A DNA stretch of 64,000 nt, taken from an uncultured Candidatus Saccharibacteria bacterium. Its GTDB lineage: Bacteria; Patescibacteriota; WWE3; UBA101185; UBA10185. A program made the position numbers and the translations under genes. How positions within the stretch are numbered: the stretch's first letter is position 1; each line of letters opens with the position of its first letter. Shown piece after piece: positions 1 to 64,000 of the stretch. The notes under the pieces are model-generated. The model saw only the letters and a list, made by a program, of their open reading frames with translations. It was not told the DNA's origin and made no database searches. The stretch spans positions 69,622-133,621 of the forward strand of contig CAZXUJ010000001.1 of assembly GCA_964643995.1 (NCBI GenBank), in the 5' to 3' direction.

Positions 1-39
1 TGGCGCGATAACTGGTTCAAAGACAATATATATGAGGCT

Positions 40-2367
40 GTGGATTTCTCGAATAAGCCTAAGAAATACATTTTAGCTGAGCTCCCCTACCCCTCAGGTG
101 AATTTTTGCATTGTGGTCATATGATGCGATACACAGTACCTGAGATCTATTCTAGATTCTTAAGGATGCGCGGATACAATGTCTTGTTTCCTATGGGCTG
201 GGACTGTTTCGGATTGCCAGCAGAAACCTTTGCAATTAAGAAAAAAATCACACCTCAGGAGGCAATAGCACTTGCAATCAAAAACTTTAAATATTCATTG
301 CAAATGATGGGATATGCCTTTGACTGGGATCGTGAGTTAAGCACATCTGACCCAGAATTTTATAAATGGACACAGTGGATGTTTATAAAGCTGTGGAAAG
401 CAGGATTAGCACAATTGAAAGAAATGCCCGTCTGGTGGTGCGATGAGTTGGGAGTATTAGCTGACGAAGAAGTATTGCCCGATCCTAATGATAAAACTAA
501 AAAAGTTTCCGAGCGTGGTGGCTATCCCGTACGAAGAAAAATGTTTAAACAGTGGGTTTTGAAAATTACTGATTACGCAGATAGATTGCTAGCTGATCTA
601 GATAAAACTCAATATGAAGAGTCTGTAAAGCAGGGTCAGATTAATTGGATTGGTCGAAAGGATGGCGCAAATGTTTATTGGGAGGTTGCAGGACAAAACT
701 TAGTTACCTTTACTACACGTCCTGATACATTGTTTGGAGTGACATTTTTGGTGCTAGCCCCAGAACATCCAGCTGTACAATCACTACTTGATCAACTAGA
801 AAACCCCGAGGAGGTCAAAAAGTATATTGAGCAAGTTCAGAGTATGTCAGAGATGGAAAGACAGACTAACCGCAAAAAGACAGGCGTACAACTGAAAGGA
901 ATTTTTGCAAAGCACCCGCTAGATGAGGTTACTAGGGAAATTCCAGTTTATATTGCTGATTATGTGCTGCTTGATTTTGGGACAGGTGTTGTGCAAGGAG
1001 TTCCAGCGCACGATGAGAGAGATTTTGAATTTGCAAAGGCATTAGATATTGAAGTATTAGAAGTAATAGATTCAGATGGAATAATGATAAATTCTGGTAA
1101 CTATAATGGAAGTAACTCTACGGAGTTCGCGAGAATCATCACCGAAAGATTAAAGGATGAAACCAAAGGAGATGTTGCAAAGACCTATAAACTACGTGAT
1201 CAAATATTTTCAAGACAAAGGTACTGGGGGGAACCTATCCCGCTAATAAACAAGAAAGACGGAACATTAGAGCCTGTTAGTGAAAATGACTTACCAATTG
1301 AATTGCCTATAATGAAAGACTTTTTACCTTCTAGCGATGGGACAAGTCCACTAGAAAGGAACGTTGCATGGAACAAAACGACAGACAGCTCAGGCAATGA
1401 AGCAAAACGTGAAACAGATACTATGCCAACATGGGCAGGCTCAAACTGGTATTACATCAGATATATTGACCCTAAAAACAACGAAACTTTCTGCGATATG
1501 GAAAAGATGAAATATTGGTTACCTGTAGATGAATACTTTGGGACTGCGGCGCACACAACGGCTCATCTAATGTATACAAGATTTTGGTACAAAGCATTGT
1601 ATGATCAGGGACTAATGCCCTACGAAGAACCAATAGCTTCAAGAATGAGTGGTGGCATGTTACTAGGTCCCGATGGTCGTGCAATGTCAAAATCACGTGG
1701 AAACGTGATTGATCCGAAGATGGTATTTGATAACTATGGCGCGGATGCACTGAGAACCTACTTGGCATTTATTGGACCTTATGAAGACACCTATCCCTGG
1801 AGTGATACGAGCATAATGGCTTGTTATCGACTGATAAGAACAGTTTATGAACTGAATACTAAGGTTAAAGATGTTGAAGCAAATGAACAAACTAAGCGAG
1901 CTTACAATAAAATGATCAAAGAAATCACATCAATGATGACAGAAATGAAGATGAATACTTCAGTAAGTCAAATAATGATTTTTACTAATCATTTAAAAAC
2001 CCTAGAAGAAATCCCATCAGAAATATGGAAAGGGTTTTTAAAAGTCTTCGCACCTATCGCACCTTTCGTAACCGAGGAATTGTGGCAGAACGTAAACGGC
2101 TTTAAAGCTTGGAAGAAAGAAAATAGCATTCATTTGCAAGAATGGCCGACATACGATGATAAGTTTGCTACTGACTCAGAAGTCGAGCTACCTGTACAAA
2201 TAAATGGAAAAGTGAGAGCTAAGATAACAATACCAATAGGCAGTACAGAAGCAGAGGTCAAAGAATTAATACTACAAAATGAAAACGTTAAGAAACATAT
2301 CGAAGGCAAAGAAATAGTAAAACTGGTCTACGTACAAGATAAGATAATCAATATAGTACTTAGATAG
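40..2367 (+). CDS. leuS: Leucyl-tRNA synthetase (class I aaRS)
   Basis: 775-aa ORF. HIGH-region motif LPYPSGEFLHCGHMMRYT, leucyl signature PMGWDCFGLPAE, KMSKS motif GRAMSKSRGN, and a full-length editing-domain-sized insert. Confidence 0.93.
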   Translation: MDFSNKPKKYILAELPYPSGEFLHCGHMMRYTVPEIYSRFLRMRGYNVLFPMGWDCFGLPAETFAIKKKITPQEAIALAIKNFKYSLQMMGYAFDWDRELSTSDPEFYKWTQWMFIKLWKAGLAQLKEMPVWWCDELGVLADEEVLPDPNDKTKKVSERGGYPVRRKMFKQWVLKITDYADRLLADLDKTQYEESVKQGQINWIGRKDGANVYWEVAGQNLVTFTTRPDTLFGVTFLVLAPEHPAVQSLLDQLENPEEVKKYIEQVQSMSEMERQTNRKKTGVQLKGIFAKHPLDEVTREIPVYIADYVLLDFGTGVVQGVPAHDERDFEFAKALDIEVLEVIDSDGIMINSGNYNGSNSTEFARIITERLKDETKGDVAKTYKLRDQIFSRQRYWGEPIPLINKKDGTLEPVSENDLPIELPIMKDFLPSSDGTSPLERNVAWNKTTDSSGNEAKRETDTMPTWAGSNWYYIRYIDPKNNETFCDMEKMKYWLPVDEYFGTAAHTTAHLMYTRFWYKALYDQGLMPYEEPIASRMSGGMLLGPDGRAMSKSRGNVIDPKMVFDNYGADALRTYLAFIGPYEDTYPWSDTSIMACYRLIRTVYELNTKVKDVEANEQTKRAYNKMIKEITSMMTEMKMNTSVSQIMIFTNHLKTLEEIPSEIWKGFLKVFAPIAPFVTEELWQNVNGFKAWKKENSIHLQEWPTYDDKFATDSEVELPVQINGKVRAKITIPIGSTEAEVKELILQNENVKKHIEGKEIVKLVYVQDKIINIVLR

Positions 2368-2881
2368 TCCCCATCGTTAGAGTAAGTGAATAAGCAAAAA
2401 AAGTTAGATAAGCACCCAACACTACTGTTGCAATTATGCCAGGTATCAGACTTCCACTCTTAACAACACGCGTTCCAAACAATTCGTCGTGCCATGCTAA
2501 CTTATTTGGATTTTTTAGAACACGTAAATATCCGAGACCAAAAAAACCAACTGAAAATATGTAACCAGGAAACTGTCTATACAAAGCCGTTTTGAAGTCT
2601 AGCAATGAATCATCTCTGGAATTCAAAATTTTTAGTCCAAACAGTAATTTGCCAAGATCGCCCCCGAAATGGCTTACAAAATAAATCAAATAGGTCGTGT
2701 AAAAAACACATGAAAACATGTATAAGCTAGCAGTTAGAATTCCTACTTGAAGCAAGTTGGTACTTTCTGTTATTACAGCAATAAATAATGGGACGGACAG
2801 TAGGGAGAAATAGATAAGTATATTTAAAAATGTGGCTAAAAGTCTTGTAAAAAAACCTGCATTTACCTTAGTTTGTTCCAT
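2360..2881 (-). CDS. RDD-family integral membrane protein
   Basis: 173 aa with 3-4 TM segments and a C-terminal LAWHDELFGTRVV motif typical of the RDD family. Convergent 8-nt overlap with the leuS stop. Confidence 0.55.
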   Translation of the reverse strand: MEQTKVNAGFFTRLLATFLNILIYFSLLSVPLFIAVITESTNLLQVGILTASLYMFSCVFYTTYLIYFVSHFGGDLGKLLFGLKILNSRDDSLLDFKTALYRQFPGYIFSVGFFGLGYLRVLKNPNKLAWHDELFGTRVVKSGSLIPGIIATVVLGAYLTFFAYSLTLTMGTI

Positions 2882-3875
2882 TTGGTTGATCTCCTTGCGT
2901 CATAAAATTAAAAAACATACTCCAAGTAAAATTTTTATACGTAGTTAAGTAGGCACCGACTGCCATAAAAACTTCAATTAAAGCGAAAAGCAAAGGAATT
3001 AAAAGTAAAATTAAAGCAACAACCAATCCCTGGCTCATATTCTCAAAATTTATAAACGATCTCGGTAAAATGAAACTCAACAGGACGCTTACAAACATTC
3101 CTAGGGTTACAAGCATCAATGTGGACACTACAAGACAGTTTGTTATTGCTAAAACAAACACTTTTACTATATTATTTACAAACATTTTCAAGCCTGCCTT
3201 GATAGCATCAAAAGCACCTTCACCCTTTAGAGCAATGTAACGTAATGTAAAGTTGTTACCTAAGGATAAAACAAGTAAAAAGATAAATATTGGTAGTAAC
3301 AAAAGCATGGCAACAGCAAGCAGTGTAGATGTTTCAGCAAGTAAAGCAGAAAGTCCAGCAGCTACAGAGACTATTAATATAACAGCACCGGCAGTGACAA
3401 ATAGCAGTCTATAACGAACAATTTCACGGAGCGACTTACGACCGTAACTACCTAAATCATTGAGGGAGTAACTTCTATCACTTATAGCATCGTTCATGCC
3501 ACCAAGAAATGCTCCATATGCCCAGCTCTGTGTAAATAAGCTTACAGATATTGAGAATACTATAAAAATTATTAAAGCAATGCTAAACAAAATTCTATTG
3601 CCTGTGCTGATAGATGCTATTGCTTTGGAAACGTATGAGAAGTCAGGACGCATATCAGTTTCTCCAAGAACCATACCGACTAGATTTGCAGGTTTAGTTT
3701 TCTGCTTTTGATATTGGTACTGATTTTGATGTTCATTACTAGAGTTAGTATTCGAAGAGCCTCCTACAAAATTAAATGACCCCATAGAACCAAGCATAAG
3801 CGCTAATACCCAAAGCATTTTATGTTTCCATGCTAGTTTTAAAGATTTTGACACTATATCGGATAAGTTATACAT
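2868..3875 (-). CDS. Hypothetical polytopic membrane protein
   Basis: 335 aa with a signal/TM N-terminus, a Q/N-rich linker and about 8 hydrophobic helices. No recognisable catalytic motif. Confidence 0.45.
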   Translation of the reverse strand: MYNLSDIVSKSLKLAWKHKMLWVLALMLGSMGSFNFVGGSSNTNSSNEHQNQYQYQKQKTKPANLVGMVLGETDMRPDFSYVSKAIASISTGNRILFSIALIIFIVFSISVSLFTQSWAYGAFLGGMNDAISDRSYSLNDLGSYGRKSLREIVRYRLLFVTAGAVILIVSVAAGLSALLAETSTLLAVAMLLLLPIFIFLLVLSLGNNFTLRYIALKGEGAFDAIKAGLKMFVNNIVKVFVLAITNCLVVSTLMLVTLGMFVSVLLSFILPRSFINFENMSQGLVVALILLLIPLLFALIEVFMAVGAYLTTYKNFTWSMFFNFMTQGDQPNGTN

Positions 3876-3941
3876 CTGGAATTAAGTATATAGCGTAACA
3901 GATTTAATTTGCAATTAATTTATGTAATGTATACTTTTTGA

Positions 3942-4445
3942 ATGAGGCATCGAACATTTGCAATCGTACTTGGGTCATTAATATTTTTACTGTTTGGGCT
4001 GCTTGAACAGAATAGTGCAAGCAATCTTGAGGAGTACACGGTAGTTGATGTTGTTGATGGAGATACAATAAAGGTACAACAAAGCAATAAAGAGGTTACA
4101 ACAGTACGTCTGATAGGTATAGACACCCCAGAAACCAGTCATCCAAGCAAACCAGTACAATGTTTCGGCAAGGAAGCAACAGAAAAGTTGACGGCCATGG
4201 TGCTAAACAAAACAGTCACACTTGAAAAGGACTCGTCAGAGGTTGATCGTTACGGAAGACAACTTCGATATGTTTATTTCGATGGAGCATTTGTTAATGA
4301 AAAAATGGTACGGGAGGGATACGCTTTGGAATCAGCCTTTGAACCAGACACTAAGTACAAAGACCTATTCAAAGCTGCCGAAGACTATGCCATGGAAAAT
4401 AAAGAAGGTCTTTGGAGTGAAGACACCTGCAACGGTGAGTTATGA
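3942..4445 (+). CDS. Secreted thermonuclease (staphylococcal nuclease-like, SNase fold)
   Basis: Signal peptide followed by DGDTIKV...RLIGIDTPET...RYGRQLRYVY...NEKMVREGYA, which matches SNase catalytic and Ca-binding motifs. Confidence 0.8.
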   Translation: MRHRTFAIVLGSLIFLLFGLLEQNSASNLEEYTVVDVVDGDTIKVQQSNKEVTTVRLIGIDTPETSHPSKPVQCFGKEATEKLTAMVLNKTVTLEKDSSEVDRYGRQLRYVYFDGAFVNEKMVREGYALESAFEPDTKYKDLFKAAEDYAMENKEGLWSEDTCNGEL

Positions 4446-4446
4446 A

Positions 4447-5016
4447 TCAGAAAAGAGATGATTCGTAACGTTTAAGTCTACGTCGTAAGTATTTATATGT
4501 AGGCACTGTTTCACCGACTAAGTCCCAAAATCGTTGCGAATGGTTCATTTCCTTAAGATGACATAGTTCGTGTACAAAAATGTAATCTTGCAGAGCTTCT
4601 TCCAAGTATATTATGCGATAATTAAAACTAAGAGTCCCAGTGTTGGAGCAACTTCCCCATCGAGAGCTTTGATCTCGTACAGTTATTTTCTCATACTTGA
4701 ATTGATAATGCGCATTGAAATATGCCAATCTTTCTTTGGCTAAACGTATAACAGATGCCTTCGCCTCAAGGTATTTTTTACGGTGTATAGTGGGTGTTTT
4801 CCCATCCAAATTCAATTTGTCGAGCTGAGATTGGATCCACAATGTATTTTTGGCAACAAAGCTTTCATAAAAGCTTTCAGAAGTTCTACTAGGAACCGTC
4901 AAAGTTACAACACCTAAAGATGAGACCCTAAGCAACAACTTTTTAGCACGAGGGTTAGCGGTCACTGTGTATCTTAAATATGTATTATTGTTACTTAACA
5001 ATATTTTTTTCTCCAT
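4447..5016 (-). CDS. YgjP-like metal-dependent hydrolase (DUF45 / WLM-SprT-like HExxH)
   Basis: 189 aa with the C-terminal motif FVHELCHLKEMNHSQRFWDLV characteristic of the YgjP/DUF45 family. Confidence 0.7.
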   Translation of the reverse strand: MEKKILLSNNNTYLRYTVTANPRAKKLLLRVSSLGVVTLTVPSRTSESFYESFVAKNTLWIQSQLDKLNLDGKTPTIHRKKYLEAKASVIRLAKERLAYFNAHYQFKYEKITVRDQSSRWGSCSNTGTLSFNYRIIYLEEALQDYIFVHELCHLKEMNHSQRFWDLVGETVPTYKYLRRRLKRYESSLF

Positions 5017-5044
5017 AACAAAAAAGGTCCGGACTAGCCGGACC
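5017..5044 (-). terminator. Rho-independent terminator downstream of the hsp20 gene
   Basis: Hairpin GGTCCGG-actag-CCGGACC (5026-5044) followed on the minus strand by a T-run (A-run 5017-5025 on the plus strand). It lies immediately 3' of the hsp20 stop. Confidence 0.6.
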
Positions 5045-5064
5045 TTACCGTAAGTAATTCAATA

Positions 5065-5481
5065 TTAACTTTTTTTCTTGACAGAGATCTTCTTTGGAAG
5101 ATCTTCATCTGTCTTGGGAACTGTTACGCGAACGATACCATCCTGAACCTCAGCTTCGGCCTTCGAGGCTTGCACGCTTCTTGGTAAGCTTGTTGAGTAT
5201 GTAAAGGATGTTTGACGTGAACTTTTGTATACCACTTTCTTCTTATCTTTTTCCTCCTGGGACTCATCGTGTGACGCACTTATAGTTAAAATATTGCCCT
5301 CAACAGTTACTGCTACCTTTTCTTCGGGAACACCTGGGACCGCTGCTTCTACTACGACAGCATTCTCAGTTTCATATACATCCATCTGAGAACTATCTGA
5401 TAGATCAGGCCACCTAAAAACGTCGTCATCAAAGAAAGACGGCCAAACTGGATACTGTTGCTTCCACTTAATTAAAGCCAT
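5065..5481 (-). CDS. Small heat-shock protein, Hsp20/alpha-crystallin family
   Basis: 138 aa with the alpha-crystallin domain pattern MDVYETENAVVVEAAVPGVPEEKVAVTVEGNILTISA. Confidence 0.85.
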   Translation of the reverse strand: MALIKWKQQYPVWPSFFDDDVFRWPDLSDSSQMDVYETENAVVVEAAVPGVPEEKVAVTVEGNILTISASHDESQEEKDKKKVVYKSSRQTSFTYSTSLPRSVQASKAEAEVQDGIVRVTVPKTDEDLPKKISVKKKS

Positions 5482-5522
5482 AAATAGCCTCCTTTAGTTG
5501 AAATAGATACTAATAGTAACTA

Positions 5523-5549
5523 TTATCAGTCTAGTTAACGGAGTGCTAG
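5523..5549. promoter_or_regulatory. Imperfect CIRCE-like inverted repeat upstream of hsp20
   Basis: TTATCAGTC-N9-GAGTGCTAG; read in the hsp20 transcription direction this is cTAGCACTC-N9-GActGaTAA against the CIRCE consensus TTAGCACTC-N9-GAGTGCTAA (8/9 and 7/9). It sits between hsp20 and galU. Confidence 0.25.
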
Positions 5550-5573
5550 ATGTCAATATGACAATGTATGAAA

Positions 5574-6488
5574 TCAGATTAATAACTCATTGTTAATAAA
5601 GTCGGTTAATTTATCTTTTAAATCCTCTCTCTCCATGGCAAATTTGAGCGATGTCATAAGATAATTTAAAGGGTCTCCTGTTGTTAACCACTCACCTTTA
5701 ATTGGTGGTGCAATTACCTCATTGCCCATTTTTATCAAGTCTGTAATCGCATCAGTTAGCCACAACTCATCATCATTTCCTGTGTGAGCATTTTCAATGT
5801 AATCTACGATGTCATAGTTGAATATGAATCTACCAAACTGGGCCTTGTTGGATGGGGCTTTGTCTCTAGGATATTTTTCACATATTTCAGCTACAGAATA
5901 TGGGTATTCCGATCCTTCTTTGTATCGAACCTGGCCATAGCGGTCGATAACGTCCCACGAAACCTCCTGCACACCCAATACTACCGATGGGCTACGTTCG
6001 TCGAAAGCGTTCATAAGCTGCTTGGTTACAGGGACACCGTTCGACAAGGTCATATCGTCACCAAACATATAGACAAAGGCTTCATCATCATCAATTAAAT
6101 CTTTAACTGCTAAAAGCGGTGATGCATTTCCGTATGGCAAATGATTCTTTTGTCTTACATATATGAAATTGGCCATTTGTGGTATTTGCTGAACTATCTC
6201 AAGATATTTAAGTTTGTTGTGATCTTTAAGATACTGTTCAAGCTCAGAGCGATTATCAAAATAGTCTTCCATGATGTGATTACCTGCACGAGTAACCAAG
6301 ATGATATCGGAAATACCGGAATTAACTGCTTCTTCTACTAAGTAGTGAATAATTGGTTTGTCTATAATGGGTAACATTTCCTTGGGTTGGTTTTTGGTAG
6401 CAGGTAAAAATCTTGTTCCTGTGCCAGCGGCGGCTATAACTGCTTTGGTAATTTTTCCTTTTTGACTCATGGTATCCTTTCTTTTCAA
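5574..6488 (-). CDS. galU: UTP-glucose-1-phosphate uridylyltransferase
   Basis: KAVIAAAGTGTRFLPATKNQPKEMLPIIDKPIIHYLVEEA matches the GalU N-terminal nucleotidyltransferase signature. Confidence 0.88.
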   Translation of the reverse strand: MKRKDTMSQKGKITKAVIAAAGTGTRFLPATKNQPKEMLPIIDKPIIHYLVEEAVNSGISDIILVTRAGNHIMEDYFDNRSELEQYLKDHNKLKYLEIVQQIPQMANFIYVRQKNHLPYGNASPLLAVKDLIDDDEAFVYMFGDDMTLSNGVPVTKQLMNAFDERSPSVVLGVQEVSWDVIDRYGQVRYKEGSEYPYSVAEICEKYPRDKAPSNKAQFGRFIFNYDIVDYIENAHTGNDDELWLTDAITDLIKMGNEVIAPPIKGEWLTTGDPLNYLMTSLKFAMEREDLKDKLTDFINNELLI

Positions 6489-6509
6489 ATTAGACGAAAA
6501 GTAAGAACA

Positions 6510-6896
6510 TCATAATACTTTTTGGGATATTTGTACATCAATGGTATATGGTCTTAAGTTTCGTCCTTTTGGAATCATCAGGTAGGATACACATCCTACG
6601 ATGAACAAACCAAGTTGCAAGCCGCAACTTGACCCATGCATGTAGGAAAATCTGCGGATTATGTATTCAATCCACCGACCGGTGCCAATCCAGGGGAAAG
6701 CAAATGCTGACATATAAATTGTGTTAGCACGAGACATTACAAAGAAACAAAAACCCCAAATTCCAGACAAGACAGCTAGGAACTGATCAAGAAACAACGA
6801 GTCGGAGACATTTCTCCAAATCAGTAACCACACTATCGCGGCAATTGTTCCCATAGTCAATTCAATTACTCGAGCCATTAAAGGCTTTGTCGACAT
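6510..6896 (-). CDS. Hypothetical small membrane protein
   Basis: 128 aa with 3-4 TM helices. No motif recognised. Confidence 0.4.
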   Translation of the reverse strand: MSTKPLMARVIELTMGTIAAIVWLLIWRNVSDSLFLDQFLAVLSGIWGFCFFVMSRANTIYMSAFAFPWIGTGRWIEYIIRRFSYMHGSSCGLQLGLFIVGCVSYLMIPKGRNLRPYTIDVQISQKVL

Positions 6897-6994
6897 AACA
6901 TTCTCCTTAGAACAAACCCTTTAGGGTACGATATATCCATTATTATGCTATAGGATACCTAGGTTGCCAATTTAGATTGACCGCTGCGAAAATT

Positions 6995-8308
6995 TCAAAG
7001 TAGTTGAGTAGCTAAATAAAGCGCTGTAGAAACAAGTAGCACAGAGGATATTAATCCTGAGTAGTCTGAAAACCAGGTGATTTTTTTGTTTATGGTTGTT
7101 TTGAATTTGTAAAACAAAAGCATAAAGCAAAGCAAAACCAGGTATATTCCACTTGCAAAAGCAACAAGAACTGGAATTAGAAGCCACAAATAACCTGTTG
7201 ATATTACTATAAAAAGTATTGTCCAGCCCATCAGACATGGGGATAACCCCTCAAAAAAAGCTAACATAAACTTCTCTCGGGAGCTTGGGTAACTTGTGTA
7301 ATCATGGTTATGATCATGGTGGTGTTCGTTATGAAGGCTATGCTCTAAGCGATGTTTCATAAAGTGGGACAATTCCTTTAGCAGTTGCCAGAAAGATACA
7401 AAAACCATTGAATAAATTGCAAAAATCTGAATTTGACCCGCAAGTGTGTATATATCCCTGAATGAGTTTAGAATTAATAAGAAGGTGCCTATAACAATAA
7501 GATCTGACATATGCGTAAGCGTAAACAGGGAAGTGAAAACAAGGCCATCCCTAAGGGAAGTTCGCTTATCAACCATAAATGATGCGAGTATTACTTTACT
7601 ATGACCTCCTTCCAAAGCATGCAAACCACCCACTACCATGGCAATGAGTAATATAAGGATTAATGAGCGCAAGGTGGTTTCTTCGACCCTAGATTTAAAA
7701 GTTTCCACTAAAACGTTATTGATAGAACTCCTCGAGGTTTCGTCTGCTTTAACCGAGGCATCAATGTTTACACTGCTAAACGCTAGGGTGCTATCGATAC
7801 CAGACAAGACTCCCCCCTTGATAGCAGTTGCAGTACCATCCTTAGTTAGTTTTGAAATAGTTACATAATTCTGAGTTGGCGTAAATTCATTAAATAAATC
7901 TATATTTAATACGCCATGTGTAACATCTGCAACGCAACTATAGGTACCTATCAAAAATATGTCAGTAGATTCCTTCGATGTTCTTTGCATTGAAAGGTCT
8001 TTGTTTATAGATAGTGTGCAAACTTTGTCATCTACACTCAAAATAGATTTTTGCTTAACATATGAATCCAAAGTATTAAAGTGAAAATCTAGAAATGACA
8101 TGAGGTTGTCCTCGTTTGCTACAGCATCAACCAAAACATTAAGTTGTACCCAGTTCAATGCAATCGTAATTTCAGCTGACTTAGCGGGGGTATCTGCAAG
8201 AACTAATGTTGTTGATGTTGAGTTAGAAGGATGTGCCAATACAACACCAGAAGCTGAAAAAAAGAGGAAAAAAGATATAATTACCAATATAAACTTGTTG
8301 ATAGACAT
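6995..8308 (-). CDS. NicO/RcnA-like Ni/Co transporter fused to an N-terminal secreted domain
   Basis: Signal peptide and a 200-aa extracytoplasmic domain, then a TM core with GGLHALEGGHSK (NicO family GxxHAxxPGHGK motif) and a His-rich loop HNEHHHDHNHD. Confidence 0.55.
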   Translation of the reverse strand: MSINKFILVIISFFLFFSASGVVLAHPSNSTSTTLVLADTPAKSAEITIALNWVQLNVLVDAVANEDNLMSFLDFHFNTLDSYVKQKSILSVDDKVCTLSINKDLSMQRTSKESTDIFLIGTYSCVADVTHGVLNIDLFNEFTPTQNYVTISKLTKDGTATAIKGGVLSGIDSTLAFSSVNIDASVKADETSRSSINNVLVETFKSRVEETTLRSLILILLIAMVVGGLHALEGGHSKVILASFMVDKRTSLRDGLVFTSLFTLTHMSDLIVIGTFLLILNSFRDIYTLAGQIQIFAIYSMVFVSFWQLLKELSHFMKHRLEHSLHNEHHHDHNHDYTSYPSSREKFMLAFFEGLSPCLMGWTILFIVISTGYLWLLIPVLVAFASGIYLVLLCFMLLFYKFKTTINKKITWFSDYSGLISSVLLVSTALYLATQLL

Positions 8309-8310
8309 AA

Positions 8311-9123
8311 TTAGGCAATACTAAACTCTTTGACAAGGCTTTTCTCTTGCTCAGTATGAATTAGAGCTTTGACAGAGATATATTTTTCTAAACCCGAACC
8401 CTTAAGTTTTTTCTTTAGTAGTTCGTCAATTTGAAAAATACCTACGGAATTGTTCATTGTTACATTTACCTGAATAGGTTTCACATCCCCCGTCTTAATC
8501 TCAACATTCTCGATTGCTGCTTCGGACAGCGAGTGTATGTCGATTATGCCACCTTCAAATGATACTTTGGAACGGCCCTCGTTCATATCTAATGCATCAG
8601 CTACACGAACTATACCAGCCTCTATGGTATATGGAGTACCGCCTTTTCTGTGACTAATTATTGCATGTAGTGTGTCAGAAATTATTATGGTGCGTTCTAT
8701 TTCAGGTAGAAAATCCAGGATATTGTGCATTACCCTGTCTGCTATTGCTAAGCTGAATTCTTCATGACCCTCTCTGCTAATTGTTATACCAAGATCATGG
8801 AACAAACTAGCCAAGAATATTACTAGTTCACCATGTTCATAAGTTAAACCAAAGTCACCTTCAACGGATAAATCAACACCTGATTTCTTAAGAATTCTAG
8901 TTAGACGCAAAGCAATATTAGCTACTATTTGAAAATGTATAGGGCCATGGTCAGTCATTTTGAGTCGATCAACAGCGTTTGTATTGCTAACTAACCACAA
9001 AGTTTTTATCTCCTCGCTGTTATTTATTGCCTCTAGCGCCTGTTTGACTAAACTATTGTGTTCGGTTGGAACTGATATTTTTACGTTTTTTACTTCTTCG
9101 TGCATGTTTCTCTTATTTATCAT
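8311..9123 (-). CDS. HD-domain phosphohydrolase
   Basis: H...HGPIHFQIVA, FHDLG and VADALD motifs in HD-superfamily order. Confidence 0.6.
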   Translation of the reverse strand: MINKRNMHEEVKNVKISVPTEHNSLVKQALEAINNSEEIKTLWLVSNTNAVDRLKMTDHGPIHFQIVANIALRLTRILKKSGVDLSVEGDFGLTYEHGELVIFLASLFHDLGITISREGHEEFSLAIADRVMHNILDFLPEIERTIIISDTLHAIISHRKGGTPYTIEAGIVRVADALDMNEGRSKVSFEGGIIDIHSLSEAAIENVEIKTGDVKPIQVNVTMNNSVGIFQIDELLKKKLKGSGLEKYISVKALIHTEQEKSLVKEFSIA

Positions 9124-9655
9124 CGTGGCAATTATACACTATACTTTTATTGTGGTTATATTCAGAGATCAGAGTTTGTTTGAGTTTCATGAAGCCAGAG
9201 ATTCTGGAGTCACGCGAATATCTAGAGGGAAGTTTATAATTTCGAATTTTATACTGAGTGTTGTATTTTTGGCAATCACAACTGCATTTTTAAAAAACTT
9301 TTATTATGTTGATCTGGCAAACACATGCATTATAAAAACCAAATACTCAATACATACAGAAAACAAAACTCATATACATCAGGCAATTAAGACTATCAGA
9401 ACAACAATGCCAAGTGATTACAAAACTCTTTGCAATTATGTCACTAACATAACCGAAACTAACTGTATTGTCGCCAATGAAACAGGACCTATCATCACAT
9501 ATGCTGATAGCGTAGGTTGCTATATCAAAGGCACAAAGACTGTCTTTATTCAACCTTTAACTACCTCACAAACAAAACCAGACAATGAGGAAATTGCTGA
9601 GAATCTAGCGAGATATTCTAGATATAGCGAAGAATTCTGGCTCAATATACAGTAA
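9104..9655 (+). CDS. Hypothetical membrane-anchored protein, paralog of the 9642-10085 ORF (no HExxH)
   Basis: The ORF track gives 8960-9655. The first in-frame ATG that does not run deep into the upstream divergent gene is at 9104. A TM segment precedes an NFYYVDL...P.DY..CN.V block shared with the convergent neighbour. The start is uncertain. Confidence 0.4.
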   Translation: MFLLFIIVAIIHYTFIVVIFRDQSLFEFHEARDSGVTRISRGKFIISNFILSVVFLAITTAFLKNFYYVDLANTCIIKTKYSIHTENKTHIHQAIKTIRTTMPSDYKTLCNYVTNITETNCIVANETGPIITYADSVGCYIKGTKTVFIQPLTTSQTKPDNEEIAENLARYSRYSEEFWLNIQ

Positions 9656-10085
9656 CTTTATCAAGAAACAGTTTGCCAACTTTATAGCATTCTTGCTCAA
9701 GAAGAGTACGTTTTTCGCTGAATTGACGGGCATGGCAAGTTTCATGCAAAATCAAATCGGCAGCAAAAGCTATATTGCCTTGATCGTTACCTATATAAAT
9801 TACATCTGGTTTATTCATATAAAAACATCCACCATCAAGACCACCACATCCTGGATTTTTATTTACCACACGCACACGATTACATACCTCGGAGTAATCG
9901 CCTGGAGAGGCATATTTGATCAACCTTAAAGCACCTCTTAGATCCAAATTGCTTAATAGAAAAGACGGAACTACTCTTATCACACAGTAACCTGGATGTT
10001 CAAAATCAACGTAATAAAATCTAGATAGAACAAATGTTGAAGATAGAAATATTGTTAGAATTATTAAAACTTTTTTCATAAGCAC
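9642..10085 (-). CDS. Hypothetical secreted/membrane-anchored putative Zn-metallopeptidase-like protein (HExxH)
   Basis: N-terminal TM segment, then RFYYVDF...PGDYSEVCNRV...NIAFAADLILHETCHARQF with an HExxH motif. It is paralogous to the 9104-9655 ORF. Confidence 0.5.
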   Translation of the reverse strand: MLMKKVLIILTIFLSSTFVLSRFYYVDFEHPGYCVIRVVPSFLLSNLDLRGALRLIKYASPGDYSEVCNRVRVVNKNPGCGGLDGGCFYMNKPDVIYIGNDQGNIAFAADLILHETCHARQFSEKRTLLEQECYKVGKLFLDKVTVY

Positions 10086-10090
10086 GAGTG

Positions 10091-10807
10091 TTACTGTGAT
10101 TTCAACTCTTTTATATAGGTGAGTTCCTGCTTAGTTAATGTTCGACTTGCACCTAACGCTAAATCACCAAGGTGTAACTTTCCAATACTTACACGTTTCA
10201 ACTCTGTAACGTGCAAATCCACATAACGGCAGGACATACGAATTTGTCTTTTGATCCCTTCATAAATAGTCATTTTAAATTCTCTTGGTCCGGTTTTTTC
10301 TATTTGGGCACGTGATGTAACCTTGTCATCTATTGGTATGCCACCTTCACGAAGTTTTGCCAGTTGCATTTCTTTCACTACTTCACGCGTTGTCACAATG
10401 TATGTCTTCGGTACATGAAACTTTGGGTGGGTCATTTTATAGGACAAATCACCATCGTTTGTTAACAGTATTAGACCAGTGGAATCATAATCTAGCCTTC
10501 CAATGGGATATAATCTGTTTTTTGATTTCACAAGTTCTTTTGTGGTTTTTCTTCCTCTATCGTCAGTAACCGTGGATAACACCTCTTTTGGTTTGTTCAG
10601 CAAGAGATACTCATAGTTTTCTTTAATAGGTTTAGTGTTTATTGGCTTTTTATCTAGTTCTACAGTGTCCACAGTATCATCAACCACATCACCCAAAACT
10701 GCAACCTTACCATTAATATTGATACGTTTTGCACTGATTAAAATGTCTGCTTTGCGTCTCGAAGCAATATTATTTTGAGCCAAAAACTTGTTTATACGGG
10801 TTTTCAT
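10091..10807 (-). CDS. rRNA pseudouridine synthase, RsuA/RluB family
   Basis: N-terminal S4 domain (RINKFLAQNNIASRRKADILI) and catalytic core LLLNKPKEVLST...RLYPIGRLDYDSTGLILLTNDG. Confidence 0.85.
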   Translation of the reverse strand: MKTRINKFLAQNNIASRRKADILISAKRININGKVAVLGDVVDDTVDTVELDKKPINTKPIKENYEYLLLNKPKEVLSTVTDDRGRKTTKELVKSKNRLYPIGRLDYDSTGLILLTNDGDLSYKMTHPKFHVPKTYIVTTREVVKEMQLAKLREGGIPIDDKVTSRAQIEKTGPREFKMTIYEGIKRQIRMSCRYVDLHVTELKRVSIGKLHLGDLALGASRTLTKQELTYIKELKSQ

Positions 10808-12997
10808 TTATTCGTATCTTAATGCATCAAGTGCAGAAATTTTACGTGATCTTTTTGCAGGGAATATGCCTGTTCCAATACCTACGAAAAAGGATAATAT
10901 CATTATCACGGCTATAAATGAAAATGGGATATGCGAGATATTTATAAATCCCTGACCTTTTGCAACTGAAAAAACTGTGAGAAGTAGACTCGCTGCCTTT
11001 CCAAAGACTAACCCAACAAGTAAACCTGAAATACCCGCACAAAAACCCATAATGATAGACTCTGTTAAAAATAGCTCCTGGACCTCCATAGTGGTCATAC
11101 CCATGGCTTTCATTAAACCAACCTCACGAGAACGCTCAAGGAGTGAGACAGTTAAGGTATTGAACATACCTAGGGATGCTACAGCGAGCGCGATCATACC
11201 CATAACACCAAGAACCAAGCGTATAGTGGCAAACAGACTCGTAATTTGTTCAACCGTATCGACTACCGAGGTAGTAGCAAAACCAGCGGCTTCTATCTGC
11301 TTGCGAATAATATCGAGTGATTCTTGATCATTTGAAACTACCTTAAGCTGAGAATAATTCACAATTCCTAAAGAGCGTAGGTCTATAAAGGGGACATAAA
11401 ATACTGGCGCAGTATCATCTGGCGTTACACCAACAATTGTATACTCGGTAGATTCAGACTCAGTACGCTTTTTTGATTCGGCAAGTAGATTTGTGGGTAT
11501 TACAAATGAAGCACTGAATGTTTTACCAACCGCATCGCCTTCGGTGATGTTTAAAATTTTCAACATAGCACGGTTAACAACAGCCTGACGTAGCGCATTG
11601 TTGCTAATTACAACAGTGTTAACTTCGTCTTCGTCGGAAACAGAGGTTTCATCTACAATTTCGACCCACTCACCATCCTCTACAACAACAGTTTGATCTT
11701 GTGCAACTGGCACTGGATTTGTTTTTGCTGGTTCCTCAGCAACAATTGCCTGGGCTAGGCTCGTTGAAGTTCCTAAAACCTTACCGGGAAGGTTAACGGG
11801 TGTAACTGAAAGATTGATTTCGGCTATGTAGCCTTGTTCTTGCACCAAATCGCTATTGTCATCAAGTTTAGGTAAATACTTACCATCTATACAGCCAATA
11901 TCAGCATCGGTGCATGTGGTTTCTTCCCAAAGATAAGCTTTGGTTTTTACCCAGCGACCCAAAACTGCACCATCAGAATCGGTCGCAAACACTCCATTGG
12001 AATCGTCAGATAAATATGTGGCACCTGCGACATAAACACCATTTTGCAAACCTTCTACCCTCTTCGTATATCCTAACAACTCGGAGTTAGGGCTAGGTTC
12101 TTTACGGACACGAACCCAAGTTTCAGGTAGGATTTCAAATTCAATAGGTGAAAGCTCTTCTAAGTAGGTGTACTGAACTCGGATATCTTGAGTACCTGCT
12201 ACTTCAGGTGGCTCTACAAGTTCCGGCACATAACTTTCAAGACTAACCGAAATTTCATTGCTATCAAATATGGCACCCTCAATTGGTTTTATAGCCGATT
12301 TTTCCAGATAACCGGTTGTAACACCATAAACCGCCATGTCGGAAACAGAATTTTGGTAATTTACTCTTCCAACGACAGCTATCAAGGGGTAAACATCCGC
12401 TACATTTGCATAACTCTTGATATCAGAGAGTGTTTTGTCATCAATACGTATTCTTGAACCAGCCTGCGGTGCAATGTCAACCTGTCTCAGCTCGTCTAAG
12501 CGAGCAACACGACCAATAACTAGTCTTTGAAGTCCATAACCCACCGAAACAAGAAAAACTATTGCACCAATACCAATGGCTACACCGCCAATGGTTATCA
12601 ACGTACGGGTTTTTTTCACTTGCATATTTCTTATAGCTAACCTGATAATATCCAACTTAGAGATAGTTTCGCCTCTGTTACGATCAAAAACACTCACGAA
12701 CTTCACATAAAATCTTGAATAGTTACCTTGAATGTTGCTTAATGTTGGTTTCGGAACAAAGGGAATTCTATGAAGATATTTAACAACCAAAGAATTAACC
12801 ACATATATAAGAACCAACATATGAAATGAGAAGAACTCACCAGAGAAATACACCAATGATTTTACAAGCGAAACTAGCGCAGGTTTGAGAGAACGTAACT
12901 TCTTGGGAATGTTAGTCACATCGAATCTTAATTTCATTGTTGTATTAATTATTAGCTTTTTTTGAAAAAAATCTAGGTTGTTTTTTCTTAGGCCCAA
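10808..12997 (-). CDS. ABC transporter permease, FtsX/MacB type with an enlarged extracytoplasmic domain
   Basis: 729 aa with an N-terminal TM segment, a roughly 420-aa periplasmic domain and a C-terminal FtsX 3-TM bundle (GLMKAMGMTTMEVQELFLTESIIMGFCAGISGLLVGLVFG). It overlaps the upstream ATPase gene by 53 nt. Confidence 0.8.
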   Translation of the reverse strand: MGLRKNNLDFFQKKLIINTTMKLRFDVTNIPKKLRSLKPALVSLVKSLVYFSGEFFSFHMLVLIYVVNSLVVKYLHRIPFVPKPTLSNIQGNYSRFYVKFVSVFDRNRGETISKLDIIRLAIRNMQVKKTRTLITIGGVAIGIGAIVFLVSVGYGLQRLVIGRVARLDELRQVDIAPQAGSRIRIDDKTLSDIKSYANVADVYPLIAVVGRVNYQNSVSDMAVYGVTTGYLEKSAIKPIEGAIFDSNEISVSLESYVPELVEPPEVAGTQDIRVQYTYLEELSPIEFEILPETWVRVRKEPSPNSELLGYTKRVEGLQNGVYVAGATYLSDDSNGVFATDSDGAVLGRWVKTKAYLWEETTCTDADIGCIDGKYLPKLDDNSDLVQEQGYIAEINLSVTPVNLPGKVLGTSTSLAQAIVAEEPAKTNPVPVAQDQTVVVEDGEWVEIVDETSVSDEDEVNTVVISNNALRQAVVNRAMLKILNITEGDAVGKTFSASFVIPTNLLAESKKRTESESTEYTIVGVTPDDTAPVFYVPFIDLRSLGIVNYSQLKVVSNDQESLDIIRKQIEAAGFATTSVVDTVEQITSLFATIRLVLGVMGMIALAVASLGMFNTLTVSLLERSREVGLMKAMGMTTMEVQELFLTESIIMGFCAGISGLLVGLVFGKAASLLLTVFSVAKGQGFINISHIPFSFIAVIMILSFFVGIGTGIFPAKRSRKISALDALRYE

Positions 12998-13868
12998 TTT
13001 CTGGCGTAGGTACAGGCTGCGTTGGCATAGGCGGGTTAGGCGGTAAGGGGGTTGGAATTGGAGTTGGGGGGCTTACGGGTTCCGGGGCTATCACTGGCAC
13101 TTCAGCCGCAGTTTCAATCACCAAAGATTCTCCGCGTTTTGTAGGTACCGACTGTTCTAGGACGGCTTTCTGATCACCCACAACTACGGACTCAACCTTA
13201 CCATCAAAAATCTTAACCACACGTTTTGCATACTTTATATATTCAAGGTCGTGGGTAACCATCAAGACCGTTTTACCGCTCTCATTAAGGCTACTTAGGA
13301 GTTGCATTAGGTTTTTACCGGATTCAAAGTCGAGGTTACCTGTAGGCTCATCAGCAATTATAATCTCAGGGTCCGTAACAAGGGCGCGTGCTAAGGCTAC
13401 TTTCTGCTGTTGACCTCCTGAGAGCTCAGTTGGAAAATAATTGACCCAGTTGCTCATTCCCATATTTAGTATTGAATGCCAAGCTTTTTTAATTGCCTCA
13501 CCTTTTTCTACACCTAGTAGTGACAAAGGAAAAGCTACATTTTCAACAACACTTAATGACTTAACCCAGTTAGGTTGTTGATAAACCATCCCTACATGCT
13601 TCTTACGGAAAGAGGATCTAGCATCTTCGTTCGGGAGTTCATATAGACTGACTCCTAAACATGTAACAGACCCAACGGATGGAACTTCCAAGCCGAGGAG
13701 CATATGTAAAAGTGTAGATTTTCCAGAACCGGAAGGACCAATGATAACTGTGAAATCACCCTTATTAACTTCAAAACTCATACCTTTGATAACTGGAATA
13801 TGTTGATTCCCTACCTTATAAGATTTTTCAAGGTTCTCAACCTTTATTACAACATTGGTTTCAGCCAT
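12945..13868 (-). CDS. ABC transporter ATP-binding protein (MacB/LolD-like) with a proline-rich C-terminal tail
   Basis: Walker A GPSGSGKST, signature LSGGQQQKVALARAL, Walker B IIIADEPTGNLD. The C-terminal tail is PEPVSPPTPIPTPLPPNPPMPTQPVPTP. The start overlaps the stop of the giant gene by 1 nt. Confidence 0.9.
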   Translation of the reverse strand: MAETNVVIKVENLEKSYKVGNQHIPVIKGMSFEVNKGDFTVIIGPSGSGKSTLLHMLLGLEVPSVGSVTCLGVSLYELPNEDARSSFRKKHVGMVYQQPNWVKSLSVVENVAFPLSLLGVEKGEAIKKAWHSILNMGMSNWVNYFPTELSGGQQQKVALARALVTDPEIIIADEPTGNLDFESGKNLMQLLSSLNESGKTVLMVTHDLEYIKYAKRVVKIFDGKVESVVVGDQKAVLEQSVPTKRGESLVIETAAEVPVIAPEPVSPPTPIPTPLPPNPPMPTQPVPTPEIGPKKKQPRFFSKKANN

Positions 13869-16800
13869 TATTTAAGCCCTCCCAAGAAACCAAAGACCTG
13901 ACTCAAGTTGGTTATAACAAGATTAAGAGCATTATCAGAAGCTTTAGGCGTGATGGTAACAGTATCAACAGAGTTTCCAACATTATTGGCTTTGTCGTTG
14001 GAAATTGCCCTCAGATGGTAAACCTTTGACGGATTTAGTCCAGATATTACTACCGCATGATTAAATGTTAAATTACTATCTTCTTGGCTTTTCTGTGAAT
14101 AGGTTGATCCAGTACCCTCGCCAAATTCGACTTGAGATGTAGCAGGCTCGTCGGTGTCCCAGCTTATGACAAGTTGCGCTGTCGCTTCTTTATCTTGGGA
14201 TACAACAACACTTCCCTCAATACTCAAGTTTGATATCGCTGGGGGTCTGGTGTCTGTTGCAGTCGTGATACGTTGTATATCGCTAGAAGCCTCATTACCA
14301 GCTTTATCACGTCCCTTAACCGTCAACAAATAAGTTGTTTCTGGTAGTAACCCTTTAATCTGGAGACGATGTTGTCCCTTAACCAATTCAACATTTACTT
14401 CATCTCTAGCATCAGCAGTATTACCCTCAGGGTAGTAAGTTAAAATCGACGAGACCTCTGTATTGGTATTCCATGTCACTAAAACTGACGGTTGTGCGGC
14501 TCCCCTCACCTGCTGAATTCTCACATTGTCGATTTTTGGACGAGGAAGAGTTTCAAAGGTTAATACACTTCCATCATACTCATCATCCTCAGGATCAAGG
14601 GTATTGATCTTATAATAGTATTTTGTACCGTCGGTAAGATTTTCAAGAGTAGTATTATATGTGGTTTCTGAGGTCGATGTGGCAAGTTCTAACAAACTGC
14701 CAGAAGCTCCAGATAAGCCATAATAAATTTTTACCGATGTAGCATCGGTAACTGTATATTGTAGGGTAACTCTATCGATGCCTACATACTTTGCCGAAGG
14801 ATCTGTAACCGTAGGAGCAGGAGCTGTTTCGAAAGTGAATTCATCACTTAGTCCGGTGTTACCATCTTCATCCGTCCATTTGGCAATCGCATAGTAACTG
14901 GTACCTGGACTTAGATTTGAAAGTGCTATCTCATGGGCAGTGACTTGATCAGAGTTCGAAGGCTCTTCATCAAAATAATCCCCCGAACTAGTACCATATT
15001 GTATTTTTGAATCACTTACGCGATCGGTTGACCAAGTGATTGTAGCTTTCTTCGTAGTGATTCCAGTAACCTCAGGTTCTGAATCAAGCGTAGCAGCTTC
15101 GGTAAATCTACCTGTAGGAAGTAACTCGACAGAGCTGGTAAATGCACCGCAATTATCAACACTATCGCAGGCACGGACTTTATAATAGTATGTTATCTCT
15201 TCAAGACTAGTATCAATGTAGGCTGAACCGGTAGTGGTAGCTAAGGAGCTATAAGTTGAGTCATCCTCTGAACGATAAATCTCGTAATAATCTATACCTG
15301 AACCTACATCAGTTGGAGCAGTCCAAGAAAGTGCTAATCTCCAAGATTCAGTACTTTTTATTGAGACATCAGAAATCTCTAAGTTAAGAGGAATACCTGG
15401 AGCTGAAGTGTTAGCTGTAAATGAAACGCTTGTGTAAGAACCATAATTGATAGCACTACCATAATCACTGCCATTTCTGGCCGCCAAATAAAGTGTGTTT
15501 AATCCGACTTGAGTAGCAAAGGAACTTGCCGAAAGAGTAGTATCTCCAGCACTTGTATAAGTACAAGTGGAGGAAGAAGGTAAAGTGTTAACTGTATAAC
15601 AGTAAGTCAAAGCATCTTCAGTACCAGAGTAACTTGATGGCGCGTCCCAAGAAAAGGCGAATGAATTGGATGTGTTTGTACTCGGTGTAACTTGTAAAAA
15701 TTGTGGTGCTGAAGGACCATCACCTGCATAATAATAGGTTGCTTGCAGTGGTGTTGCTGAGTAATTGCCTGCCGTATCCACAACCCTTAGATAAAATGTG
15801 TTTGCGTCAGTTTGATATGCCGCATCGTCAATTTCGATTGAAGTTAGCGCTGTAGTAGCAGACCAATCGCTTAGTGCACCAGATGCGGCACCAGTTTTGT
15901 ATTGATAACCAGCTACACCAGACCCACTGTCGGAGGCTATACCCTCACCACTTGAAGGCCATGAAAACGTAAACGAATTTGAGGCGGCATAACCAGATGG
16001 TGTAACAGTAACCGTGCTTGGGTTACTTGGGGAAGTATTGTCAAATTTGTAAATAAAGGCGGCATATGTCGTACTTACATTTTGTGCATTGTCTTTGGCT
16101 TGTATTCTTAAATAATAGGTACTTCCACTTACGAGACTACTTGCGGTATATGTGGAGCCGGCTTGAAATGAACCTGCCGTTGACGGAACTGCAGAGCTAT
16201 CAGTTCCAAAATATACAAAATATCCAGCTAGCCCAGCTCCTGCATCACTCGCGCCGCTCCAAGAGAAATAGGGTCCTGTATGAGTGTACCAAGTGTTTGT
16301 CGTAAGACTAGATCCACCAAATGCACTAAGTGCCGTGATGCTACTTGGGGCGGTAGGGTTAGTTGTATCAGAATTTGCCTCAACTATTACCTCATTGACA
16401 GTGACTTGTTGAGTGCCGTCACCATCTAAAATTGCTTGCCATTTTATACCAGACGAGGATATTGGGAGAGTGGGAATATTTGTGTTTATATCAGCTTCCG
16501 TATTTGCCTGACTAGTAGAGGCAGATGTTTCCCACGAGTCACTATCCCAGTATTTCCATGTGCTACCACCGTCGGTTGAAAGTCTATACATTACAGTACC
16601 ACCATTTAGTGTTTCTGTAGTGACAAAACCTGCAAAACTGGCAATATCCTCAGTAAATACAGCAGTAGTGTTTGAAACAGTTTGTGCCGACGCAGAATAC
16701 GGTGTCGTTGTAAAGGATGATCTGGCAGACGTGCTGATTCTAAGTTCGTCCAGTGTCCCATTAAAGTAACCTTGGGCAACACCACTGGAAGTACTTCCAT

Positions 16801-19744
16801 ATGTCGTACCCACTAACAAGCTTTTTGTAGTATTTGGTATAGATAAAGAGGCACTACCTGAATTATCAAGAACACCATCAATGTATATTTTCATCGTGCT
16901 ACCGTCATAAGTTGCTGCTATGTGGTGCCAACTGGTGTTTTGAGTCGCCGTAGTAGACTGTAGATATCCATTGTTTCCATAAGACCATACTGCCGCATCA
17001 ACATTTGCGGACTCGCCCAAACCTGCAAATAGTTTTCCTTGAAAAACAGCTAACGAGTGTACACTTTCGGACGCATTAATATCCCAGCTTGAGTTTATTG
17101 CATCTCCTCCGATCTGACTCCATGATGAACCGTCATATCTCCAAACTTCTGACTCTCCAGCAGTTGTTCCAACGCCAGCAAAGACATAACCATTGTATGA
17201 AGCTAAAGAGCGCACCCTTTCGTAGGTTCCTGAGGTCCAACTACTATTTAAATCGTCACCACCTACTTGTGACCAAGTACTACCATTCCATTTATATACA
17301 TCAGCGTCTCCCGCCGTAGTACCTAAACCTACATACAGTTCATTGTTGTGAATTATCATTGAATCCACCTGCTCGTGAAGTGAAGCCCAGCTAGAATTGG
17401 TACTGTCGCCACCTATTTTAGTCCATGCGGTACCATTCCAACTGTAAACCTCAGCGTCACCAGCACTACTACCAATACCAGCGTATAGAAGGTTATTGTA
17501 CCCAACCATGCTATGAACTGTTTCATAGTTAGTGTTCCAGCTCGAGTTAGTTCCGTCACCTCCGATTTTTGTCCATGCCGTACCGTTCCAACGCCAAACT
17601 TCAGCCTCGGTGGCAGTAAGTCCCAAGCCAGCATACAAATAACCATCGTAGGCCGCCATACTCTGGACGTTTTCAAAACCGGTTGTCCATCCTGAATTTA
17701 AACTATCACCACCAACTTGAGTCCATGTTGAGCCATTGTATCGCCAAACCTCGGCATCGTTAGCCGTAGATCCTAAACCGGCATATAGATTTCCACCATA
17801 ACTCTGAAGTGAAAAAACTGTTTCAAACGTACCCGCGGCCCAGCTACTATTGACTCCTTGTCCACCAACAATGGTCCAAGTGCTGCCATCGTACTCAAGT
17901 ACCATAGCATTACCCGCTACTGTATAACCCGTACCAGCATAAAGTTTGCCGTTGTGGGTTTTCAATGCTTCTACACTTTGAAGGTTGTAAAAACCCCAGC
18001 TTTTATTAATGTAGTTGCCACCAAACCTTGTCCATGCACTTCCGTTCCAACTCCACATTTCACCACTTGCACCCGTACCTGTAAGACCTGCATATAAGGT
18101 ACTACCTGAATATAAAAGAGTGTTAACATGGGTATGCGTGTTTGTAAAACCAGAGTTTATTGCATCACCACCAATTTTGGTCCAAGTCGTTCCATTCCAA
18201 CTCCATACCTCGTTATCACCCGCGGTATTACCCAAACCAGCATAAACAGTTGATCCGGTACTTGCCAAACTGTAAACAGCCTCGTATGAACTAGAATCCC
18301 AGCTCGAGTTCACAGTATCGCCGCCAATTTTTGACCATGTCCCACTCGTAAAACGCCAAACTTCGGCCTCACCTGCGGTTGTTCCAATACCTGCATATAA
18401 ATCTCCGCTTAGGTAAGTCATGCTTAGAACATATTCATAGGTGGTATTCCAGCTTGAATTTGTTCCATCACCACCAATTTTTGTCCACGCACTACCGTTC
18501 CAACGCCAAATTTCAGCGTCGGTTGCACTAGCACCTAACCCTGCATAAACATTAGTACCGTCATTTATAAGGGAATATACCTGTTCAAACCCAGTGGTCC
18601 AACCTGAATTCAAGCTATCTCCACCTATTTGAGTCCAGGCACTGCCATTCCAACGCCATACCTCAGCATCGTTAGCTGTAGTACCAATGCCCGCATACAA
18701 GTTTGACCCCATGTAAGTTAAACTAGCTACTTGCTCATATGTTCCAACTGCCCAACTCGAATTAACAGCATCACCGCCGATTTTCGTCCAATCAGTGCAG
18801 TTAGACGTAGTATCGCAACTCCAGACCTCAGCATCACCTGCAGTAGTACCAAGTCCTGCGTAGAGCAAAGTTCCGTTGGTAGCCAAGGATAAAACACTTT
18901 CAAAAGTTTGGTCCGCCCAGCTAGAATTATCGCCAGCACCACCTATTTGAGACCAAACTGTACCATCCCATTTCCAAACCTCAGCATCACCAACAGCGTT
19001 ACCTAACCCAACATAGATGTCTGAACCTACAGTAACCGAGGAATGTACAGCAAACTTACCGTTTAGGTCCCAGCTGTTGTCAATGTCTATACCAGCATTT
19101 TGCGTCCACTCTGTTGCACTAGAACTGGCTAACTCATATGTAATTTTTCCGGTCTCATTGTCGTAGTAAAGTTTATAGTCACCCTTGTCTACTATTCCTT
19201 GAGCCTGATCCGCGCTACCTGCTGATAAACTTGTGCCAAACTTAGTCCAAGCTTCAATAGAATTGACTTGCCCTAGGGAGATTGATGCAGAATCAGTTAC
19301 GGATATTTTGGAAGTGTCTCCATCAAGGGTTAGGCCATTGTTTAGATTACCAGTAACCCATGATGGAGCTGTGGCCGTACCATCATTAGCATTGCTAGAG
19401 GAGTCATCGACTGTAGTACCAGAAGATTCGTCAAGGTGAAAAAGTAATGCAGTGTCTGAGTCAGACGTATAGTTTTGAACCTTTAAGCGTGCAGTACTGC
19501 TTGATACCTCAACTGCGGTTGAATCGGATAAAGTGTAATCTCCAGCACTTGCAAAATCCCAAGTATAATCAACATCCCCCGCAGCAAATATATGCTGAAT
19601 GTATGAAGAAAATAACAAAGCAGATGTAAGAATAAAAACGACAAACACATGAAAAACATGTTTGCTTTTTTTGATACGCTTTGTAAATACTCCGTTGTAT
19701 ATTTGTTTCAAATGTGTCACATATTTGGGCATAGCTTCTCTCAT
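13868..19744 (-). CDS. Giant (1958 aa) secreted/surface protein: signal-anchor, LamG/ConA-like domain, 14 beta-propeller-like repeats, second LamG-like domain, array of fibronectin-III-like domains
   Basis: N-terminal hydrophobic anchor. Laminin-G-like pattern ALLFHLDESSGTTVDDSS and later LDELRISTSARS. Fourteen repeats of about 55 aa of the form LYAGLG.TAGDAEVW.WNG..W..IGGD..NSSW. C-terminal repeated beta-sandwich modules (FN3-like, Y.Y.V.A.D..GN.S). The true start may be M5 (MPKYV) at 19732. Confidence 0.8.
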   Translation of the reverse strand: MREAMPKYVTHLKQIYNGVFTKRIKKSKHVFHVFVVFILTSALLFSSYIQHIFAAGDVDYTWDFASAGDYTLSDSTAVEVSSSTARLKVQNYTSDSDTALLFHLDESSGTTVDDSSSNANDGTATAPSWVTGNLNNGLTLDGDTSKISVTDSASISLGQVNSIEAWTKFGTSLSAGSADQAQGIVDKGDYKLYYDNETGKITYELASSSATEWTQNAGIDIDNSWDLNGKFAVHSSVTVGSDIYVGLGNAVGDAEVWKWDGTVWSQIGGAGDNSSWADQTFESVLSLATNGTLLYAGLGTTAGDAEVWSCDTTSNCTDWTKIGGDAVNSSWAVGTYEQVASLTYMGSNLYAGIGTTANDAEVWRWNGSAWTQIGGDSLNSGWTTGFEQVYSLINDGTNVYAGLGASATDAEIWRWNGSAWTKIGGDGTNSSWNTTYEYVLSMTYLSGDLYAGIGTTAGEAEVWRFTSGTWSKIGGDTVNSSWDSSSYEAVYSLASTGSTVYAGLGNTAGDNEVWSWNGTTWTKIGGDAINSGFTNTHTHVNTLLYSGSTLYAGLTGTGASGEMWSWNGSAWTRFGGNYINKSWGFYNLQSVEALKTHNGKLYAGTGYTVAGNAMVLEYDGSTWTIVGGQGVNSSWAAGTFETVFSLQSYGGNLYAGLGSTANDAEVWRYNGSTWTQVGGDSLNSGWTTGFENVQSMAAYDGYLYAGLGLTATEAEVWRWNGTAWTKIGGDGTNSSWNTNYETVHSMVGYNNLLYAGIGSSAGDAEVYSWNGTAWTKIGGDSTNSSWASLHEQVDSMIIHNNELYVGLGTTAGDADVYKWNGSTWSQVGGDDLNSSWTSGTYERVRSLASYNGYVFAGVGTTAGESEVWRYDGSSWSQIGGDAINSSWDINASESVHSLAVFQGKLFAGLGESANVDAAVWSYGNNGYLQSTTATQNTSWHHIAATYDGSTMKIYIDGVLDNSGSASLSIPNTTKSLLVGTTYGSTSSGVAQGYFNGTLDELRISTSARSSFTTTPYSASAQTVSNTTAVFTEDIASFAGFVTTETLNGGTVMYRLSTDGGSTWKYWDSDSWETSASTSQANTEADINTNIPTLPISSSGIKWQAILDGDGTQQVTVNEVIVEANSDTTNPTAPSSITALSAFGGSSLTTNTWYTHTGPYFSWSGASDAGAGLAGYFVYFGTDSSAVPSTAGSFQAGSTYTASSLVSGSTYYLRIQAKDNAQNVSTTYAAFIYKFDNTSPSNPSTVTVTPSGYAASNSFTFSWPSSGEGIASDSGSGVAGYQYKTGAASGALSDWSATTALTSIEIDDAAYQTDANTFYLRVVDTAGNYSATPLQATYYYAGDGPSAPQFLQVTPSTNTSNSFAFSWDAPSSYSGTEDALTYCYTVNTLPSSSTCTYTSAGDTTLSASSFATQVGLNTLYLAARNGSDYGSAINYGSYTSVSFTANTSAPGIPLNLEISDVSIKSTESWRLALSWTAPTDVGSGIDYYEIYRSEDDSTYSSLATTTGSAYIDTSLEEITYYYKVRACDSVDNCGAFTSSVELLPTGRFTEAATLDSEPEVTGITTKKATITWSTDRVSDSKIQYGTSSGDYFDEEPSNSDQVTAHEIALSNLSPGTSYYAIAKWTDEDGNTGLSDEFTFETAPAPTVTDPSAKYVGIDRVTLQYTVTDATSVKIYYGLSGASGSLLELATSTSETTYNTTLENLTDGTKYYYKINTLDPEDDEYDGSVLTFETLPRPKIDNVRIQQVRGAAQPSVLVTWNTNTEVSSILTYYPEGNTADARDEVNVELVKGQHRLQIKGLLPETTYLLTVKGRDKAGNEASSDIQRITTATDTRPPAISNLSIEGSVVVSQDKEATAQLVISWDTDEPATSQVEFGEGTGSTYSQKSQEDSNLTFNHAVVISGLNPSKVYHLRAISNDKANNVGNSVDTVTITPKASDNALNLVITNLSQVFGFLGGLK
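17030..19045 (-). repeat. Intragenic tandem repeats (about 165 nt x 14) encoding the propeller blades of the giant protein
   Basis: Recurrent DNA words (e.g. ccaacgccaaa(c/t)ttcagc at about 17590, 18499 and 18650) and 14 protein-level YAGLG...AEVW.WNG...IGGD...NSSW units. Confidence 0.6.
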
Positions 19745-19757
19745 ATTGACAAGGGCC

Positions 19758-19786
19758 TATATATTATTCTAGAGCCTAAAAGTCAA
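19758..19786 (-). promoter_or_regulatory. Candidate sigma70-like promoter for the giant-protein/ABC operon
   Basis: On the minus strand: TTGACT - 17 nt - TATATA, 13 nt upstream of the annotated ATG. This favours the downstream M5 start. Confidence 0.3.
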
Positions 19787-19871
19787 AATTTGATCATATA
19801 TAAAGTATATTACAAAAAAGAGAATAAATGTATAAAATTACTAGCAAGTTTACTATTGATAGCTATGGTAA

Positions 19872-22070
19872 TTGAGTCTACTATTAACTGAAATGAGCAT
19901 ACGTAAAAAACTCTTTGTCTTTATTTTATTTGTCGGTTTAGTATCAGGGGGTGTAGTTGTAATAGTATCCGAAACTTTTATCAGACTTAATGTGGAAGAG
20001 ATAGAAACAAAGACTGCCGAAGAAAGTGTTTCACAGGTACTCGGGGTTTTAGAAGAAAAGATTAACAGGGTCGATACATTTACAACAGACTATGCCGGAT
20101 GGGATGATACTTATTATTTTATTCAATATCCAAATGAAGAGTACATAGAATCCAATATACTGACTGAAACCTTGGTTACTACTAGGATAGGTTTCATGAT
20201 CTATGTAAACAAATCAGGACAAATCGTAGAGGATAAAACTGTGGATCTAGGATTAGGTATCGGCGTTTTTACCCCCGAAAGTCTTATCGCGGAAGTGGAA
20301 AAGGGGGGGGATTTGATACACCACACAAACACTAATGAAGTTAGAAAAGGGATACTCGCCTTAGCTGATGGAACTCGCGTAATCATATCCTCCAGGCCAA
20401 TCTTGACGAGTGCAAAGGAAGGACCAATAATGGGCACTTTGATCTTTGGCGAATTCCTGGATGACTACACCTTACATGATATTGAAAACAAAACCAAGAG
20501 GAAAGTAACCATACATAGTACAGATTCAACTGACACTAAAGTACAAGACATAATAGGCAAAATCAGTGAAAACAGCTCAACCGTTGTGCTGACTCCTGAC
20601 AATAATACACTGCAAGGGTATGCCCTTATCAAAGATATCTATGGGAACCCAACAATGCTCTTACAAGTTGAGCTACCGAGAGATTATTACGTACAAAGCC
20701 GCAAGCAATCGATTTCATTTATTGTTAGTATAATTGCCATAGGGTTGTTGTCATACTTAGCAGGGATTGTCTACTTTGAAAATTTGGTTCTGAAGCCATT
20801 GAAAAACATTACGAGAGACCTCGCAAAGATAAGAGCAAAAAAAGATTCGGCATTGAGAGTTGAGATGACAGGTTCAAATGAGATGAAAACGCTGGCCACA
20901 CATATAAATGAGATGCTAGAGAGTTTATCAGAATATGAGATCAAGCTGGTAAACATTAACGAAACACTCAAGAAGGAAAACAAGGATATTGAATCAATCG
21001 TAAAGCAAAAAACAGCAGATTTGAAAGAAGAGAGAGCACGGCTATTGTCAACATTTAATTACATCCCAAATGGACTCTGCATTACTAACACTAGACTTGA
21101 AATAGCGCTCACAAACCCGGGAATGTATAAAATCCTAAACCTAAGTGACTCAGAGCACTCACTTACATTTGATAAATTACAATCAGTACTAAAAGATTCC
21201 CTAAATATTAAGGAACTTTGTGATGACTGTCTGGAGTATGGAAAGCCAATTAGTCAAGAGATACGATATCAGGAACGAGTGTTTGACCTTTATATAGCGA
21301 CTATAAAGTCACTAGACAAGGCAGAAAAGTTTGGACTTATAATTTTGCTTACAGATATGACTCAGATTAGACTACATGAAAGAGCTCAGGATGAATTAAT
21401 AAACGTACTTTCCCATGAATTAAGAACACCGCTATCTGTGATAAAAGGATACGTAAGTATGCTGCAAAAAGCACCAATAGTTGATGAGAGTGTCAAAAAG
21501 GAGCTAAGTGGAATAGATGTAGCTAACCAACACCTTATTGAATTGGTAAACAATGTGCTAACGTTGTACAAATTGGAACAAAACAAGCTTATTTTCGATG
21601 AAGAGGAGATTGTAATCGCTAAGTTACTCAATGAAACACTAGAAAACCTCGAACCGGAGCATAAATACAAAGACCTAAAAATAAATCAGACGATACAAGA
21701 TGAAAATATAAAAGTTTTAGCAGATAAAGAAAAACTAAGACTTGTAGTAAGCAATGTGCTATTGAATGCCATTAAATATACCGAACATGGAACAATAGAT
21801 GTTTCTTCTGAGATAGATGGGGATAAGTTAAAAGTTAAGGTAAAAGACACGGGAATTGGTGTAGCAAAAAAGAACCAGGCGATGCTGTTTAAAAAATTTC
21901 AAAGAGCTGGGGATACTATACACGTAAAAGAGAACCTTTCGGAAAAAGGAATGGGACTTTATATTTCTAAGTTGATAATGGAAAAAATGAACGGGGATTT
22001 GTACCTGGAATTTTCGGACCTTGGCGCTGGTAGCATATTCGTATTTACAGTAAGGTTGGTAATTGAGTAA
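19872..22070 (+). CDS. Membrane sensor histidine kinase (extracytoplasmic sensor domain, PAS-like, HisKA, HATPase_c)
   Basis: N-terminal TM and a periplasmic domain of about 250 aa with a second TM. H-box LSHELRTPLSVIKGY. ATPase G-boxes DTGIGV and GMGLYISKLIMEKMNGDL. Confidence 0.85.
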   Translation: MSLLLTEMSIRKKLFVFILFVGLVSGGVVVIVSETFIRLNVEEIETKTAEESVSQVLGVLEEKINRVDTFTTDYAGWDDTYYFIQYPNEEYIESNILTETLVTTRIGFMIYVNKSGQIVEDKTVDLGLGIGVFTPESLIAEVEKGGDLIHHTNTNEVRKGILALADGTRVIISSRPILTSAKEGPIMGTLIFGEFLDDYTLHDIENKTKRKVTIHSTDSTDTKVQDIIGKISENSSTVVLTPDNNTLQGYALIKDIYGNPTMLLQVELPRDYYVQSRKQSISFIVSIIAIGLLSYLAGIVYFENLVLKPLKNITRDLAKIRAKKDSALRVEMTGSNEMKTLATHINEMLESLSEYEIKLVNINETLKKENKDIESIVKQKTADLKEERARLLSTFNYIPNGLCITNTRLEIALTNPGMYKILNLSDSEHSLTFDKLQSVLKDSLNIKELCDDCLEYGKPISQEIRYQERVFDLYIATIKSLDKAEKFGLIILLTDMTQIRLHERAQDELINVLSHELRTPLSVIKGYVSMLQKAPIVDESVKKELSGIDVANQHLIELVNNVLTLYKLEQNKLIFDEEEIVIAKLLNETLENLEPEHKYKDLKINQTIQDENIKVLADKEKLRLVVSNVLLNAIKYTEHGTIDVSSEIDGDKLKVKVKDTGIGVAKKNQAMLFKKFQRAGDTIHVKENLSEKGMGLYISKLIMEKMNGDLYLEFSDLGAGSIFVFTVRLVIE

Positions 22071-22079
22071 AATGGTTAT

Positions 22080-22475
22080 ATGGCAAAAATTTTGATTATT
22101 GAAGATGACCTAGCGGTTGCAGGTATATATCAGGACTTACTAGAAAAAGATGACTACAAGGTTATTGTTTGCAGTAATGGTGCCGACGGCTTAAGTGCTG
22201 CAAGGAGCGAAAAACCAGATCTGATACTTCTGGATGTTATGATGCCAAACATGGACGGCATAGAGGTTCTAAGAAGACTAAAGGCAGATAACGATACTGA
22301 CCTTATACCCGTAATAGTCTTAACGAATGTAGGTGTAGATGAGGTGCAGAACGAAGCACTGAGCTTGGGTGCAGCAAGATATATTGTAAAGACTGATGTA
22401 TCGTACCCACGTTTTGTTGAGCAGATTAAAGATTACGTTACAAAAAGTCCTCCGGAACAAGCAATAAATAACTAA
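22080..22475 (+). CDS. Single-domain response regulator (CheY-like receiver only)
   Basis: 131 aa with KILIIEDD...LILLDVMMPNMDG...VIVLTNVG, a receiver with conserved Asp residues and no output domain. Confidence 0.85.
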   Translation: MAKILIIEDDLAVAGIYQDLLEKDDYKVIVCSNGADGLSAARSEKPDLILLDVMMPNMDGIEVLRRLKADNDTDLIPVIVLTNVGVDEVQNEALSLGAARYIVKTDVSYPRFVEQIKDYVTKSPPEQAINN

Positions 22476-22503
22476 ATCTTTTGTACTGCCCAAAAACAAA
22501 TAT

Positions 22504-23757
22504 ATGAAAAAAAGAAGTCTATCTGAGGAATTAATTGAAAGAGGTTTGATATACCAATTCTCTACTGAAAAGGCTGAAGAAATTCTTGACCATGGAAAAA
22601 GAAAGGGTTATTTGGGCGTTGATCCATCGGCGGATTCTATCCATATTGGAAATCTTGTTACATATGTGTTTGCACAGCATCTAAAAAATCATGGACACGA
22701 AATGATCTTGCTAGTTGGAGGTGCTACAGGTCTGGTAGGAGATCCCTCGTTCAAAGATGAAGAACGAGAAGCGGCAAGCCCCGAAGTGATTGAAGCGCGC
22801 GTTATGAGTATAAAAAAACAAATCTCTAGCATATATGGCCTAGACAAAATGAAAATCGTTAACAACTATGACTGGTTTAAAGATATGGATACTATGACAT
22901 TTTTGAGGGAAGTTGGTAAGCACTTCAATGTTGGAACAATGATAAAAAGAGACTCAGTAAAGAAACGCATCGAAGGAGAAAATGGAATGTCCTATGCAGA
23001 GTTTTCTTACTCACTTATTCAAGGATATGACTATTACTACCTGCATGTTAATGAAGGCTGTGATTTACAAGTTGGTGGATCTGATCAATGGGGAAACATA
23101 ATCTCCGGAGTCGATTTCATAAGACGTAAAACTGGAAACGCAACATATGCGATGACCTTACCATTGATAATGGACAAGGCTACAGGTAAAAAATTTGGCA
23201 AGAGCGAAGGCAATGCTGTTTGGTTGGATCCTACAAAAACATCACCTTATGCCTTCTATCAGTTTTGGCTTAATACAGATGATCTTAGCGTTGTTGATTA
23301 TTTAAAAAAGTTCACATTTTTGACATTAGAAAAGATCGAAGATATAGAAACAGCGCACATGAAAGATCCTGGAAAAAGATTAGCTCAAAGGACACTTGCC
23401 GATGAAGTTACGACATTCGTGCATGGACCGGATATAACATCGAGCGTCAGAGAAGTTTCTGAAATACTGTTTTATGGTGGAAATTTAGATAAGCTTTCTA
23501 CCAATGCAAAAACAATACTATTAAGGGAAGCTCCAATTTATAAACCGGGTAAAAATGAGAATGTTGTAGATATACTAGTTTCTTCAGGCTTAGCAACAAG
23601 CAAAAGGGAAGCAAGAGAATTTATTCAAAATAAAGCAGTTTGTATTAATGATTTAAACATTAACGATTTAGAAATGAGCTTAGATAAACTAGACTTAAAA
23701 GGATTGGCCATATTAAGAAGAGGTAAAAAAAATCTGTGTGTATTGAATCTAGAGTAA
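22504..23757 (+). CDS. tyrS: Tyrosyl-tRNA synthetase
   Basis: HIGH motif GVDPSADSIHIGNLV, KMSKS-equivalent KFGKSEGN, and a C-terminal S4-like domain. Confidence 0.93.
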   Translation: MKKRSLSEELIERGLIYQFSTEKAEEILDHGKRKGYLGVDPSADSIHIGNLVTYVFAQHLKNHGHEMILLVGGATGLVGDPSFKDEEREAASPEVIEARVMSIKKQISSIYGLDKMKIVNNYDWFKDMDTMTFLREVGKHFNVGTMIKRDSVKKRIEGENGMSYAEFSYSLIQGYDYYYLHVNEGCDLQVGGSDQWGNIISGVDFIRRKTGNATYAMTLPLIMDKATGKKFGKSEGNAVWLDPTKTSPYAFYQFWLNTDDLSVVDYLKKFTFLTLEKIEDIETAHMKDPGKRLAQRTLADEVTTFVHGPDITSSVREVSEILFYGGNLDKLSTNAKTILLREAPIYKPGKNENVVDILVSSGLATSKREAREFIQNKAVCINDLNINDLEMSLDKLDLKGLAILRRGKKNLCVLNLE

Positions 23758-23758
23758 G

Positions 23759-24832
23759 ATGAACATTTTCAATAAAAGAAAAACTGTCCTTTATATTACG
23801 AACAACACATTGGAAGGTGGTAATGTAATATTCTCGAAAGAACCTATTCTCACTGACTACACAAGCATAACTTGGTCAGATGACGGATTAAACAATTCGT
23901 TAAAACTGCTATCAACGAAAGTGAGGGCAAAAAAAGTAATTTTGACCCTGGGAGAAGGTTTCATCAGCATTGTTAACATAACCCTACCTAACAATCTGCA
24001 ATTAACTGAGGAAAGAGAATACATTTTGCAAGAAATTAAAAAGGTATCACCAGATACGGCAGAAAGTGGAAATTGGAAATTTAAGACAATAGCCTATCAC
24101 ACGGACAAGAAGGAAGTTCTTGCATATTCACCTATAATTGAGAAGTTCCAAATGCTAACTAGTGCATTACAATCCATTAGATGTGCGGTTGAATGTATTG
24201 AGCCAGACATAATTGCCAAAGCAAGGCACCAAAATGCATTAATAGGAGCTGCAATTGAAGCAAAAGATGAAAAAACAGGAACTAATGAGCCTTTGATTCA
24301 CCTTACTAAAAATGTTGCATTAGACATACAAAAGGTAAATAAGATATCAAATAAATGGGTTGCCATCAGCTTTGTAGTATTAATGCTTGGCATAGGAATG
24401 TGGATAATTACCCAAAACACTAACTCAAACGAAAGTACAAACGAATCACAGGAAGTGCCCGTGGAAGTAATGAAAACAAATGAGACAACAGAATCCACTG
24501 GAACACCAGCAAAGATACAGAAAGAAATGTTCAATCCGGAAAATTATTCAATCCAAATTCTTAATGGAACAGGCATAGAAGGATTAGCCGCAAAAACATC
24601 CGGGGAATTCAAAAACATAGGCTTTGCTGATATAGAAATCGGAAATGCAGCTTCGGCTGATGTATTGATTACACAAATATACTTTAAAGCAGAGCCCGAT
24701 ATAACTGAATTAAAAATTATTGTACTGGACACATTGGGACTGCATGAAGGAAATATTCAAAATAAAAGTGAAGAAAACGGTGAATTTGACGTGAAAATAG
24801 TGTTGGGACAAGACTTTGTTAATGTAAAATAA
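23759..24832 (+). CDS. Membrane protein with a C-terminal LytR_C (LytR/CpsA/Psr C-terminal) domain
   Basis: A cytoplasmic N-terminal domain of about 200 aa (weakly PilM/actin-like), one TM (WVAISFVVLMLGIGMWIIT), and the C-terminal block IQILNGTGIEGLAAKTSGEFKNIGFADIEIGNAASADVLITQIYF typical of LytR_C. Confidence 0.55.
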   Translation: MNIFNKRKTVLYITNNTLEGGNVIFSKEPILTDYTSITWSDDGLNNSLKLLSTKVRAKKVILTLGEGFISIVNITLPNNLQLTEEREYILQEIKKVSPDTAESGNWKFKTIAYHTDKKEVLAYSPIIEKFQMLTSALQSIRCAVECIEPDIIAKARHQNALIGAAIEAKDEKTGTNEPLIHLTKNVALDIQKVNKISNKWVAISFVVLMLGIGMWIITQNTNSNESTNESQEVPVEVMKTNETTESTGTPAKIQKEMFNPENYSIQILNGTGIEGLAAKTSGEFKNIGFADIEIGNAASADVLITQIYFKAEPDITELKIIVLDTLGLHEGNIQNKSEENGEFDVKIVLGQDFVNVK

Positions 24833-24944
24833 TAATTGTATTATAATTATCCTATGGATGAACTGCACAGCATGCTACCCTCAAATTGGGAAATGTTATC
24901 AGCCGAAAAAAAAAGAACTAGCAGGGCAGGTTACAAAGTAACTT

Positions 24945-25205
24945 ATGGCAATACCAAAATACAAAAAACATTATGAAGAAATGATTGAATATAATGAAGA
25001 GGTTTTTCGAGCCCTTAAAGAGCTTGATCGAAAATCGCAGGAGTTTAAAGAGATACAACGTAAGGCGGTCAGAATAGTGCATCAATATGAAAATGCACTG
25101 TGTAATCGTACTGAGTCCACAAAGTTTAGTAAATTTTCTGCGGGATTATCGGACAAGTTTATGGAAGAAGTACGACGCGATTATCCAGAGATAGATTACA
25201 CTTAA
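24945..25205 (+). CDS. Hypothetical small charged protein
   Basis: 86-aa ORF, co-directional and 2 nt from the next gene. No motif. Confidence 0.35.
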   Translation: MAIPKYKKHYEEMIEYNEEVFRALKELDRKSQEFKEIQRKAVRIVHQYENALCNRTESTKFSKFSAGLSDKFMEEVRRDYPEIDYT

Positions 25206-25206
25206 A

Positions 25207-26073
25207 GTGTTTTTAAACATACTTAACACATGGGAATTCAACTTAGTGGCTTATCTTTTTTTTGTGGTGCTTTTCTTTCAGTGCTACAAATTAGCAGTAA
25301 AAAGAGCTAAAAGAGATGGAGCAGCTACAATACTTTTACAAGCTATTGCTGGCGGCAGCATTCTTTTGCTAGCACCATTCTTCGACATGTCATTAGCGAA
25401 AGAATCCAAGTATTGGATTTTACTCTTTGTTGCATGCCTTTTTTATGCCCTAAACGATCGGTTACAAACTACAGCAAGAAAACATCTTCCTGTTTCGACA
25501 TATTCGATAATAAATCAATTGACAACAGTTTTTTTAATTTTTATAGGACTAACTATTTTTGGCGAACCTGTAGTTCCTATAAAAATTGCTGGAACAGTGC
25601 TAATTCTCATAGCAAATCTGCTTTTAGTTTATAAAAAAGGTGGTTTGAAAGTTGACCGCAATGTAGTCATATCAATTCTTGCCATACTGTTTTTTTCGAT
25701 TGCAATTTCGGTTGACATAGGTATATCCCAACAGTTTAACTTACCTTTCTACATAATGCTTACCCTTGTGATTCCAGCAATAATGATATGGTTTGCCGAA
25801 AAAATTCCGACAAAAGAAATCTCCGAAGAATACAACTCTCCAGCTAAAAAATACTATATTGTCACTGGAGTTGCTTGGGGGCTTGCAATACTGTTTTCAC
25901 TGAGAGCTTACCAATTTGGAAATGTTACTACAGTTGTACCTTTGCAAGCTACAGCCGTAGTTCTAAATGTCTTAGCGGCATACATACTGCAAAATGAACG
26001 TGAGGATAGGGTTAAGAAAATTGTTGCGGCGTGTTTAGTAGTTTTAGGCGTATATTTTACGGTAAGCTCTTAA
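25207..26073 (+). CDS. DMT-superfamily (EamA-like) permease
   Basis: 288 aa with about 10 TM helices arranged as two 5-TM halves. Confidence 0.55.
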   Translation: MFLNILNTWEFNLVAYLFFVVLFFQCYKLAVKRAKRDGAATILLQAIAGGSILLLAPFFDMSLAKESKYWILLFVACLFYALNDRLQTTARKHLPVSTYSIINQLTTVFLIFIGLTIFGEPVVPIKIAGTVLILIANLLLVYKKGGLKVDRNVVISILAILFFSIAISVDIGISQQFNLPFYIMLTLVIPAIMIWFAEKIPTKEISEEYNSPAKKYYIVTGVAWGLAILFSLRAYQFGNVTTVVPLQATAVVLNVLAAYILQNEREDRVKKIVAACLVVLGVYFTVSS

Positions 26074-27484
26074 TCAACTTTCTCAACTCCTTGCGAAGTT
26101 CTTCAGTAGTAGCCGTATCCACCATTGATAAAAGTCTATCAAGCTTTTCATCAAAACCGGACAAGCTTAGTTCCAGGCTTTTAGTGATGAATATTTTTTT
26201 ATCTTCAGTCTTTAGTAGGCTCTTTTTTTCTTGCGTTGTGAAAAGTTGCTCACGTAGTTTTTCACCCGGCCTTATACCCGTATAAATAATATCCATGTCA
26301 TGCCCCGGAATATAGCCGGAGAGTCGTATTAAGTTTTGCGCTAAATCCAAGATTTTGACTGGACTACCCATATCCAAAACAAATAGTTCTCCCCCATCCC
26401 CTATCGATGCCGCCTTAAGAATCAGCTGTGAGGCTTCTGGTATAGTCATAAAGTACCGAGTCATTCTTTTATCAGTAATAGTCACAGGGCCACCAGATTC
26501 TATTTGCCTCCTAAAGGTTGGAATAACCGACCCGAAGCTATCTAATACATTTCCAAACCTGACCGTCATTATTTTAGTGCCTTTTTTATCGTTATTAATT
26601 TTAGCGATACCCTCTGTGAGTAATTTTGTAGCTCCCATAACCGATTTTGGACGTGCAGCCTTATCAGTGGAAACAACTATAAAACGTTCAGTTTTTGAAT
26701 TTACTGCAGCATTAACTACATTTCTAGTACCTAGCACATTATTTTTTAATGCCTCGGAAATGTTTTCTTCCATCAACGGTACATGTTTGTATGCGGCCGC
26801 ATGAAAAACATAGGTTGGTTCAAATTCCCTAAATACATTTTTGACCTTTTTTTTATCTCGAATGTTAGCTATAACAAAATTTAGGTGCACTTTTGGAAAA
26901 TCATTTTTCAACTCATTGCCAAGATCAAACAATCCGTTTTCCCAGCAATCAAGTAAAATCAATTCATCCGGAGAGTAAGCAGCAATTTGCCTAGAAAGCT
27001 CTGAACCAATAGAACCTGCGGCACCTGTCACCAAAACTTTTTTGCCTTTAAAAAAATTAACTAAATCCGATACATCTGACCTGATTACGGGACGTCCAAG
27101 AAGGTCTTCGACCTGAACCTTGCGCAAAGTTGAAACACGTGCCTTTCCTTCTATGATTTCTCTAACACGAGGTACTATTTTTACATCAAGTTTCAAGTCG
27201 GAACAAATTTTCAAATAATTTGCAATGCGGTCACCTTCCGCAGACGGGATAGCAATAATTACTAAATCAATTTTTCTTTTTTTGGCTAGATATGGTAAGT
27301 CGTTCTTAGCACCTAGCACCTTTTTTGAACCTACGGAAACACCAATTTTATGTTTATCGTCATCGATAAATCCCAAAACATTTAACCCAAGATCAGGGTG
27401 GGACTCAAGCTCATTTAGTACATCTGTACCAGCGGCACCGGCACCAATTATCACAACATTTTTAATTTTCGATTTTATATTCAT
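26057..27484 (-). CDS. Polysaccharide biosynthesis protein of the CapD/PglF/WbpM family (UDP-sugar 4,6-dehydratase), soluble form
   Basis: N-terminal Rossmann VVIIGAGAAGTDVLNEL...GFIDDD, second Rossmann VLVTGAAGSIGSEL, and catalytic FHAAAYKHVPLME (YxxxK). Confidence 0.8.
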   Translation of the reverse strand: MNIKSKIKNVVIIGAGAAGTDVLNELESHPDLGLNVLGFIDDDKHKIGVSVGSKKVLGAKNDLPYLAKKRKIDLVIIAIPSAEGDRIANYLKICSDLKLDVKIVPRVREIIEGKARVSTLRKVQVEDLLGRPVIRSDVSDLVNFFKGKKVLVTGAAGSIGSELSRQIAAYSPDELILLDCWENGLFDLGNELKNDFPKVHLNFVIANIRDKKKVKNVFREFEPTYVFHAAAYKHVPLMEENISEALKNNVLGTRNVVNAAVNSKTERFIVVSTDKAARPKSVMGATKLLTEGIAKINNDKKGTKIMTVRFGNVLDSFGSVIPTFRRQIESGGPVTITDKRMTRYFMTIPEASQLILKAASIGDGGELFVLDMGSPVKILDLAQNLIRLSGYIPGHDMDIIYTGIRPGEKLREQLFTTQEKKSLLKTEDKKIFITKSLELSLSGFDEKLDRLLSMVDTATTEELRKELRKLIKSLP

Positions 27485-28335
27485 AAAGTACTGACCAATT
27501 TCTCTAGACCTTCTTCAAAAGTAACCGATGGAGACCATGCTAAGACCTTATTGGCGAGTAAATTATTACCACGTCTATATCCTCCCCCATCAACATTTGG
27601 ATCAAATTTAATTTTAGCTCGTGTTTTGAGTAATGCTTCTATTTTGTTAGTTAGCTCTAAAATACTTACCTCAGTTCCTGAGCAAATGTTTACAGTACAT
27701 AAGTTTTCGGGAAAATTGAAATCTGCGGCTAGCTCTAGGGCTCTAACAACGTCATCAATATAGACATAGTCTCTTGTCTGACTGCCATCACCATGAATGG
27801 TCAAGTCGGTGCCATTTTTTATACGATCCAAAATAATTGAAACTATTGAGGTAGATTTGTTTGGACTAGGGCCGTATATGTTAGTAAGTCGTAATATAGT
27901 TGCCCTGATATTGTGTGCGAAGGCGTAAAAAGACACAACCTCTTCCGCCATGAGTTTTGACAACCCGTATAAGCTACGAGGCCCTTTTTCATAGGATTCA
28001 TCTATTAACTCCTTATTGTGAGATGCTTTGTATACTTCAAAACTAGACGCCAAAACGAATTTGCATAGCGGATTGGTTTGCACAATTGCTGAAAGTAAAT
28101 TAGCAGTGCCTATGACATTAACATGTAACACATTGGGGTCATTCGGTTTGATAACACTGGCTAAATGTAAAACAACATCACAGTCCTTAACGAAATCAAC
28201 TAGAGTCGATGGATCTAGGAGAGATTGTATTTTTTGATCAAAAAATTTAAGTTCTAAACCCTTGTTGCTGCTTAGTTTTTTTGATAATACACCACCTACA
28301 TAACCTGAGTGACCTGTGATTCCTATAGTTTTCAT
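27481..28335 (-). CDS. NAD-dependent sugar epimerase/dehydratase (SDR extended family)
   Basis: GITGHSGYVGGVL Rossmann motif and YGLSKLMAEE (YxxxK). Confidence 0.8.
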   Translation of the reverse strand: MKTIGITGHSGYVGGVLSKKLSSNKGLELKFFDQKIQSLLDPSTLVDFVKDCDVVLHLASVIKPNDPNVLHVNVIGTANLLSAIVQTNPLCKFVLASSFEVYKASHNKELIDESYEKGPRSLYGLSKLMAEEVVSFYAFAHNIRATILRLTNIYGPSPNKSTSIVSIILDRIKNGTDLTIHGDGSQTRDYVYIDDVVRALELAADFNFPENLCTVNICSGTEVSILELTNKIEALLKTRAKIKFDPNVDGGGYRRGNNLLANKVLAWSPSVTFEEGLEKLVSTL

Positions 28336-28393
28336 AGATACAACAATTATATATTTGATGTGACATATTAGAAAGCGTAAGATTAACCAATAT

Positions 28394-29179
28394 ATGCGAA
28401 AATTTAAGTCTAAAAAGAAGAATTTTGTTTACTTTATTTATAGAATAATTTCCCCAATATTTAATCCAATAAATTTTTATACCGGCACTGTTGGATATGT
28501 TTGGTACTTACGTGATGCCATTAAATACAATAAATTAAGCAGTAATAGCGAAAATAAAATAAAACTTAACACAAACCTGCATCCAATACTTTATGAAAAA
28601 GTTTCATTTACGCCTTTTGATGCACACTATTTTCATCAGCAGTTATGGCTCTTTGAAAAACTTCTTGCGAGAAAACCTAAATCTCATGTAGATATTGGAT
28701 CAACATACGAAATGAGCGGATACATTTCAAAAATATTACCAGCCAAATTTGTCGACATTAGACCAATAGATGTAAATCTTAAGAACCTTGAGGCACTAAA
28801 AGGTGACATCCTAGATTTACCGTTTGAGAACGAATCTGTAGAGTCTGTATCATCACTTAATGTTATCGAGCATATTGGATTAGGGCGATATGGAGACCCA
28901 ATTGATCCTGAAGGAATTAAAAAGGCATGCACTGAACTCCAAAGAGTTTTGGCAAAAAATGGTACCTTATACATCTCAACTCCGATTGGCAAAGAAAAGC
29001 TATGCTTTAATGCCCACAGAATTAGTGATCCTAAAAAGATAATTTCATATTTTCCAGAACTAGAATTGGTGGAGTTTACAGCCATAGATGACGAGGGAAA
29101 ACTTAATGAGAAGGTAACCCCAGAAGACTACCGAAACATGGACTTTTCATGTGGATTTTTTGAATTCACTAGAAGATAG
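28394..29179 (+). CDS. Class I SAM-dependent methyltransferase (Methyltransf_11/DUF268-like)
   Basis: VDIGSTYEMSGY (motif I-like), DILDLPFENESVESV, VIEHIG, AKNGTLYIS. Confidence 0.6.
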   Translation: MRKFKSKKKNFVYFIYRIISPIFNPINFYTGTVGYVWYLRDAIKYNKLSSNSENKIKLNTNLHPILYEKVSFTPFDAHYFHQQLWLFEKLLARKPKSHVDIGSTYEMSGYISKILPAKFVDIRPIDVNLKNLEALKGDILDLPFENESVESVSSLNVIEHIGLGRYGDPIDPEGIKKACTELQRVLAKNGTLYISTPIGKEKLCFNAHRISDPKKIISYFPELELVEFTAIDDEGKLNEKVTPEDYRNMDFSCGFFEFTRR

Positions 29180-30257
29180 TATGAACACATCAAATAACCC
29201 AATAATTTCCGTTGCAGTTACTGCATATAAAAGACCTAAATATACTGAGGATGCAATTAAATCCTTTCTCAATCAAGACTTCAATGACGCAGAAATGCTG
29301 ATACTAGATGACTGTGTGGAAGACTCAAGTGTGAAAGAAATTGTCGAACGGTATGCGGCAAGAGATTCAAGAGTAAGATTGATAAAAAATGAACAGAGAC
29401 TTGGTTATTGTAAAAACTTTTTAAAGTCGTTAACTGAGGCAAAGGGGAAGTTTATTGTCACGTTAGGAGATGATGACATTCTTTTGGACAAAAACGCGCT
29501 AGCTACATACGTACATGTATTCCAAGAACACCCAGATGTTAGTTACATATACTCCAACATGGTTCAGATCAATGAGAATCTAGAAATCGATTATATATTC
29601 GAGTTGTTCGACAAAGACTACTACTGCAAGAATCTTAATGAATCCTTAACAAAAACTTGGCTTAGATCTTGCTTCATTGCAGGAATCGGACTAAGAAATA
29701 ATGTGGACTTTGAGAAGTTGTATCCAAAAGATGATATCTTGTTTCCACAAGTGGAGCTTATAGGTAAAATCTTGGGAAATAGTTCCTCATATGCAATTTC
29801 AAGCAGACTCATCGGAGCACGTGCACATCTGGCACAGCTTGGAAATGTAGCACTTAAGGGCAAAAATATTAAAGGCACTGAAAGGCACTCTGTATACGAG
29901 TTAAATATGGTTTTTGATAGAGTTCAAGATTATTTCAAACAAAATCTTGACATAAAGGACCAGATAGATAGGAGCTTTATCAACTCGTTTTTCGAGACGA
30001 ACCATAAAGCTATTTTTGCAAATGAAAAAATTAGTAATGGAAATGTGCAAATACTCAAAACGTTTATGCAAGCAATCAAAAACAACCCGATGGCACTAGT
30101 CAATATCAACTTCACAGGATACTTTTTAGCTGCATTTCTGCTTCCAAAGAAATTACTATTCAAGATAAAGGAAAAGTATAAAAAGAACAGTTTACAGCAA
30201 TATGGAGATTTACTAGTAACATATAATAAAATGATTCAAGAAATAAAAAATGTATAA
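29151..30257 (+). CDS. Glycosyltransferase family 2
   Basis: ISVAVTAYKRPKYTEDAIKSFLNQDF...LILDD...GYCKN (GT-A DxD-type). Confidence 0.8.
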   Translation: MDFLNSLEDSMNTSNNPIISVAVTAYKRPKYTEDAIKSFLNQDFNDAEMLILDDCVEDSSVKEIVERYAARDSRVRLIKNEQRLGYCKNFLKSLTEAKGKFIVTLGDDDILLDKNALATYVHVFQEHPDVSYIYSNMVQINENLEIDYIFELFDKDYYCKNLNESLTKTWLRSCFIAGIGLRNNVDFEKLYPKDDILFPQVELIGKILGNSSSYAISSRLIGARAHLAQLGNVALKGKNIKGTERHSVYELNMVFDRVQDYFKQNLDIKDQIDRSFINSFFETNHKAIFANEKISNGNVQILKTFMQAIKNNPMALVNINFTGYFLAAFLLPKKLLFKIKEKYKKNSLQQYGDLLVTYNKMIQEIKNV

Positions 30258-30882
30258 AGAGGCAATTGCAAAAAAATACAACTCTGAACTAGAAGGAAAC
30301 CCTTACGGATCTATGGCTACCATAAAAGGGTTTATAAAAGGAGGAACTAGAGTATTGGACGTGGGATGCGCAGGTGGATATTTAGGTAAACACTTCCCTA
30401 ACAATGAATTTTATGGAATTGATGGCAATGAGGTTGCGGTGAAAGAAGCAAAAAAGTCATATAAAGAGGTAGCACTAGTGGATCTTAACAAAATTCCCAA
30501 AGATTTGGTTTTCAGTGAAAAGTTTGATTATGTGATTTTCGCCGATGTTCTGGAACATCTCCTGCATCCAAAGGAAATATTGCAACACTTTAGAAACTAC
30601 CTCAAGGATGGAGGGCAAATAATAGTTTCGGTTCCAAATGTAGCGTTATGGAGGGTTAGGTTAAACCTATTACTGGGCAGATTTGAATACACTGATTATG
30701 GTGTTTTAGATAGAACTCATGTACATTTGTATACATTCAAAAGTACAAGAGAGCTTTTGCAATCTGCAGGACTTAGGGTCAAATACTCTACAGGTGCGGC
30801 CTATGCACTGGGACCCCTAGCTAAACTGCCATCACCTGCCAAGGAATTATTTAGCGTGCACGTTATAATGGTTGCGGAATGA
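30250..30882 (+). CDS. Class I SAM-dependent methyltransferase
   Basis: VLDVGCAGGYLG motif I and FDYVIFADVLEHLLHP. Confidence 0.75.
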   Translation: MYKEAIAKKYNSELEGNPYGSMATIKGFIKGGTRVLDVGCAGGYLGKHFPNNEFYGIDGNEVAVKEAKKSYKEVALVDLNKIPKDLVFSEKFDYVIFADVLEHLLHPKEILQHFRNYLKDGGQIIVSVPNVALWRVRLNLLLGRFEYTDYGVLDRTHVHLYTFKSTRELLQSAGLRVKYSTGAAYALGPLAKLPSPAKELFSVHVIMVAE

Positions 30883-32945
30883 TTAAGGGCTTTATAAAAA
30901 ATCACTACATATTAATATTACTTATACTAATACATGTTGTTACACATCACACATGGATTTTTAACACTGACTATCTGACTTATGGTGATGCAAGAGTATA
31001 TCCCCCACAAATGCAGGCGGATTTAATTCAAGATTCCTTAAAAACTTATGCAACTGGCATTGACTTGGGATCCTTCGAATTAAGCGGAGGTGCCAGCATA
31101 ATTAAATTGGTTCACGGACTACTTGGAAAAATAGGTATTTACTATAATCTTTCCTTCAGGGTTATTTACATGTACCCATATGTATTCTTAGCTCCTGTTG
31201 CAATATACCTACTAACATCAAGATTTATAAAAAACAAATTCGGACTGTTTTGTGCTGGATTAGTATATCTATTTAACACTTACTTCTTGGTACTTCAAAC
31301 AGCCGGGGTAACCATGTTACTGGCAAATATGTGGGGCACTTTTATGCTTGTCTATTACTACAAACTATTCATGGAGAAGAGGTCTGTCTTTAACTATTTA
31401 ATGATTGTTCTTATGTCCCTGCTTGCCTGTATTTACGAATTCAGAATATTCTATCTCGCAATAATTCTGTGTAGCATGCTTGTTATATATAAATTCATTT
31501 TTATAGAACGCAAATGGTCTGACCTGTTTCTCCATGCCAGTATAGGCATAGTTACATTGATTCTAAACTCGTTTTGGTTTTTGCCAGTTATCCTATCAGG
31601 ACAACTTCTGGAGAACAGGCTTTTTTCCAGAGGACTTTTTGGGAGTGGCTACTTTGATTTATTCAGCGCCTTTAATCTTTTTCATAGATTCTGGACTGGA
31701 GGAGCAATAGCTCAGTTTGTAAATCAACCAATACCTATGCTTTTTTGGGCAGTGCCGATTTGTGTAATAATAGCCATCTACAAAAATGAAAAAAACAAGT
31801 GGGCACAATTTTTTGCTGTAATTGCCATATTGGGTGTCTTCTTAACTAAACAAGAAGATTTACCCTTCCCGCACATATATTCGTGGTTATACAATAATTT
31901 CCCTGGGTTTAACGCCTTCAGAGAAGCCTCAAAATTTTACTTTATTACAGCAATAGGATATTCAGTACTGATAGGTTATTTTATGCAGTGGCTATGGGAA
32001 ACTAAATTTACGAACCTGTATCAAAGATATGCACGGGTGCTAGCAAGCATACTTATTGCTGGTATATTTCTTTATAACTCAATTCCCTTGGTTACATTGG
32101 AATTAGGATCACTGTTTATTCCAAGACATATTCCACAGGAATACAAAGTGTACAACGAATTTATAATAAGTCAGGACGATTCCTTCAGAACTCTTTGGGT
32201 GCCCTCTGAATCTAAGTGGGGCTACTACTCAAACAGCAAACCGCGCCTTGGATTTGGACTTATGAGTACAGTAAATTGGGAAAACTTAAAAAACAGGCCC
32301 GACTATGTACAATACGATCTTCCAAAGAATATTATTGCCAACTTATTAATGCAAACGTTTTCGGATAACCTCATAGACGCACACTCGATAAAATATGTTG
32401 TCGTACCAACATATGATTTAGAAAATGACGACAATATTTATATCCATTTTGGGAATGACAGGAACTTCTATCTAAATTTGGTTTCAAATTTAGGCTACCT
32501 GAAACCATTAGATATTGGCACAAGAGACTTAAAAGTATTTCGAAATGACAACTACAAACCACGAATTTACTTAACGAACGAAAAGGAAACCCTTGCAACA
32601 CGTATCCCATATGAAGAAGTTGAGTACACGCTGATTAGTCCAACAGAATATATAATAAAACTTAAAGACCTAACAACACCAGTTTATTTAAATTTTTCAG
32701 AAAAGTTCGATTCTGGCTGGGCACTAAAAGATAATAACTACTTTTTGGATGAGCTAGATCACTTTTCAAACGAGTATAACCTAAACACCTTCGTACTTGA
32801 CGAAAAGTATGAAAATAGAGAACTGACTCTGTATTACAAACCACAAGCATACTTCGATGCCGGAATACTTGTATCTCTAGGAGCACTAGCTACACTGATA
32901 ACAAGTGCGTTTGGCATAGTTATTTTCAGCAAAATAAGGAAATGA
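30879..32945 (+). CDS. Large polytopic membrane protein, putative GT-C-fold glycosyltransferase/polymerase
   Basis: 688 aa with about 12 N-terminal TM helices and a 270-aa C-terminal extracytoplasmic domain. ATGA overlap with its neighbours inside the glycan operon. The assignment is structural inference only. Confidence 0.4.
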   Translation: MIKGFIKNHYILILLILIHVVTHHTWIFNTDYLTYGDARVYPPQMQADLIQDSLKTYATGIDLGSFELSGGASIIKLVHGLLGKIGIYYNLSFRVIYMYPYVFLAPVAIYLLTSRFIKNKFGLFCAGLVYLFNTYFLVLQTAGVTMLLANMWGTFMLVYYYKLFMEKRSVFNYLMIVLMSLLACIYEFRIFYLAIILCSMLVIYKFIFIERKWSDLFLHASIGIVTLILNSFWFLPVILSGQLLENRLFSRGLFGSGYFDLFSAFNLFHRFWTGGAIAQFVNQPIPMLFWAVPICVIIAIYKNEKNKWAQFFAVIAILGVFLTKQEDLPFPHIYSWLYNNFPGFNAFREASKFYFITAIGYSVLIGYFMQWLWETKFTNLYQRYARVLASILIAGIFLYNSIPLVTLELGSLFIPRHIPQEYKVYNEFIISQDDSFRTLWVPSESKWGYYSNSKPRLGFGLMSTVNWENLKNRPDYVQYDLPKNIIANLLMQTFSDNLIDAHSIKYVVVPTYDLENDDNIYIHFGNDRNFYLNLVSNLGYLKPLDIGTRDLKVFRNDNYKPRIYLTNEKETLATRIPYEEVEYTLISPTEYIIKLKDLTTPVYLNFSEKFDSGWALKDNNYFLDELDHFSNEYNLNTFVLDEKYENRELTLYYKPQAYFDAGILVSLGALATLITSAFGIVIFSKIRK

Positions 32946-34672
32946 GTTACTTATACAACTATATTATAGGGTTACTCGAGGATAACACCGGTATTTTTTA
33001 TACACATTGGCTACTAAAAAACCCACAATTTAGTAGTTATATAGGATACCCCACTGGACAACCAGTAGACTTTACCAACACAAGCGAACCGTTATTTCTT
33101 CGAGGTTTTTTCTTCCTAATGGCGAACTTTAATACGGTAGCTTTCTACAACATTTTTATATTGGTATCACTTGGACTTGTGTTGATAACCACATATCTGC
33201 TTTTCAATCATTTCACGAAAACCAAAATAGTAAGCATTATGCTAGCAACACTCTTTACACTCTCCCCATATTTTTATTATCAATCAAGGTCACATGTAAC
33301 TCTTATTCAGTTTTGGCTAGTAGTTTTGTTCGTATATTTTTTGATACAAGCTAAAAGTTTTAAACACTTTTTTTGGCTTGGGCTATATCTTACCCTTGTA
33401 ACTTTAGTTAGTAACTATTTTGCATACTTCTGTTTGTTGATACTAGGTGGTTACTTTTTTGCAAAACAGATAACATACAAAATCTATGGTCTAAAGTATT
33501 GGAGTATGCAAGTGTGGCTGAAATATCTGTTTTGCCTAATCACTTTCTTTGTGACAACCGTTCCAATACTGATGCCGTATTTTAGAGCCTTTTATGGGAC
33601 CAATGACAGCAGTAACCAAACAGAGAGCACTGATTCAAAAGGACTGAATAGAACACTGGAAGACTTTTTTATATTTTCTTCACGACCGTGGTATTTTGTA
33701 CTACCCTCAATAGATAATCCATTTGTTGGTAACGTCACCAACGAAACAGTAAGGTGGCTACAAAATGATTGGGGATATTTCCTTACCCAAAACTACTTTA
33801 AAAGTGAGCACAGTGCTAGCTTTCTCGGCTGGATTAACATTGTGATGGCATCCTACGGAGTTTATCTAGTTATCAGAAGACTTAGAGAAAAACAACTTAC
33901 CACGCCAACAAGTATAGAAGACTCTACTGAATTAAAAATTCTTGCACTCGTGCTAGTTGCAATTTTCTTGGGCATTCTTACGCTTCCTCCATATATTACT
34001 TTGGGTGGAATAAAACTTCATATGCCAAGTTACATCTTATATAAGGTGTTTCCAATGTTCAGAGTACTGACAAGATTAGGTACTGTTATTTTACTTATTG
34101 TGCTAGTCCCCACTGCATATACGTACAAGGAATCTATAACTAAAATAAAGGAGAAAAAGGGAGTATTGGTAAGCACACTACTTATACTGCCGATATATGC
34201 TTTTAGTTTAGCAGAGTTTTTTGTTCCAATAAAACTTACAGATGTGTCACAAATGCCTGAAGTGTTTGAATATGTGAAAACGCAGACACCACAAGATTCA
34301 GTTATTGCGGTGTTTCCATACAGTAGAACAAACACTGCGATGTTCTGGATTAAAGATTTTCAAAGAGCAGTTGTTAATCCTAGAGAGTTCAAGGATCCAA
34401 AGAGAGGTTTTAACTCTGAGAATTTTACAAAGGAGTTAACTAAGTGTGAAGGATTAAGATCTGCAGCTCACTTAGGGGTGAATTATATTGTGGTATTTCC
34501 AAATGCGAATGAAAACACAGAAATTTTTGATAAAACCGCCGGACTTGAAAAAATTGCAGAATTCAGTGCAAGTACAACAAAACAGCGAGTTTACAAATAT
34601 AGCAGCATTGGGTATGCTGGTGCTAACGAAGGCGCAGTAGTATACAAGTTAACGAAAGTCACCTGCGAGTAA
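32942..34672 (+). CDS. Second polytopic membrane protein, putative GT-C-fold glycosyltransferase
   Basis: 576 aa with 10 or more TM helices and a C-terminal soluble domain. 4-nt overlap with the upstream gene. Confidence 0.4.
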   Translation: MSYLYNYIIGLLEDNTGIFYTHWLLKNPQFSSYIGYPTGQPVDFTNTSEPLFLRGFFFLMANFNTVAFYNIFILVSLGLVLITTYLLFNHFTKTKIVSIMLATLFTLSPYFYYQSRSHVTLIQFWLVVLFVYFLIQAKSFKHFFWLGLYLTLVTLVSNYFAYFCLLILGGYFFAKQITYKIYGLKYWSMQVWLKYLFCLITFFVTTVPILMPYFRAFYGTNDSSNQTESTDSKGLNRTLEDFFIFSSRPWYFVLPSIDNPFVGNVTNETVRWLQNDWGYFLTQNYFKSEHSASFLGWINIVMASYGVYLVIRRLREKQLTTPTSIEDSTELKILALVLVAIFLGILTLPPYITLGGIKLHMPSYILYKVFPMFRVLTRLGTVILLIVLVPTAYTYKESITKIKEKKGVLVSTLLILPIYAFSLAEFFVPIKLTDVSQMPEVFEYVKTQTPQDSVIAVFPYSRTNTAMFWIKDFQRAVVNPREFKDPKRGFNSENFTKELTKCEGLRSAAHLGVNYIVVFPNANENTEIFDKTAGLEKIAEFSASTTKQRVYKYSSIGYAGANEGAVVYKLTKVTCE

Positions 34673-34676
34673 ATTA

Positions 34677-35051
34677 ATGAGTGTAAATAACCTAATTGTA
34701 ATACTTTTAGTAATAATGCTTATTGGGATAGTTTTTTTATCAACTAAAAGAAGAATTGAATTGACGGTTCTAGTTTCAATGTTAACAGGGATTACTATGC
34801 TTTACATTGTGAAATTACCGTTTCTTATTAATACTATCAGTATTGTATTTATACTCTTACTACTTATCTGGGCGTTTAAAATTTCTCGAGATATTATCTA
34901 CATCGGAGCTATATTTTTTATATTGTGTAGTGCTGTTTTTCTTCAGTTACAATTTGAACTACCTGCTAAATTTTCGGGGACACTCAGTTTCTTTTTACTG
35001 TGTATTGGTGTAGCTAAGGACATACTTTATGAAAAAACTTTTTCTAAGTAG
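34677..35051 (+). CDS. Small 4-TM membrane protein
   Basis: 124 aa and strongly hydrophobic. Lies within the operon. Confidence 0.4.
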   Translation: MSVNNLIVILLVIMLIGIVFLSTKRRIELTVLVSMLTGITMLYIVKLPFLINTISIVFILLLLIWAFKISRDIIYIGAIFFILCSAVFLQLQFELPAKFSGTLSFFLLCIGVAKDILYEKTFSK

Positions 35052-37116
35052 CATTCTCTGCCTTGCGATGCTATCAATAGGATTTTTCAAAACAACAGCT
35101 GCTGATAAGACAGGCTATTTTGCAAGGCTTCTATCCAGCTGGGATATAGATATATATACGCTCAATGAAAATGTAGAAACTAAGAAATGGGAACTACCAA
35201 AAGACAACGAAGACGACTTTCTACTCCTAACCACCAATCAAATGACACTGATTGGAATGAATCTAGATATGCTACTTTCATACAATAAAGTGATATTAGT
35301 ATGTGACACTAGCGTGGAGTTAAGTAAAGAACTTGCGTGTAGTTTTGATGGTATTACTACCACTTTTCAAAAAACAGAGTTGGCATCGGACAATAGTAAT
35401 AGTATTTTGAACATATTTCTTGGAAACACCAATTTGATAGTTATCCCAGAAGCCGGATTTGTACTACCTAAAAATACCGCTGAAACTACTGCCTATTTTG
35501 AAGCACTTGCTATCTCAAGAGAAAATAAGGCACAAAACAGTGAGGAGAACACTAGGACCGATACTGCAAAGCCTCAATCTGTAGTTATCGAAAACTCAGA
35601 ATTGATAGGTTATTTAGTATTTTTATTACTATTCAATTTTATAGTCGTAATGCCGATAAAAAAATTAAGCAGTACTGGCCGAGTAACATTACGAAATATG
35701 TACACTCAGCAACTTGGCGAACTTAAGAGATTCGTTGATATGTACGAGCCTTTTTCAAAATATTTAGTTACGATGGGGATCTGTGTAAACATCATTGTAG
35801 GAGGTGTTTTTCTGCTGAACAACGGGTTAAGGCTATTACTAGATGCGGCCAAAACACTTCTAGCAACACCAACATTAGCAGACATTGTTGGTTTGGAAAT
35901 CTTCAGTTCCCGATATGCACTAGTATTAGTAATAGTAAATATTCTGTTGCTTGGCGTTTTAAGCCCCATGGTTATTGATAGAGTAATCGCAAACCTAAAC
36001 ATAAAGATGCTGTTACCACAGCACAAAATAAAAGATGATATAGCCAAGTGGATAGTGATAGTTTTCGGTATAGCGGGAATTATGATTGCTTCTACTGGGA
36101 CAATTGCTGAAACACATCATTTATTAACTGCAGTTTTACTGGTTATAACCTATATACTTTTTGTGTCACATGAGTTTAAATTCACGGTTAAAGAAAAATT
36201 ACTGGCTACATGTGTTATAGCAACTGTGGCAATTGTTGTACCAAGTTATAGTTACTACTCTCAGGAGATTTCGATACATATAACTGAAGAAAAATTGTTC
36301 AGTGACTCTGAGAGAATAGTTGTATTGCCATACAAAAGAGTTATAACTAAAAACACAAAAATAAAAGAGTTCACTACAGGAATTGATTTTCCAATCTTTA
36401 TTGAACACCAACTTATATACCACCCAAGTTACCCGAACATTGTCAACAAAAATATTGAAAGCATTGATCTAACAAATAACTACATGGTAGTAACTAAAGG
36501 TAAAAAAGACTACATCAACACCTTGCTTTCATTTCCAATATTACTAAAACACGTTGAGGCAAATGGTGTAAGTGAGTTCTTTTATACCGAAACAAACTTT
36601 GCACAAACAGATACCGTAGCAGTCAAAATGACAATAGATTGTTCAAAAGATACGTCAGCAAAGGAAATATATCTAGAAAAGTATAGGTTATCTACGGACC
36701 CCGAACAATTTAACTTACTTATTTTTCCAGGATGCACACCAATGCAAAAGGAACTAACATATACAGCTCCAATTGATACAAGATATATGCAACAACCTGG
36801 TATCTTTCAAATTCAAAACTTCTCAAAAGTTAGATTTAGTAAAATAGTGCTCCAAGTCAATGGCGTTGATGTGGAACCAAAGTATATTAAGACTCCAAAC
36901 GACTACCAACAACTTGGCACAGGACAAAATAAGCTAGACTCCACAGAACTGTATGTTTATTCCCAAGAAACTGAGGATGATACAAAGTATAAAAACACGA
37001 CCAAGGACGTAAACATAGGTTCACTCATAAATACTGCCCTAGAAACTATGAATATAGAAAATAATTTCGTAATGTGGTCAAGTGCAGAAAATGCAATAAT
37101 TAAAAACGTACAGTAA
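35029..37116 (+). CDS. Hypothetical secreted/membrane protein (signal peptide, central 6-TM block, C-terminal domain)
   Basis: 695 aa. The signal peptide is MKKLFLSSILCLAMLSIGFF, and the hydrophobic block spans about aa 190-400. Confidence 0.45.
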   Translation: MKKLFLSSILCLAMLSIGFFKTTAADKTGYFARLLSSWDIDIYTLNENVETKKWELPKDNEDDFLLLTTNQMTLIGMNLDMLLSYNKVILVCDTSVELSKELACSFDGITTTFQKTELASDNSNSILNIFLGNTNLIVIPEAGFVLPKNTAETTAYFEALAISRENKAQNSEENTRTDTAKPQSVVIENSELIGYLVFLLLFNFIVVMPIKKLSSTGRVTLRNMYTQQLGELKRFVDMYEPFSKYLVTMGICVNIIVGGVFLLNNGLRLLLDAAKTLLATPTLADIVGLEIFSSRYALVLVIVNILLLGVLSPMVIDRVIANLNIKMLLPQHKIKDDIAKWIVIVFGIAGIMIASTGTIAETHHLLTAVLLVITYILFVSHEFKFTVKEKLLATCVIATVAIVVPSYSYYSQEISIHITEEKLFSDSERIVVLPYKRVITKNTKIKEFTTGIDFPIFIEHQLIYHPSYPNIVNKNIESIDLTNNYMVVTKGKKDYINTLLSFPILLKHVEANGVSEFFYTETNFAQTDTVAVKMTIDCSKDTSAKEIYLEKYRLSTDPEQFNLLIFPGCTPMQKELTYTAPIDTRYMQQPGIFQIQNFSKVRFSKIVLQVNGVDVEPKYIKTPNDYQQLGTGQNKLDSTELYVYSQETEDDTKYKNTTKDVNIGSLINTALETMNIENNFVMWSSAENAIIKNVQ

Positions 37117-37122
37117 AAGATT

Positions 37123-38292
37123 ATGAAAATCGCATTTTATATAACTACAATTTTAGAACAGGGAGGTGGAAGTCAGGAATATCTTATAACAACAGCTAAA
37201 AAGCTTTCGGAACTTTATGGTCATAATGTTGACATTGTAGGGCTTGATGACAAATATACAGTTACATACTTAAGATTTTTCTTATGTATTTTTTATCTTA
37301 AATACGTGCGCAAATCGCATTTTTACAATGAAAGTCTCACCTCAATAAGGGCAAGGTTAGGAAAAGTTAAGTATGTGAAGTGCAAAAGCTTTAAGGAACT
37401 GAGGGATACCTTAAGTAAATATGACGTAGTATATAGTAAAAACGAGTTGTTAGAGGCTTTATTATTTAGTGGAGTTATAGGTTTTGAAAACATTGGTCCC
37501 GTAATATTCGCATGCGTAACAAGCATAAACTTTACTGGCAGTACTTCACCCCAAGCAATAATACGAAACAAATTATACAACGGAAGTGTTTACAAATTTC
37601 TTTGTCGCAATGTAAAAGCCTTTCACGTTCTAAATTCACACGACGAACATTTCCTACAAAAACTTTTCCCTAGCAAAAGAATATATAGGATTTGCCCATC
37701 ATTTAATTTCGACGAGTTTAAAAGACTTTCCAACGAGTATCCTGCAAACTTTGAGTTCGATGGTTCCGCAATAAACATAATTTCAGTGGGTAGACTAAGT
37801 ATTCAAAAAGGTACTGAAGAACTAATCAAACTTATAGACGAAATAAATGAACAGCAGCTTAATAACAAAGTTGTATGGTACATAGTCGGAAAAGGTGAAG
37901 AAGCTGCAAAGGTCGAGGCACTAGTCGCTAGATGGAAAAATGTAAAATATCTTGGTTACATAGAGAATAAATTCCTTCCAAGTATCCTAGAAAACATGAG
38001 TTTATATATATCCCTAAGCAAAGGTGAAACTTTTGGATATACTATCGTCGAAGCAAATACTTTTGAAGTACCAGTTATATCCTACGATCTTTCTGGACCA
38101 CGAGAACTTGTGGAACAAGGAAAAAATGGTTATTTAGCAAAAGATTATGAGGACTTCAAAAGAGCACTTATAGACTTTTTAGAAGGTGATCTTCACTTTA
38201 CGGATGTTGAGAAAGTAGTGCGGGATAGGCTGGATGCTAGGATAATTTATGGCAAAATATTAAAAATGTTCGAGGAGGTTTACAATAAATAG
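37123..38292 (+). CDS. Glycosyltransferase family 4 (GT-B)
   Basis: C-terminal EX7E-type motif ETFGYTIVEANTFEVPVISYDLSGPRELVEQGKNGYL. Confidence 0.8.
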   Translation: MKIAFYITTILEQGGGSQEYLITTAKKLSELYGHNVDIVGLDDKYTVTYLRFFLCIFYLKYVRKSHFYNESLTSIRARLGKVKYVKCKSFKELRDTLSKYDVVYSKNELLEALLFSGVIGFENIGPVIFACVTSINFTGSTSPQAIIRNKLYNGSVYKFLCRNVKAFHVLNSHDEHFLQKLFPSKRIYRICPSFNFDEFKRLSNEYPANFEFDGSAINIISVGRLSIQKGTEELIKLIDEINEQQLNNKVVWYIVGKGEEAAKVEALVARWKNVKYLGYIENKFLPSILENMSLYISLSKGETFGYTIVEANTFEVPVISYDLSGPRELVEQGKNGYLAKDYEDFKRALIDFLEGDLHFTDVEKVVRDRLDARIIYGKILKMFEEVYNK

Positions 38293-38293
38293 T

Positions 38294-39154
38294 ATGAATG
38301 AAGAAATACTCAACCTAGAAGGGTGCACAAAACGCAATAATAACCTTTACACATTTGACTCCAAGTTCTCTAGCGACCTTAAATTCTCAATTGAGAAATG
38401 GGACTCATGGTATAAAGAAAAGCTAAAGTCAGGATCATACAAAAAAGATTTCTACTACTATAAAGAAAATTATTTTCCACTTACTATTGCGCAACTTGAA
38501 AAAAGTAAGCCACTAAATAAGGATATTGTATTTTTGGAGATTGGAAGTGGAGAATTCTTTTTGGGAAATCTAATTGCAAACAGAGTTAAGTTGGTCATAG
38601 GAGTTGATCTGTGCCCTACAGCCCTAAAGATAGCCCAAGAAATGTTCGAAAATGCTGGAATAACAAATTATTTACTGATCCAAGCGGATATACTTGATAT
38701 GCCACTAAAAGATAATGTGATAGACCTAATATATGGTGGAGGAACTATTGAACATTTCAAAGACACACAAACCTGCATAGACGAACTATACAGAGTTCTT
38801 AAGCCAACAGGTGTGAGTTTCAACACTGTGCCCTACCTAAATATTGGGTCACTAACCTATCGGCAAATTTGGGGCAACATACCAAACTTCCCCATTTTGC
38901 GAGAACTAGCAGAACTTATACATATAAAAATACTTGGTGGAAAACACATGGTCTTCGGATATGAGTTTTCTTTTACTATCCCGCACTTACGCAAACTACA
39001 CGAAAAGGCAGGGTTCAAGAAAATTGAAATTACAAAGTTTGATGTGCACCTAAAGTTTGAGTATATACCTCATTGGCTTAGAAAACCTTTCATATGGTTA
39101 TCGTCAAACGTTGCAGCTTTTTGGCCAATGATCAAAGCTGTTGCTGTAAAATAA
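38294..39154 (+). CDS. Class I SAM-dependent methyltransferase
   Basis: VFLEIGSGEF motif I, GGGTIEHF and LKPTGVSF. Confidence 0.7.
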   Translation: MNEEILNLEGCTKRNNNLYTFDSKFSSDLKFSIEKWDSWYKEKLKSGSYKKDFYYYKENYFPLTIAQLEKSKPLNKDIVFLEIGSGEFFLGNLIANRVKLVIGVDLCPTALKIAQEMFENAGITNYLLIQADILDMPLKDNVIDLIYGGGTIEHFKDTQTCIDELYRVLKPTGVSFNTVPYLNIGSLTYRQIWGNIPNFPILRELAELIHIKILGGKHMVFGYEFSFTIPHLRKLHEKAGFKKIEITKFDVHLKFEYIPHWLRKPFIWLSSNVAAFWPMIKAVAVK

Positions 39155-39291
39155 TAAAAATATACTTGCAGCAAAAAGTATGACTGATGATAGATTTAGA
39201 CATGATGCTCGAAAAATACTTAGGAACTTCGATCAAAAAGCTTTAAAAATTATGGAAGGTGCTTAAGGGCTAAAGCATTCCACTGCTCCGG

Positions 39292-39840
39292 TTATAGATT
39301 AGAAGATTCAAATTGAGTGGGTCTAACTATAACAGCATACTCCACCTGCACCCGCCTAGTTGCTTCTTCTAGCCCCTCGCAATCACCTTGTAATAACCAG
39401 TCTTTCATGAGTTGAACCATTTCGGTTAGTGTTATTTTGTGACTATAGAGCAACCTTGCTAGGCCTGCGGGGACCCCAGAGTATGATTGAATATCCGGAG
39501 TATCGCCTAGACTTGGCAAAGACCTTACACCAGGCCAGGTACCTCTTCCATGCTGATCAGCTTTAGCTATTGCAGCAACCCTTGTTAACAGGTCTTCGGC
39601 TCTAGCAGCAGACTCAGGCGTCGATTGCTCCCAACAGTAGGTTGTGGATCTATGTTACCTTCTGTACACATTTTCGCCAAAGTTGGATCGGCAACCTCTA
39701 TACCAAGCAATCTTTTTCCCCTAATTAGTTCATCCAAACCAGCATCTCTAGCATTTAGCAAGATATAGTCATAAATATCAGGAATAGCAGGTTTCTCTAT
39801 TGAAACCCAATTTTCATCTTTTATTGATTATCGAAAGTCC
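39292..39840 (-). pseudogene. Frameshifted, start-less gene remnant
   Basis: Minus-strand translation gives ...SIEKPAIPDIYDYILLNARDAGLDELIRGKRLLGIEVADPTLAKM...LLL [frameshift] AEDLLTRVAAIAKADQHGRGTWPGV...VEYAVIVRPTQFESSNL. There is no start codon, one frameshift at least, and only a 75-aa ORF survives. Confidence 0.35.
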
Positions 39841-39949
39841 ATTTATAACAATTAATAGATCGTTAGATTTGATTTCTATCTTTGAAAAGTTGTTACTCAA
39901 AGACATAAACATAAATGTAGTCAACAGAATAACAGAAAAACACACTGGG

Positions 39950-40798
39950 TTATTTTGTATCTATTATGGTGCCGTCAGCATCATATATTATTGCTTTTAT
40001 AGTTTCTACTACTTCGGGTTGTTCTAGAAGGGCGGTTAGGTTATCTATAACATGGAAGTTCGCGTTCCTAAACAGAGATTCATCTGAAAGCGGATACATC
40101 TTTGCGGATTCATCACCCCCAGGCTGCAAATAGTAGATATGGCCTCCCTGCTCTAATATATGTTTTATTGCATCTAGATCCCAATTATTATCACCAACAT
40201 AAGCAATTTCTGCTTTTTTAATACCTTGTGCTTCGAATGTAGCGGTTGCTGTTTTTAAAGCTTCAACTTTGTTACCACTAACATTAACTTCCACGCCATT
40301 CACGTAACCTGTTTCTTCGTCATATGTAAATCTATTTGCAAATGCATTTTCAGGGGGAATCCCTAATTCTGCTACTGCAGGATCTACTAAATACTTAAAA
40401 CCAGAGCTAACAACCGCAGCTTGCACTCCGCGCTCTTTTAATAAAGGTAGTGTTTCTTTTGCGGCTGATGTGGCCTCGGATGCAGGAAGCATACTCTCTA
40501 AATCACCTTCTTTAGGAAGTCTGCCTTTAATAGCTCTATAAGTCGAAGTGAAATTTTTAACTTCCCAAACTATAAGACCTTGATAATCAGCTTCTGTTCT
40601 TCCACTGGCTGCAAAAATCTGAATTTGCGTTTTAAGTTCCTCTTCTATCCCTAGTTGTTCAGCAACGAACATATAAGGATTTTCACCACCTTTGCTTCTT
40701 TTGTTTGCAGGAGTAACCTCAGGTTTGGCTGTCGCAACAATAGAATATTCAGCATCAGGAATGTATTTTGCTTCGTCAGTCATAAGATGATTATACAT
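39950..40798 (-). CDS. HAD-superfamily hydrolase-like protein with atypical motif order
   Basis: Motifs II-IV appear in order: VVSSGF (II), SGNKVEAL (III K) and IAYVGDNNWDLDAIK (IV). A canonical motif I (IIYDADGTIIDT) lies at the extreme C-terminus just before the stop. Confidence 0.5.
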   Translation of the reverse strand: MYNHLMTDEAKYIPDAEYSIVATAKPEVTPANKRSKGGENPYMFVAEQLGIEEELKTQIQIFAASGRTEADYQGLIVWEVKNFTSTYRAIKGRLPKEGDLESMLPASEATSAAKETLPLLKERGVQAAVVSSGFKYLVDPAVAELGIPPENAFANRFTYDEETGYVNGVEVNVSGNKVEALKTATATFEAQGIKKAEIAYVGDNNWDLDAIKHILEQGGHIYYLQPGGDESAKMYPLSDESLFRNANFHVIDNLTALLEQPEVVETIKAIIYDADGTIIDTK

Positions 40799-40925
40799 TG
40801 ATTAAAAATATAAAGAAACAAAAGGTTCAATCTTTGCATCAGGGTATTAATAAAGGTAATTTTTTTGAACCAAAAGACTGTCGTAATACAGGGGATAATA
40901 TGTGTATGTTCGTAAACAGTCCCAT

Positions 40926-41001
40926 TGGGGTGGCCGACCGGGCTCGAACCGGCGACATCCTCTTCCACAGAGAGGCGCTCTACCACTGAACTACGGCCAC
41001 C
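40926..41001 (-). tRNA. tRNA-His (anticodon GTG) with an encoded G-1 and 3' CCA
   Basis: Cloverleaf: acceptor G(-1)-GUGGCCG/CGGCCAC-C-CCA, anticodon stem CCUCU/AGAGG, loop CUGUGGA, T-loop UUCGAGC. Confidence 0.9.
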
Positions 41002-41046
41002 AGGTAAAGTATCATTCTGAATTATAACATTGAGTTTTTATATGAT

Positions 41047-42492
41047 CTAATTTGTCCTAAGATAGCGCCAATTTGCGAAATCTAGGTATCTGTCTTGCAC
41101 GGTAAAGGTATACTTCTCCCCTATCCCATCAATAAACCTACTTACATAATAGTTCTTAAATGGATGATACAAAAAGATTGCTGGGATCTGTTCCACAATA
41201 ACTTTTTGGAATTCGTTGTAATGAATAACTATTTCATCTGGATCTAGAGCATTGCGACCTTCCTCTAGTGCCCGATCAGCACGAACATGTTCAAAGTTTG
41301 AGAGATTCAACCCTGGGGCTTCTTTTTGAGTTGAGTGCCAATTAGCATACCGCCCAGGGTCACGGCTAGTTTCTTGCCCAAAAAGCAAAATCTCATAATC
41401 GCGAGACACTATAACGTCTTGGACAAAAGTGTCTGGTTTTCGCACATCAATTTTGAGGTCAATGCCAAGTTTTTCTTTCCAAATTTGTCTTATGCTTTCT
41501 GCAACTTCACGATGTGTCTCAATGTCTGGAATCGTTAATGTCAGATCAAGTTCTAAATCTTCTGCTAGTTTGGGGTCAAATGGATTAAAATCCAATTCCT
41601 GATTCGTAAGAATACTCCTGCTTATTGGACCTTCGACTAAGATACCCCGCTCATAAATTAACTGCTCTTTGTTAATTACTTTTTGGAGTTTGTCCCTGAG
41701 AGTAATGTCCTTGATAGAATCTCGATCTAAATTAAAGAAAAGTGCAAAGTAGACGCCTTGGATTGGAAATTTGTGGTTTTTGAAATTTTCTAGGTCAACC
41801 TTCTTCTCGGTCATAAATGCATCTATCTCACCAAGCTTAGCTGCAGTTACTAACTCATCGTCGTTGCTGTAGTACCTAAAGATCATTTTTTTTATTGGAT
41901 GCTCGGGGTTGTTGTTACGAAGAATAATATCCTTAACAATAGGACCACTATGTTCCACACGAATAACTGTAAACCCACCGCTAGATACTGGTAACAAAGG
42001 GGAATAATTCTCCTGGGAATTATCTTTCATAATCCCTACAGTTAGCAGGTTAAGAAATGAAGAAAGTTTATTTGGGAGAATAAACCGAACTGTCTGATCG
42101 TCCACCTTGTCTGTACCAACATACTGAAGGTCATCAAGTTTAAAAGATGTATAGATAATATCATCTGCAGTTATTTTTGATCCGTCCGACCAATATTGGT
42201 CTGGTTTTATGGTTACTGTATAAACAAGCCCATCATCAGACTCCGCCCAGCTTTCTGCGAGATCTGGTACTAGGTTACCGAAGTTATCATATTTAAAAAG
42301 CCCACGATAAATAAGACCGGAAATAGTTTGATCTGTTTGTGTTTTTGCCAGGTTTGGCAAAAAAGATACAGGTTGGCCAGTGACGCCCTCTACAAACTGA
42401 GGTGTCGGAGAAATAGTAAGCAGAAAGGAACTTATAAAGAATCCTAATTGGTACAAAATATTCATATTTGTAGGTATTTTATCAGTTGGCAA
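41047..42492 (-). CDS. ABC transporter substrate-binding protein, family 5 (oligopeptide/nickel type), orphan
   Basis: Signal peptide, then GLIYRGLFKYDNFGNLVPDLAESWAESDDGLVYTVTIKPDQYWSDGSKITADDIIYTSF (SBP_bac_5 N-terminal signature). No permease or ATPase genes are adjacent. Confidence 0.8.
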   Translation of the reverse strand: MPTDKIPTNMNILYQLGFFISSFLLTISPTPQFVEGVTGQPVSFLPNLAKTQTDQTISGLIYRGLFKYDNFGNLVPDLAESWAESDDGLVYTVTIKPDQYWSDGSKITADDIIYTSFKLDDLQYVGTDKVDDQTVRFILPNKLSSFLNLLTVGIMKDNSQENYSPLLPVSSGGFTVIRVEHSGPIVKDIILRNNNPEHPIKKMIFRYYSNDDELVTAAKLGEIDAFMTEKKVDLENFKNHKFPIQGVYFALFFNLDRDSIKDITLRDKLQKVINKEQLIYERGILVEGPISRSILTNQELDFNPFDPKLAEDLELDLTLTIPDIETHREVAESIRQIWKEKLGIDLKIDVRKPDTFVQDVIVSRDYEILLFGQETSRDPGRYANWHSTQKEAPGLNLSNFEHVRADRALEEGRNALDPDEIVIHYNEFQKVIVEQIPAIFLYHPFKNYYVSRFIDGIGEKYTFTVQDRYLDFANWRYLRTN

Positions 42493-42586
42493 GAATTGAG
42501 CAAGTTGACAAATCTACCAACACTAGAGTTGGTATTTTAGTTGGTTTATTGATAAAATAGGATAGCTTTTAGGTATGATTTTAGAC

Positions 42587-42661
42587 GGCCCCATCGTCTA
42601 ATGGTCAGGACGCCAGGTTTTCATCCTGGTAATCGGGGTTCGATTCCCCGTGGGGTCACCA
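42587..42661 (+). tRNA. tRNA-Glu (anticodon TTC)
   Basis: Acceptor GGCCCCA/UGGGGUC, anticodon loop UUUUCAU, T-arm CGGGG-UUCGAUU-CCCCG, 3' CCA encoded. Confidence 0.9.
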
Positions 42662-42768
42662 ATGAAATTTATCCCAATACGTTGGTCGAATCATCTAATG
42701 ATTTTTTGCCACGCGCTCCTCTTTTTATATTTAAAAAGTCACAAAATTTATAAAAGTGCGATATAATA

Positions 42769-43824
42769 ATGACAGTGAACAAGAAATTATTTCGTCCTCC
42801 CATAAATCTCACTCTTTTAAGGAAATTGATTATTGTTTTTGCCTTCTTGTTCATTTGTTTTCTTACCTTTTTTGTTTATCAGGATCTTTTTATTCGTAAA
42901 AATTGTGTTGGTCCCTGGGGCAGCCAAGCTTGTCGGGGTTTTGAAGCTAATAATATATGTTTCGGTTATCGTTATCCGGTTTGTGGTTCACCAAATCTTC
43001 CTTATTTGCTTACTCAAGAAAAAAGTATAGTACCGTTATATATTGGTGAAACAGAAAAAGGTTGCAGAGAATTTTTTGAGGCAAACTGCCCTATCCACCT
43101 TGGATGCCAGATGATGTGTACGGACTCATATCCATCACATTGTTCTTGTGGAGGTAGATTTTTTAACACTATCAATTTGATTCCAGCTGAAAAATGCATC
43201 CTAGAAACATATGAAACAGAAAACATTCCTAATATTGCAAAAAATGAAATGAAATATGGGATATATTTACATGAAGCATTTTTGCCAACAGAGAACATAA
43301 GTGAGGCTGCCTCCTGTCTAGAGCGCTATCCTAATAAAGAATTTTATGCATATCTCCAATTGACCGAAGCACCTACTGAGGATATTGAAAAACTCTTTGA
43401 TGAACATGGTATGTTTTTACACTTTGCAGCAAGAAACCTATTGTATACAATAAAATTCCCTGCCGAAACAAAGCTGTCAAAAGAAATAAAAGATCACATA
43501 AGGTGGATTGGTGTTTTGGATGTGAAACACAAAGTATCTGAAGACTTGTGGTATGGCACTGTTGACGAATCGGCCTTGACTGAAAATGGTGATGTAAAAT
43601 TGATCGTGAGTTTTTGGGCAGAAGAAAAAGAAGATGGTGCGCGTAAAATTCTGGATAAATATAATGCTTCAGTTGAATCATTCTCTGTTCGCGAAATCAA
43701 GCAAGGTATTAGGTATATAAGTACGCAAATTACAATGAATCCAATTAATTTGCGTGGGTTAGCCTCTGAAAATACAGTAATCGGCATAAGCACAGTTTCT
43801 CCCCCACCAGAAATCTCTAACTAA
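42769..43824 (+). CDS. Hypothetical cysteine-rich secreted protein
   Basis: N-terminal signal/TM. Cys-rich module of about 100 aa (CVGPWGSQAC..C..C.., CREFFEANCPIHLGCQMMC...CSCGG), then a 200-aa domain. The start is uncertain because a TATAAT hexamer lies immediately 5' of the annotated ATG. Confidence 0.5.
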   Translation: MTVNKKLFRPPINLTLLRKLIIVFAFLFICFLTFFVYQDLFIRKNCVGPWGSQACRGFEANNICFGYRYPVCGSPNLPYLLTQEKSIVPLYIGETEKGCREFFEANCPIHLGCQMMCTDSYPSHCSCGGRFFNTINLIPAEKCILETYETENIPNIAKNEMKYGIYLHEAFLPTENISEAASCLERYPNKEFYAYLQLTEAPTEDIEKLFDEHGMFLHFAARNLLYTIKFPAETKLSKEIKDHIRWIGVLDVKHKVSEDLWYGTVDESALTENGDVKLIVSFWAEEKEDGARKILDKYNASVESFSVREIKQGIRYISTQITMNPINLRGLASENTVIGISTVSPPPEISN

Positions 43825-43859
43825 CAATCATTTTAATAATTTTCTTTTGCTTTTATAAC

Positions 43860-44396
43860 TTAAACTGAAATGTAGGTATTAAACAACGGTTGCGCCACCT
43901 CTAATGATTCAAACTGTTGAGCCTTGGGCTCACCCATAAAGAATGAGGAGGTATCACTACCTCCTTTTTTCTTGACAAATCGCACTAATTTAGGTGTTCC
44001 AAAAGTCAATTCATCATAGGTTGGAGGTTGCTCAAAAAGGGGTACTTGACAATAGTCTGACAGTTGGTTTGCAGACCATGCTTTTACTACTTTCCACTTT
44101 ACATCCCCTATCTGAACGTCTTCATTAAGTTTTACTGTTTTAACTGAATCCTTAGTCTCTTTTACTTTTTGTGAATTTGTATCGTTGTTGGAAGTATTTT
44201 TAGAATCTGATCCAGTACTTGTCTTACTTGATGATCCACCAGCTGAAGCGATGATACCAATAATAAACAAGACCAATATTCCTGTGATAATTGGGTGTTT
44301 TGCAAAGAATCCTCTTTGATCTTTTTTGCAGTATGGGAATATCTTAGCTTTTTGATCAATGTCAGTTTGACAATATTTACATTTTTTAGTCGCCAC
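43860..44396 (-). CDS. Zn-ribbon / TM / extracellular-domain protein
   Basis: N-terminal CKYCQ...YCKK zinc ribbon, one TM (ITGILVLFIIGIIASAGG), an S/T/N-rich linker and a beta-rich C-terminal domain. Confidence 0.5.
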   Translation of the reverse strand: MATKKCKYCQTDIDQKAKIFPYCKKDQRGFFAKHPIITGILVLFIIGIIASAGGSSSKTSTGSDSKNTSNNDTNSQKVKETKDSVKTVKLNEDVQIGDVKWKVVKAWSANQLSDYCQVPLFEQPPTYDELTFGTPKLVRFVKKKGGSDTSSFFMGEPKAQQFESLEVAQPLFNTYISV

Positions 44397-44590
44397 TCAT
44401 ATCACCCCCTTTGAAAATTTGAAATTATTCTTCTGTTCAATGGATGACGCAATAATTTGATTAAGGCAACTAAATAGACCGCTTCGGTATGAGAGACCGT
44501 TTCAAAATTGGCGCTTTTTATGAGTAGTTTTGTTTGTTGTTAAAGGTAGAAATACTGTTTTCTCAAAGTAAAAGAGCATAAAATCCCTCA

Positions 44591-45486
44591 ATGTTTAAAA
44601 AAATCCTAAATGTAAAATATGCAACCTGAATAATAATGTCATTAGACGTGGCCTTCGAAATGGAAAGATTAGATATAAATGTAACTCCTGTAATGCTTGG
44701 TTTTTTGTAGATAAATCCAAAGCTGTTAGCAATAAGAAAATATTAACTCATCATATCGATGGCACACCTTTTAGAGCTCTTGCCGAACAAAATAAATCTT
44801 CGGCAACAACAGTGTATCGTAAAAACCTTTCTGCTTTAAAACAACTGATTCATTGTGCCGATATAACTCGTAAATATTGTAATAGATATTGTGGAATATT
44901 AGTTGTTGACGGTAAATATCTTGCTGTCAGAAATTATGACCGTAAAATACCAGTGCTTTACGGTATTGATTACCTCTCCCACGATATCCCAAAATATAAG
45001 CCTTTTATGGCTGAAATAAACCAACTCTTTAAAAAGAAATTATCATACGGCGTTTTTGTAAACCAAGCTAAATCAATTTATGAAAAATATAAAGCTGATC
45101 CAAAATGTAAGTCAGTGATGCTTGATATGCGAGATAAATTACCACTTCTTCTTGCACATCTTCAAACTAAACACATCCCAAGAACAACTAATCTAATCGA
45201 ATGTTTTAACTCTCATCTTCAAGGTCGTTTAAAAACAATAAAAGGTTTTAAATCTTTTAAACATGCTGACCTTTGGTTAAATGCATACTTCATTCGTCGT
45301 AGATTTAAAAAATTTAAGGATTGTAAAGGTCAATTTAAATGCCTAAATGGTAGAAGATCAATCGATATTGTTGTAAACACAGAACTAGTTGGCCTTGGTA
45401 TAGTTTCATTACTAGCTATAGAAAAAGACCGCGAGTCTCTAAACCCATTGGTTAAAAAAACCCACGATTTAGTTGGCATGCTTTAA
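44591..45486 (+). mobile_element. IS1/IS1595-like transposase gene (Zn-ribbon plus DDE domain) needing a -1 shift at an A7 run
   Basis: After a 4-codon leader (ATG 44591, MFKK) and a -1 shift in AAAAAAA (44597-44603), the frame encodes PKCKICNLNNNVIRRGLRNGKIRYKCNSCNAWF (CxxC...CxxC ribbon), then a DDE region (VVDGKY...GIDYLSHD...TTNLIECFNSHLQGRLKTIKGFKSFK). No in-frame start codon exists for the long frame. Terminal inverted repeats were not confidently identified. Confidence 0.65.
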
Positions 45487-46041
45487 ATAAATCACAATAC
45501 CCAAAGAAAGTATTAAAAAGTTTTTGAGAATATACTGTCCAACAAGCGTTGGCACTAAAAAATTCTCCCAAGCTATTGCCGGTAAAAAGACTAATGGACC
45601 AAAAGTAGTCACTATGTGAACCACAGTAAGTGATAAGACTATTTTCTCCACTTTTGGGATGAGCCACAGTATTCCTATAAAAACCTCGAAATATCCGAGA
45701 ATTAGTATGAAAACGTCTATAGACATAAATGGAAAGGTTTTATCAAGCAGACTCGCTACCAACTCATGGGCAGGACTATATCCAATCAGTTTTAGACTAC
45801 CGAACCAAAAATAAACTATAAAAATAGAAATACGGGAAAACCAGATATAGTATTTCTCAAAAAAAGCATGCATGAAATAACGATAGTCCTTCTTGATTAT
45901 AAATTCAACTAGATCTATTCTTATGGCGAAGTTCCAATTAAATTTAGTTGTATGATGTACACTTATTTTATCTTTAGTATTAGGTATAGTTTTGATTTCT
46001 CTTGTGATTTCTACTTCCCTGCTATTCTCAAAACGAGTCAA
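45469..46041 (-). CDS. Hypothetical 5-TM membrane protein
   Basis: 190 aa and hydrophobic. Its 3' end overlaps the transposase 3' end by 18 nt. Confidence 0.45.
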   Translation of the reverse strand: MTRFENSREVEITREIKTIPNTKDKISVHHTTKFNWNFAIRIDLVEFIIKKDYRYFMHAFFEKYYIWFSRISIFIVYFWFGSLKLIGYSPAHELVASLLDKTFPFMSIDVFILILGYFEVFIGILWLIPKVEKIVLSLTVVHIVTTFGPLVFLPAIAWENFLVPTLVGQYILKNFLILSLGIVIYLKHAN

Positions 46042-46583
46042 TTGCCTTCCAAACGGAATTAAGGAGATATCTTGAACTTGTAGAGCTGATAAGCACTAGG
46101 AGACTTAAAAGCAAACGACATAGTGTTGATATAGTTACAAATGCCGAAATAATACAGGCATGCGTAAAGAGTTGGGGCACTAATTGTTATTCAAGGTGAA
46201 GACAGTAGTGAACAGATATCTGAGGGGGGAATAATTTTTGATAAGATCGTTTCAGGAGAGATTCTTTCGAGTATATTCGAACTTAGCACAGAAGAACATG
46301 ATGGTGCTGTGATAATTGAGCAGGATAGAATATTGAAATTTGGTGCGCAGTTACCCCTATCAATCAATTTTAGAGAAATAGGAAAGCATGGCACATTCAC
46401 AGTGCGGGGCGTGGACTAGCAGAAAAGTCTGATGCACCAGTGATTATAGTCTCAGAGGAAAAGTGTTTTATAAGTATTGCGTATAGAGGAAAACTTAAAA
46501 GACTTACAAATTACGATCAACTAGGACAAATTCTAGATAAAAAACTCAGGAATCAAGGAGAGGTCCTATGTCTTATAAAATAG
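46008..46583 (+). pseudogene. Diadenylate cyclase (CdaA/DacA-like DAC domain) pseudogene, 5'-truncated with at least 2 frameshifts
   Basis: Three frames spliced together: ...DIVTNAEIIQACVKS | GALIVIQGED...EEHDGAVIIEQDRILKFGAQLPLS...REIGKHG | HIHSAGRGLAEKSDAPVIIVSEEKCFISIAYRGKL. These match the DAC motifs GALIVI, HDGAVII, LPLS, (T)RH.AA.G.SE..DA and VVSEE.G.IS. There is no N-terminal TM region and no start codon. Confidence 0.6.
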
Positions 46584-46621
46584 CCGCAGTTTTTTTGGCA
46601 ATTATACTCAAATTTATATTA

Positions 46622-47515
46622 TTAAAAGCTCAGGAGATCAATTAATACAGTTCTAAGGTCCTTCTGAGTTGTTTTAAGTAAATTGGACTCCACATCATAC
46701 TCATATTCCGCAGGGATAGTGGTAGGAAATAAACCAAAGAGTTTTTCAATCTTCGTACCCATAAGAGTATATTTAACGGAATCCCCATTAACATTTACTG
46801 AGATTTCATCGACAGAGTCGAGCTTTTCCGAGGAAATTGTCTCACGTACAACTTTATCTGGAGTAGTTGTTAGATCCACAAGGTTTGTATCTGTTTCAAT
46901 AAAAAACTTGCCCTCCTCCTCGACTATTCTGTTTGTGGAACGCATCTTAACAGGCACACTATGTGTTACAACTTTTCTAGTAGGTTGTTCTTTCTTCACC
47001 TCTTCAGTTACCTCAACAGGCAAATCATTGACCAAGGCATCTAGATCGGCTGTGGTATCCTCACCACCGTCGTCTGGTGTAGGTAACAAAGAGTCTATTT
47101 CATTTAAATACTTTGCATCTTTGGAGGGTTGAGGGGTTTCTTTAAAATAAGTTTTGGCTGCTTCATTTGCTGCTTCCTTAGGATCGATACCCTTCTCAAC
47201 TACCACAACATTATCTGGTATATCCTTTACAGTTTCAGTCTCACGAAGCAAATTACCAGCCAGGTCATAGGTTCTTATTTTTATGTAAATCTTTCCATCA
47301 CGATATTCCTTTCGCATAACAGCTTTTTTTTTGCCTTCCTGCATGGTATTTTCAAAAACAGACCCCTCCTCAATATAAGTCTCCCCTGCTACTGCGATTG
47401 GGGATTCGCGCAAAAACGAGCCTGCTGCGACTACAAAAGAGATAAATAATCCCAAAGCAATAATCGGTAAATGAAGTGAGTAGAACGTGATTAATTTTGT
47501 TTTGGGCATATTCAA
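46622..47515 (-). CDS. Hypothetical secreted protein (N-terminal signal-anchor)
   Basis: 297 aa. A TM/signal (LITFYSLHLPIIALGLFISFVVAAG) precedes an acidic, Thr/Glu-rich extracellular region. Confidence 0.5.
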   Translation of the reverse strand: MNMPKTKLITFYSLHLPIIALGLFISFVVAAGSFLRESPIAVAGETYIEEGSVFENTMQEGKKKAVMRKEYRDGKIYIKIRTYDLAGNLLRETETVKDIPDNVVVVEKGIDPKEAANEAAKTYFKETPQPSKDAKYLNEIDSLLPTPDDGGEDTTADLDALVNDLPVEVTEEVKKEQPTRKVVTHSVPVKMRSTNRIVEEEGKFFIETDTNLVDLTTTPDKVVRETISSEKLDSVDEISVNVNGDSVKYTLMGTKIEKLFGLFPTTIPAEYEYDVESNLLKTTQKDLRTVLIDLLSF

Positions 47516-47580
47516 ATTGTATCAGCATCAATATAGAGTTACAATTTATTTACTATGGGAAAAGGCAGTGAGACATTACA

Positions 47581-48354
47581 TTGGTACCCGAACAAAGTAC
47601 AGAGCCAGTTACCGAGGAAGATGTAGATTGGTTAAGGGATCTAGTGGCTCGCTATGGTACAGATGATGACAATCCAACAGAAGATAGCGAGAAAATTGTA
47701 CAAAACATTTTGGCGGATACAGATGACCGAACTCCTGAAGAAATTATTGCACTGCAATTCGAGATGGAGGAAGCTGCAAGAGAAAGAAAACCTGGCAAAG
47801 GTGGAACCAAACCAAACACAAAACAAAAAAATGCCAGAGCAGCCCAGTTAAGAGAGGAACAGATAAGGAACTCGCGCGAAAACAGAAATGAAGAAACAAT
47901 ACAAACTTTGCAAACCCAACTAGAGGGAAGTGAACTTTTCAAACTTGTTAAAAATGATGATCCCGACGCCGACTTCTTCGTAGAAACGTACGCGCATTGG
48001 GTATGCGTATCGATTGAGAATCACGGCAATCCAGTGTTGACACAAGGCGATATCTCAATCGAGAATTTTAAGAGAGCCAGTGGTCCTGGTGGACAGAATA
48101 TGCAAAAAGGCGAATCAGCACATCGTGCAGGGCATGTCTGGTCTGGGATTGTAGTCGAAGCTAGCAATCGAAGTAGTGAACAAAGTGAGAGAGAAGCCAA
48201 AGAAAAGTTGGAGGTAAAACTTAAAGAAAATATTGCAACTTGGGAAAATTATCTAGGCACAGCGAAAATAGATATGAAACCTAACGAAGGTATCTGGGAT
48301 GCTAGGGAAAGAGCAATAAGAACTCAAGTATACAAAATGGCACGGGCAACATAA
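47581..48354 (+). CDS. Protein with a C-terminal RF-1-type GGQ peptidyl-tRNA hydrolase domain and a novel acidic N-terminal region
   Basis: TTG start. The C-terminal half contains RASGPGGQNMQKGESAHRAGHVWSGIVVEASNRSSEQSEREAKEKLEVKL, which aligns with the release-factor GGQ core (SGPGGQHVNKT-SAVR.TH.PTGIVV.CQ.ERSQ..N...A...L). The PxT/SPF codon-reader domains and the basic ArfB-type tail are absent. Confidence 0.65.
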   Translation: MVPEQSTEPVTEEDVDWLRDLVARYGTDDDNPTEDSEKIVQNILADTDDRTPEEIIALQFEMEEAARERKPGKGGTKPNTKQKNARAAQLREEQIRNSRENRNEETIQTLQTQLEGSELFKLVKNDDPDADFFVETYAHWVCVSIENHGNPVLTQGDISIENFKRASGPGGQNMQKGESAHRAGHVWSGIVVEASNRSSEQSEREAKEKLEVKLKENIATWENYLGTAKIDMKPNEGIWDARERAIRTQVYKMARAT

Positions 48355-48364
48355 AATCACCTTA

Positions 48365-49273
48365 ATGGGAAAAAGCCTAGATAAAAAATTAATACAACGA
48401 GAGCAAAAGTTCAGAGAACGTGTGTCTAGAACACTTAATGTTGGAGACGAAGTTATTGCGAGTATGTTTGGAGAGAAACTAAGTTGTTTGAGAATTAACA
48501 CTTTAAAGTTTAAACCTGAGGAAATATACGCAAAAATAAAAGATCTCGCAGAGCTTGAAAAGATCGACTGGATTGAAAATGTTTTTGTTATCAAAAAAGG
48601 CAAGGACAAGCTTACACACAGTGAATTTTTCGAAAACGGAGCTTACTATATCCAAAATTTATCAAGTCTAGTGCCCGTGTTAGTTCTTGACCCTAAGCCT
48701 AATGAAGCCATTCTTGACGTGTGTGCAGCACCAGGCGGTAAAACAACATATTTAGCTCAGCTCACCAAAAACCAAGCACAGCTAGTGATAAATGATGAAT
48801 CAAACATAAGATTGATGAGAACCAAACAACTATGCAAAAATTATGGAGTAAAATTGGCAGGAACATTTAATCAGCCAGCACAATACTTAACAAAACACCT
48901 TAATATAAAATTTGATGCTATATTGATCGACGCACCTTGTAGTGGAGAGGGACTTATAAATTTGAGTATACCGGAATCATTGCAATACTGGAGCACAAAA
49001 AAAATTAATAGACTAAAAAAACTGCAAAAGCGGATTTTGGAGGAATCCTATAAATTGTTGAAATCCGGTGGGAGAATAGTTTATGCCACATGCACAACCG
49101 CACCAGAAGAAAATGAGGAGGTGATTGCTAACCTATTAAAAAATCATAATGACGTAGAGAGTGTGGAAGTTATATTACCAATAAAAAATACAGTAACTGT
49201 AGACAATTCGGTGCACATAATCCCAGACAACATATTTCAAGCCTTCACGATCTCTACAATCATCAAACGATAA
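48365..49273 (+). CDS. rRNA (cytosine-C5) methyltransferase, RsmB/RsmF (NOL1/NOP2/Sun) family
   Basis: DVCAAPGGKTTYLAQL (SAM motif I), ILIDAPCSGEGL (motif IV with catalytic Cys) and VYATCTTAPEENEEVI (motif VI TC). Confidence 0.8.
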   Translation: MGKSLDKKLIQREQKFRERVSRTLNVGDEVIASMFGEKLSCLRINTLKFKPEEIYAKIKDLAELEKIDWIENVFVIKKGKDKLTHSEFFENGAYYIQNLSSLVPVLVLDPKPNEAILDVCAAPGGKTTYLAQLTKNQAQLVINDESNIRLMRTKQLCKNYGVKLAGTFNQPAQYLTKHLNIKFDAILIDAPCSGEGLINLSIPESLQYWSTKKINRLKKLQKRILEESYKLLKSGGRIVYATCTTAPEENEEVIANLLKNHNDVESVEVILPIKNTVTVDNSVHIIPDNIFQAFTISTIIKR

Positions 49274-49288
49274 ATTTGTTAGAATTAC

Positions 49289-50410
49289 TTGATGGAAAAA
49301 TTCGACGTCGAAAAAAAGTTGGTTAAGCTGATAGTTTCAAAGATCAGCGAGGGTGTGATAATCACAAGTTTGGACAGAAAGATTGTAGAATTCAGTGAAG
49401 GGGCTTCCAAGATTACAGGCTACACGCAACTGGAGACGTTTGATAAACCCGTGGAAGAGATTATAAAACTGATCAAAGATGACACCCCCATACCTGTTGA
49501 TGAATTCTGCCCGATTGAATCATTTGAGATAGATGGTGCAATTTTTAGCGAATCTGGGCTTAAGCTGACTACTAGAACTGGAGAGACAAAAATAGTAAAT
49601 ATCATAACTAACAAAATCAAAGAGGGCGGTGACATAAATATTGGCTGTGTAATAACTATCACTGATAAATCCAAAGAAACGGAGCTAGAACACATGAAAT
49701 TAGACTTCATATCAATGTCAGCACATGTTCTAAGAACACCAGTTACTATTATTCGTGGTTATGCACAAACACTACTAAAAGAAAGCACTATTTCAAAGTT
49801 AGAAGCCATAGAAATAGATTCAATCAATCAGATCGCTACAGCTGCAAATGATCTGCGGGATAGGATAGAAAATATGCTGGCACTATCAAATATAAAAGAT
49901 GGTGAAATCAGAGTTAATCCTATTCCTCTGAGTTTGGAAGCAACTGCAAAAACGGTGCTAGAAACTTTTAGAGCTAGAGCTAACGAAAAAAAACTTGAAT
50001 TAAAATATATACCACCAAGAGAAGAACTACCAAGAGCATATGCGGAAGTAGGAAAAATAAAGGATGTGTTGGAAAAACTAATCGACAATGCTATTAAGTT
50101 TACGGAGCAGGGTTCCATTGAGGTTTCGATAGAGCCAGAAGGGGAATTTCTTAAAACCATCGTAAAAGATACAGGTCCTGGAATTGCAGAAGAAGGTATT
50201 ACTCAGCTTTTCACTAAGTTTTATCGAGTAAAACGCAAAACACTAGAAATGGAGTCAGGAAATGGTCTAAGTCTATATACAAGCAGGCGTATAATTCGAG
50301 CGTTAGGTGGCGATATCGGAGTAGAATCTAAGCAAAGCGTAGGGTCAAAGTTCTATTTTACAGTGCCTACGTACAAATACGATCTAAACAAGAAAACACA
50401 ATTAATTTAA
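49289..50410 (+). CDS. Cytoplasmic sensor histidine kinase (PAS, HisKA, HATPase_c)
   Basis: H-box MSAHVLRTPVTIIRGY. ATPase motifs DTGPGIAEE and GNGLSLYTSRRIIRALGGDIGV. No TM segments, and it is an orphan. Confidence 0.85.
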   Translation: MMEKFDVEKKLVKLIVSKISEGVIITSLDRKIVEFSEGASKITGYTQLETFDKPVEEIIKLIKDDTPIPVDEFCPIESFEIDGAIFSESGLKLTTRTGETKIVNIITNKIKEGGDINIGCVITITDKSKETELEHMKLDFISMSAHVLRTPVTIIRGYAQTLLKESTISKLEAIEIDSINQIATAANDLRDRIENMLALSNIKDGEIRVNPIPLSLEATAKTVLETFRARANEKKLELKYIPPREELPRAYAEVGKIKDVLEKLIDNAIKFTEQGSIEVSIEPEGEFLKTIVKDTGPGIAEEGITQLFTKFYRVKRKTLEMESGNGLSLYTSRRIIRALGGDIGVESKQSVGSKFYFTVPTYKYDLNKKTQLI

Positions 50411-50559
50411 TATCTATTTGTTAAGTACTGACTGTACTGTCCTGCGATCAACAAAAAACTGATAATACCAACAATTAATAACGCAATGAATAAAGCAACA
50501 AAGTTAAATCCCCACCTTTTATTTGACTTATAAAGATCGTACACGTAAAAAAGTATATT

Positions 50560-51195
50560 ATGAATTTAAGGGAACTTCAAAACACACAGATAAAAGATTT
50601 AACCTTTAGCATAGTTGATACAGAAACTACCGGAATGTATTCGGAATTTAACCGGATAATGGATATAGGCATAGTTACAGTCAAAAATAATGTGGTTTTA
50701 GGCAAATGGGAAACTCTGATTGATCCAGAACAACAAATACCCTATTGGATTACAGAATTTACAAATCTTGATGATTTTAAAGTAAGGGGACAACCAAAGT
50801 TTGCCAACGTGATAAACGATATACAACAACGAATTGAAAACACTGTTTTCGTCGCACATAATGTTGGGTTTGACTATTGGTTTTTGCATCATGAGTTTAA
50901 GCGAGCGAATAGAGAATTTGGCGTACCAAAGCTATGCACAGTCCAACTTGCGCGAAAGTTGTTACCTCAACTGCGCTATGCCAATCTAGATCTGCTAGCA
51001 AACTTTTACGACATTACCATAGATAACAGACATAGAGCGTTACCCGACGCCGAAGCTACGGCGATCGTGTTCAGTAAATTACTTGATCTAGCAGTAAATA
51101 AATATGGTGTGCAGAATTTCTTTGATCTTGAGGCACTACAAAGGCTTAATGTAGCAAGAGACATAGATCGAAAGTCTATTGTATTATTTAGCTAA
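50560..51195 (+). CDS. DnaQ-like 3'-5' exonuclease (DNA polymerase III epsilon family)
   Basis: Exo I FSIVDTETTGM, Exo II VAHNVGFDYWFL, Exo III HRALPDAEATA. Confidence 0.8.
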   Translation: MNLRELQNTQIKDLTFSIVDTETTGMYSEFNRIMDIGIVTVKNNVVLGKWETLIDPEQQIPYWITEFTNLDDFKVRGQPKFANVINDIQQRIENTVFVAHNVGFDYWFLHHEFKRANREFGVPKLCTVQLARKLLPQLRYANLDLLANFYDITIDNRHRALPDAEATAIVFSKLLDLAVNKYGVQNFFDLEALQRLNVARDIDRKSIVLFS

Positions 51196-52424
51196 TGAAA
51201 TTTTACGATAAACAGAAAGACCCAAAATTTATTTTGGTGGTTTCTATACTCCTTACCTACATTGTAACCATATTCCTGTTGTCAATGAGTGTACGTAAAC
51301 TTAGTGGCAAACTAGGTAACATAAGCGAAGAGCTTATTACTGTTAAAACATCACAGGGAAACTTTGAAAAGAACTTTTCTGATGAACTTTTCTCAGAGCA
51401 TCTTGAAATAAGTGAAAAAAGGAAAATCGAAAATGAATTAGCTGTCTTGAAAATCGAACTAGAAAATCTTAAATCCAGCGAAGACACGACAATAGTTGAG
51501 ATAAATAAAATATTTGAGTTGTTAGAAAATTTCGAGCAAAAAGTAGTCAGAAACGATAAGGTAAAGATCGATTCGGAAAATGTAGATGAAAAAACAAAAG
51601 AATGGGGACTTCTATTGATTAACAAAGATTTTGAAACTATCCAAGATCAAATTGAAGAGAGCAACTCTAAGCTGGACACCAGCTACAATAAATACTTGGC
51701 ATCATTACCCCCACCAGCACCAATTGGAGGTGGCTACTCTTATACTACTGTGGACACAGAGCGTGGAAGGTTTGGTGTTTATTTGATTAAGGTGCCACTT
51801 TCTGAATATCGGGTCAAAACTGTTACGGCGGCCAAAGATGACTGTAGTGACAACTGTCCAACCAAAAGCTTAGCCGAATATGTAAACGAAAATAATGGTT
51901 CTGTAGGTATGAATGGTTCTTATTTTTGTCCACCTGACTACTCAAACTGCAGCGGAAAAGTTAACACTTTTGACTATGCTTTATACGATTCGAATGCTAG
52001 AAAATGGATTAACAAAGATGCACGCTCTTGGGGAGATACAGGTTTAATGACTTTTAACGGCAATAGCGCAAGATTTTACAAAAGATCCTCTGACTATGAT
52101 GGAGATGGTGTTGATGCCGCTATTTCCAATTACCCTGCCCTGCTAGAAGATGGCAATATCGCTGTTGATGAAGACATACTAACTTCATATCAAAAAGATG
52201 TTAAGGGTACACGTGGCGCTATAGGATTTGGAGGAGAAAACATATATCTCGCACTTATCTTAGGGGCAACAGTTGAGGATGCCGCCTATGCTATGAGGTC
52301 ACTAGGCGCGAGAGATGCATTAAATCTTGACGGTGGTGGCTCATCAGCAATGTACTCAAATGGGGGGTACATTGTGGGTCCCGGACGAAGTTTGCCTAAC
52401 GCTATTGTTCTAGTAAGAAATTAG
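51195..52424 (+). CDS. Membrane-anchored protein with a C-terminal phosphodiester-glycosidase (NAGPA-like) domain
   Basis: N-terminal TM, a coiled-coil of about 120 aa, and the C-terminal motif ALNLDGGGSSAMYSNGGYIVGP...PNAIVLV typical of PF09992. 1-nt overlap with the dnaQ-like gene. Confidence 0.6.
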   Translation: MKFYDKQKDPKFILVVSILLTYIVTIFLLSMSVRKLSGKLGNISEELITVKTSQGNFEKNFSDELFSEHLEISEKRKIENELAVLKIELENLKSSEDTTIVEINKIFELLENFEQKVVRNDKVKIDSENVDEKTKEWGLLLINKDFETIQDQIEESNSKLDTSYNKYLASLPPPAPIGGGYSYTTVDTERGRFGVYLIKVPLSEYRVKTVTAAKDDCSDNCPTKSLAEYVNENNGSVGMNGSYFCPPDYSNCSGKVNTFDYALYDSNARKWINKDARSWGDTGLMTFNGNSARFYKRSSDYDGDGVDAAISNYPALLEDGNIAVDEDILTSYQKDVKGTRGAIGFGGENIYLALILGATVEDAAYAMRSLGARDALNLDGGGSSAMYSNGGYIVGPGRSLPNAIVLVRN

Positions 52425-53700
52425 GTTCACTTTCGTAGTCGTAGTTATATCCAGTATCACGTGATAAAACTGTAGTATTTGGATGCTTTTCTTTCCATTT
52501 TGCCCAAGTGGTAGTTGTTGTAGGAATAACATTTAAAACGGCCTTGTTCTCAAATGCCGGACCAGATATAGCTTCACCTGTTGATTGTAACCACAAGCTT
52601 TCAATCTCAGAACGATCATAGATAATTGCATCACCTTCATATACATCACCCGAAAAACCAAACTTTGTATCGTACATACCTAGTAACCCGATATATGAAA
52701 CAGCAGTCTCACAAAAAGCACAGAAGTTTACAACAACAGGTGCTTCGTTATACATATCGTTTACAACTTTATGCCAGCGAAGTATTTTTCGGGGGTAAGC
52801 GCGCTGAATATCTAGGTAATTCACCCCAAAAACCACATCCTCATCTTTTAGCCATTCAGAAGAATCCAGTACAGACTCAAACTGTGGATAGTCTATTGGT
52901 GGGTAACAAGATTCTCTATCACAAAGTCTCTCAATTTTAGTCTTGTCAAAAACCAGGTCTTGAGGAGGTAGTAGTATGTCTTGAGCGCCAAACTTTGTTT
53001 CAACAAGGGATGCCACAGTTACCCAATTCTCAGGCAAATTATCCAAAAACCAAACTTGCAAACGCTTTTCATAGCCAAAATAAACAAAAACAGAAGTTAG
53101 CATCAAAATAATCCCAAAGATCTGACGAACTAAAACATGGTTTTGTTTTACAAAATTTAATTTGGAAGTAAACCTACTACCTTGCGTTGCAATTAACCAA
53201 AGTGGAACACCTACACCAATAGCATAGGCAAGGACCAAAGCAACTGAGGCTAGGGATATTTTGTTAACAGCTGCTAGCGTCGAAATAGCCGCTACGATTG
53301 GACCCACACAAGGGGTCCAAACTAAACCTAAACCAACACCAGTAAAAAAGCCACCTGAAAAACCAGGCCTCGTAGTCGTGGTAAATTTGCTAAAGAGGTG
53401 CTCAATGTAAAACTGAAGTTTTTCCCATATTGGAAACAATATTGATATACCAATACCAAACAAAAGAACCGATGCTGAGAGACGCAAAAAATCAGCAGAA
53501 ATCCCTAACAACGTAACAAATGCGGATAAAAATAGCGCAGCTGCAGAAAAACTTAAAACAAGTCCAATAATTACCCCCTTTACACGAGACTTATTTCCAT
53601 CCAGGCCGCTTGAAAGTATTATGGGCAATATTGGAAGAACACAAGGTGAAAAAACTGTCAGCATGCCGGATAAAAAAGCGACAGGGAGTAAAGTAAGCAT
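52402..53700 (-). CDS. CcdA/DsbD-type thiol-disulfide transmembrane electron transporter fused to a C-terminal DUF3179 domain
   Basis: N-terminal 6-TM CcdA core with LTVFSPCVLPILP and WTPCVGPIV cysteine motifs. The C-terminal 200 aa match DUF3179 (GVNYLDIQRAYPRKIL..HKVVND, FCAFCETAVSY CxxC, LSRDTGY). Confidence 0.75.
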   Translation of the reverse strand: MLTLLPVAFLSGMLTVFSPCVLPILPIILSSGLDGNKSRVKGVIIGLVLSFSAAALFLSAFVTLLGISADFLRLSASVLLFGIGISILFPIWEKLQFYIEHLFSKFTTTTRPGFSGGFFTGVGLGLVWTPCVGPIVAAISTLAAVNKISLASVALVLAYAIGVGVPLWLIATQGSRFTSKLNFVKQNHVLVRQIFGIILMLTSVFVYFGYEKRLQVWFLDNLPENWVTVASLVETKFGAQDILLPPQDLVFDKTKIERLCDRESCYPPIDYPQFESVLDSSEWLKDEDVVFGVNYLDIQRAYPRKILRWHKVVNDMYNEAPVVVNFCAFCETAVSYIGLLGMYDTKFGFSGDVYEGDAIIYDRSEIESLWLQSTGEAISGPAFENKAVLNVIPTTTTTWAKWKEKHPNTTVLSRDTGYNYDYESEPNFLLEQ

Positions 53701-53703
53701 ACT

Positions 53704-54303
53704 TTATAAGTTCTCCAATATTGTTTCTACCCCGCCTCCAAGCCATTTACTTATTTCCTTACCTTGGCGGTTTACGTGAACAAATGTATGTTGGGCTGTC
53801 ACATTGTATTGCCTCTTAAGATCTGTCTCAGTGTCATAATTTAGTTTTAAAATTGTAAGCCCTTTTGGTAAAAGGGTATGGTCTTTCTGAATGCTTTTAT
53901 CAGCAGAACGACAGGTAGGACACCAATCAGCGTAAAAAAACAGCAAAGCTTGACCTTCATCTTTGAGAATCTGATCCAAAGCTGTTTTGGAGTAATTTAC
54001 ATAATTTTGTTTTATAGGAGTACCTGCATTGGGATCAGCTACAGCAGGCGCATTTACAACAGGCTGTGTTGGCTGAGATTCTGCAGGAGCGGGTTCAGCA
54101 GAAACTTCTGGAGTCACCTCATTTATTGGAGGTGTTGGTTGCTCAGTTATAGTTTGTGATGATGGAGTAACTGTTACTTCAGGCGCACTTGGATCTTCAC
54201 GTAAAAACACGAGAAGACCAATCAATATAAAAACGCCAAACATGCTAACTAAAGCAACAACAGTGTTGGTTTTATTGTGATTAGGACTTGAAACCTCTTC
54301 CAT
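53704..54303 (-). CDS. Membrane-anchored thioredoxin-like protein (TlpA/ResA-like)
   Basis: N-terminal TM, a Pro/Thr-rich linker, and a thioredoxin fold with ALLFFYADWCPTCRS (WCxxC). Confidence 0.8.
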   Translation of the reverse strand: MEEVSSPNHNKTNTVVALVSMFGVFILIGLLVFLREDPSAPEVTVTPSSQTITEQPTPPINEVTPEVSAEPAPAESQPTQPVVNAPAVADPNAGTPIKQNYVNYSKTALDQILKDEGQALLFFYADWCPTCRSADKSIQKDHTLLPKGLTILKLNYDTETDLKRQYNVTAQHTFVHVNRQGKEISKWLGGGVETILENL

Positions 54304-54428
54304 AAAGTAATATTAACATAATGCAGTAGTAGTGGAGGGGCACAAACAAAAACTTTGAAAAAACGATGCGTGCCTCTCAGACTAAAAAAACATTTTTGAA
54401 AGATGGAGTCAAGAAGTTAAGAGAGACA

Positions 54429-54466
54429 CAAGCGTATTGTCGTTTATTTGACATACAATACGCTTG
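54429..54466. repeat. Perfect 12-bp inverted repeat with a 14-nt spacer (CAAGCGTATTGT-N14-ACAATACGCTTG)
   Basis: Read directly from the sequence. It is located between the 3' end of ORF 54490-55491 and the start of the thioredoxin gene, and has no adjacent T-run typical of intrinsic terminators. Confidence 0.5.
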
Positions 54467-54489
54467 CGTTGCGCAGTCTCTCTAAGCAT

Positions 54490-55491
54490 CTAGTCCAAAT
54501 TGATATCCCATATTTCCCCTTGAGAAAATACCGGAAAACTATGCAGGAGATCAGACCAGCTGGATGGGTTAATAGAAAAAGCACGGCTGAGATCATAACC
54601 AGTAGCATCAACACCATTTCTTTTAATGTTGAGAGCAGTTGTTACACTCACTTGGGAGGTTGGGTAGTTAGCAACTATACTCTCTACAGTTCCTCGTGAA
54701 GAGCTATAATCTCGTACCAACAAGGCAGAGTTTTGTACAGAAGAAGCACTCCATATGAGCTGATAGACAGCTTTTCCGCTGAGCCTTAAACCAATCAGCT
54801 TCACTAACTCAGCGATGGGGGTTTGCCAAGCCTGGCGTTCTCTCCATGCCTTTGCACCTTTGCAACCAACCTCATTTGTTGCGTGCTCGTTTCTGCAAAG
54901 CACATAGGCACCATTGGACAAACGAACTGGATGATAGATAACCTCACTTCTTTGGTTACTACAATCCGGGCATGGGACCTTTCCTAATGCATTACCCCCA
55001 TACCAACTCAAATCAACGAGTGGCACGTTGAAAGATTCCTCCAGAGGCAATACCAACCCAACCTTTGCAATCCCTAGGAAAATGCCTAAATTTTCGAGCA
55101 ACTCAGCTCGTTTCAGATGTACAGGCCCTAAAAGTGCCGCAGGAGCAAAGTTCCCCGAGACCTTTGCGATATTCCGCATGTACGGATCATAAAAATCCCT
55201 CCACTGAGAATCATCCACAGCGTCTCCAGCAGGCCATAAATGCCGATATTCGCCCAAAGTACCGCCATATCCCATAAACGATACTAAATTCTTCCCTGGA
55301 TACTGCGTTGCAATTGCCAACTGTAAGAACAGCTCTGACGCCCGAAGATTCGGACTAGGTGTGCTGGCATCAGCCAACATCCAAGTCTCTATATCCGGAA
55401 CACCTATAGAAGCATCCCAACGATTCTGAAAAGCTTCTTTGGCTACATTGTAACCACTTTCATCTGAGCTGAATCTCTTCACAATTTTCAT
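54490..55491 (-). CDS. Hypothetical protein in a GC-elevated islet
   Basis: 333-aa ORF. Local GC is about 47% against about 36% in the flanks. Cys cluster CPDC...C...C. Motifs GDAVDD...RNEH weakly resemble metallophosphoesterase motifs, but no confident family assignment was made. Confidence 0.5.
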   Translation of the reverse strand: MKIVKRFSSDESGYNVAKEAFQNRWDASIGVPDIETWMLADASTPSPNLRASELFLQLAIATQYPGKNLVSFMGYGGTLGEYRHLWPAGDAVDDSQWRDFYDPYMRNIAKVSGNFAPAALLGPVHLKRAELLENLGIFLGIAKVGLVLPLEESFNVPLVDLSWYGGNALGKVPCPDCSNQRSEVIYHPVRLSNGAYVLCRNEHATNEVGCKGAKAWRERQAWQTPIAELVKLIGLRLSGKAVYQLIWSASSVQNSALLVRDYSSSRGTVESIVANYPTSQVSVTTALNIKRNGVDATGYDLSRAFSINPSSWSDLLHSFPVFSQGEIWDINLD

Positions 55492-55564
55492 CTGTATTAC
55501 TCCTTGGGCTACAGCCCATGTATATTTTTTCCCTATGATTTAGACAAAATGCTACTAAGCAAAA

Positions 55565-56773
55565 CTAACTGCTTAACACCTTTTCATATAAATCTTCCAT
55601 TTGAGATACTTGAGCATCTAAGGTATATCTACCGGAAATAAACTTTGATGCATCTACTGCTTTGGCTTGTAAACTTTGTCTGTAGAGCTGATCAGTAAAA
55701 AATCTATATAGCGCATCTTCCAAAGCTGCAGTATTTCCAACAGCAACCAATTCAGAGTAGTTACCATTTTGAGATTGTTCAACTAGCCCCTCTATATTAG
55801 AACTGATTACAGGTATTCCCAAAGCTAATGCTTCAAGAACCGCATTAGACCAAACTTCGGTTAATGAAGGTTGTACATATAAACTGGTTTTACTTAAATA
55901 CTGTGAAACCTTAGCATTAGGAACATAGCCCAAAAATTCAACACTATCACCAAGATTGTTATAATCACACAACTGACGCATTTCCCTTATATCTGAGCCA
56001 CCACCAATCAAACGCACCTTAACTGCTATCCCATTGGAACGCAAACCTTTGACTGCATCAATTAAGTAGTTGATACCTTTCAAAAATGACAACTCTCCCA
56101 CATATGTTATATCTGCTGGCGATATGTCATTGTCATACAGGCCCACCACTGGAACCGTATGATTGTTTGGGTTAGTACCAAAATCTGTTCCGTTGTGCAC
56201 AACATGCAGTTCTTTGTCTATCCCTAACCACTGTAAACCCTCTTTTATGCACTCGGCAGGTGCAGAGACATATATATTTTCAGACGGCAAATATTGACGT
56301 AAAAAATTCAATTTGGACTCTTTTTCCAGCGAAGTCATTGTACCCAAAGCCGAGAAAGGAATATGTCGGTGAGATGTACGTATAGAAAATATACATTTCT
56401 TGGAATTTTCAGCACAATATCTTAAAGCTTCCAAAGAAGCAGGACGGCAAGAGTAAGTAAAATATATATGCGTTACGTCAGCCCAGTTAATTAAATCCTG
56501 CAACTTCTTCATGGAGTCTAATAAAACTATTTTCACACCATCAATCTCTTTTACATCAGCTGTAGTTTTATATGTCTCAGAAGAAAATCTACTGGTGGCG
56601 ATTACAACTTCGTATCCTCTATCAACCAACTCTCGGGCACTTTTAAACACGTTAACTTCCACACCACCACCTTCTGTTGGAGGGTAATCATGAACAAACA
56701 ATATTTTTTTGCTAACTACGTTTTTTTCCATAACTATGGTGCTATTCTCCTGGAGCCGCCATTGCCAGCACAA
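55565..56773 (-). CDS. Glycosyltransferase family 4 (GT-B; BshA/MshA/PIG-A-like N-acetylglucosaminyltransferase candidate)
   Basis: C-terminal EVWSNAVLEALALGIPVISSNIEGLVEQ (EX7E region) and the N-terminal GT4 fold. It overlaps the upstream PIG-L gene by 40 nt. Confidence 0.8.
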   Translation of the reverse strand: MCWQWRLQENSTIVMEKNVVSKKILFVHDYPPTEGGGVEVNVFKSARELVDRGYEVVIATSRFSSETYKTTADVKEIDGVKIVLLDSMKKLQDLINWADVTHIYFTYSCRPASLEALRYCAENSKKCIFSIRTSHRHIPFSALGTMTSLEKESKLNFLRQYLPSENIYVSAPAECIKEGLQWLGIDKELHVVHNGTDFGTNPNNHTVPVVGLYDNDISPADITYVGELSFLKGINYLIDAVKGLRSNGIAVKVRLIGGGSDIREMRQLCDYNNLGDSVEFLGYVPNAKVSQYLSKTSLYVQPSLTEVWSNAVLEALALGIPVISSNIEGLVEQSQNGNYSELVAVGNTAALEDALYRFFTDQLYRQSLQAKAVDASKFISGRYTLDAQVSQMEDLYEKVLSS

Positions 56774-57489
56774 ACAAATTCATGCAAAATTGACGAATTT
56801 TCAGGCTTAAATTTATACCATGTAGGATTAAGCAAATCGTAACACTCAGCATATTTGTACCCAACACGTGAGCCTCTCAACAATGCCAAACCATTTACAA
56901 AATTGCGCAGGTATTCATCCACTCTATTTTCATATGCCACTTCAGTTGCAGAAATTTTAGCTTCATGAGAATCAGACGTGTTAAATGTTATTAAAGGATT
57001 AGGCAAAACATTTAGTCCATCGGTTTGCACCAAGATTCCAGTTTTGATAGGTTCCCCTAGCTCTGGCTGAGTTTTTCTGTATGCTATTTCGAATGCCCGC
57101 TTGCCAATATCATGGGAAACAGTATGCTCAAAATGATAATCATCTCTGTTCATCAGAGCTACAACATCGGGCCGTATTTCCCTAATAGCCTTTGCAACCT
57201 GCATAATGACGGCTTCATCCTCACCAAACAATCTTTTGGCCGGATCCAAGATAATAGGGTCATTAACGCCTAATATTTTACAAAAATGCCTAGTTTCATT
57301 TATTCTGTTTTCCCTAATCTCCTTACCTTCACCCGTATCACTTATGGCATTCTTAGCGGTTGTACAAACCAGCTCATAGACATCCCAGCCTGAGTCAACC
57401 AAACGTTTCATTGTGCCCCCTACCAACATATCGTCGTCTGGGTGCGCACAGATATACAAATATTTTAACTTTTTGTTCTCGGTTTCCAT
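56734..57489 (-). CDS. PIG-L/LmbE-family N-acetylglucosaminyl deacetylase (BshB/MshB-like)
   Basis: LYICAHPDDDMLVGG (AHPDDE-type zinc-binding motif), 251 aa. Confidence 0.8.
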   Translation of the reverse strand: METENKKLKYLYICAHPDDDMLVGGTMKRLVDSGWDVYELVCTTAKNAISDTGEGKEIRENRINETRHFCKILGVNDPIILDPAKRLFGEDEAVIMQVAKAIREIRPDVVALMNRDDYHFEHTVSHDIGKRAFEIAYRKTQPELGEPIKTGILVQTDGLNVLPNPLITFNTSDSHEAKISATEVAYENRVDEYLRNFVNGLALLRGSRVGYKYAECYDLLNPTWYKFKPENSSILHEFVCAGNGGSRRIAP

Positions 57490-57523
57490 TTTTGTTTCCT
57501 AAATTAATTACTAAGCAAACCAA

Positions 57524-57560
57524 CAAAAAAAGCCTCCGAATGGAGGCTTTTTGTAGTTTT
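57524..57560 (-). terminator. Rho-independent terminator downstream of the 38-aa small ORF
   Basis: Hairpin AGCCTCC-gaat-GGAGGCT (57531-57548) with a T7 run on the minus strand (A-run 57524-57530 on the plus strand) and T-rich sequence on the other side. It could act in both directions. Confidence 0.6.
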
Positions 57561-57579
57561 AAAAATTTTTACTAACTTA

Positions 57580-57696
57580 CTACTCGGCCCCCATTAACTG
57601 CTTAACAAAGAGAATAAACACTATAACGAGGACATACATAGTATTACCTGTTATTAATTGGTTATTTAGTTGTAGCGCCAATGTTTGACTTTTCAT
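57580..57696 (-). CDS. Unannotated 38-aa hydrophobic peptide gene (MKSQTLALQLNNQLITGNTMYVLVIVFILFVKQLMGAE)
   Basis: Below the ORF-track size cutoff. ATG at 57694-57696, a single predicted TM helix, a strong promoter upstream and an intrinsic terminator 31 nt downstream. Confidence 0.45.
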   Translation of the reverse strand: MKSQTLALQLNNQLITGNTMYVLVIVFILFVKQLMGAE

Positions 57697-57714
57697 AAGC
57701 TACTCGTATGGCAC

Positions 57715-57741
57715 ATTATACCAAAAATCCACAAATTGCAA
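57715..57741 (-). promoter_or_regulatory. Sigma70-like promoter with an extended -10 (TTGCAA - 15 nt - TGgTATAAT) for the small ORF
   Basis: On the minus strand: TTGCAATTTGTGGATTTTTGGTATAAT. The -10 TATAAT is plus-strand 57715-57720 and the -35 is 57736-57741. Confidence 0.4.
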
Positions 57742-57770
57742 AATTCTCTACATACATCTAATATCTACAC

Positions 57771-58796
57771 ATGAGTTCTAAACTTCAAAAAGGTGCAAAA
57801 ACCGCTATCAACCACTGTATAAAGCTTCAAAAAAAAGATCGTATAGTTATCATAACTGATACAGAAACGCTTGAGGTTGGTGAAGCACTAGACAGTGAGG
57901 CTAAGAAAATTACACAAAACATACTTTTTCTTGTTATTGAGGATTTTACAGAGAGGCCCGCAAGAAACTTGCCGCAGAAAATGCTTGATCAAATCTCAGA
58001 ATTTAAGCCGAATGTTTCAATTTATGCTGCACAAGGAAAACAAGGCGAATATCCAGTTTTTCGTAGTCCTTTGATAGATTTTTTGGCAAAAGACCTCGAG
58101 TGTAGACATGCACACATGATTCTTATAACCAAACAAATTATGGAGGATGGTATGAATCAAGACTTTAATCAAATTTACCGAGTTACTAATAATGTTTTTG
58201 AGATAGTTCACTTAGCCTCAAAGATTCGGGTGACAGATCCCCATGGAACAGATATTACGTTTGATCTAGATCCCATCAATATAAAATGGACTCCGGATGA
58301 TGGGCTGATTCGCAAGATTCACTACGCGAATCTGCCTGGAGGAGAGGTTTTCACAGCGCCAAAAAATGCTAACGGAATATTTGTAGGCTGGATACTGGGT
58401 GAGTATATGTCAACCAAATATGGTCCTTTGAAAAAACCAATCATAATAAAAGTTGTTGAGGGCATTGCAACAGAAGTTAAGGGGGATGAGCCAATGAGAA
58501 CTGAATTTGAGGACTATATAAGTGCCAATGAAAATGGTAACAGACTAGGAGAACTGGGCATTGGAACACTTGTAGGGCTAAAAGAGTTTATTGGAAACTT
58601 GCTACAGGACGAAAAATTTCCTGGGGTTCACATTGCGTTTGGAAGTCCATACCCAGAAAAAACCGGAGCGACTTGGGAGGCTAAATCTCATATTGATACC
58701 ATAGCTAAAGACACTACAATTGAGGTTTTTATCAACGATCAATCGCAAATAATAATGAAAGATGGAAAATTTGTTGAAAAAGTTTTAATATTATAG
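57771..58796 (+). CDS. M29-family aminopeptidase (aminopeptidase T/PepS-like)
   Basis: GELGIGTLVG...FPGVHIAFGSPYPEKTGATWEAKSHIDTI matches the C-terminal metal-binding region of M29. It is shorter (341 aa) than typical members. Confidence 0.65.
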   Translation: MSSKLQKGAKTAINHCIKLQKKDRIVIITDTETLEVGEALDSEAKKITQNILFLVIEDFTERPARNLPQKMLDQISEFKPNVSIYAAQGKQGEYPVFRSPLIDFLAKDLECRHAHMILITKQIMEDGMNQDFNQIYRVTNNVFEIVHLASKIRVTDPHGTDITFDLDPINIKWTPDDGLIRKIHYANLPGGEVFTAPKNANGIFVGWILGEYMSTKYGPLKKPIIIKVVEGIATEVKGDEPMRTEFEDYISANENGNRLGELGIGTLVGLKEFIGNLLQDEKFPGVHIAFGSPYPEKTGATWEAKSHIDTIAKDTTIEVFINDQSQIIMKDGKFVEKVLIL

Positions 58797-58798
58797 TC

Positions 58799-59404
58799 AT
58801 GGCATATAGTTTTCGTAGATTACTCTCTGTACTAACTTATTTTTGTATGGTCTATGGGATTCTTCTCGGCATGATTATGACTTTCGGACTCAAGAGACAG
58901 GTCATAACTTCCCAAAACGCAACAAAAAGTACCCAAAACATCACTAAATTCACCGAGGAAGCTACAAAGAATCTTGAAAATAATGGGATATTTGTCTCTT
59001 CAATAAAGCCGTACGACGTTATCACGTCACCGATTGCAGTATCTGGATGGGTCGTACGTAACACTTTTCCGAACGAAAAATTTAGTGCAATTCTTGTTGA
59101 TGACAATGGTACGATCCTAGCCGTATCCGAAGTAAATTCAAAAGAAAATGGTAATGTTGTACATTTTAACACAAAACTTGAGTTTGGCGTTGCCACAAAT
59201 GAAAAAGGAAATATATTCTTCGAGGATGTACAGGAGTCTTCAGAAGGAACTACCGAGATTGTTTCATATCGAATGCCTATAAAATTTGCCCAATCACAAG
59301 CGCCAACCGATACAAACGAAGAGGCTAATTTAGATACACCTGTTGAAGAACCCGCTGTTGCAGGATATGAGACGCAATCTTGGGGAAAACAAGAGGAAGA
59401 ATAA
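58799..59404 (+). CDS. Hypothetical membrane-anchored protein with a Gmad2-like Ig domain
   Basis: TM anchor, then SSIKPYDVITSPIAVSGWVVRNTFPNEKFSAILVDDNGTILA (Gmad2/GerMN-like pattern). Co-directional, 2 nt after the aminopeptidase gene. Confidence 0.45.
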   Translation: MAYSFRRLLSVLTYFCMVYGILLGMIMTFGLKRQVITSQNATKSTQNITKFTEEATKNLENNGIFVSSIKPYDVITSPIAVSGWVVRNTFPNEKFSAILVDDNGTILAVSEVNSKENGNVVHFNTKLEFGVATNEKGNIFFEDVQESSEGTTEIVSYRMPIKFAQSQAPTDTNEEANLDTPVEEPAVAGYETQSWGKQEEE

Positions 59405-59427
59405 ACATTGTTAGTCACTAAGTCATC

Positions 59428-59502
59428 TGGTGAGCCCGGAAGGGATCGAACCTTCGACACCCTGGTTAAAAGCCAGGTGCTCTACCACTGAGCTACGGGC
59501 CC
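59428..59502 (-). tRNA. tRNA-Lys (anticodon TTT)
   Basis: Acceptor GGGCCCG/CGGGCUC-A-CCA, anticodon loop CUUUUAA, T-arm GAAGG-UUCGAUC-CCUUC. Confidence 0.9.
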
Positions 59503-59505
59503 AAG

Positions 59506-59952
59506 CTATTCTGACGAAGTCTCAATGGTATTTTCAAAGGCTTCAGTTCCGGTATAATCCATTCGTTCTTTAACTCGTGTTGCTGCTCTACCCTTCTTTT
59601 CACGCAAATAGAAAAGTTTAGCTCTACGTACTTTACCTTTTTTGGTAACTTCGAGTTTTTCAATGTTAGGAGAAATTAATGGAAAAATTCTTTCAACGCC
59701 AACACCATCTGCACCGATTTTTCTTACTATAAAGGTCTTAGAAACACCCTCACCTCTTTTACTAATTACAATTCCTTCATACGGTTGGATACGCACTTTA
59801 CCACCCTCAACGATTTTGTAGTGGATTTTAACAGTATCACCCGGCACAAATTCAGGAACTTGTACTTGAGTGTTAGACACATTTGTTTGTTGTGTTGCTA
59901 GTTCTTGTGACATAATCTGATAGAGGTTATCAAATAAAGGTTGAAATTTCAA
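59506..59952 (-). CDS. rplS: 50S ribosomal protein L19 with N- and C-terminal extensions
   Basis: Core [68 protein letters not shown] matches L19. Confidence 0.9.
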
Positions 59953-59954
59953 GT

Positions 59955-62045
59955 CTAGACTTTTACTTTCGCGTTTATTTCGACAACAATACCCTCCGCA
60001 TCAGCACTTATGCTTAATTCGTCTCCAGTCTTGAGCTCACCATTTATGATCTTATCTGAAATACGATTATCTAGTTCTTTTTGTATTAATCTTCTCAAAG
60101 GACGTGCGCCATACTCTTCGTTATAACCGTGCTCCACCAAATACTCACGAGCCTTTTTATCAACATTCAGCTCAATATCTTGTTCTTTTAGCAGTATCTC
60201 AGTTTTGACTAACATACGATCAGCTATTTCTCTGATGTCCTCCTTAGTTAGTGAGGTAAAAACTATCGTTTCATCAATTCTGTTCAAAAACTCTGGACGA
60301 AAGCTATCCTTTAATATACCATCGATTTTGTTTGAGAAATCCAGATGCGACTGAACAGACTTGGAACCAGCACTTCCAAAACCAATATTAGTTCTTCGCA
60401 ATATATCTGAACCTACATTTGAAGTCATGATTATTATGGTATTCTTGAAGTCAACCGTTCTGCCCTTGCTGTCGGTCAAATGCCCATCCTCCATTATCTG
60501 TAGCAAGGTGTTGAAAATATCAGGGTGAGCTTTTTCAATCTCATCTAACAGCACTATTGAAAACGGTTTACGACGTACTGTTTCAGTAAGATTGCCAGGG
60601 CGATCAAAACCAATATAACCTGGAGGCGCTCCGATAAGTTTACTTACAGTGTGTTTTTCCATGTACTCACTCATATCTAGTCTAACGATCATATCCTCAT
60701 TACCATACAAAACCTCCGCTAGTGCTTTAGAGAGCTCTGTTTTACCGATACCAGTAGGCCCAAGAAACAAAAATGAACCAATTGGTCGTTTCGGATCTTT
60801 AAGACCTGCACGGGCTCTTCTGATAGCCTCAGATAATGTGTTTACTGCATGATCCTGACCAACTATTCTTTCATGAAGCTTTTTTTCAAGATTTAAAAGT
60901 TTTTCTTTTTCAGCTACACTTAGTCTTTCCAGAGGTATCCCACTCGTTCTTGATACTACTTTCAACACGTCATCGACAGTAACATCTGGTATTTTTTCAA
61001 GCTTTGTCTGAGTCCATATATCAATTAATTCAGCCTTGACCTTTTCAAGCTGCTCTAGATCATTTTCAAGTTGAGTGGACTCTTTCTCAGAAAGATTATC
61101 CTCACGTAATTTTTTCTTTAAATTCTTGATTTTGCTTTCTACTTCTTTAAGGTTTGCGGGCTCTTGAATTTGAGATAGTCTCACTAATGCGGAAGCCTCG
61201 TCAATGATATCTATAGCTTTATCAGGAAGGAATCTGTCGGAAACATAACGATCAGACATTTTTACAGCCTCATTTATGGCCTCATCTGTGATCACGACTT
61301 GATGATGTTTTTCGTATTCGGGACGTAATCCTTGAATTATTTCAACAGTTTCATCCAAAGATGGTTCTTTAATCATAATTGGTTGGAATCTTCTTTCAAG
61401 TGCGGCGTCTTTTTCAATATGCTTTCTGTACTCATCGACTGTTGTCGCACCAACCATCTGCAGTTCTCCCCTAGCTAAGGCCGGCTTCAATATATTTGCG
61501 GCATCCATAGAACCTTCGGCCGAACCAGTACCAACTACAGTATGAAGTTCATCTACAAAAAGAATTATTTGACCATGAGCATCAATTACCTCATCAATAA
61601 TGTCTTTTAAGCGTTTTTCGAACATACCTCTGTGTGAGGTACCTGCCACGACCAGTGCTAAATCTAGTGAAAATACCCTTTTCCCGCGCAAAGGCTCAGG
61701 TACTTGGTTATTTACTATTCGTTGTGCTAGTCCTTCAGCAATAGCAGTTTTACCAACACCAGGGTCACCTATTAAGACGGGATTATTTTTTGTTCGACGG
61801 GAAAGAATATGAATCACACGCTCAATTTCCATCTTTCGACCAATTACAGGATCAAGCTTACCTTCTTTAGCCATATCAGTAAGGTCTCTCCCAAATTTAT
61901 CAAGTTTTGAGGTTGCAGAAGTTTCTTTTTGAAGTTCAAGGTAACAAGGCTCACATAAAGCCATGTAAACTTGCTTACCATCAATGATTTTATTCGCAGA
62001 TATTACAGCAGGACGTTGCCCGCAGCGATGACAAATTACAGCCAT
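59955..62045 (-). CDS. Clp/Hsp100 ATPase with two AAA+ modules and an N-terminal C4 Zn ribbon (ClpE/ClpC-like)
   Basis: N-terminal CHRCGQRP...CEPCY. AAA-1 Walker [14 protein letters not shown]. Short coiled-coil M-domain. AAA-2 Walker [15 protein letters not shown] and sensor motifs. 696 aa. Confidence 0.88.
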
Positions 62046-62106
62046 AAAATTATCTTAGCACTCTATTGCCTCGTTTGACAAGAGGAGAATAATACCACCG
62101 CAAAAA

Positions 62107-63957
62107 CTAATGCTCCCAAACATCACCAACAAATGGGTCTGATTTAACAGGAACTTTTTTAATATAAAGCTTACCTGCTCTTATCATTTCAGATTGTAAC
62201 ACCTTTGCAAACTCTTCAGCTTGATCCTCTCTAACCTCACAGGCAATTTCGTCGTGTACAGTAAGCACTATATCACCATCAATACCGTGATCCTTCATAT
62301 ATTCGCTAACATATACCAAAGCATACTTTATAACATCAGCATTAGTTCCTTGGATCGGATGATTTTTCGACTCTCTTTCGATTTTTGAGATTTTCTTGCG
62401 ATAGTCTGGATCATTTTTCTCAGGAAGCTTATACCACCGTTTTCTGCCGGCAGGTGTAACACTAAAACCATTACGTACAGCATTTTTTGCTAGGTTATCA
62501 AGAAAAGTCTTGACGCTAGGGTAAGCTTTGAAATACTTATCGATTAAATCTTGACTCTCCTCTGGTGTAATTTCTTTGCCAGTTTCTTGTTTAATACGTC
62601 CAATTAATCCCATTGCGCCCATACCATACATCAAACCAAAACCGATCGGCTTAGCCATTTGGCGAAGATCCGGATATAATTTTTTGAAATCAGGCGTGTA
62701 CTCTTTACCAAACATTAGTGCCGCAGTATAACCATGTATGTCCATAGACGAATCGCTTAATGCATTTATCATCTTCTCATCCCCAGAAAGATCGGCCAAG
62801 ATTCTCATTTCAAAGCCAGAGTAGTCTGAAACTACCAGTTTGTAACCTGGCTCAGGATTAAAACACTCTCTAAAAGGTGCTTCTTTAGTGTTTCTTGGTA
62901 TTTGTTGAATATTTGGGTTGTTACATGCAAAGCGTCCTGTTGCGGTGCGCATTTGTGCAAAATCGGGATGCATACGGTGTGTAACAGGATTAATCTTTTC
63001 TATAAGTTCATATCCAAAAGCTGAAATCAATTTTTCATGCTTACGATATTTGCTTAAAAGGTCAACAATAGGATGACTCACGTTGTTCAAAATGGCACTT
63101 CCGGTTGAAGGCATGTCTAGACCAAGTTTGTTATTGAATAAATCCATTAGCTGTTGTTGACTGTTAATATTTATAGAGTCTGCAACGCCACCGAACAAAT
63201 CATTTTGGGACACTTTATAATATGGACGTATAGCCAACTGAAATTCTTTTGCTATTGCATCCCGTTGATCCTCTAGGCTTCTAATAATACCAAGCCACTT
63301 TTCTTTGTTTATATAAATGCCCTTAAGCTCCATATCTCCGACTACTGTTGTTACAGCAAATTCTAGTTTAGCTATTTTCAAAACATCATGCTTCTTGAGT
63401 AATTCAAACTGCTTTTGAAAGATTGGAAATAGTATCAAAGTGTCTGCTGCGGCATATCGTAATTGCTCCTCGGAAAACTTTTGATGCTGAGTCATATCAG
63501 CAAACGATTTTTGTAAAGCTTTGTCTAATACACCTGGTTTAACATACCTATCGGAAATGGCCTTCAAACCAACTGCAGCACCCATTCCGGCTTTCAAAAC
63601 ACTTTCAGCTAACATGGTGTCATAAATATTTTTGACTTCAATCCCATACTTTACCTTTATGTACTTATAGTCGAACTTACCATTTTGAAGAAGCTTTACA
63701 ATCTTGTTATCCTCAATTATCTGTTTGAATAGAGGGATTTTGTCCAACTGAACAGTTCGTACATCAAAAAGATAACTAATATCTTCAGGACCTAACTGGA
63801 CCATAAGAAGTGTTCCCGTATAAGGATCCAAGGAATTAGCCTCCACGTCTAGTGCTAACATTTTCTCGTGAGACAACTGATCCAAGATTTCATTCGCGCG
63901 AGCGTCATCTGTGACATATTCATATTTTGGGTTTTCGGGGTCAAACTTCAAATCCAT
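62107..63957 (-). CDS. polA: DNA polymerase I, Klenow-like (3'-5' exo plus polymerase; no 5'-3' exonuclease domain)
   Basis: Exo motif LDVEANSLDPYTGTLLMVQL. Polymerase motifs RQMAKPIGFGLMYGMGAMGL (motif B) and LTVHDEIACEV (motif C). Begins directly with the 3'-5' exo region and is 616 aa. Confidence 0.88.
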   Translation of the reverse strand: MDLKFDPENPKYEYVTDDARANEILDQLSHEKMLALDVEANSLDPYTGTLLMVQLGPEDISYLFDVRTVQLDKIPLFKQIIEDNKIVKLLQNGKFDYKYIKVKYGIEVKNIYDTMLAESVLKAGMGAAVGLKAISDRYVKPGVLDKALQKSFADMTQHQKFSEEQLRYAAADTLILFPIFQKQFELLKKHDVLKIAKLEFAVTTVVGDMELKGIYINKEKWLGIIRSLEDQRDAIAKEFQLAIRPYYKVSQNDLFGGVADSININSQQQLMDLFNNKLGLDMPSTGSAILNNVSHPIVDLLSKYRKHEKLISAFGYELIEKINPVTHRMHPDFAQMRTATGRFACNNPNIQQIPRNTKEAPFRECFNPEPGYKLVVSDYSGFEMRILADLSGDEKMINALSDSSMDIHGYTAALMFGKEYTPDFKKLYPDLRQMAKPIGFGLMYGMGAMGLIGRIKQETGKEITPEESQDLIDKYFKAYPSVKTFLDNLAKNAVRNGFSVTPAGRKRWYKLPEKNDPDYRKKISKIERESKNHPIQGTNADVIKYALVYVSEYMKDHGIDGDIVLTVHDEIACEVREDQAEEFAKVLQSEMIRAGKLYIKKVPVKSDPFVGDVWEH

Positions 63958-64000
63958 ATGTATAAGTCCTAAGTCTTTTTCTGTTCAGCTAATTTTGCAA

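Follow-up and report, generated by a model that had tools for sequence, protein, structure and literature searches.

Probable composite DNA beside a tRNA-Glu gene in a WWE3-like candidate-phyla bacterium

Does the 7.4 kb of DNA running from a tRNA-His/tRNA-Glu pair towards rsmB in an uncultured WWE3-like bacterium represent one integrated island? A preliminary description of our window (the whole 64 kb stretch of DNA analyzed) had proposed so, and every feature that it named there, namely the tRNAs, the SBP, Cys-rich and Zn-ribbon genes, the transposase-like ORF, the cdaA remnant, and the acidic and GGQ proteins, was found (Table 1). We consider it probable, with a chance of roughly three in four, that 40,926-48,354 combines DNA of three kinds and is not a single island. 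The strain-variable insertion site is only ~2.7 kb beside tRNA-Glu, while the remainder is conserved WWE3-like backbone.

Our comparison relied on REL (Logan SRR12072159_190506), the sole relative giving long-range synteny. Collinearity with REL covers window 13.9-26.1 kb, the SBP gene and its tRNAs, and window 45.3-54.3 kb; in place of window 42.66-45.3 kb REL carries a different stretch of 11.5 kb. Gene order in relatives, the test suggested earlier, gave a divided answer: it differs for the left 2.7 kb, in favor of an island, but is conserved for the right 3 kb, against one. The sharp boundary stands at the tRNA-Glu 3' end, but the variable part stops at ~45,377, not at rsmB.

Table 1. Features of the analyzed region, with positions in the window.
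Feature	Position	Strand	Basis
tRNA-His(GTG)	40926-41000	-	ARAGORN, Rfam
SBP_bac_5 solute-binding protein	41047-42492	-	Pfam, E 4.6e-30
tRNA-Glu(UUC)	42587-42661	+	ARAGORN, Rfam; 3' end is left edge of hot spot
1.3 kb cassette, probably horizontally shared	42650-43949	+	Identity to L023/L024
Cys-rich protein gene, 351 aa	42769-43824		13 Cys, N-terminal hydrophobic anchor
Zn-ribbon protein, 178 aa, single TM	43860-44396	-	CxxC...C zinc ribbon
IS256-family (Zn-binding variant) relic	44493-45377	+	Homologues, alignment, inverted repeat
ATP-grasp ligase-like gene end, last 36 codons	45378-45486	+	Three-way alignment; fused in frame to IS relic
DUF417-like small membrane protein, ~134 aa	45469-45873	-	84% amino-acid identity to REL
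cdaA (diadenylate cyclase) pseudogene	46038-46630	+	Comparison with REL
295 aa acidic membrane-anchored protein	46622-47509	-	Conserved, syntenic
GGQ-domain protein, 257 aa	47581-48354	+	RF-1 domain, E 1.9e-10

A conserved tRNA unit and its variable flank

WWE3-like relatives keep a 1.7 kb unit made up of tRNA-His, the SBP gene and tRNA-Glu. tRNA-His matches REL at 76/76 nt, with identity ending at the tRNA 3' end; REL and L019 have the same tRNA-Glu as the window, and that of L015 matches at 93%. The SBP lies between the same flanking tRNAs in REL (92% identical) and L015 (60%), and has hundreds of homologues of equal length in WWE3/Patescibacteria (54-67% identical). It had been taken for an orphan, accessory protein, and is a conserved WWE3 backbone gene between two tRNAs. 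Homology with the WWE3-like relatives ends exactly at the outward 3' end of either tRNA; that of tRNA-His points to a left variable region at 26.1-40.9 kb. Both 3' ends face outward, into strain-variable DNA.

The hot spot is located at 42,662-45,377, directly 3' of tRNA-Glu. In four genomes the break in homology coincides exactly with the tRNA-Glu 3' end, where all flanks diverge right past ...GGGGTCACCA, and these four related genomes carry four unrelated sequences there. Two Logan contigs terminate within tRNA-Glu. The idea that this tRNA marks a boundary was borne out, as the DNA just past its 3' end is different in every related genome examined. Phage-type large serine recombinase genes abut tRNA-Glu in REL (576 aa) and L015 (498 aa), overlapping its 3' half and each terminating within it; the two proteins are only 25% identical, and both match the PHROG 95 integrase. 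The cargo in L015 includes a type III R-M system, and a small-terminase-like gene is present in REL. The 3' end of tRNA-Glu(UUC) probably serves as a landing site for integrative elements in the WWE3-like lineage, of which the window would retain only debris from successive events, whose order we infer. No recombinase or integrase remnant was found in the window, and the search for direct or att-like repeats of the tRNA-Glu 3' end, proposed earlier as a check, revealed none downstream.

Cassette, relic and scar at the variable site

The cassette next to the tRNA takes in the final 12 nt of tRNA-Glu, followed by a 107 nt leader, then the Cys-rich gene (whose product is indeed Cys-rich and is membrane-anchored) and ~125 nt of 3' flank. 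It is 98.97% identical over 1264 nt, with a further 42 nt at 90%, to L023 and L024, the output of two assemblers. The homology begins at the 12-mer GTGGGCTCACAA, which resembles the tRNA end GTGGGGTCACCA. Outside the cassette, L023 is unrelated to the 64 kb window: 0/10 of its proteins have a relative with at least 90% identity in the window's assembly, and 2/10 cluster with Woesebacteria/Microgenomates proteins. This suggests that the cassette was acquired horizontally, perhaps recently, and that L023 is an otherwise unrelated Woesebacteria-like contig. Since the cassette carries no known mobility gene, we infer its mode of movement; recombinase-mediated integration may have delivered it to the window.

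The Zn-ribbon membrane protein has the ribbon attributed to it, and one TM segment. Its residues 2-118 alone match PHROG 14275 (E 4.7e-10) and PHROG 806 (E 1.1e-8), which points to a phage-associated family, and no relative was found in REL, L015 or L019. Its C-terminus is probably chimeric, because the last ~30 codons of the gene fall inside the shared cassette. The gene would then be older than the cassette, which may have overwritten its 3' end.

A transposase-like ORF is present as described, but it belongs to the IS256/Mutator family, in a Zn-binding variant, and not to IS1/IS1595: IS1 likeness is confined to the N-terminal zinc domain, and nearly all of the 953 homologues are PF00872. 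The full-length homologues passed PF00872 (Transposase_mut), with IS256 (NF033543) and its Zn-binding variant (NF048019) as best NCBIfam matches. The VDGK...YGID...TNxxE...N motifs are kept, but all hits lie well below the NCBIfam cut-offs; therefore, the relic represents a divergent subgroup, which is common in candidate-phyla bacteria. Its left inverted repeat lies at ~44493-44520. There is no in-frame start codon, a deletion near 44989-44999 has removed 72 codons, and the right end is gone, so that this copy, lacking the middle catalytic region, cannot transpose. The left junction and the internal deletion are known from one assembly. A fuller copy, L012, is 85-87% identical to the relic in DNA and shares an imperfect ~27 nt terminal inverted repeat; related copies occur in the same sample series. 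The in-frame fusion to the ATP-grasp gene end is a deletion scar; REL has an intact orthologue of 451 aa (L008 6384-7739; weak ATP-grasp hits). In our model, a deletion beginning within the IS took its right end, most of the ATP-grasp gene and whatever lay upstream of that gene; the 72 internal codons would have been lost later, leaving the IS dead.

The region had been called AT-richer, which holds for the IS relic only (GC 0.313, GC3 0.205; among 1 kb windows of the 64 kb, GC reaches its minimum here). The interval as a whole has a GC of 0.361 against a window mean of 0.378 (sd 0.029), and the part with the 295 aa and GGQ genes reaches 0.402. We observed no compositional deviation in the Cys-rich and Zn-ribbon genes, nor any compositional signal in the window segment beyond the IS relic.

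Backbone genes up to rsmB, and the rival readings

Gene order from 45,378 to 48,354 agrees with that of REL, at ~77-90% amino-acid identity, and rsmB follows the GGQ gene; this is ordinary backbone shared with relatives. The view that all genes here are accessory, with no housekeeping genes among them, did not hold for several: relatives keep the SBP gene and, in synteny, those for the small membrane protein, the 295 aa protein and the GGQ protein. Mismatches by codon position (22/5/72 for the small membrane protein gene, 38/32/157 for the 295 aa gene) are consistent with purifying selection. The former protein has a weak DUF417 hit, and a 190 aa ORF extension to 46041 is unconserved. The latter, acidic as noted before and membrane-anchored, is 77-81% identical and syntenic in REL and L011; family searches, including Pfam and PHROG, returned no family hit. 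The 295 aa and GGQ genes are conserved partners of rsmB.

The decayed diadenylate cyclase gene is a real pseudogene. It occupies the position of REL's intact cdaA, whose product passes TIGR00159, and retains the DAC-domain HDGAVII, PLS and SEE motifs. The window copy matches residues 72-286 of REL CdaA in four different frames. In the DNA alignment it has deletions of 14, 1, 12 and 25 nt, and ~70 N-terminal codons are lost; with at least three frameshifts and the start codon and membrane (TM) domain missing, it is therefore a pseudogene. Independent Logan assemblies are 100% identical over it, and strain L011 has no cdaA at the corresponding place beside its 295 aa gene. Its decay would reflect ongoing gene loss, independent of any element.

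A single integrated element from tRNA-Glu to rsmB (42.7-48.4 kb), with all genes as accessory cargo, is barely tenable and largely refuted by synteny. The mixed orientations, several genes of unknown function, and the transposase and pseudogene in the interval would suit it, and the missing cdaA in L011 extends some variability to 46.6 kb. Yet REL shows the gene order of 45.3-48.4 kb at 77-90% amino-acid identity, four strains retain the GGQ-rsmB pair, the codon-position patterns show purifying selection, and these genes have normal to above-average GC and GC3. Ordinary lineage-specific gain and loss without mobile elements, the tRNA boundaries being coincidental, would explain a window lacking integrase and repeats and of normal composition except for the IS relic. 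We regard it as quite unlikely given breakpoints that coincide to the nucleotide with the tRNA 3' end in four genomes, and likewise for tRNA-His, two different serine integrases at one spot, a 99% identical cassette on an unrelated contig, and a recognizable inverted repeat in the relic.

It is very unlikely that the contig was mis-joined across a repeated IS, which would make the tRNA-Glu side and the cdaA/GGQ side false neighbors. The same-strain Logan assembly does break inside the relic (L001 begins at window 45323), and the sample series has related IS copies; but in REL the SBP/tRNA-Glu unit and the ATP-grasp-cdaA-GGQ block share one contig, ordered and oriented as in the window, L001 independently spans the IS/ATP-grasp junction with its 54 nt of IS sequence 100% identical, and L012 is too divergent for assembly collapse. 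Unlikely, finally, is that L023 holds a second copy or rearranged locus of the same species and reflects no transfer between candidate phyla. Its similar GC (0.348) agrees with this, as does the lack of any other region in common with the window, expected for a place elsewhere in a ~1 Mb genome; taxon labels of metagenome bins are, moreover, sometimes unreliable. Against it stand the 0/10 proteins with a cluster-mate at 90% identity or above in the window's assembly, the two that cluster with Woesebacteria/Microgenomates, and the window's SBP and GGQ family, which indicate WWE3.

Comparison with known systems

The GGQ protein, rightly called RF-like, scores under every curated cut-off, and its similarity to solved RFs is restricted to the GGQ domain. 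Matches to its residues ~60-230 come from about 100 representative clusters, and its first ~55 codons are weakly constrained. It belongs to an unnamed family of ~190-210 aa that may merit study of its own. It resembles the stand-alone GGQ peptidyl-tRNA hydrolases ArfB/YaeJ/ICT1 and PrfH in its small core (~200 aa) and conserved GGQN(V/M)(N/Q)K. By analogy, a basic low-complexity stretch could act like a rescue-factor tail, but it is N-terminal here and C-terminal in ArfB. The domain is nearer RF1/RF2/PrfH (E ~1e-22) than ArfB/ICT1 (~1e-8) and, as further differences from these hydrolases, no codon-recognition domain is detectable and the gene has no rtcB neighbor.

Elements that insert at tRNA 3' ends give rise to tRNA-linked genomic islands and integration hot spots, as reportedly described, for example, by Williams 2002 in Nucleic Acids Res. 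Our site differs from these in the window copy's lack of an integrase and att repeats, in a variable part of only 2.7 kb, and in its host, an uncultured WWE3-like member of the candidate phyla whose genome is very small. The integrases of the relatives belong to the large serine recombinases and not, as is usual, to the tyrosine type. As in large serine recombinase elements and prophages (PHROG 95; NCBIfam XisF / CcrB-like), those of REL and L015 have Resolvase N-terminal, Recombinase and zinc-ribbon domains and lie at the edge of strain-specific DNA, but they occur only in these relatives and not in the window. Nevertheless, the hot spot is a known kind of phenomenon: its boundary falls exactly at the tRNA 3' end, its content varies among close relatives with integrase genes at the same site, and unrelated pieces and an IS have accreted there.

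A recurrent boundary at the 3' end of tRNA-Glu

It had been proposed that the interval 40926-48354, running from tRNA-His and tRNA-Glu to an rsmB-like gene, is a tRNA-bounded accessory island left by an integrated element. Every gene and tRNA named in that proposal was recovered by ARAGORN, Rfam, ORF and domain searches, as listed in the table.

Features of the interval from tRNA-His to rsmB/F
Feature	Coordinates	Strand	Basis
tRNA-His(GTG)	40926-41000	-	ARAGORN + Rfam
SBP_bac_5 solute-binding protein (SBP)	41047-42492	-	family 5 SBP domain, 105 bits vs cut-off 32
tRNA-Glu(UUC)	42587-42661	+	ARAGORN + Rfam
Cys-rich protein, 351 aa, 13 Cys, hydrophobic N-terminal anchor	42769-43824		ORF
Zn-ribbon/TM protein, 178 aa	43860-44396	-	ORF
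Transposase-like reading frame	44599-45486		ORF
Membrane-protein ORF	45469-46041	-	ORF
Acidic anchored protein, 295 aa	46622-47509	-	ORF
RF-1/GGQ-domain protein, 257 aa	47581-48354		ORF
rsmB/F	48365-49273		next after GGQ gene

A search of GTDB species genomes with RsmB returned no close relative, the best match being a Patescibacteria bin at 37% identity. Close relatives were drawn from a protein collection. The SBP has hundreds of homologues of the same length (54-67% identity), and many are labelled candidate division WWE3; one member of the GGQ family is also of WWE3 origin. Because of these two observations, we treat the source organism as probably WWE3-like. The relative REL (Logan contig SRR12072159_190506, 88.9 kb) contributed two loci, L008 and L013, merged into 36 kb; compared with the window, identity is 92% for the SBP and 77% for the GGQ protein. 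Among the other relatives, L011 DNA is 80% identical along the stretch from the 295 aa gene through the GGQ gene to rsmB, the GGQ protein of L010 is ~65-75% identical, the SBP of L019-L021 is 90% identical and that of L015 (NCBI GCA_964385105.1) is 60% identical. From 45323 onward, Logan assemblies made from the strain of the window itself (L001-L003) match it at 100% identity; thus, the pseudogene lesions described below are not errors of a single assembly.

Three blocks are collinear between the window and REL: 13.9-26.1 kb, the SBP gene with its tRNAs, and 45.3-54.3 kb. Two segments differ, 26.1-40.9 kb corresponding to 3.4 kb in REL and 42.66-45.3 kb to 11.5 kb. The window, REL and L019 have the same tRNA-Glu sequence, from which that of L015 differs (93% identity), and the flanks of all four diverge directly 3' of the ...GGGGTCACCA of this tRNA. 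The 3' end of tRNA-His is likewise an exact stop of window-REL homology, and two Logan contigs break off inside tRNA-Glu. Thus, the boundary at tRNA-Glu is real and recurrent.

The proposed extent of the island did not hold throughout. Between 42,662 and 45,377, REL differs from the window, L015 and L019 carry yet other sequences, and here the reading as a variable, integrated-element remnant at a tRNA stands; it fails for 45,378-48,354, which is conserved and collinear with REL. The variable, element-derived segment is therefore 42,662-45,377, and all DNA to its right is conserved backbone with one pseudogene. The site is an insertion hot spot at a tRNA, now decayed; such sites are a familiar phenomenon, met here in a lineage that has received little study.

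In two relatives, the position 3' of tRNA-Glu is occupied by a recombinase gene. REL carries a large serine recombinase (576 aa) with a Resolvase domain and a recombinase zinc ribbon, matching the integrases of PHROG 95 (E 2e-35), and its gene terminates 40 nt within the tRNA-Glu 3' half. Its neighbours are small ORFs, one of them terminase-small-subunit-like (phrog_4102, E 6e-15). The L015 recombinase (498 aa; PHROG 95, E 2e-73) has the same geometry, is 25% identical to that of REL and accompanies a type III restriction-modification system as cargo. Since both genes (L013 8116-9880 in REL; 7500-9030 in L015) end ~40 nt into the antisense strand of tRNA-Glu, the last ~14 recombinase codons are encoded by the tRNA 3' half. 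Upstream of each recombinase lie ORFs of 281 and 54 aa, which are not detectably similar from one element to the other.

No recombinase lies beside tRNA-Glu in the window, where tblastn with the REL and L015 proteins matched the tRNA-overlapping tail only. The downstream direct repeat of the tRNA-Glu 3' end envisaged for such an island did not materialise: the window has no second copy (16-mer with at most three mismatches; 12-mer with at most one), and the repeat is absent from REL as well. A direct and inverted repeat search for att sites or IS ends across 40-50 kb gave chance-level matches only. Serine recombinases create no long repeats, and the missing tRNA repeat fits such enzymes without being proof of them. 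Promoter and terminator scans gave no signal exceeding chance.

Other differences between strains were observed around the conserved SBP-tRNA unit. On its opposite side, 26,074-40,925 is a second strain-variable region, a 15 kb polysaccharide/glycosylation cluster with Polysacc_synt_2, epimerase, GT2, GT4, several methyltransferases and three family-less proteins of 576-695 aa; its 3.4 kb counterpart in REL holds other genes. At 39,280-39,800 (- strand), a stretch of 45% GC (window 37.8%) contains ORF fragments of 58 and 75 aa split by a frameshift and without a Pfam match; it is probably the relic of a foreign gene that has become a pseudogene. L019 has no tRNA-His downstream of its SBP gene (2,156-2,526), where the window, REL, L015 and L017 have one. 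The variable segment of REL includes a purF-like amidophosphoribosyltransferase gene (L008 3,387-4,742); purF is not in the 64 kb window.

These observations indicate that classical tRNA-linked insertion hot spots persist even in uncultured candidate-phyla bacteria, whose genomes are very small. This one shows serine-integrase elements in its relatives, IS-mediated deletion, and near-identical DNA common to another lineage. None of the features described here or below is a new kind of system. Our literature search found nothing on tRNA-linked islands in these bacteria, nor on cdaA in candidate phyla.

A shared cassette and an IS256-like relic

The left part of the variable segment is a cassette containing the Cys-rich protein gene (42650-43913 plus 42 nt reaching 43949). 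It is 98.97% identical to sequences in L023 (ENA ERZ25038499 NODE_167) and in L024, an independent Logan assembly from a different run; in the 13 kb covered of the 21.4 kb L023 contig, there was no other match to the window. Homology starts where GTGGGCTCACAA in L023 aligns with GTGGGGTCACCA, the end of the window's tRNA-Glu; a degenerate 12-mer resembling the tRNA-Glu 3' end adjoins the L023 copy. Oriented the same way, a tRNA-Glu(CUC) gene lies 3 kb upstream of that copy, and there are Fic-domain genes to either side. The order across L023 6,801-9,895 is tRNA-Glu(CUC), 3 kb with a Fic gene between genes for proteins of 277 aa (first) and 173 aa (last), the 12-mer, and the cassette, an arrangement that resembles insertion of an island between the tRNA and the cassette.

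None of ten L023 proteins has a cluster-mate of at least 90% identity in the window's assembly, and two of the ten cluster with Woesebacteria/Microgenomates proteins; WWE3 is a candidate phylum of its own in the NCBI taxonomy. The simplest reading of these sequences would be that the cassette moved horizontally, recently, and in connection with the tRNA-Glu 3' sequence. A further reading is that tRNA-Glu 3' ends may be a common landing pad through which near-identical cassettes pass between candidate phyla (WWE3, Woesebacteria).

The cassette also reaches into the Zn-ribbon gene, whose last ~30 codons fall within it; on the right, the cassette ends at a hairpin (43945-43966). Residues 2-118 of the Zn-ribbon protein, and only these, match phage protein families of unknown function (PHROG). 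Because the match stops at residue 118 and the last ~30 codons belong to the cassette, the original C-terminus was probably overwritten. Searches for viral relatives were empty for the Zn-ribbon protein in IMG/VR and for both proteins by tblastn against phage genomes, and the Cys-rich protein had no relative in JGI metagenome or IMG/VR scans. The possibility that the window contains a defence island was also considered and rejected, because neither the Cys-rich nor the 295 aa protein has a match in Pfam, NCBIfam, PADLOC or PHROGs.

To the right of the cassette lies the decayed insertion sequence (IS relic, 44493-45377). Its transposase had been assigned to the IS1/IS1595 type; the IS1 model covers only the N-terminal zinc-binding domain (residues ~5-80), which explains the assignment, and the catalytic part matches IS256 models. 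Most of the best 120 of 953 homologues, typically 330-350 aa on contigs of 1.1-1.3 kb, carry PF00872 (Mutator/IS256). Full-length homologues score 25-31 bits against the Pfam cut-off of 21 for PF00872, and their best NCBIfam models, IS256 and a Zn-binding variant, give 48-61 bits, under the cut-off of 150. The window copy itself has no Pfam match.

Three defects distinguish this copy. It lacks 72 residues spanning the conserved CDDN...QLCQNH region, a gap seen in the DNA as a ~205-216 nt deletion with 11 nt of microhomology; its frame has no in-frame start codon; and IS sequence continues to 45377 only, beyond which the window aligns with the last part of an ATP-grasp-like gene that encodes 451 aa in REL. 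The annotated "transposase" ORF is thus chimeric, a dead IS joined to a deletion scar (the ATP-grasp tail). A left inverted repeat at ~44493-44520 matches, in reverse complement, the right terminus of L012; this 85-87% identical copy, more complete than that of the window, stems from the same sample series. The right end is deleted from the window copy. Both copies (window 44,591-44,612; L012 1-20) have TTT AAA AAA A directly after an ATG, and relative to this ATG the transposase frame that is free of stops (KNPKCKIC...) lies at -1. Retention of this A7 run in two 85% identical copies suggests programmed -1 slippage just past the start codon, or a non-canonical start. Such a frameshift could account for the missing start of the transposase, although the window copy is dead in any case.

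The IS relic is the sole compositional deviant. The interval had been described as AT-richer, which is true of the relic (GC 0.313; GC3 0.205, ~2.7 sd below the mean of 0.316, sd 0.040) and not of the interval overall (GC 0.361; mean of the window 0.378, sd 0.029). Of all 1 kb segments of the 64 kb, the one with the lowest GC (0.317) fell on the relic. The Cys-rich and Zn-ribbon genes are ordinary in codon usage and composition, and the 295 aa/GGQ part has a GC of 0.402.

Conserved genes and decay of cdaA in the backbone

The membrane-protein gene is 84% identical to that of REL (mismatches by codon position 22/5/72), with conservation limited to ~134 codons at 45469-45873. We therefore regard the gene as genuine and the 190 aa ORF as really ~134 aa. 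The corresponding mismatches are 38/32/157 for the 295 aa gene and 38/25/115 for the GGQ gene, and both proteins are under purifying selection.

The preliminary description had identified a diadenylate cyclase (cdaA) pseudogene, and comparison with REL confirmed it. REL CdaA is intact (287 aa) and passes TIGR00159. In the window, only residues 72-286 are recognisable, over four frames; deletions of 14, 1, 12 and 25 nt are present, and the start and membrane domain are gone, whereas a complete CdaA has three N-terminal TM helices ahead of its DAC domain. In L011 (1-334, compared with window 46,000-46,620), unrelated DNA occupies this position. As cdaA is intact in REL, decayed in the window and absent at this position in L011, c-di-AMP signalling may be dispensable and undergoing loss in this lineage. 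The pseudogene, the chimeric transposase and the shortened membrane ORF are corrections to the annotation.

A GGQ-domain protein family adjacent to rsmB

The adjacency of the GGQ gene and rsmB, which encodes a 16S rRNA methyltransferase, is retained in four strains; in L022, the sole distant homologue with genomic context, rsmB is not adjacent. The RF-1 domain is supported by PF00472 (41.2 bits, cut-off 35, E 1.9e-10). Release-factor models scored far under their cut-offs, with prfH at 49 bits (167), prfB at 36 (370) and prfA at 31-35 (400+), and no ArfB model matched. Neither a codon-recognition domain nor a C-terminal tail of the ArfB type was detected. A PDB search with the family profile reached ~1e-22 for RF1/RF2/PrfH and ~1e-8 for ArfB/ICT1, through profile positions ~100-170 only.

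An exhaustive search gave 127 representatives, of which ~100 are 180-240 aa long and match query residues ~60-230; clustered at 50% identity, the family forms ~100 groups, and its proteins are ~190-210 aa long. From the N-end, which is acidic, their architecture continues with a basic stretch rich in Gly and Lys, a helical region (invariant Y..W) and an RF1/RF2-type GGQ domain. The GGQ motif is invariant in the family alignment, which also shows an H..W..YL motif. The first ~55 residues of the window protein are lineage-specific and weakly constrained (mismatches 16/11/22), being interrupted by a stop in L010 and a frameshift in L011. A metagenome scan with the alignment drew on the GGQ motif alone and returned mostly ordinary RF1/RF2 genes.

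We found no account of this family in the literature, and the main text of a release-factor review (PMC6514570) does not list it. A tentative and rather unlikely reading is that the protein represents a so far undescribed class of factors that act on their own in ribosome rescue or peptide release, in WWE3 and in candidate-phyla bacteria related to it. The family has no name and could offer an entry point into ribosome rescue in these organisms. With the known factors (prfA, prfB, prfH and ArfB) it has only the GGQ domain in common, without a whole-protein match. ArfB probes the mRNA channel with its C-terminal tail, whereas in a rescue factor of the present kind this role would fall to the N-terminal basic segment.

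Follow-up and report, generated by a model that had tools for sequence, protein, structure and literature searches.

Results

Reading Frames at the Start of the Transposase Gene

An ATG at 44591-44593 on the forward strand of the window (the whole stretch of DNA that was analysed, 64,000 nucleotides long) leads into TTT and then seven successive adenines (the A7 run, 44597-44603), which occupy positions +7 to +13 counted from the A of the ATG. The frame set by this ATG (the 0 frame) is translated as MFKKILNVKYAT and ends at a TGA stop at 44627-44629; if TGA is read as sense, as in a UGA-recoding code, it gains only 28 codons before a TAG. The -1 frame is shut by a TAA at 44596-44598 that overlaps TTT-A, and is then open for 295 codons, from 44599 to a TAA at 45484-45486. 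It opens with KNPKCKIC...KCNSC, contains no ATG, GTG or TTG before a GTG at 44812, and can be joined to the ATG as MFKKNPKC... if one A is added or if the ribosome slips by -1 once it has read two Lys codons. With the sequence flanking the run, this start reads CCCTCAATGTTT-A(n)-TCCTAAATGT. In these respects the locus is as the first-pass annotation had described it: ATG-TTT-A7 with a 0-frame stop after 12 codons, a -1 frame of about 295 amino acids opening inside the run, no start codon ahead of the zinc ribbon, and a CxxC...CxxC ribbon (CKIC...CNSC, 44611-44691) in that frame. The features of the locus, with relatives from other genomes labelled by locus (L001, L002 and so on), are as follows.

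44493..44519, + strand: left terminal inverted repeat (IRL), GAGACCGTTTCAAAATTGGCGCTTTTT; similarity to L066 begins exactly here
44579..44584, + strand: -10-like hexamer TAAAAT, a putative promoter element read from the sequence, 6 nt upstream of the ATG
44591..44629, + strand: 0-frame mini-ORF, ATG plus 11 codons plus TGA; near-identical mini-ORFs of the same length in L001, L002 and L066
44597..44603, + strand: A7 slippery run; invariant in a four-way DNA alignment, A7 also in L069 and L070
44599..45377, + strand: transposase frame, -1 with respect to the ATG, as far as it derives from the IS; relatives cease to match at 45377
44611..44691, + strand: N-terminal CxxC...CxxC zinc ribbon; weak NCBIfam matches to IS256_Zn_var, IS256_N_4Cys and IS1_IS1595_Zn
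44989..44999, + strand: junction of a 216-bp in-frame deletion, placed by protein alignment and by DNA alignment with L066, L002 and L001
45378..45486, + strand: read-through tail; no relative matches past 45377, and the native C-terminus, stop and right inverted repeat are gone

Relationship to IS256-Like Elements

Family matches of the 298-residue conceptual protein of the window were weak. A Pfam search returned no transposase domain and no match to PF00872 (Transposase_mut), and NCBIfam IS256_Zn_var, a model of zinc-binding variants of the family, was matched with a score of 36.5 bits, its cut-off being 150. A search of a protein database of 5.8 billion sequences gave 676 homologues, mostly 330-350 residues long, the majority of them with PF00872; one is named as coming from Parcubacteria. 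Among intact relatives, the conceptual protein of L066 scored 28.8 against PF00872, P0009 scored 37.1 and P0013 scored 21.2 (cut-off 21). The window protein has no such match because its core is deleted (see below). Compared with the IS256-type NCBIfam models NF033543, NF048019 (IS256_Zn_var) and NF033544 (IS1249), which carry equivalog cut-offs of 150-300 bits, the intact relatives reached 42-68 bits, the best being 63-68 against 150. Since the relatives pass PF00872 and miss the equivalog cut-offs, they form a distant IS256-like lineage rather than an equivalog of the known types.

The element is thus placed within the Mutator superfamily, in a distant IS256-like lineage whose proteins carry a four-cysteine ribbon at the N-terminus, and this lineage is common in Patescibacteria (CPR bacteria). 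With IS256/Mutator transposases its intact members share the D...D...E triad, the QxCxxH and TNxIE(S/C)xNSHL motifs and PF00872; with IS256-type elements they share a length of ~1.2 kb, inverted repeats of ~27 bp, 9-bp target duplications and the four-cysteine ribbon. Unlike in IS256-type elements, the proteins of the lineage are short (~340 residues) and most of its members have a start codon that is out of frame. The ribbon cysteines C31 and C34 (conceptual-protein numbering) are invariant in the family alignment, in which several of the called homologues start downstream of the first CxxC.

Decay of the Window Copy

Aligned with 14 homologues of 299-356 residues, the window copy is short by 72 codons. 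DNA comparison with three related elements placed the loss as a 216-bp in-frame deletion between HDIP and KYKPFM, which are 237 nt apart in L066 and 21 nt apart in the window. The deleted segment held the nearly invariant Asp of LVCDDN, the second D of the DDE triad, together with the QxCxxH motif. The catalytic triad is therefore incomplete: the first Asp (GAC, 44908-44910) and the Glu (GAA, 45199-45201) are kept, and the second Asp is gone. In L066, L002 and L001 the segment missing from the window is edged by direct repeats, CC(A/C)ACATA(T/C)AA, which makes a loss mediated by these short repeats the likely cause of the in-frame deletion.

At the left end, GAGACCGTTTCAAAATTGGCGCTTTTT agrees with the right ends of both L066 and L002 once these are reverse-complemented, and is present once in the window, where no chance matches are expected. 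At the other end, similarity to all relatives stops at ~45377, so the last 36 codons of the open reading frame are read-through into DNA that is not part of the IS; this tail overlaps the 3' end of a minus-strand ORF at 45469-46041. An alignment resembling a right inverted repeat (IRR) at 45414-45439, at a spacing that fits, was rejected, being equalled or beaten by 14% of shuffles. No target duplication was found around the window copy, and no second copy or stray inverted repeat occurs within the window. Alignment of copies, proposed in the first-pass annotation as a way to the terminal inverted repeats, gave the left repeat (44493-44519); on the right no repeat is detectable in the window. 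The protein had been taken for a complete DDE transposase, a description that does not survive the deletion of 72 codons with the second Asp, the loss of the right end and the lack of a Pfam domain.

The private changes of the window copy (24 synonymous, 11 non-synonymous) resemble those of L002 (29 and 10), and relaxed selection on the window copy was rejected on this comparison. The 24:11 ratio therefore indicates that the window copy was mostly under constraint historically and that its decay looks recent; the substitutions provide no independent date for it. The stretch from 44493 to ~45377 is the defective remnant of an IS256-like insertion sequence of ~1.16 kb, and its losses show that this copy can neither yield a working transposase nor be mobilised any more. 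This dead relic sits between two hypothetical genes. An Rfam scan of the window returned three tRNAs only, none of them in the element.

The Start in the Closest Relatives

Among the relatives, L066 shows the element in its complete form: it is 1159 bp long, its 27-bp inverted repeats agree at 21 of 27 positions, and it is flanked by a 9-bp target duplication, TTTTGTCCC. Its conceptual protein is intact, has 344 residues and is 86-88% identical to that of the window. The other members of the subclade are L002 (89%), L001 (75%) and, by protein identity to the window in the database search, L069 (63%) and L070 (60%); protein identity over the five relatives is 58-88%. The sequence ATG-TTT-A7-TCC-TAA-ATG is identical in the window, L001, L002 and L066, and L069 and L070 start with ATG-ACT-A7-TCC-TAA-ATG; all five relatives, which come from different metagenomes, thus have the same ATG-NNN-A7 arrangement. 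Pairwise dN/dS, computed in the -1 frame for the window and its three nearest relatives, was 0.05-0.13 at dS of 0.6-1.3. The -1 frame has therefore been translated through a long divergence, during which the out-of-frame start persisted.

Survey of the Start across the Family

Species-representative genomes were scanned at the DNA level with a search keyed on C-terminal motifs and blind to the start. The scan yielded 63 loci, nearly all in metagenome-assembled genomes of Patescibacteria; a scan of viral contigs found no relatives. Scan loci and other fetched loci together provided 56 loci with an N-terminus available, most of them on contigs named NODE_ or k141_, the products of short-read assemblers. 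In 51 of the 56, the transposase frame is out of register with the ATG (GTG in two). Every one of these 51 loci, whichever of the two frames is used, has an A5-A8 run 0-3 nt after the start codon, so that the run is conserved independently of the residues it encodes, as would be expected of programmed transcriptional slippage. In none of them is the first Cys preceded by an ATG, GTG or TTG in the transposase frame. At 20 loci (the window and 19 others) the transposase frame contains a stop at or after the ATG.

Reduced to 45 unique sequences, the set comprises 25 that need a -1 shift (mostly A6 or A7), 16 that need +1 (mostly A8) and four that were scored as in frame, one of these (L014) spuriously. 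Clustering at 70% identity gave 35 clusters, 30 out of frame, four in frame and one mixed (binomial p = 0.003 against an expectation of one-third, a figure to be read with the caution that the loci are phylogenetically related and the counts overstate their independence). L011 (A7, requiring -1) and L017 (A6, requiring +1) are 95% identical in protein, so the length of the run drifts between two out-of-frame (OFF) states. The in-frame relatives are L071 (A5), L033, L034 and L049; L071 clusters at 70% identity with L031, which has A7 and is out of frame. The existence of these few in-frame relatives means that the shift is not obligatory for the family.

Two sets of nearly identical copies bear on recent movement. 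L024-L028 are 99.9-100% identical over ~1.19 kb, have different flanks and are all out of frame, and at least two of them (L025 and L026) have clear 9-bp target duplications. The second set, L055-L057, is likewise out of frame, and its members match one another at 99.9-100% over 1.21 kb. Elements in the OFF state thus appear to have moved recently, with the proviso that the contig names of L024-L028 and L055-L057 are typical of long-read assemblies, in which homopolymer lengths can be systematically miscalled. Taken over the 51 of 56 loci, the out-of-frame A-run start is a conserved design of the family.

The arrangement has left its mark on public annotation. Among 120 database homologues, 67 start downstream of the first CxxC, a gene-caller error, and in others the N-terminus is falsely extended; one such extension, '...FRHEKR', comes from translating the out-of-frame xATGAAAAAA in the wrong register.

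Upstream Signals

Upstream of the start, the window reads TAAAAT (44579-44584), CCCTCA and then the ATG. In 22 of the 45 unique loci the ATG is preceded, at a distance of 6-7 nt, by a hexamer of the form TAnnnT, compared with 0-4 loci at any other spacing. A consensus scan of 44300-45700 found no plus-strand -35/-10 pair upstream of the ATG. The positional peak of the -10-like hexamer across the relatives suggests that the transposase mRNA may be leaderless. Given the distance between hexamer and ATG, the A-tract of such a predicted leaderless mRNA would fall in the region transcribed first, which is where homopolymer slippage is easiest (reiterative transcription).

Discussion

A Probable Slippage-Dependent Start

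These comparisons indicate that the window copy, dead as it now is, probably retains a conserved start that depends on some form of slippage. The sole start codon is out of frame, with an A5-A8 run 0-3 nt further on, and the transposase frame opens inside or just before the run. Full-length transposase would then be produced only when the run gains or loses one or two A's, as would happen in a small fraction of expression events. Ribosomes that did not shift would stop after the 12-codon peptide, and the output of transposase would thereby be kept very low, the start acting as a throttle.

As to mechanism, our preference, held tentatively and at somewhat less than even confidence, is for transcriptional slippage, in which RNA polymerase would slip on the run at +4 to +13 of the apparently leaderless mRNA. 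A point in favour of polymerase slippage is that either OFF state could be brought into frame by the same mechanism. Across the family the run always starts between +4 and +7, counted from the first base of the ATG. Efficient slippage of RNA polymerase in the elongation phase usually needs runs of at least 8-9 nt. This run-length requirement is consistent with published work on IS genes (PMC1088944). The weak points of polymerase slippage are that runs of A5-A7 are shorter than in the proven cases and that no canonical promoter pair was found in the window. The fully specified version, in which this IS256-like lineage of Patescibacteria would set a leaderless AUG out of frame and depend on polymerase stutter on an A5-A8 tract at +4 to +13 for a few in-frame messages, is possible but doubtful.

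Alternative Explanations

The first-pass annotation had offered two readings of the A7 run, programmed -1 ribosomal frameshifting of the kind used by IS1, or an inactivating homopolymer indel. Classical -1 frameshifting on an A6C (IS1) or A6G (IS3) type of site, by Lys-tRNA slipping back one base on the run, has the right geometry: a P-site tRNA-Lys on AAA at 44600-44602 can re-pair perfectly at 44599-44601, and a -1 shift is what all six copies of the subclade need (the window, L001, L002, L066, L069 and L070). Ribosomal frameshifting is moreover an established means of transposase control, and a -1 shift has been predicted within the Mutator superfamily, in the ISMich2 group (PMC3942029). 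We nevertheless consider it unlikely here, since ~40% of the out-of-frame loci need +1 instead, and L011 and L017 differ in direction. The window has no in-register X XXY YYZ site: its codons are UUU AAA AAA AUC, and the heptamer U AAA AAA would permit single-tRNA slippage only. The search for a downstream stimulatory structure gave nothing in the window, where the pseudoknot-free fold after the run had z = +1.06 and 176 of 200 shuffles folded at least as well, or in the family, where the mean z was 0.04 over 49 segments from relatives, with no stable structure after the run. Shine-Dalgarno-like 4-mers are sparse upstream, and no stimulator of that type is visible. What the upstream ORF encodes is a peptide of just 12 residues, with no functional protein of the InsA kind. 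With shifts in both directions across the family, no stimulators and only this peptide in the 0 frame, an IS1-type programmed -1 shift is not supported. The indel reading fares worse. An indel or assembly error that had inactivated the window copy alone would be unsurprising in an element that also lacks an internal segment and its right end; it is contradicted by the identical A7 in five independent relatives with intact ORFs and purifying selection on the -1 frame, and 51 of 56 loci are alike. When the A-runs of other copies were compared, no in-frame ATG with A6 or A8 was found in the subclade, and no protein beginning MFKKNPKC was among the matches in the search of 5.8 billion sequences. 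A private lesion is thus most improbable.

Homopolymer tracts at the 5' ends of genes are a classic device of phase variation, and the A-run might act as such a contingency tract in the DNA, with most copies OFF and rare ON revertants doing the jumping. Differences in run length between close relatives (A7 in L011 and A6 in L017, A5 in L071 and A7 in L031) are what such a tract would produce. The fresh identical copies L024-L028 and L055-L057, however, are all OFF, which is unexpected if movement needs the ON state and the transposase prefers to act in cis. The ON length occurs in only one of ~41 loci with A6 or longer, and three diverged copies in a single short-read-assembled genome (L037-L039) all have A7. 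We regard phase variation as quite unlikely. Initiation at a non-canonical codon within the transposase frame would do away with recoding altogether, and the frame is indeed open upstream of the ATG in ~60% of loci. At the 20 loci with a stop at or after the ATG, however, only AAA, AAY and CCN codons are left before the first Cys as possible starts. The out-of-frame loci have no in-frame ATG, GTG or TTG to serve instead, and the out-of-frame ATG itself is fixed 4-8 codons before Cys1, which makes this explanation scarcely credible. A slippage-dependent start, possibly at the level of transcription, remains our preferred reading.

Comparison with Known Systems

Control of transposase synthesis by slippage is textbook knowledge for IS1 and IS3, where it joins two functional ORFs in mid-gene. 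Like IS1 InsAB' (A6C) and IS3 (A6G), the present family has an A-rich slippery run that would be needed for the transposase, with the same presumed role of keeping transposase low. In IS1 and IS3, however, the upstream ORF (InsA/OrfA) is sizeable and functional, and the shift is a mid-gene domain fusion in one direction with stimulators; in the family a leader of 1-4 codons precedes the shift, the protein as a whole would depend on it, shifts in both directions are needed, and stimulators were not found. If the present reading is right, the layout is a different one, conserved over deep divergence, with the sole start out of frame and the A-run at codons 2-4.

Reiterative transcription at initial homopolymer tracts is well known from pyrBI, codBA, upp and pyrG. 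The likeness would lie in a homopolymer among the first ~10 nt to be transcribed, a stage at which the RNA-DNA hybrid is short and slips easily. The pyrBI-type cases differ in that they respond to nucleotide pools, the transcripts being mostly aborted or re-routed, with no restoration of a reading frame. Programmed transcriptional slippage on A-runs has been described in IS genes (Baranov et al. 2005, PMC1088944), including a +1 case in IS1447 (PMC6211511). There too the runs are homopolymeric A tracts on which the polymerase adds or drops a base, which would explain rescue from either OFF state; the known cases lie inside the gene and generally on longer runs, in contrast to the A5-A8 runs of the family, which start at +4 to +7 from the start codon of a probably leaderless transcript. 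In its effect the start would resemble both the IS1 and IS3 throttles and these transcriptional-slippage genes, and by the features compared here it falls into neither class.

The nearest published precedent is the ISMich2 group, the only one in the Mutator superfamily for which we found a conserved -1 frameshift predicted, from comparative data alone (PMC3942029). ISMich2 differs in having two sizeable ORFs joined by the shift and no slippery start, and it belongs to a different clade (p-MULT 4). Release factor 2 (prfB) likewise yields its functional product only from ribosomes that shift after a short initial ORF, as set out in the available part of a large recoding review (PMC5009743); that shift is +1, at codon 26, on CUU-UGA, with a Shine-Dalgarno stimulator, and is autoregulatory, none of which holds for the present start. 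In the same part of that review (PMC5009743), IS256 is not mentioned. Searches of the literature on slippage or frameshifting in IS256, on transposase frameshifts in Patescibacteria, and on reiterative transcription together with transposases found no report of the arrangement described here. As far as we have found, an out-of-frame A-run start is unreported for IS256-type elements.

Implications

The message of the window itself is modest: it holds an ordinary dead IS remnant. The wider interest is in the family. If the lineage does rely on polymerase stutter after a leaderless, out-of-frame AUG, this would be a recoding architecture new among IS families, the whole protein hanging on an event within the first four codons. 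The output of transposase would then be set by slippage at transcription initiation, possibly through ATP pools, rather than by ribosomal frameshifting. We know of no recoding experiments in Patescibacteria, and these elements would offer a compact natural system in which to study slippage beside an initiation codon, possibly on a leaderless mRNA, in this group. Gene callers would be systematically mis-annotating such transposases, and frameshifted transposases in the genomes of Patescibacteria would not be pseudogenes by default.

Upstream Motif and Called Start Sites

Many members of the family conserve a short motif, palindromic or nearly so, just 5′ of the −10-like box; in all of the loci listed here it lies about 15–35 nt 5′ of the ATG:

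TTAACTAGTTAA: loci L005, L050, L053 and L068
TTAACATGTTAA: loci L037–L040 and L044
TCACTAnGTGA: loci L008, L010 and L034
TTGACTAGGTGA-like: loci L003, L006, L009, L013, L022 and L060

In the defective IS256-like element in the window (the relic), the corresponding sequence, TTTTCTCAAAGTAAAAG (about 44557–44573), appears to be a decayed version of this motif. The transposase or a host factor could use the motif as an operator, or it could be a piece of an unusual promoter; TTGACT is separated from the −10-like box by only 8–10 nt.

The start region also bears on how the homologous proteins have been annotated. The called N-termini of several database homologues of the transposase (P0021, P0031, P0057, P0062, P0063 and others), for example MWLILLSFRHEKRVY..., span the out-of-frame ATG-A6, and the “..HEK..” that they contain corresponds to xATGAAAAAA translated out of register. 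These N-termini are probably annotation artefacts. In 67 of the 120 database homologues, the called start lies downstream and the first CxxC, which begins the N-terminal zinc ribbon, is absent.

Genomic Surroundings

Five ORFs, comprising the genes around the relic and one ORF farther away, were profiled, and none had any match in NCBIfam:

35029–37116, +, ORF of 695 aa, farther from the relic
42769–43824, +, ORF
43860–44396, −, ORF of 178 aa
45469–46041, −, ORF
46622–47515, −, ORF

The 178-aa ORF starts with a CxxC...CxxC pair of its own, followed by a hydrophobic stretch. The GC content between 42000 and 48000 is only 31–43%, which fits a Patescibacteria-like genome. Two further ORFs were recorded in the window:

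13868–19744, −, very large ORF of 1958 aa
47581–48354, +, ORF of 257 aa with a weak match to the release-factor GGQ-domain region

The 257-aa ORF scored 31–49 bits with the prfH, prfA and prfB models, far under their cut-offs, and may encode an ArfB-like or peptidyl-tRNA-hydrolase-like rescue factor.

A tRNA-Gly(GCC) gene (L066 positions 1376–1450, minus strand) is located about 110 bp from the complete element L066. The relic lies 1.8 kb from the tRNA at 42587–42658.

Inverted-Repeat Ends

Loci L025, L026, L055 and L068 and the left end of the relic have conserved terminal bases in the inverted repeat (GAGACCGTT, GATACCGTT or GACACCGTT), and this conservation extends across subfamilies that share only 35–55% protein identity. 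Non-autonomous or decayed copies could be sought with these bases as a DNA signature.

Follow-up and report, generated by a model that had tools for sequence, protein, structure and literature searches.

What can a bacterial protein do that carries the catalytic GGQ loop of the release factors, but apparently none of the domains with which those factors read a codon? The question is raised by an open reading frame on the forward strand (47581..48354) of the 64,000-nucleotide stretch analyzed here, referred to as the window. The frame begins with TTG and, in the list of open reading frames, encodes a stand-alone GGQ protein of 257 residues followed by a stop codon. Bacterial release-factor paralogues comprise only RF1, RF2, ArfB and PrfH in the survey of Burroughs and Aravind (PMC6514570), and a 2021 review names ArfB as the sole known bacterial rescue factor that needs no recruitment of RF1/RF2 to free a stalled ribosome (PMC8012679). 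An earlier note on this DNA, based on the sequence alone, had suggested that the protein could be either a novel rescue factor or a toxin.

The gene and its chromosomal setting

The reading frame is a real protein-coding gene and is strongly conserved. The identical 257-residue protein is called in two independent assemblies. Against a 77%-identical orthologue the overall dN/dS is ~0.06, with synonymous sites near saturation. In the same comparison the basic segment described below is the most constrained part of the gene (dN/dS ~0.03, pN 0.068), the GGQ core is similar (pN 0.072), and the acidic head is the least constrained (dN/dS 0.23), yet still under purifying selection.

Because the start codon differs from that of the relative, the start of the protein can be placed only to within a few codons. 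The divergent intergenic region (47516..47580, assigned to neither strand) was examined in the sequence itself and in a DNA alignment with the relative, which is nearly identical over 47516-47563. The relative's start codon is the ATG at 47555, which is out of frame in the window copy. An in-frame TGA at 47569-47571 lies between this ATG and the reading frame, and TTG 47581 is therefore the earliest possible start. A programmed frameshift of the prfB type was considered and rejected, as the TGA intervenes and no fitting slippery site was found; from the sequence, start-codon turnover appears to explain the displaced ATG more simply. The acidic head is conserved at the protein level in the homologs P0002, P0154 and P0009, and the region is therefore translated.

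The gene lies in a core chromosomal setting and not in an island. A block of nine genes (45469 to 54303) keeps the same order in the contig of the relative, with 71-90% amino acid identity, and the 77% identity of the GGQ gene falls inside this range. GC content at the locus is unremarkable. The window also contains LeuRS, TyrRS, a pseudouridine synthase, ClpB, PolA, tRNAs and a polysaccharide gene cluster. The "accessory island" of the earlier note is thus abandoned.

Ten nucleotides separate the stop codon of the GGQ gene from the start of a gene on the same strand (48365..49273) that encodes a 302-residue NOL1/NOP2/Sun-type RNA m5C methyltransferase. The protein is RsmB/RsmF-like by Pfam (Methyltr_RsmB-F, E = 1.9e-46; RsmF_N, E = 4.9e-11) and scores under every NCBIfam equivalog cut-off. 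No terminator-like site was found in 46400-52600, and the methyltransferase is a probable operon partner of the GGQ gene. Their adjacency is kept in the relative, though not in distant family members. Farther downstream are a histidine kinase, a DEDD exonuclease, a phosphodiester glycosidase and a DsbD/thioredoxin pair.

Upstream, on the reverse strand, a divergent gene (46622..47515) encodes a 297-residue protein that is a conserved neighbor in the clade and is 77% identical to its counterpart in L001. It belongs to no Pfam, NCBIfam, PADLOC or PHROGs family. Its N-terminal hydrophobic segment, read from the translation alone, resembles a membrane anchor or signal. The GGQ gene had been placed beside secreted proteins; this is a fair description of this one neighbor, and the local setting is housekeeping. 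Synteny is eroded just upstream of the GGQ gene, where a small variable stretch 1-3 kb away holds a cdaA pseudogene (46038-46630) and an IS256-like (transposase) remnant (44812-45486).

The GGQ core

The GGQ (RF-1) core spans residues 151-230 (48031..48270, forward strand) and is delimited by Pfam, hhalign, the AF2 model and Foldseek. It consists of a strand, the GGQ loop, two further strands and a long helix. The GGQ codons at 48088-48096 correspond to residues 170-172, within the motif SGPGGQ. The Pfam RF-1 model (PF00472) matches residues 155-252 with 41.2 bits (E = 1.9e-10), above its gathering cut-off of 35 bits. In hhalign, the family aligns with true PrfH proteins at a probability of 99.7% (64 columns, 42% identity) and with twelve RF1/RF2 sequences at 99.8% (71 columns). 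Both alignments are restricted to the GGQ core, about residues 150-220 of the query, and nothing aligns on either side of it. The good conservation that had been attributed to the loop and core is thereby confirmed, and the concern that the GGQ region might fail to align is laid to rest, as the domain is statistically solid by both methods. The alignment of 50 family members shows G170, G171, Q172, K176, H185, R197, A206 and W221 conserved in at least 90%. The first six are residues conserved across release factors, and all are kept in the query.

At a mean pLDDT of 86.5, the AF2 model of the query contains strands at 158-164, 179-185 and 191-195, with the GGQ loop after the first, and helices at 199-227 and 238-255. 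Foldseek superposes ~75-90 residues of the query on domain 3 of RF1/RF2 at 2.5-2.7 Å. Against the PDB the matches span 60-90 residues of the GGQ domain only, with query-normalized TM-scores of ≤0.32, and RF1, RF2, PrfH and mtRF1a rank ahead of C12orf65, ArfB and ICT1. Sequence matches in the PDB, to RF2, PrfH and RF1, do not extend beyond the GGQ region.

In NCBIfam, the PrfH, RF2, RF1 and ArfB models match around the loop only, with 15-49 bits against cut-offs of 100-423. The best of these is the PrfH model TIGR03072 (49 bits, E = 5.3e-13), which matches only positions 99-167 of its 200 and has a cut-off of 166.65 bits; five true PrfH proteins from the search score 188-237 bits over positions 1-200. 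The prfA, prfB and PRK00591 models yield 31-36 bits against cut-offs of 370-423. The ArfB model NF006718 covers 27 residues around the GGQ loop with 15 bits against a cut-off of 100. The PCRF domain (PF03462) has no Pfam match in the query even at E up to 10. Since the Pfam match exceeds its cut-off and the NCBIfam and PDB matches are limited to the GGQ region, the GGQ domain is real and the codon-recognition domains of RF1/RF2 are absent, as the earlier note had read them.

The query is therefore not RF1/RF2, PrfH or ArfB, as each family's own cut-off is missed widely, and the description of a stand-alone GGQ protein atypical for all of these stands. The simplest objection, that the protein is a divergent ArfB with syntenic orthologues, is half right: orthologues do occur in a syntenic core context, but the protein shows none of the ArfB features tested.

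The front module and the C-terminus

The 150 residues before the core had been described as an acidic N-terminal region. This is accurate for residues 1-65, whereas residues 66-115 are basic and residues 116-150 form a conserved helical module. By charge calculation, the acidic head (residues 1-65; 47581..47775, forward strand) has a net charge of -17 and a pI of 4.05, and the AF2 model predicts it to be helical (helices 12-25, 35-49 and 52-67). Its first ~50 residues are clade-specific and contain the motif DWLRDLVARYG, which is common to P0002, P0154 and P0009. The acidic head of the family is shorter, with a median of 25 residues and a net charge of -6, compared with 68 residues and -17 in the query when measured in the same way.

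The basic segment (residues 66-115; 47776..47925, forward strand), delineated by charge, selection and the AF2 model, begins with a flexible Gly/Pro/Lys stretch, RERKPGKGGTKPNTKQK, and continues as a long helix (80-114). It contains 12 Lys/Arg residues and has a pI of 10.5. The 35-residue helix is modeled with pLDDT values of 89-97, and the basic stretch that precedes it has lower block means of 62-75. Family-wide, the most basic 15-mer has a median net charge of +6 and is centered a median of 89 residues before the GGQ (IQR 82-94). The sequence data suggest that the basic segment behaves as a functional element, because it is constrained like the catalytic core and keeps a conserved distance to the GGQ.

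The helical module (residues 116-150; 47926..48030, forward strand; helices 118-124 and 130-146 in the AF2 model) is acidic again in the query. Within it, Y137 and W140 are shared by at least 90% of the 50 aligned family members. The Y..W motif occurs in 87 of 88 members, at a median distance of 32 residues from the GGQ on its N-terminal side, and has no counterpart in the PrfH or RF1/RF2 profiles. When these 88 members are anchored on the GGQ, mean net charge per 10 residues is about -2.2 at 130-101 residues upstream, +0.9 to +2.6 at 100-71, and -2.2 just before the first strand. Foldseek found no match to the front module among the solved structures of the PDB, and neither Pfam nor NCBIfam has a model for it.

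At the other end, the C-terminal segment (residues 231-257; 48271..48351, forward strand) is delimited by charge and the AF2 model, forms a helix (238-255) and is conserved within the query's clade. At a net +2 these 27 residues are weakly basic, and across the family the C-terminal part averages -0.8; the absence of ArfB's basic C-terminal tail had been recognized correctly. The AF2 model of a typical member from candidate division WWE3 (pLDDT 88.1) has its elements in the same order as the query.

An unnamed family of GGQ proteins

Searched exhaustively with HMMER, 1.84 billion representative proteins yielded 422 matches. Many of the best 150 are proteins of 175-260 residues that align with the profile well ahead of the GGQ core, and at least 87 of these 150 carry the front module. 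An HMM of the front module (residues 66-150 of the query), tested on 277 proteins, finds 93, of which 87 come from the best 150, 44 were not in its training set, and none is RF1, RF2 or PrfH. The GGQ is kept in 92 of the 93. A stricter control was applied because the query's clade is divergent: an HMM from the N-terminal parts of 85 main-family proteins, with that clade excluded, matches the N-terminal part of the query at E = 3e-16 (53 bits) and gives zero matches outside the family among 168 targets, which include RF1/RF2, PrfH and short GGQ proteins. As negative controls, 80 metagenomic and the 80 best viral GGQ loci give no match to the N-module HMM. A metagenome scan yielded no close relatives of the query, and the sole match in the species-genome scan is a Planctomycetota locus that is 29% identical in the GGQ region only. 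In the word-indexed protein collection, three close relatives were found; there, the full family profile was swamped by RF1/RF2 and the N-module alone had zero matches. The family is therefore defined by the exhaustive HMMER run together with the local HMMs.

These profiles mark the front module as a genuine and specific unit of homology that defines the family, and the query can be classed as a member of a divergent, long-headed subclade of this unnamed group of stand-alone GGQ proteins. Typical members have ~200 residues with the GGQ at about residue 110-130. The family plan, from N- to C-terminus, is an acidic head, a flexible Gly/Lys-rich basic stretch, a helix of 30-35 residues, the Y..W helix, a GGQ core of the RF domain-3 type, and one or two C-terminal helices.

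The query's clade differs from the rest beside the catalytic loop, with GGQNMQKGE instead of GGQNVNKVx and RSSEQS instead of RxQxxN. In a neighbor-joining tree of the 68-residue core, a crude method applied to a short region, 81 main-family cores form a clean clade together with P0278-P0280, family proteins that were fetched after HMM labeling. Six query-clade proteins form a separate small clade, apart from the main family. The homolog P0009 (31% identity, E = 3e-24) is full-length but lacks the 12-residue GGQ loop, and its source is a single 2.1-kb contig. Given this loss, the scaffold may have a role without catalysis.

Only two family members are named, both as "hypothetical proteins" of candidate division WWE3, and UniRef labels them "class I peptide chain release factors domain-containing". 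They offer a lead toward a candidate-phyla distribution of the family. Searches of full-text literature turned up no description of the family. What appears to be new here, at the level of sequence, is a known catalytic GGQ domain in a conserved, previously undescribed architecture.

The neighborhood is not conserved in distant family members, whose neighbors include NusG/L11/L1, sortase/Rho and YchF/S6/SSB/S18. In the WWE3 loci there are gene-free gaps downstream of the family gene; these contain no tmRNA or other Rfam family, except for one tRNA-like match, and no link of the family to tmRNA/SmpB was seen. The 64-kb window contains no gene for ArfB, RF1, RF2 or SmpB, and RtcB is absent from the window ORFs scanned and from six family loci. 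According to Burroughs and Aravind, ArfB also has no conserved gene neighborhood (PMC6514570). The same lack across this family, together with the housekeeping setting of the query, fits a single-component housekeeping factor. ArfB has been linked with an rRNA pseudouridine synthase (PMC6514570), a link paralleled by the position of the GGQ gene beside an rRNA-methyltransferase-like gene.

Proposed function

A new ribosome-rescue factor is a reasonable reading of this sequence. The conservation of the catalytic core points to hydrolysis of peptidyl-tRNA at the peptidyl-transferase center, and the absence of a codon-reading domain points to independence from stop codons. The layout adds a further hint. 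In ArfB the GGQ is at residues 25-27, and the basic C-terminal tail (residues 115-140) probes the empty mRNA channel (PMC8012679). That tail lies ~90-110 residues from the GGQ and the basic segment of the query ~90 residues away on the other side, which favors an ArfB-like layout in reverse. The likeliest function would thus be stop-codon-independent peptidyl-tRNA hydrolysis on stalled ribosomes without RF1/RF2, following the logic of ArfB in a reversed and more rigid layout. We give this reading a probability of roughly one half.

In such a mechanism, the GGQ core would enter the peptidyl-transferase center as release factors do. The basic segment and the helical spacer would take the place of ArfB's C-terminal tail and linker, working from the N-terminal side. 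The basic segment would bind rRNA and sense an empty or abnormal A-site or mRNA channel, and the acidic head may mask it until the ribosome is reached. That the protein binds ribosomes and is catalytic, that its basic segment is a sensor and that its head masks this segment are all inferred from the features described above.

A bolder proposal, which we offer tentatively and would sooner doubt than assert, is that the family is an independently evolved class of RF-independent rescue factors in candidate-phyla bacteria of the WWE3/Patescibacteria type. An N-terminal basic probe and a rigid helical ruler would then replace the ArfB tail, and the acidic head would be an off-switch that holds until a stalled ribosome is met. 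A further specialization would then be seen in the query's clade, which has a threefold longer head and a relative without the GGQ.

If rescue by this family is real, a further widespread GGQ family with a different sensor layout would be an additional solution to ribosome rescue. It would open a way into translation quality control in small-genome bacteria that are mostly uncultured and poorly understood, and offer a natural test of how far a GGQ domain can be re-wired. Family members are short, soluble-looking and confidently modeled, so biochemical and cryo-EM work is practical.

Alternative explanations

The main rival has a small but appreciable chance of being correct. It holds that the query frees peptidyl-tRNA from split large subunits, like the mitochondrial factor mtRF-R (C12orf65) with MTRES1, and does not act on 70S non-stop complexes; the front module would then bind the P-site tRNA or the subunit interface. 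The module is indeed built of long, confidently predicted helices and is not a short disordered tail, no observed feature specifically indicates the mRNA channel, and the Foldseek matches include the GGQ domains of mtRF-R (7a5h_C) and C12orf65 (2rsm). These matches are limited to the GGQ domain, however, and at E = 0.025-0.11 are weaker than those to RF1/RF2/PrfH (E ~1e-3). None of the neighborhoods seen contains a conserved partner gene resembling MTRES1.

It is unlikely that the query is mainly a non-catalytic ribosome-associated protein of a structural or hibernation type, whose GGQ loop is dispensable at least in its own clade. There is a parallel in ICT1, which became the mitochondrial ribosomal protein mL62. 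The loop-less P0009, the substitutions at family-conserved positions beside the loop in the query's clade, the separate position of that clade in the crude core tree, and the basic segment as the most constrained part of the gene are all consistent with such a role. Against it, the GGQ is retained in all but one of the module-bearing proteins, purifying selection on the core of the query matches that on any other part of the gene, and the GGQ, K176, H185 and R197 are intact in the query. P0009, moreover, is known from one short contig.

It is very improbable that the query is a highly divergent PrfH that works with an RNA-repair enzyme to rescue ribosomes damaged by ribotoxins. TIGR03072 is the best NCBIfam match, and the best PDB sequence matches include the PrfH chain 7sa4_8, but the membership tests contradict this assignment: the score is far below both the cut-off and the range of true PrfH proteins, only about a third of the profile is covered, and hhalign finds nothing to align outside the GGQ core. 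The region before the core is predicted to be all-helical and finds no counterpart among solved structures; PrfH, by contrast, is reported to keep a version of the RF codon/anticodon-recognition domain (PMC6514570). Nor was an RtcB-like gene present among the ORFs scanned in the window or at the family loci.

Least credible of all is the toxin or secreted effector that had been suggested, which would hydrolyze peptidyl-tRNA in a competitor or host: apart from the apparently anchored or secreted divergent neighbor and the variable stretch upstream, the evidence runs against it, as the query begins with its acidic head and has no N-terminal hydrophobic segment, no immunity-like conserved partner is present, the gene is under strong purifying selection in a collinear housekeeping block with divergence equal to that of its neighbors and looks vertically inherited, and the best viral GGQ loci hold no module-bearing copy. 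A defense or phage origin was likewise rejected, since PADLOC yields two weak matches to unrelated models (E ~3e-3 to 4e-3, 15 bits) and the PHROGs match is to the RF-1 domain only.

Comparison with known systems

The query shares with domain 3 of RF1/RF2 the same fold and catalytic loop, and in both sequence and fold searches its core is closer to RF1/RF2/PrfH than to ArfB. Unlike RF1/RF2, it has no domain 1, no PCRF codon-recognition superdomain 2/4 and no RF C-terminal part. Typical family members resemble PrfH in size, at ~200 residues. They differ from PrfH in that no part beyond the GGQ core aligns, no counterpart of the codon/anticodon-recognition domain is present, and there is no RtcB partner. 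As in C12orf65/mtRF-R, a GGQ domain is joined to charged helical extensions and may act without codon reading (PMC6514570). The extension of C12orf65, in contrast, is C-terminal and basic and is partnered by MTRES1, and its match to the query covers the GGQ domain only and is weaker than that of RF1/RF2.

ArfB is the point of reference for the proposed rescue function. Its GGQ domain occupies residues ~1-100, whereas the core of the query is at residues 151-230 of 257. The query carries its basic segment N-terminal to that core and has a non-basic C-terminus; a long, confidently modeled helix and then the Y..W helix serve as connector in place of ArfB's 12-residue flexible linker; and an acidic head is added. 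In common with ArfB, the family is apparently a single-gene system without a conserved neighborhood (PMC6514570). In common with ArfB and ICT1, the query combines a stand-alone GGQ domain, free of codon-recognition domains, with a positively charged segment, and the ~90 residues between this segment and the GGQ are similar in number to those that separate the tail of ArfB from its own GGQ (PMC8012679).

Genomic context of the GGQ gene

The GGQ gene (47581-48354, + strand) adjoins a gene on the same strand (48365-49273) for a short, 302-residue RsmB/RsmF-like RNA m5C methyltransferase, which scores below all of the NCBIfam equivalog cut-offs (RsmB, RsmF and tRNA m5C49). This pairing is kept inside the clade only. 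The divergent intergenic region at 47516-47563 is near-identical in DNA sequence to positions 7962-8012 of L001, a relative's contig, while the proteins of the two genomes are just 71-90% identical. Hexamers resembling TACAAT and TTGTA lie within this region. The ATG at 47555 serves as the relative's start codon, but in the window it does not share the reading frame of the GGQ gene.

Further upstream, a cdaA gene for diadenylate cyclase has decayed at positions 46038-46630 (+ strand). The relative encodes an intact CdaA of 287 residues (L001 6204-7067), of which residues 72-286 align to four fragments in shifting frames, with 52-58% identity. Comparison of the first ~70 residues with the window yields nothing significant, the sole match being a 22-residue fragment with an E value of 3.4. 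The 224-residue ORF at 44812-45486 (+ strand) matches the IS256-family transposase model NF033543 of NCBIfam weakly (E = 7.7e-6, 25 bits; cut-off 150), and is probably a transposase remnant at the border of the stretch where collinearity with the relative is lost.

Elsewhere in the window, a 1958-residue protein (13868-19744, - strand) contains fibronectin type III and purple-acid-phosphatase N-terminal-type domains, both near its C-terminal third, and is otherwise without a recognised family; an ABC/FtsX transporter pair adjoins its gene. A sugar-modification cluster at 26057-39154 encodes epimerases/dehydratases, glycosyltransferases and several methyltransferases, as well as three large proteins (30879-32945, 32942-34672 and 35029-37116) that match no Pfam family.

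WWE3-type loci and a homologue lacking the GGQ loop

In three WWE3-type loci, the family gene is followed by 0.75-1.5 kb without a called gene (L008 6693-8236, L010 6633-7527 and L011 4126-4870). Rfam identifies tRNA-like matches at L010 7294-7376 and L011 4787-4869, neither of which is called by ARAGORN; the L008 stretch has no Rfam match.

P0009, a 280-residue homologue from the query's clade encoded on a 2127-nt Logan contig, aligns with the query over its full length (31% identity, E = 3e-24) and shares the acidic-head motif DWLRDLVARYG. A 12-residue deletion removes the entire GGQ loop, and P0009 may therefore represent a non-catalytic version of the same scaffold.

Follow-up and report, generated by a model that had tools for sequence, protein, structure and literature searches.

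A CcdA-DUF3179 fusion and a membrane-anchored thioredoxin as a candidate outward reducing pathway in a Candidatus Saccharibacteria genome

The operon at 52402-54303 of the window (the whole stretch of 64,000 nucleotides analysed here) probably encodes an outward reducing pathway ending in DUF3179, a Cys- or selenocysteine (Sec)-based extracytoplasmic reductase fed by CcdA and a thioredoxin; we put the probability of this reading at roughly 0.6. The domain content, the topology given by sequence rules, the conservation and Sec substitution of the cysteine motif, the fusions and the operon linkage can all be read from the sequences themselves. In the proposed mechanism the operon would constitute a self-contained pathway exporting reducing power outward. 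A cytoplasmic thioredoxin would reduce the Cys20/Cys131 pair of CcdA, as in the known CcdA family, and two electrons would cross the membrane through CcdA. From there they would pass via the WCPTC motif of the anchored thioredoxin to Cys327-x-x-Cys330 of the CcdA-tethered DUF3179 domain or, alternatively, straight to DUF3179 on the outer face. DUF3179 would be the terminal consumer, an all-beta enzyme module of non-thioredoxin fold that reduces a specific oxidised extracytoplasmic substrate. Cys327 (Sec in many relatives) would attack and Cys330 resolve, with an invariant His and conserved Asn, Asp, Trp and Gln alongside. The order of electron transfer, and an enzymatic as opposed to a relay or metal-binding role of DUF3179, are what we infer. 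The features of the operon, all on the minus strand, are as follows.

54304..54489, minus: upstream intergenic region, from sequence, with a hairpin at 54459-54475
53704..54303, minus: gene for the thioredoxin-like protein, 199 aa (ORF and Pfam Thioredoxin), with TM anchor, linker and thioredoxin domain
54202..54264, minus: predicted TM anchor of the thioredoxin, approximately aa 14-34 (hydropathy maximum 2.93)
53911..53925, minus: WCPTC active-site motif, aa 127-131, from sequence
53788..53790, minus: His172 at the cis-proline position (QHT instead of I/Y-P-T), from HMMER alignments to PDB chains
52402..53700, minus: gene for the CcdA-DUF3179 fusion, 432 aa (ORF and Pfam)
53065..53700, minus: CcdA (DsbD_TM) domain, aa 1-212, six TM helices (Pfam PF02683)
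53641-53643, minus: catalytic Cys20 in TM1, motif SPCVLP, from sequence
53308-53310, minus: catalytic Cys131 in TM4, motif TPCVGP, from sequence
52906..53064, minus: extracytoplasmic linker, aa 213-265 (the model has low pLDDT from aa 221 to ~250, its first ~30 residues)
52906-52923, minus: Cx4C pair Cys260/Cys265 in the linker, from sequence
52423..52905, minus: DUF3179 module 1, aa 266-426 (Pfam PF11376)
52756..52776, minus: W309-H-K-V-V-N-D315 motif (family consensus WHEIVND)
52711..52722, minus: CxxC motif C327-A-F-C330, in a beta-hairpin turn

The ORF list gave exactly the coordinates at which a preliminary description of this DNA had placed two co-oriented ORFs. The tight pairing of the genes also held, but the fusion gene starts 3 nt downstream of the thioredoxin gene (TAA-agt-ATG) and not after the 4-nt gap that had been claimed. 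At its 3' end the fusion gene is overlapped over 23 nt by a convergent NAGPA gene. The upstream hairpin probably ends the gene that comes before the operon, which would then carry its own start, and we infer a promoter within 54304..54489. A promoter scan called no sigma-70-like promoter in this region, and the promoter/terminator scan returned counts equal to the shuffle expectation.

The fusion of CcdA to a DUF3179 domain carrying FCAFC (aa 326-330) was borne out by Pfam matches to both DsbD_TM and DUF3179. The PF02683 match scores 48.2 bits (cut-off 27.1) and runs over aa 3-205, corresponding to profile positions 3-213 of 219, and a profile built from the fusions matches the solved CcdA structures 5vkv (E 2.7e-16) and 2n4x (E 7e-11). 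Cys20 in TM1 and Cys131 in TM4, each within a PCxxP-type motif, were invariant in 18/18 aligned fusions. Lys and Arg residues number 9 in loops TM1-2, 3-4 and 5-6 and 1 in loops 2-3 and 4-5, so the sequence rule predicts an N-out/C-out topology; moreover, TM1-6 of DsbD align with the CcdA part. Both the charge distribution and the CcdA/DsbD homology thus predict that the DUF3179 domain lies outside the membrane, and 133/149 family representatives exhibit an N-terminal hydrophobic signal or anchor. A cytoplasmic placement of DUF3179, which would have spoken against the preliminary description, was not found.

The 199-aa product belongs to Pfam Thioredoxin PF00085 (E 2e-10, 40.9 bits; cut-off 23.5) by a score above the cut-off and by its WCxxC motif, present as WCPTC. 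It has a single hydrophobic segment, N-terminal at aa 10-40, and a Pro/Thr/Glu-rich linker of ~60 aa between the anchor and the thioredoxin domain. An equivalent N-terminal segment and an active-site motif WC[PQ][TS]C were observed in all ten partner thioredoxins compared from candidate-phyla-radiation (CPR) bacteria. The cis-proline loop of PF00085 is absent from the window protein, where His172 occupies the position: the query 'aqHt' aligns with 'gyPt' of PDIA4 and 'aiPt' of thioredoxin 6ali, and the CPR partners have His (9/10) or Asp (1/10) there. The lack of cis-proline would be unusual for a disulfide exchanger and counts against the pathway reading. This atypical character of the thioredoxin partner had been overlooked.

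TlpA and ResA are members of the AhpC-TSA and Redoxin families. The window thioredoxin scored under both Pfam cut-offs (AhpC-TSA PF00578, 23.7 < 26; Redoxin PF08534, 18.2 < 26.6) and far under those of the NCBIfam DsbE models. Since it stays below the AhpC-TSA and Redoxin cut-offs and is without cis-proline, 'TlpA-like' would be valid only as a functional analogy; of the earlier label 'TlpA-like thioredoxin', the membrane anchor and the thioredoxin stand, but the assignment to the TlpA family does not.

DUF3179 is a large family (5,779 clusters at 50% identity, in bacteria and archaea) with many selenoprotein forms. Its CxxC was invariant in 94 CPR fusions, and in 149 diverse representatives the first and second positions were Cys in 95% and 85%, respectively; non-conservation of these cysteines, named beforehand as grounds for rejection, was thus not seen. 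The second position, and only this one, tolerates Ser/Thr (13% of the 149). The W309-D315 motif, standing 17 residues ahead of the CxxC, is likewise conserved in the family (His 98%, Asn 99%, Asp 95%, Glu 91%). In metagenomic contigs, at least 115 DUF3179 genes (115/120 contigs) exhibited an in-frame TGA exactly at the first Cys, after which DUF3179 continued for a median of 191 aa. This site is Pfam profile position 65, equivalent to Cys327, and its occupation by Sec agrees with the listing of DUF3179 as 'UxxC/T' among prokaryotic selenoprotein families (PMC9312934, PMC13188914). The window codon at 52720-52722 is TGT, and the window protein is the Cys form. The invariant His, Asn, Asp, Trp and Gln around Cys(Sec)-x-x-Cys/Ser/Thr point to a dedicated active site, and not to a general isomerase.

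The Cx4C pair occurs in the family as C..C (~29%) or G..G, with 42/44 paired; this pattern suggests a structural disulfide that is optional. A metal-finger role of this pair was considered and discarded in view of the Cys-Cys/Gly-Gly co-variation and the absence of the pair from ~70% of the family.

DUF3179 loci were sought by a degenerate DNA-pattern scan, and the neighbourhood survey proposed in the preliminary description tied the family to ccdA and tlpA through both fusions and operons. The CcdA-DUF3179 fusion forms ~95 protein clusters, of which the named ones are all CPR/Microgenomates, and an orthologue of the window thioredoxin gene lies 1-28 nt directly upstream of the fusion in 8/8 CPR loci. 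An N-terminal AhpC-TSA/Redoxin (TlpA-like, WCxxC) domain is fused to DUF3179 in 21/71 long representatives, and Redoxin-CcdA-DUF3179 operons exist outside the CPR (Pfam checked on loci L011, L195 and L240). CcdA was found in 7/120 genome blocks with DUF3179 and a thioredoxin-like gene in 15/120; in Sec-form contigs 5 kb or longer the counts were 8/35 and 16/35. Once lineage synteny was discounted, CcdA, TlpA and Crp regulators were the top recurring neighbours. Approximately 87-94% of the sampled DUF3179 genes had neither a CcdA nor a thioredoxin gene in their 8-kb block, and the linkage is therefore a minority pattern; the usual reductant of DUF3179 may be encoded elsewhere or be a different one.

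The preliminary description also saw DUF3179 as a reductase or isomerase for many Cys-rich secreted proteins encoded nearby. The supply of DUF3179 by CcdA on the outer face is in line with the topology, fusions and operons, but the proposed clients did not materialise: Cys makes up 0.8% of residues in 54 ORFs, and the only clearly Cys-rich exported ORFs, at 42769-43824 (13 Cys) and 9642-10085 (6 Cys), are both more than 8 kb away. Nothing supports a role of DUF3179 as a general disulfide isomerase.

The PF11376 match is strong (164 bits, cut-off 27; E 7e-48), but it covers profile positions 4-161 of 292 and the protein ends there, at aa 432, so the window DUF3179 is a half-domain; full-length fusion relatives have 545-565 aa. 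Lost are module 2 (~115 aa, including the conserved FWFAW motif at the end of the profile) and ~45 aa of linker. Internal duplication is seen in the family as second phmmer stretches in 108/149 representatives (best E 1e-8). Judged by these matches, the family domain is a tandem duplication from which the window lineage has deleted module 2. The truncation had escaped the preliminary description, and another natural deletion variant is known among the sampled proteins (P0096).

The loss of module 2 and linker might mean that the half-domain is a decaying remnant and that only CcdA and the thioredoxin matter, for instance in general envelope thiol homeostasis. Substitutions at 87-94% conserved positions (E311K, P328A, L329F) and the further deletion in P0096 are consistent with this. 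We nevertheless consider decay very improbable, as the truncated form is retained in three genomes (100%, 87% and 79% identity). Against the 79%-identical relative (L001), dN/dS is 0.10 for the fusion gene and well below 0.2 for the DUF3179 module (dN 0.19, dS saturated). Of 36 module-1 positions with high conservation, the window copy keeps 30, among them His310, Cys327 and Cys330; N314 and D315 of the upstream motif are present, and the all-beta module 1 gives a confident AF2 model on its own (pLDDT 88, pTM 0.81), which indicates an autonomous fold. By these measures the window copy is a lineage-specific single-module form still under purifying selection. The Lys in place of the 91%-conserved Glu of WHEIVND is seen in the window clade only, and with this exchange, CAFC for the family CPLC and no module 2, the window copy may have an activity unlike that typical of the family.

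A metal-binding or metallochaperone module, with His310, Cys327 and Cys330 forming a mononuclear site (e.g. Cu, Zn) on a Rieske-like scaffold, would need CcdA and the thioredoxin only to keep its ligand cysteines reduced, a task that TlpA performs for the copper chaperone ScoI. The sole recurrent PDB fold matches were indeed Rieske-fold proteins: module 1 matched NirD 2jo6 (prob 0.89, TMt 0.49) and PetC3 5cxm, and the full domain matched CntA, HcaE, KshA and the toluene and naphthalene dioxygenases, albeit with every Foldseek E-value > 0.05 and hence insignificant. The His-x16-CxxC arrangement with its intervening beta-hairpin resembles the Rieske ligand spacing CxH-x15-17-CxxH, but two of the four ligand positions are absent, and in Pfam scans to E 10 DUF3179 had no sequence relationship with the Rieske or any other family. 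In Daviesbacteria, ArsR/SmtB-type (HTH_5) regulators adjoin the module (L002, L249, P0066), and in another locus (L250) a CsoR-type repressor (Trns_repr_metal) follows it; such metal-type regulators in other CPR genomes count against the pathway reading, although the ArsR and CsoR families also include persulfide or redox sensors that do not sense metal. The His or Asp beside the CxxC of the partner thioredoxin would also fit metal handling. On the other hand, Ser/Thr at the second Cys and the UxxC/T forms are typical of catalytic redox motifs, not of ligands, and we regard the metal-binding role as unlikely.

Equally unlikely, in our judgement, is that DUF3179 serves as an electron relay like DsbD-alpha, receiving electrons from CcdA (as DsbD-beta) via the thioredoxin (as DsbD-gamma) and passing them to several extracytoplasmic clients as a general reductase/isomerase hub. 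This explanation comes closest to what the preliminary description proposed. Like DsbD, the operon combines three redox modules (a TM domain, a thioredoxin-fold module and a Cys pair on a beta-rich domain), the NCBIfam DsbD and TsoB models weakly match the CcdA part and the thioredoxin, and the relatives have no obvious need for cytochrome c, with no CxxCH ORF within the window. However, the DsbD score is far under the cut-off (PRK00293, 34 against 330), and most genomes encode DUF3179 as a secreted protein on its own, with neither CcdA nor thioredoxin linked to it. The many invariant polar residues by its motif suggest small-substrate chemistry, Sec usage is typical of catalytic and not of relay sites, and exported Cys-rich proteins are not enriched near the operon.

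The outward pathway ending in a DUF3179 reductase has its closest parallel in the extracellular reducing systems CcdA-Etrx-MsrAB2 of Streptococcus pneumoniae and S. gordonii (PMC3914529, PMC7034828). There CcdA feeds a membrane- or lipid-anchored surface thioredoxin-fold protein and, through it, a terminal reductase dedicated to the outer face, and the operon would follow this logic. In both cases the genes for the components lie together, and the host does not use the pathway for cytochrome c maturation. In contrast, the terminal acceptor would here be DUF3179, of a different, all-beta fold, instead of MsrA/MsrB; DUF3179 is covalently fused to CcdA, and the thioredoxin is TM-anchored, of PF00085 type and without cis-proline. 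With DsbD and ScsB the operon shares a homologous TM core with two Cys in TM1 and TM4, an outer-face thioredoxin-fold module and a beta-rich Cys-pair module. It differs in that the thioredoxin is a separate polypeptide, the beta-domain is C-terminal and unrelated to the Ig-like DsbD-alpha, and there are 6 TM helices instead of 8; the products also fall short of the TsoB model (NF045694, 46 against 805), to this and the DsbD model only the TM core is a match, and neither the alpha-beta-gamma nor the rhodanese-DsbD architecture is present.

A ccdA gene adjoining a gene for an anchored thioredoxin-like protein is also found in the CcdA-ResA/CcsX/TlpA systems (cytochrome c maturation; TlpA reducing ScoI/CoxB), and non-CPR DUF3179 operons have true TlpA-like (Redoxin/AhpC-TSA) partners. 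The window, in contrast, contains no cytochrome c or Sco genes, and its thioredoxin is below the cut-offs of those partner families. A role in cytochrome c maturation was considered and set aside on the evidence of the window: no credible CxxCH ORF lies there, the lone match being antisense to a longer gene. Compared with the DUF3179 selenoprotein family (PMC9312934, PMC13188914), window module 1 is a clear member by sequence with Cys327 at the Sec-equivalent position, but it is the Cys form, one of two modules, and fused to CcdA. The papers mentioning DUF3179 that were found by literature search describe no link to CcdA or TlpA. To Rieske-fold domains (NirD, PetC3, the N-domains of Rieske oxygenases) the likeness is a weak, recurrent fold resemblance with a similar His...CxxC loop spacing, at E-values that are not significant and with no Pfam sequence relationship; the RWH ... 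CAFC of the window (xWH ... CPLC in the family) lacks the CxH/CxxH ligand set of a Rieske [2Fe-2S] centre.

More tentatively, and with odds somewhat against it, DUF3179 could represent an unrecognised class of extracytoplasmic Cys/Sec-dependent reductases whose scaffold would be a duplicated beta module, possibly of Rieske descent, and not a thioredoxin fold. Such enzymes would be powered by CcdA/TlpA, act on specific oxidised species (e.g. a peroxide, sulfoxide, persulfide or metal(loid) ion) and be hard-wired to CcdA in the CPR, with module 1 alone as a functional catalytic unit.

The fusion, the operon and the Sec evidence together give DUF3179 a concrete biochemical context, a CcdA/thioredoxin outward-reducing pathway, and comparative genomics identifies its conserved cysteine pair as a client that recurs in such pathways. 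The known clients of envelope reducing systems are cytochrome c maturation, Msr, Sco/CuA and DsbC/G, and DUF3179 adds a new terminal module to this short list. The single-module form of the window offers a minimal construct for biochemistry. CPR bacteria have a minimal redox metabolism, and the conserved hard-wiring of DUF3179 to CcdA in these organisms suggests an important repair or detoxification activity at the cell surface.

The thioredoxin and the CcdA-DUF3179 fusion protein are encoded by two adjacent ORFs:

53704-54303 (-), thioredoxin-like gene: ORF of 199 aa, Pfam Thioredoxin match with E 2e-10
52402-53700 (-), CcdA-DUF3179 fusion gene: ORF of 432 aa with two Pfam domains

In the fusion protein Pfam assigns DsbD_TM/CcdA to aa 3-205 (48.2 bits, cut-off 27.1) and DUF3179 to aa 266-426 (164 bits, cut-off 27), and the FCAFC motif occupies aa 326-330. 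The preliminary description had the genes co-transcribed with a 4-nt gap; the ORFs fill the described interval exactly and are co-oriented and closely spaced as proposed, but the TAA stop is followed by agt and then by the ATG of the fusion gene, i.e. a spacer of 3 nt. The 186-nt region 5' of the thioredoxin gene contains a hairpin, probably the end of the preceding gene, and downstream a convergent NAGPA-family gene overlaps the 3' end of the fusion gene by 23 nt (52402-52424). The two genes thus appear to form an operon of their own, with co-transcription deduced from the spacing. Neither Pfam nor NCBIfam gave a match at E <= 0.01 for the 333-aa ORF directly 5' of the operon (54490-55491, -), and the equivalent position in L001, the locus of a 79%-identical relative, holds a 480-aa protein likewise without Pfam match.

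The CxxC motif of DUF3179 is strongly conserved, as the preliminary description had anticipated. All 94 fusions from candidate-phyla-radiation (CPR) bacteria keep Cys327 and Cys330, and a HMMER scan of 1.84 billion representatives gave 5,779 DUF3179 clusters, in the best 149 of which the first position of the CxxC is 95% Cys (the remainder mostly Ser) and the second 85% Cys and 13% Ser/Thr. In the same 149 representatives several residues beside the motif are near-invariant: His310 (98%), Asn314 (99%), Asp315 (95%), Asp362 (99%), Trp370 (98%) and Gln372 (99%). A further pair, Cys260/Cys265 (Cx4C), occurs in about 29% of family members and co-varies as Cys-Cys or Gly-Gly in 42 of 44 cases, which fits an optional structural disulfide.

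Two reviews count DUF3179 among the selenoprotein families and give its motif as UxxC/T (PMC9312934, PMC13188914). In a metagenome scan with the pattern WHE.VND-x11-TGA-CCN-NNN-TGY at least 120 contigs matched, and in 115 of the 120 listed the TGA is read through for a median of 191 further residues, in frames whose alignments span the complete DUF3179 model (E as low as 1e-131); the TGA falls on Pfam profile position 65, which is Cys327 in the window protein. Selenocysteine at the first position, together with Ser/Thr replacement confined to the second, marks a catalytic redox motif in which one residue attacks and the other resolves, and by analogy with known selenoproteins the motif of DUF3179 would be such a pair.

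The association with CcdA and thioredoxin was surveyed by scanning one genome per GTDB species with a degenerate pattern, which gave at least 120 loci; all 120 listed lie in DUF3179 ORFs, from very diverse bacteria and archaea. Among these 120, the same 8-kb block contains a CcdA-like ORF in 7 and a thioredoxin- or TlpA-like ORF in 15, where the chance expectation for ccdA, roughly estimated from 1-3 copies per genome, is well under 1%. Unbiased clustering of neighbours within 3 kb of the 120 listed loci, leaving out lineage synteny in Rhodobacteraceae, ranked Crp-type regulators (9 loci), CcdA (6) and TlpA (5) highest, and the TlpA neighbours have a median gap of 4 nt and are 80% co-oriented. 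Among the listed selenocysteine-form contigs of at least 5 kb, 8 of 35 carry CcdA and 16 of 35 a thioredoxin-like gene, usually in the order Redoxin-CcdA-DUF3179 (Pfam-confirmed on L011, L195 and L240). An AhpC-TSA/Redoxin domain (TlpA-like, WCxxC) precedes DUF3179 in 21 of 71 representatives of at least 400 aa, and in CPR bacteria the thioredoxin gene lies directly upstream of the fusion gene, at 1-28 nt, in all eight distinct loci. About 87-94% of the 120 listed genome loci exhibit no CcdA/thioredoxin linkage. The gene-neighbourhood survey proposed initially thus shows the linkage to be a minority pattern family-wide, yet one that is recurrent, phylogenetically broad and of three independent kinds, namely CcdA fusion, TlpA-like fusion and operon.

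Other arrangements were seen in the same surveys. At 4 of the 120 listed loci, among them L106 (6729-7220), a co-oriented multi-TM protein of about 160 aa with several Cys (for example in LGCKLD and PLGCCGWW) and no Pfam match is encoded directly downstream of DUF3179, and may be another membrane redox partner. On some metagenomic contigs two consecutive DUF3179 genes follow a DsbD_TM+AhpC-TSA fusion (L195, 1084-2802 and 2876-5612) or a thioredoxin-like ORF (L164, 6790-10439); at least one gene of each pair has an in-frame TGA (selenocysteine) matched by the pattern scan, and the other is also stop-interrupted.

The CcdA part has six hydrophobic segments, with nine Lys/Arg residues in loops 1-2, 3-4 and 5-6 versus one in loops 2-3 and 4-5, and by the positive-inside rule both of its termini are therefore outside. 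It aligns to TM1-6 of DsbD (NCBIfam PRK00293 positions 174-381), in which the domains before and after the TM core are periplasmic, and in a profile search it matches the solved CcdA structures 5vkv and 2n4x, in agreement with this topology. Independently of the CcdA part, a hydrophobic signal or anchor stands at the N-terminus of 133 of the 149 diverse DUF3179 representatives, which makes export a trait of the family in general. On these grounds the DUF3179 domain of the fusion is predicted to be extracytoplasmic, as originally suggested, and a cytoplasmic prediction was not obtained.

From its N-terminus, the partner thioredoxin has a single hydrophobic anchor, a linker of about 60 residues rich in Pro, Thr and Glu, and then the thioredoxin domain with WCPTC. 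It had been described as TlpA-like; it is indeed an anchored thioredoxin, but it scores under the Pfam cut-offs of AhpC-TSA and Redoxin, the families of TlpA and ResA. HMMER alignments to PDB chains place His172 (53788-53790) at the cis-proline position (QHT versus I/Y-P-T), which is near-universally proline in thioredoxin-fold oxidoreductases. In ten CPR partner thioredoxins, including those of the related loci L001-L005 and L247-L250, this residue is His in nine and Asp in one. Without the proline, release of the substrate could be altered, or a Cys2-His metal site could arise. In 5zf2 ('TRX-H', WCPVC), the PDB chain with the second-best sequence match, the proline is missing as well (QQST).

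The many Cys-rich secreted proteins initially thought to be encoded nearby were not found: over 54 window ORFs 0.8% of residues are Cys, and just two ORFs of the window, both more than 8 kb from the operon, encode exported proteins that are clearly Cys-rich. These are 42769-43824 (+; 351 aa, N-terminal TM segment, 13 Cys, 3.7%) and 9642-10085 (-; 147 aa, signal-like N-terminus, 6 Cys), whose products may be clients of envelope thiol-disulfide systems.

The DUF3179 match in the window protein covers profile positions 4-161 of 292, where the protein ends. Homologous fusions form about 95 clusters, nearly all of 545-565 aa, those that are named all belonging to CPR bacteria (Daviesbacteria, Roizmanbacteria, Gottesmanbacteria, Levybacteria and Pacebacteria), and the 430-432 aa form is limited to the window protein and two relatives with 87% and 79% identity. 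In the alignment ~115 C-terminal residues, with the conserved FWFAWxAFHP among them, and ~45 linker residues are missing from the short forms. With the window half-domain as query, the C-terminal half was also matched in 108 of the 149 representatives (E down to 1e-8), and VxGxxxxGxx[RK]AYP starts both halves; DUF3179 is thus a tandem duplication. Because L247, 51% identical and with the same flanks (thioredoxin, fusion, convergent NAGPA, RNase T, histidine kinase), keeps a full-length fusion of 562 aa, the deletion of module 2 evidently arose within the window lineage, and since the fusion and NAGPA genes of L247 are 68 nt apart, the 23-nt overlap is a by-product of it.

Other homologous proteins vary in length. 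P0096 (399 aa) has a clean deletion from the module-1 RAYP to the equivalent module-2 point and has lost the CxxC module, consistent with repeat-repeat recombination or an assembly artefact; in P0066 (663 aa) the CcdA-DUF3179 frame continues into an ArsR-type regulator, probably through a missed stop or sequencing error; and among the DUF3179 representatives P0121 (1004 aa) and P0122 (1587 aa) contain 2-3 DUF3179 copies per chain.

The remaining half could be a non-functional remnant, a reading opposed by the purifying selection on the module and by the retention of the short form in three genomes. Compared with the 79%-identical relative, the module has dN 0.19 with saturated dS, and the CcdA part dN/dS 0.07. 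The window protein keeps 30 of 36 highly conserved module-1 positions, deviating from the family consensus by Lys at Glu311 (Glu in 91%) and by CAFC versus CPLC, and AlphaFold2 models the module by itself with pLDDT 88 and pTM 0.81. Module 1 is thus not decaying.

The full DUF3179 domain of a Daviesbacteria fusion was modeled with pLDDT 95 and pTM 0.92, and both models are almost entirely beta. Neither gave a Foldseek match against PDB at E <= 0.001, so DUF3179 has no close solved relative there. The top matches, weak at E > 0.001, have a Rieske fold in both searches: with module 1 as query they are NirD and PetC3, and with the full domain CntA, HcaE, toluene and naphthalene dioxygenases, KshA and stachydrine demethylase. 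In the model the beta-hairpin after His310 ends at Cys327, with the CxxC in the next turn, and this His-x16-Cys spacing resembles the Rieske arrangement CxH-x15-17-CxxH.

Regulators and redox genes surround the module in other CPR genomes. An ArsR/SmtB-type HTH_5 is found beside it in three Daviesbacteria (L002, 5161-5529; L249, 3106-3474; C-terminus of P0066), a CsoR-type Trns_repr_metal followed by a DUF1573 protein in L250 (5835-6101), and Crp/MarR-type proteins upstream in L003 and L248; class-I pyridine-nucleotide disulfide oxidoreductases, glutaredoxins and a DsrE gene occur within a few kb. Together they point to a redox island that responds to metals or reactive sulfur. None of these genes is present in the window.

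The best-supported reading is a four-step pathway in which cytoplasmic thioredoxin would reduce Cys20/Cys131 of CcdA, CcdA the anchored thioredoxin (WCPTC), this thioredoxin Cys327/Cys330 of DUF3179, and DUF3179 finally an oxidised cell-surface substrate. The first steps follow from the known function of the CcdA family, the transfer from thioredoxin to DUF3179 is proposed because thioredoxin-DUF3179 fusions exist, and DUF3179 is regarded as a putative enzyme because of its selenocysteine usage and invariant polar residues. Alternatively, the pathway might keep a His/Cys/Cys metal site in DUF3179 reduced, a reading supported by the ArsR- and CsoR-type regulators adjoining the module in other CPR genomes and by the Rieske-like fold lead, although Cys-to-Ser/Thr substitutions at the motif argue against such a site. 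For a DsbD-alpha-like relay to protein clients, nearest to the idea of the preliminary description, we found no positive evidence.

CcdA-Etrx-MsrAB2 pathways occur in streptococci (PMC3914529, PMC7034828). The four-step pathway would work alike, but its terminal domain is unrelated to Msr; it also resembles a rearranged DsbD, but with a terminal domain unrelated to DsbD-alpha, and it is a member of neither system. Scores against the NCBIfam DsbD and TsoB models are far below cut-offs. The fusion proteins are already in databases as 'DUF3179 domain-containing protein' or 'CcdA', and in the papers searched that mention DUF3179 we found no connection to CcdA or TlpA. The system would thus be a known, outward-reducing kind of pathway with DUF3179 as a different terminal domain, and what the window adds is a DUF3179 naturally minimised to a single module.
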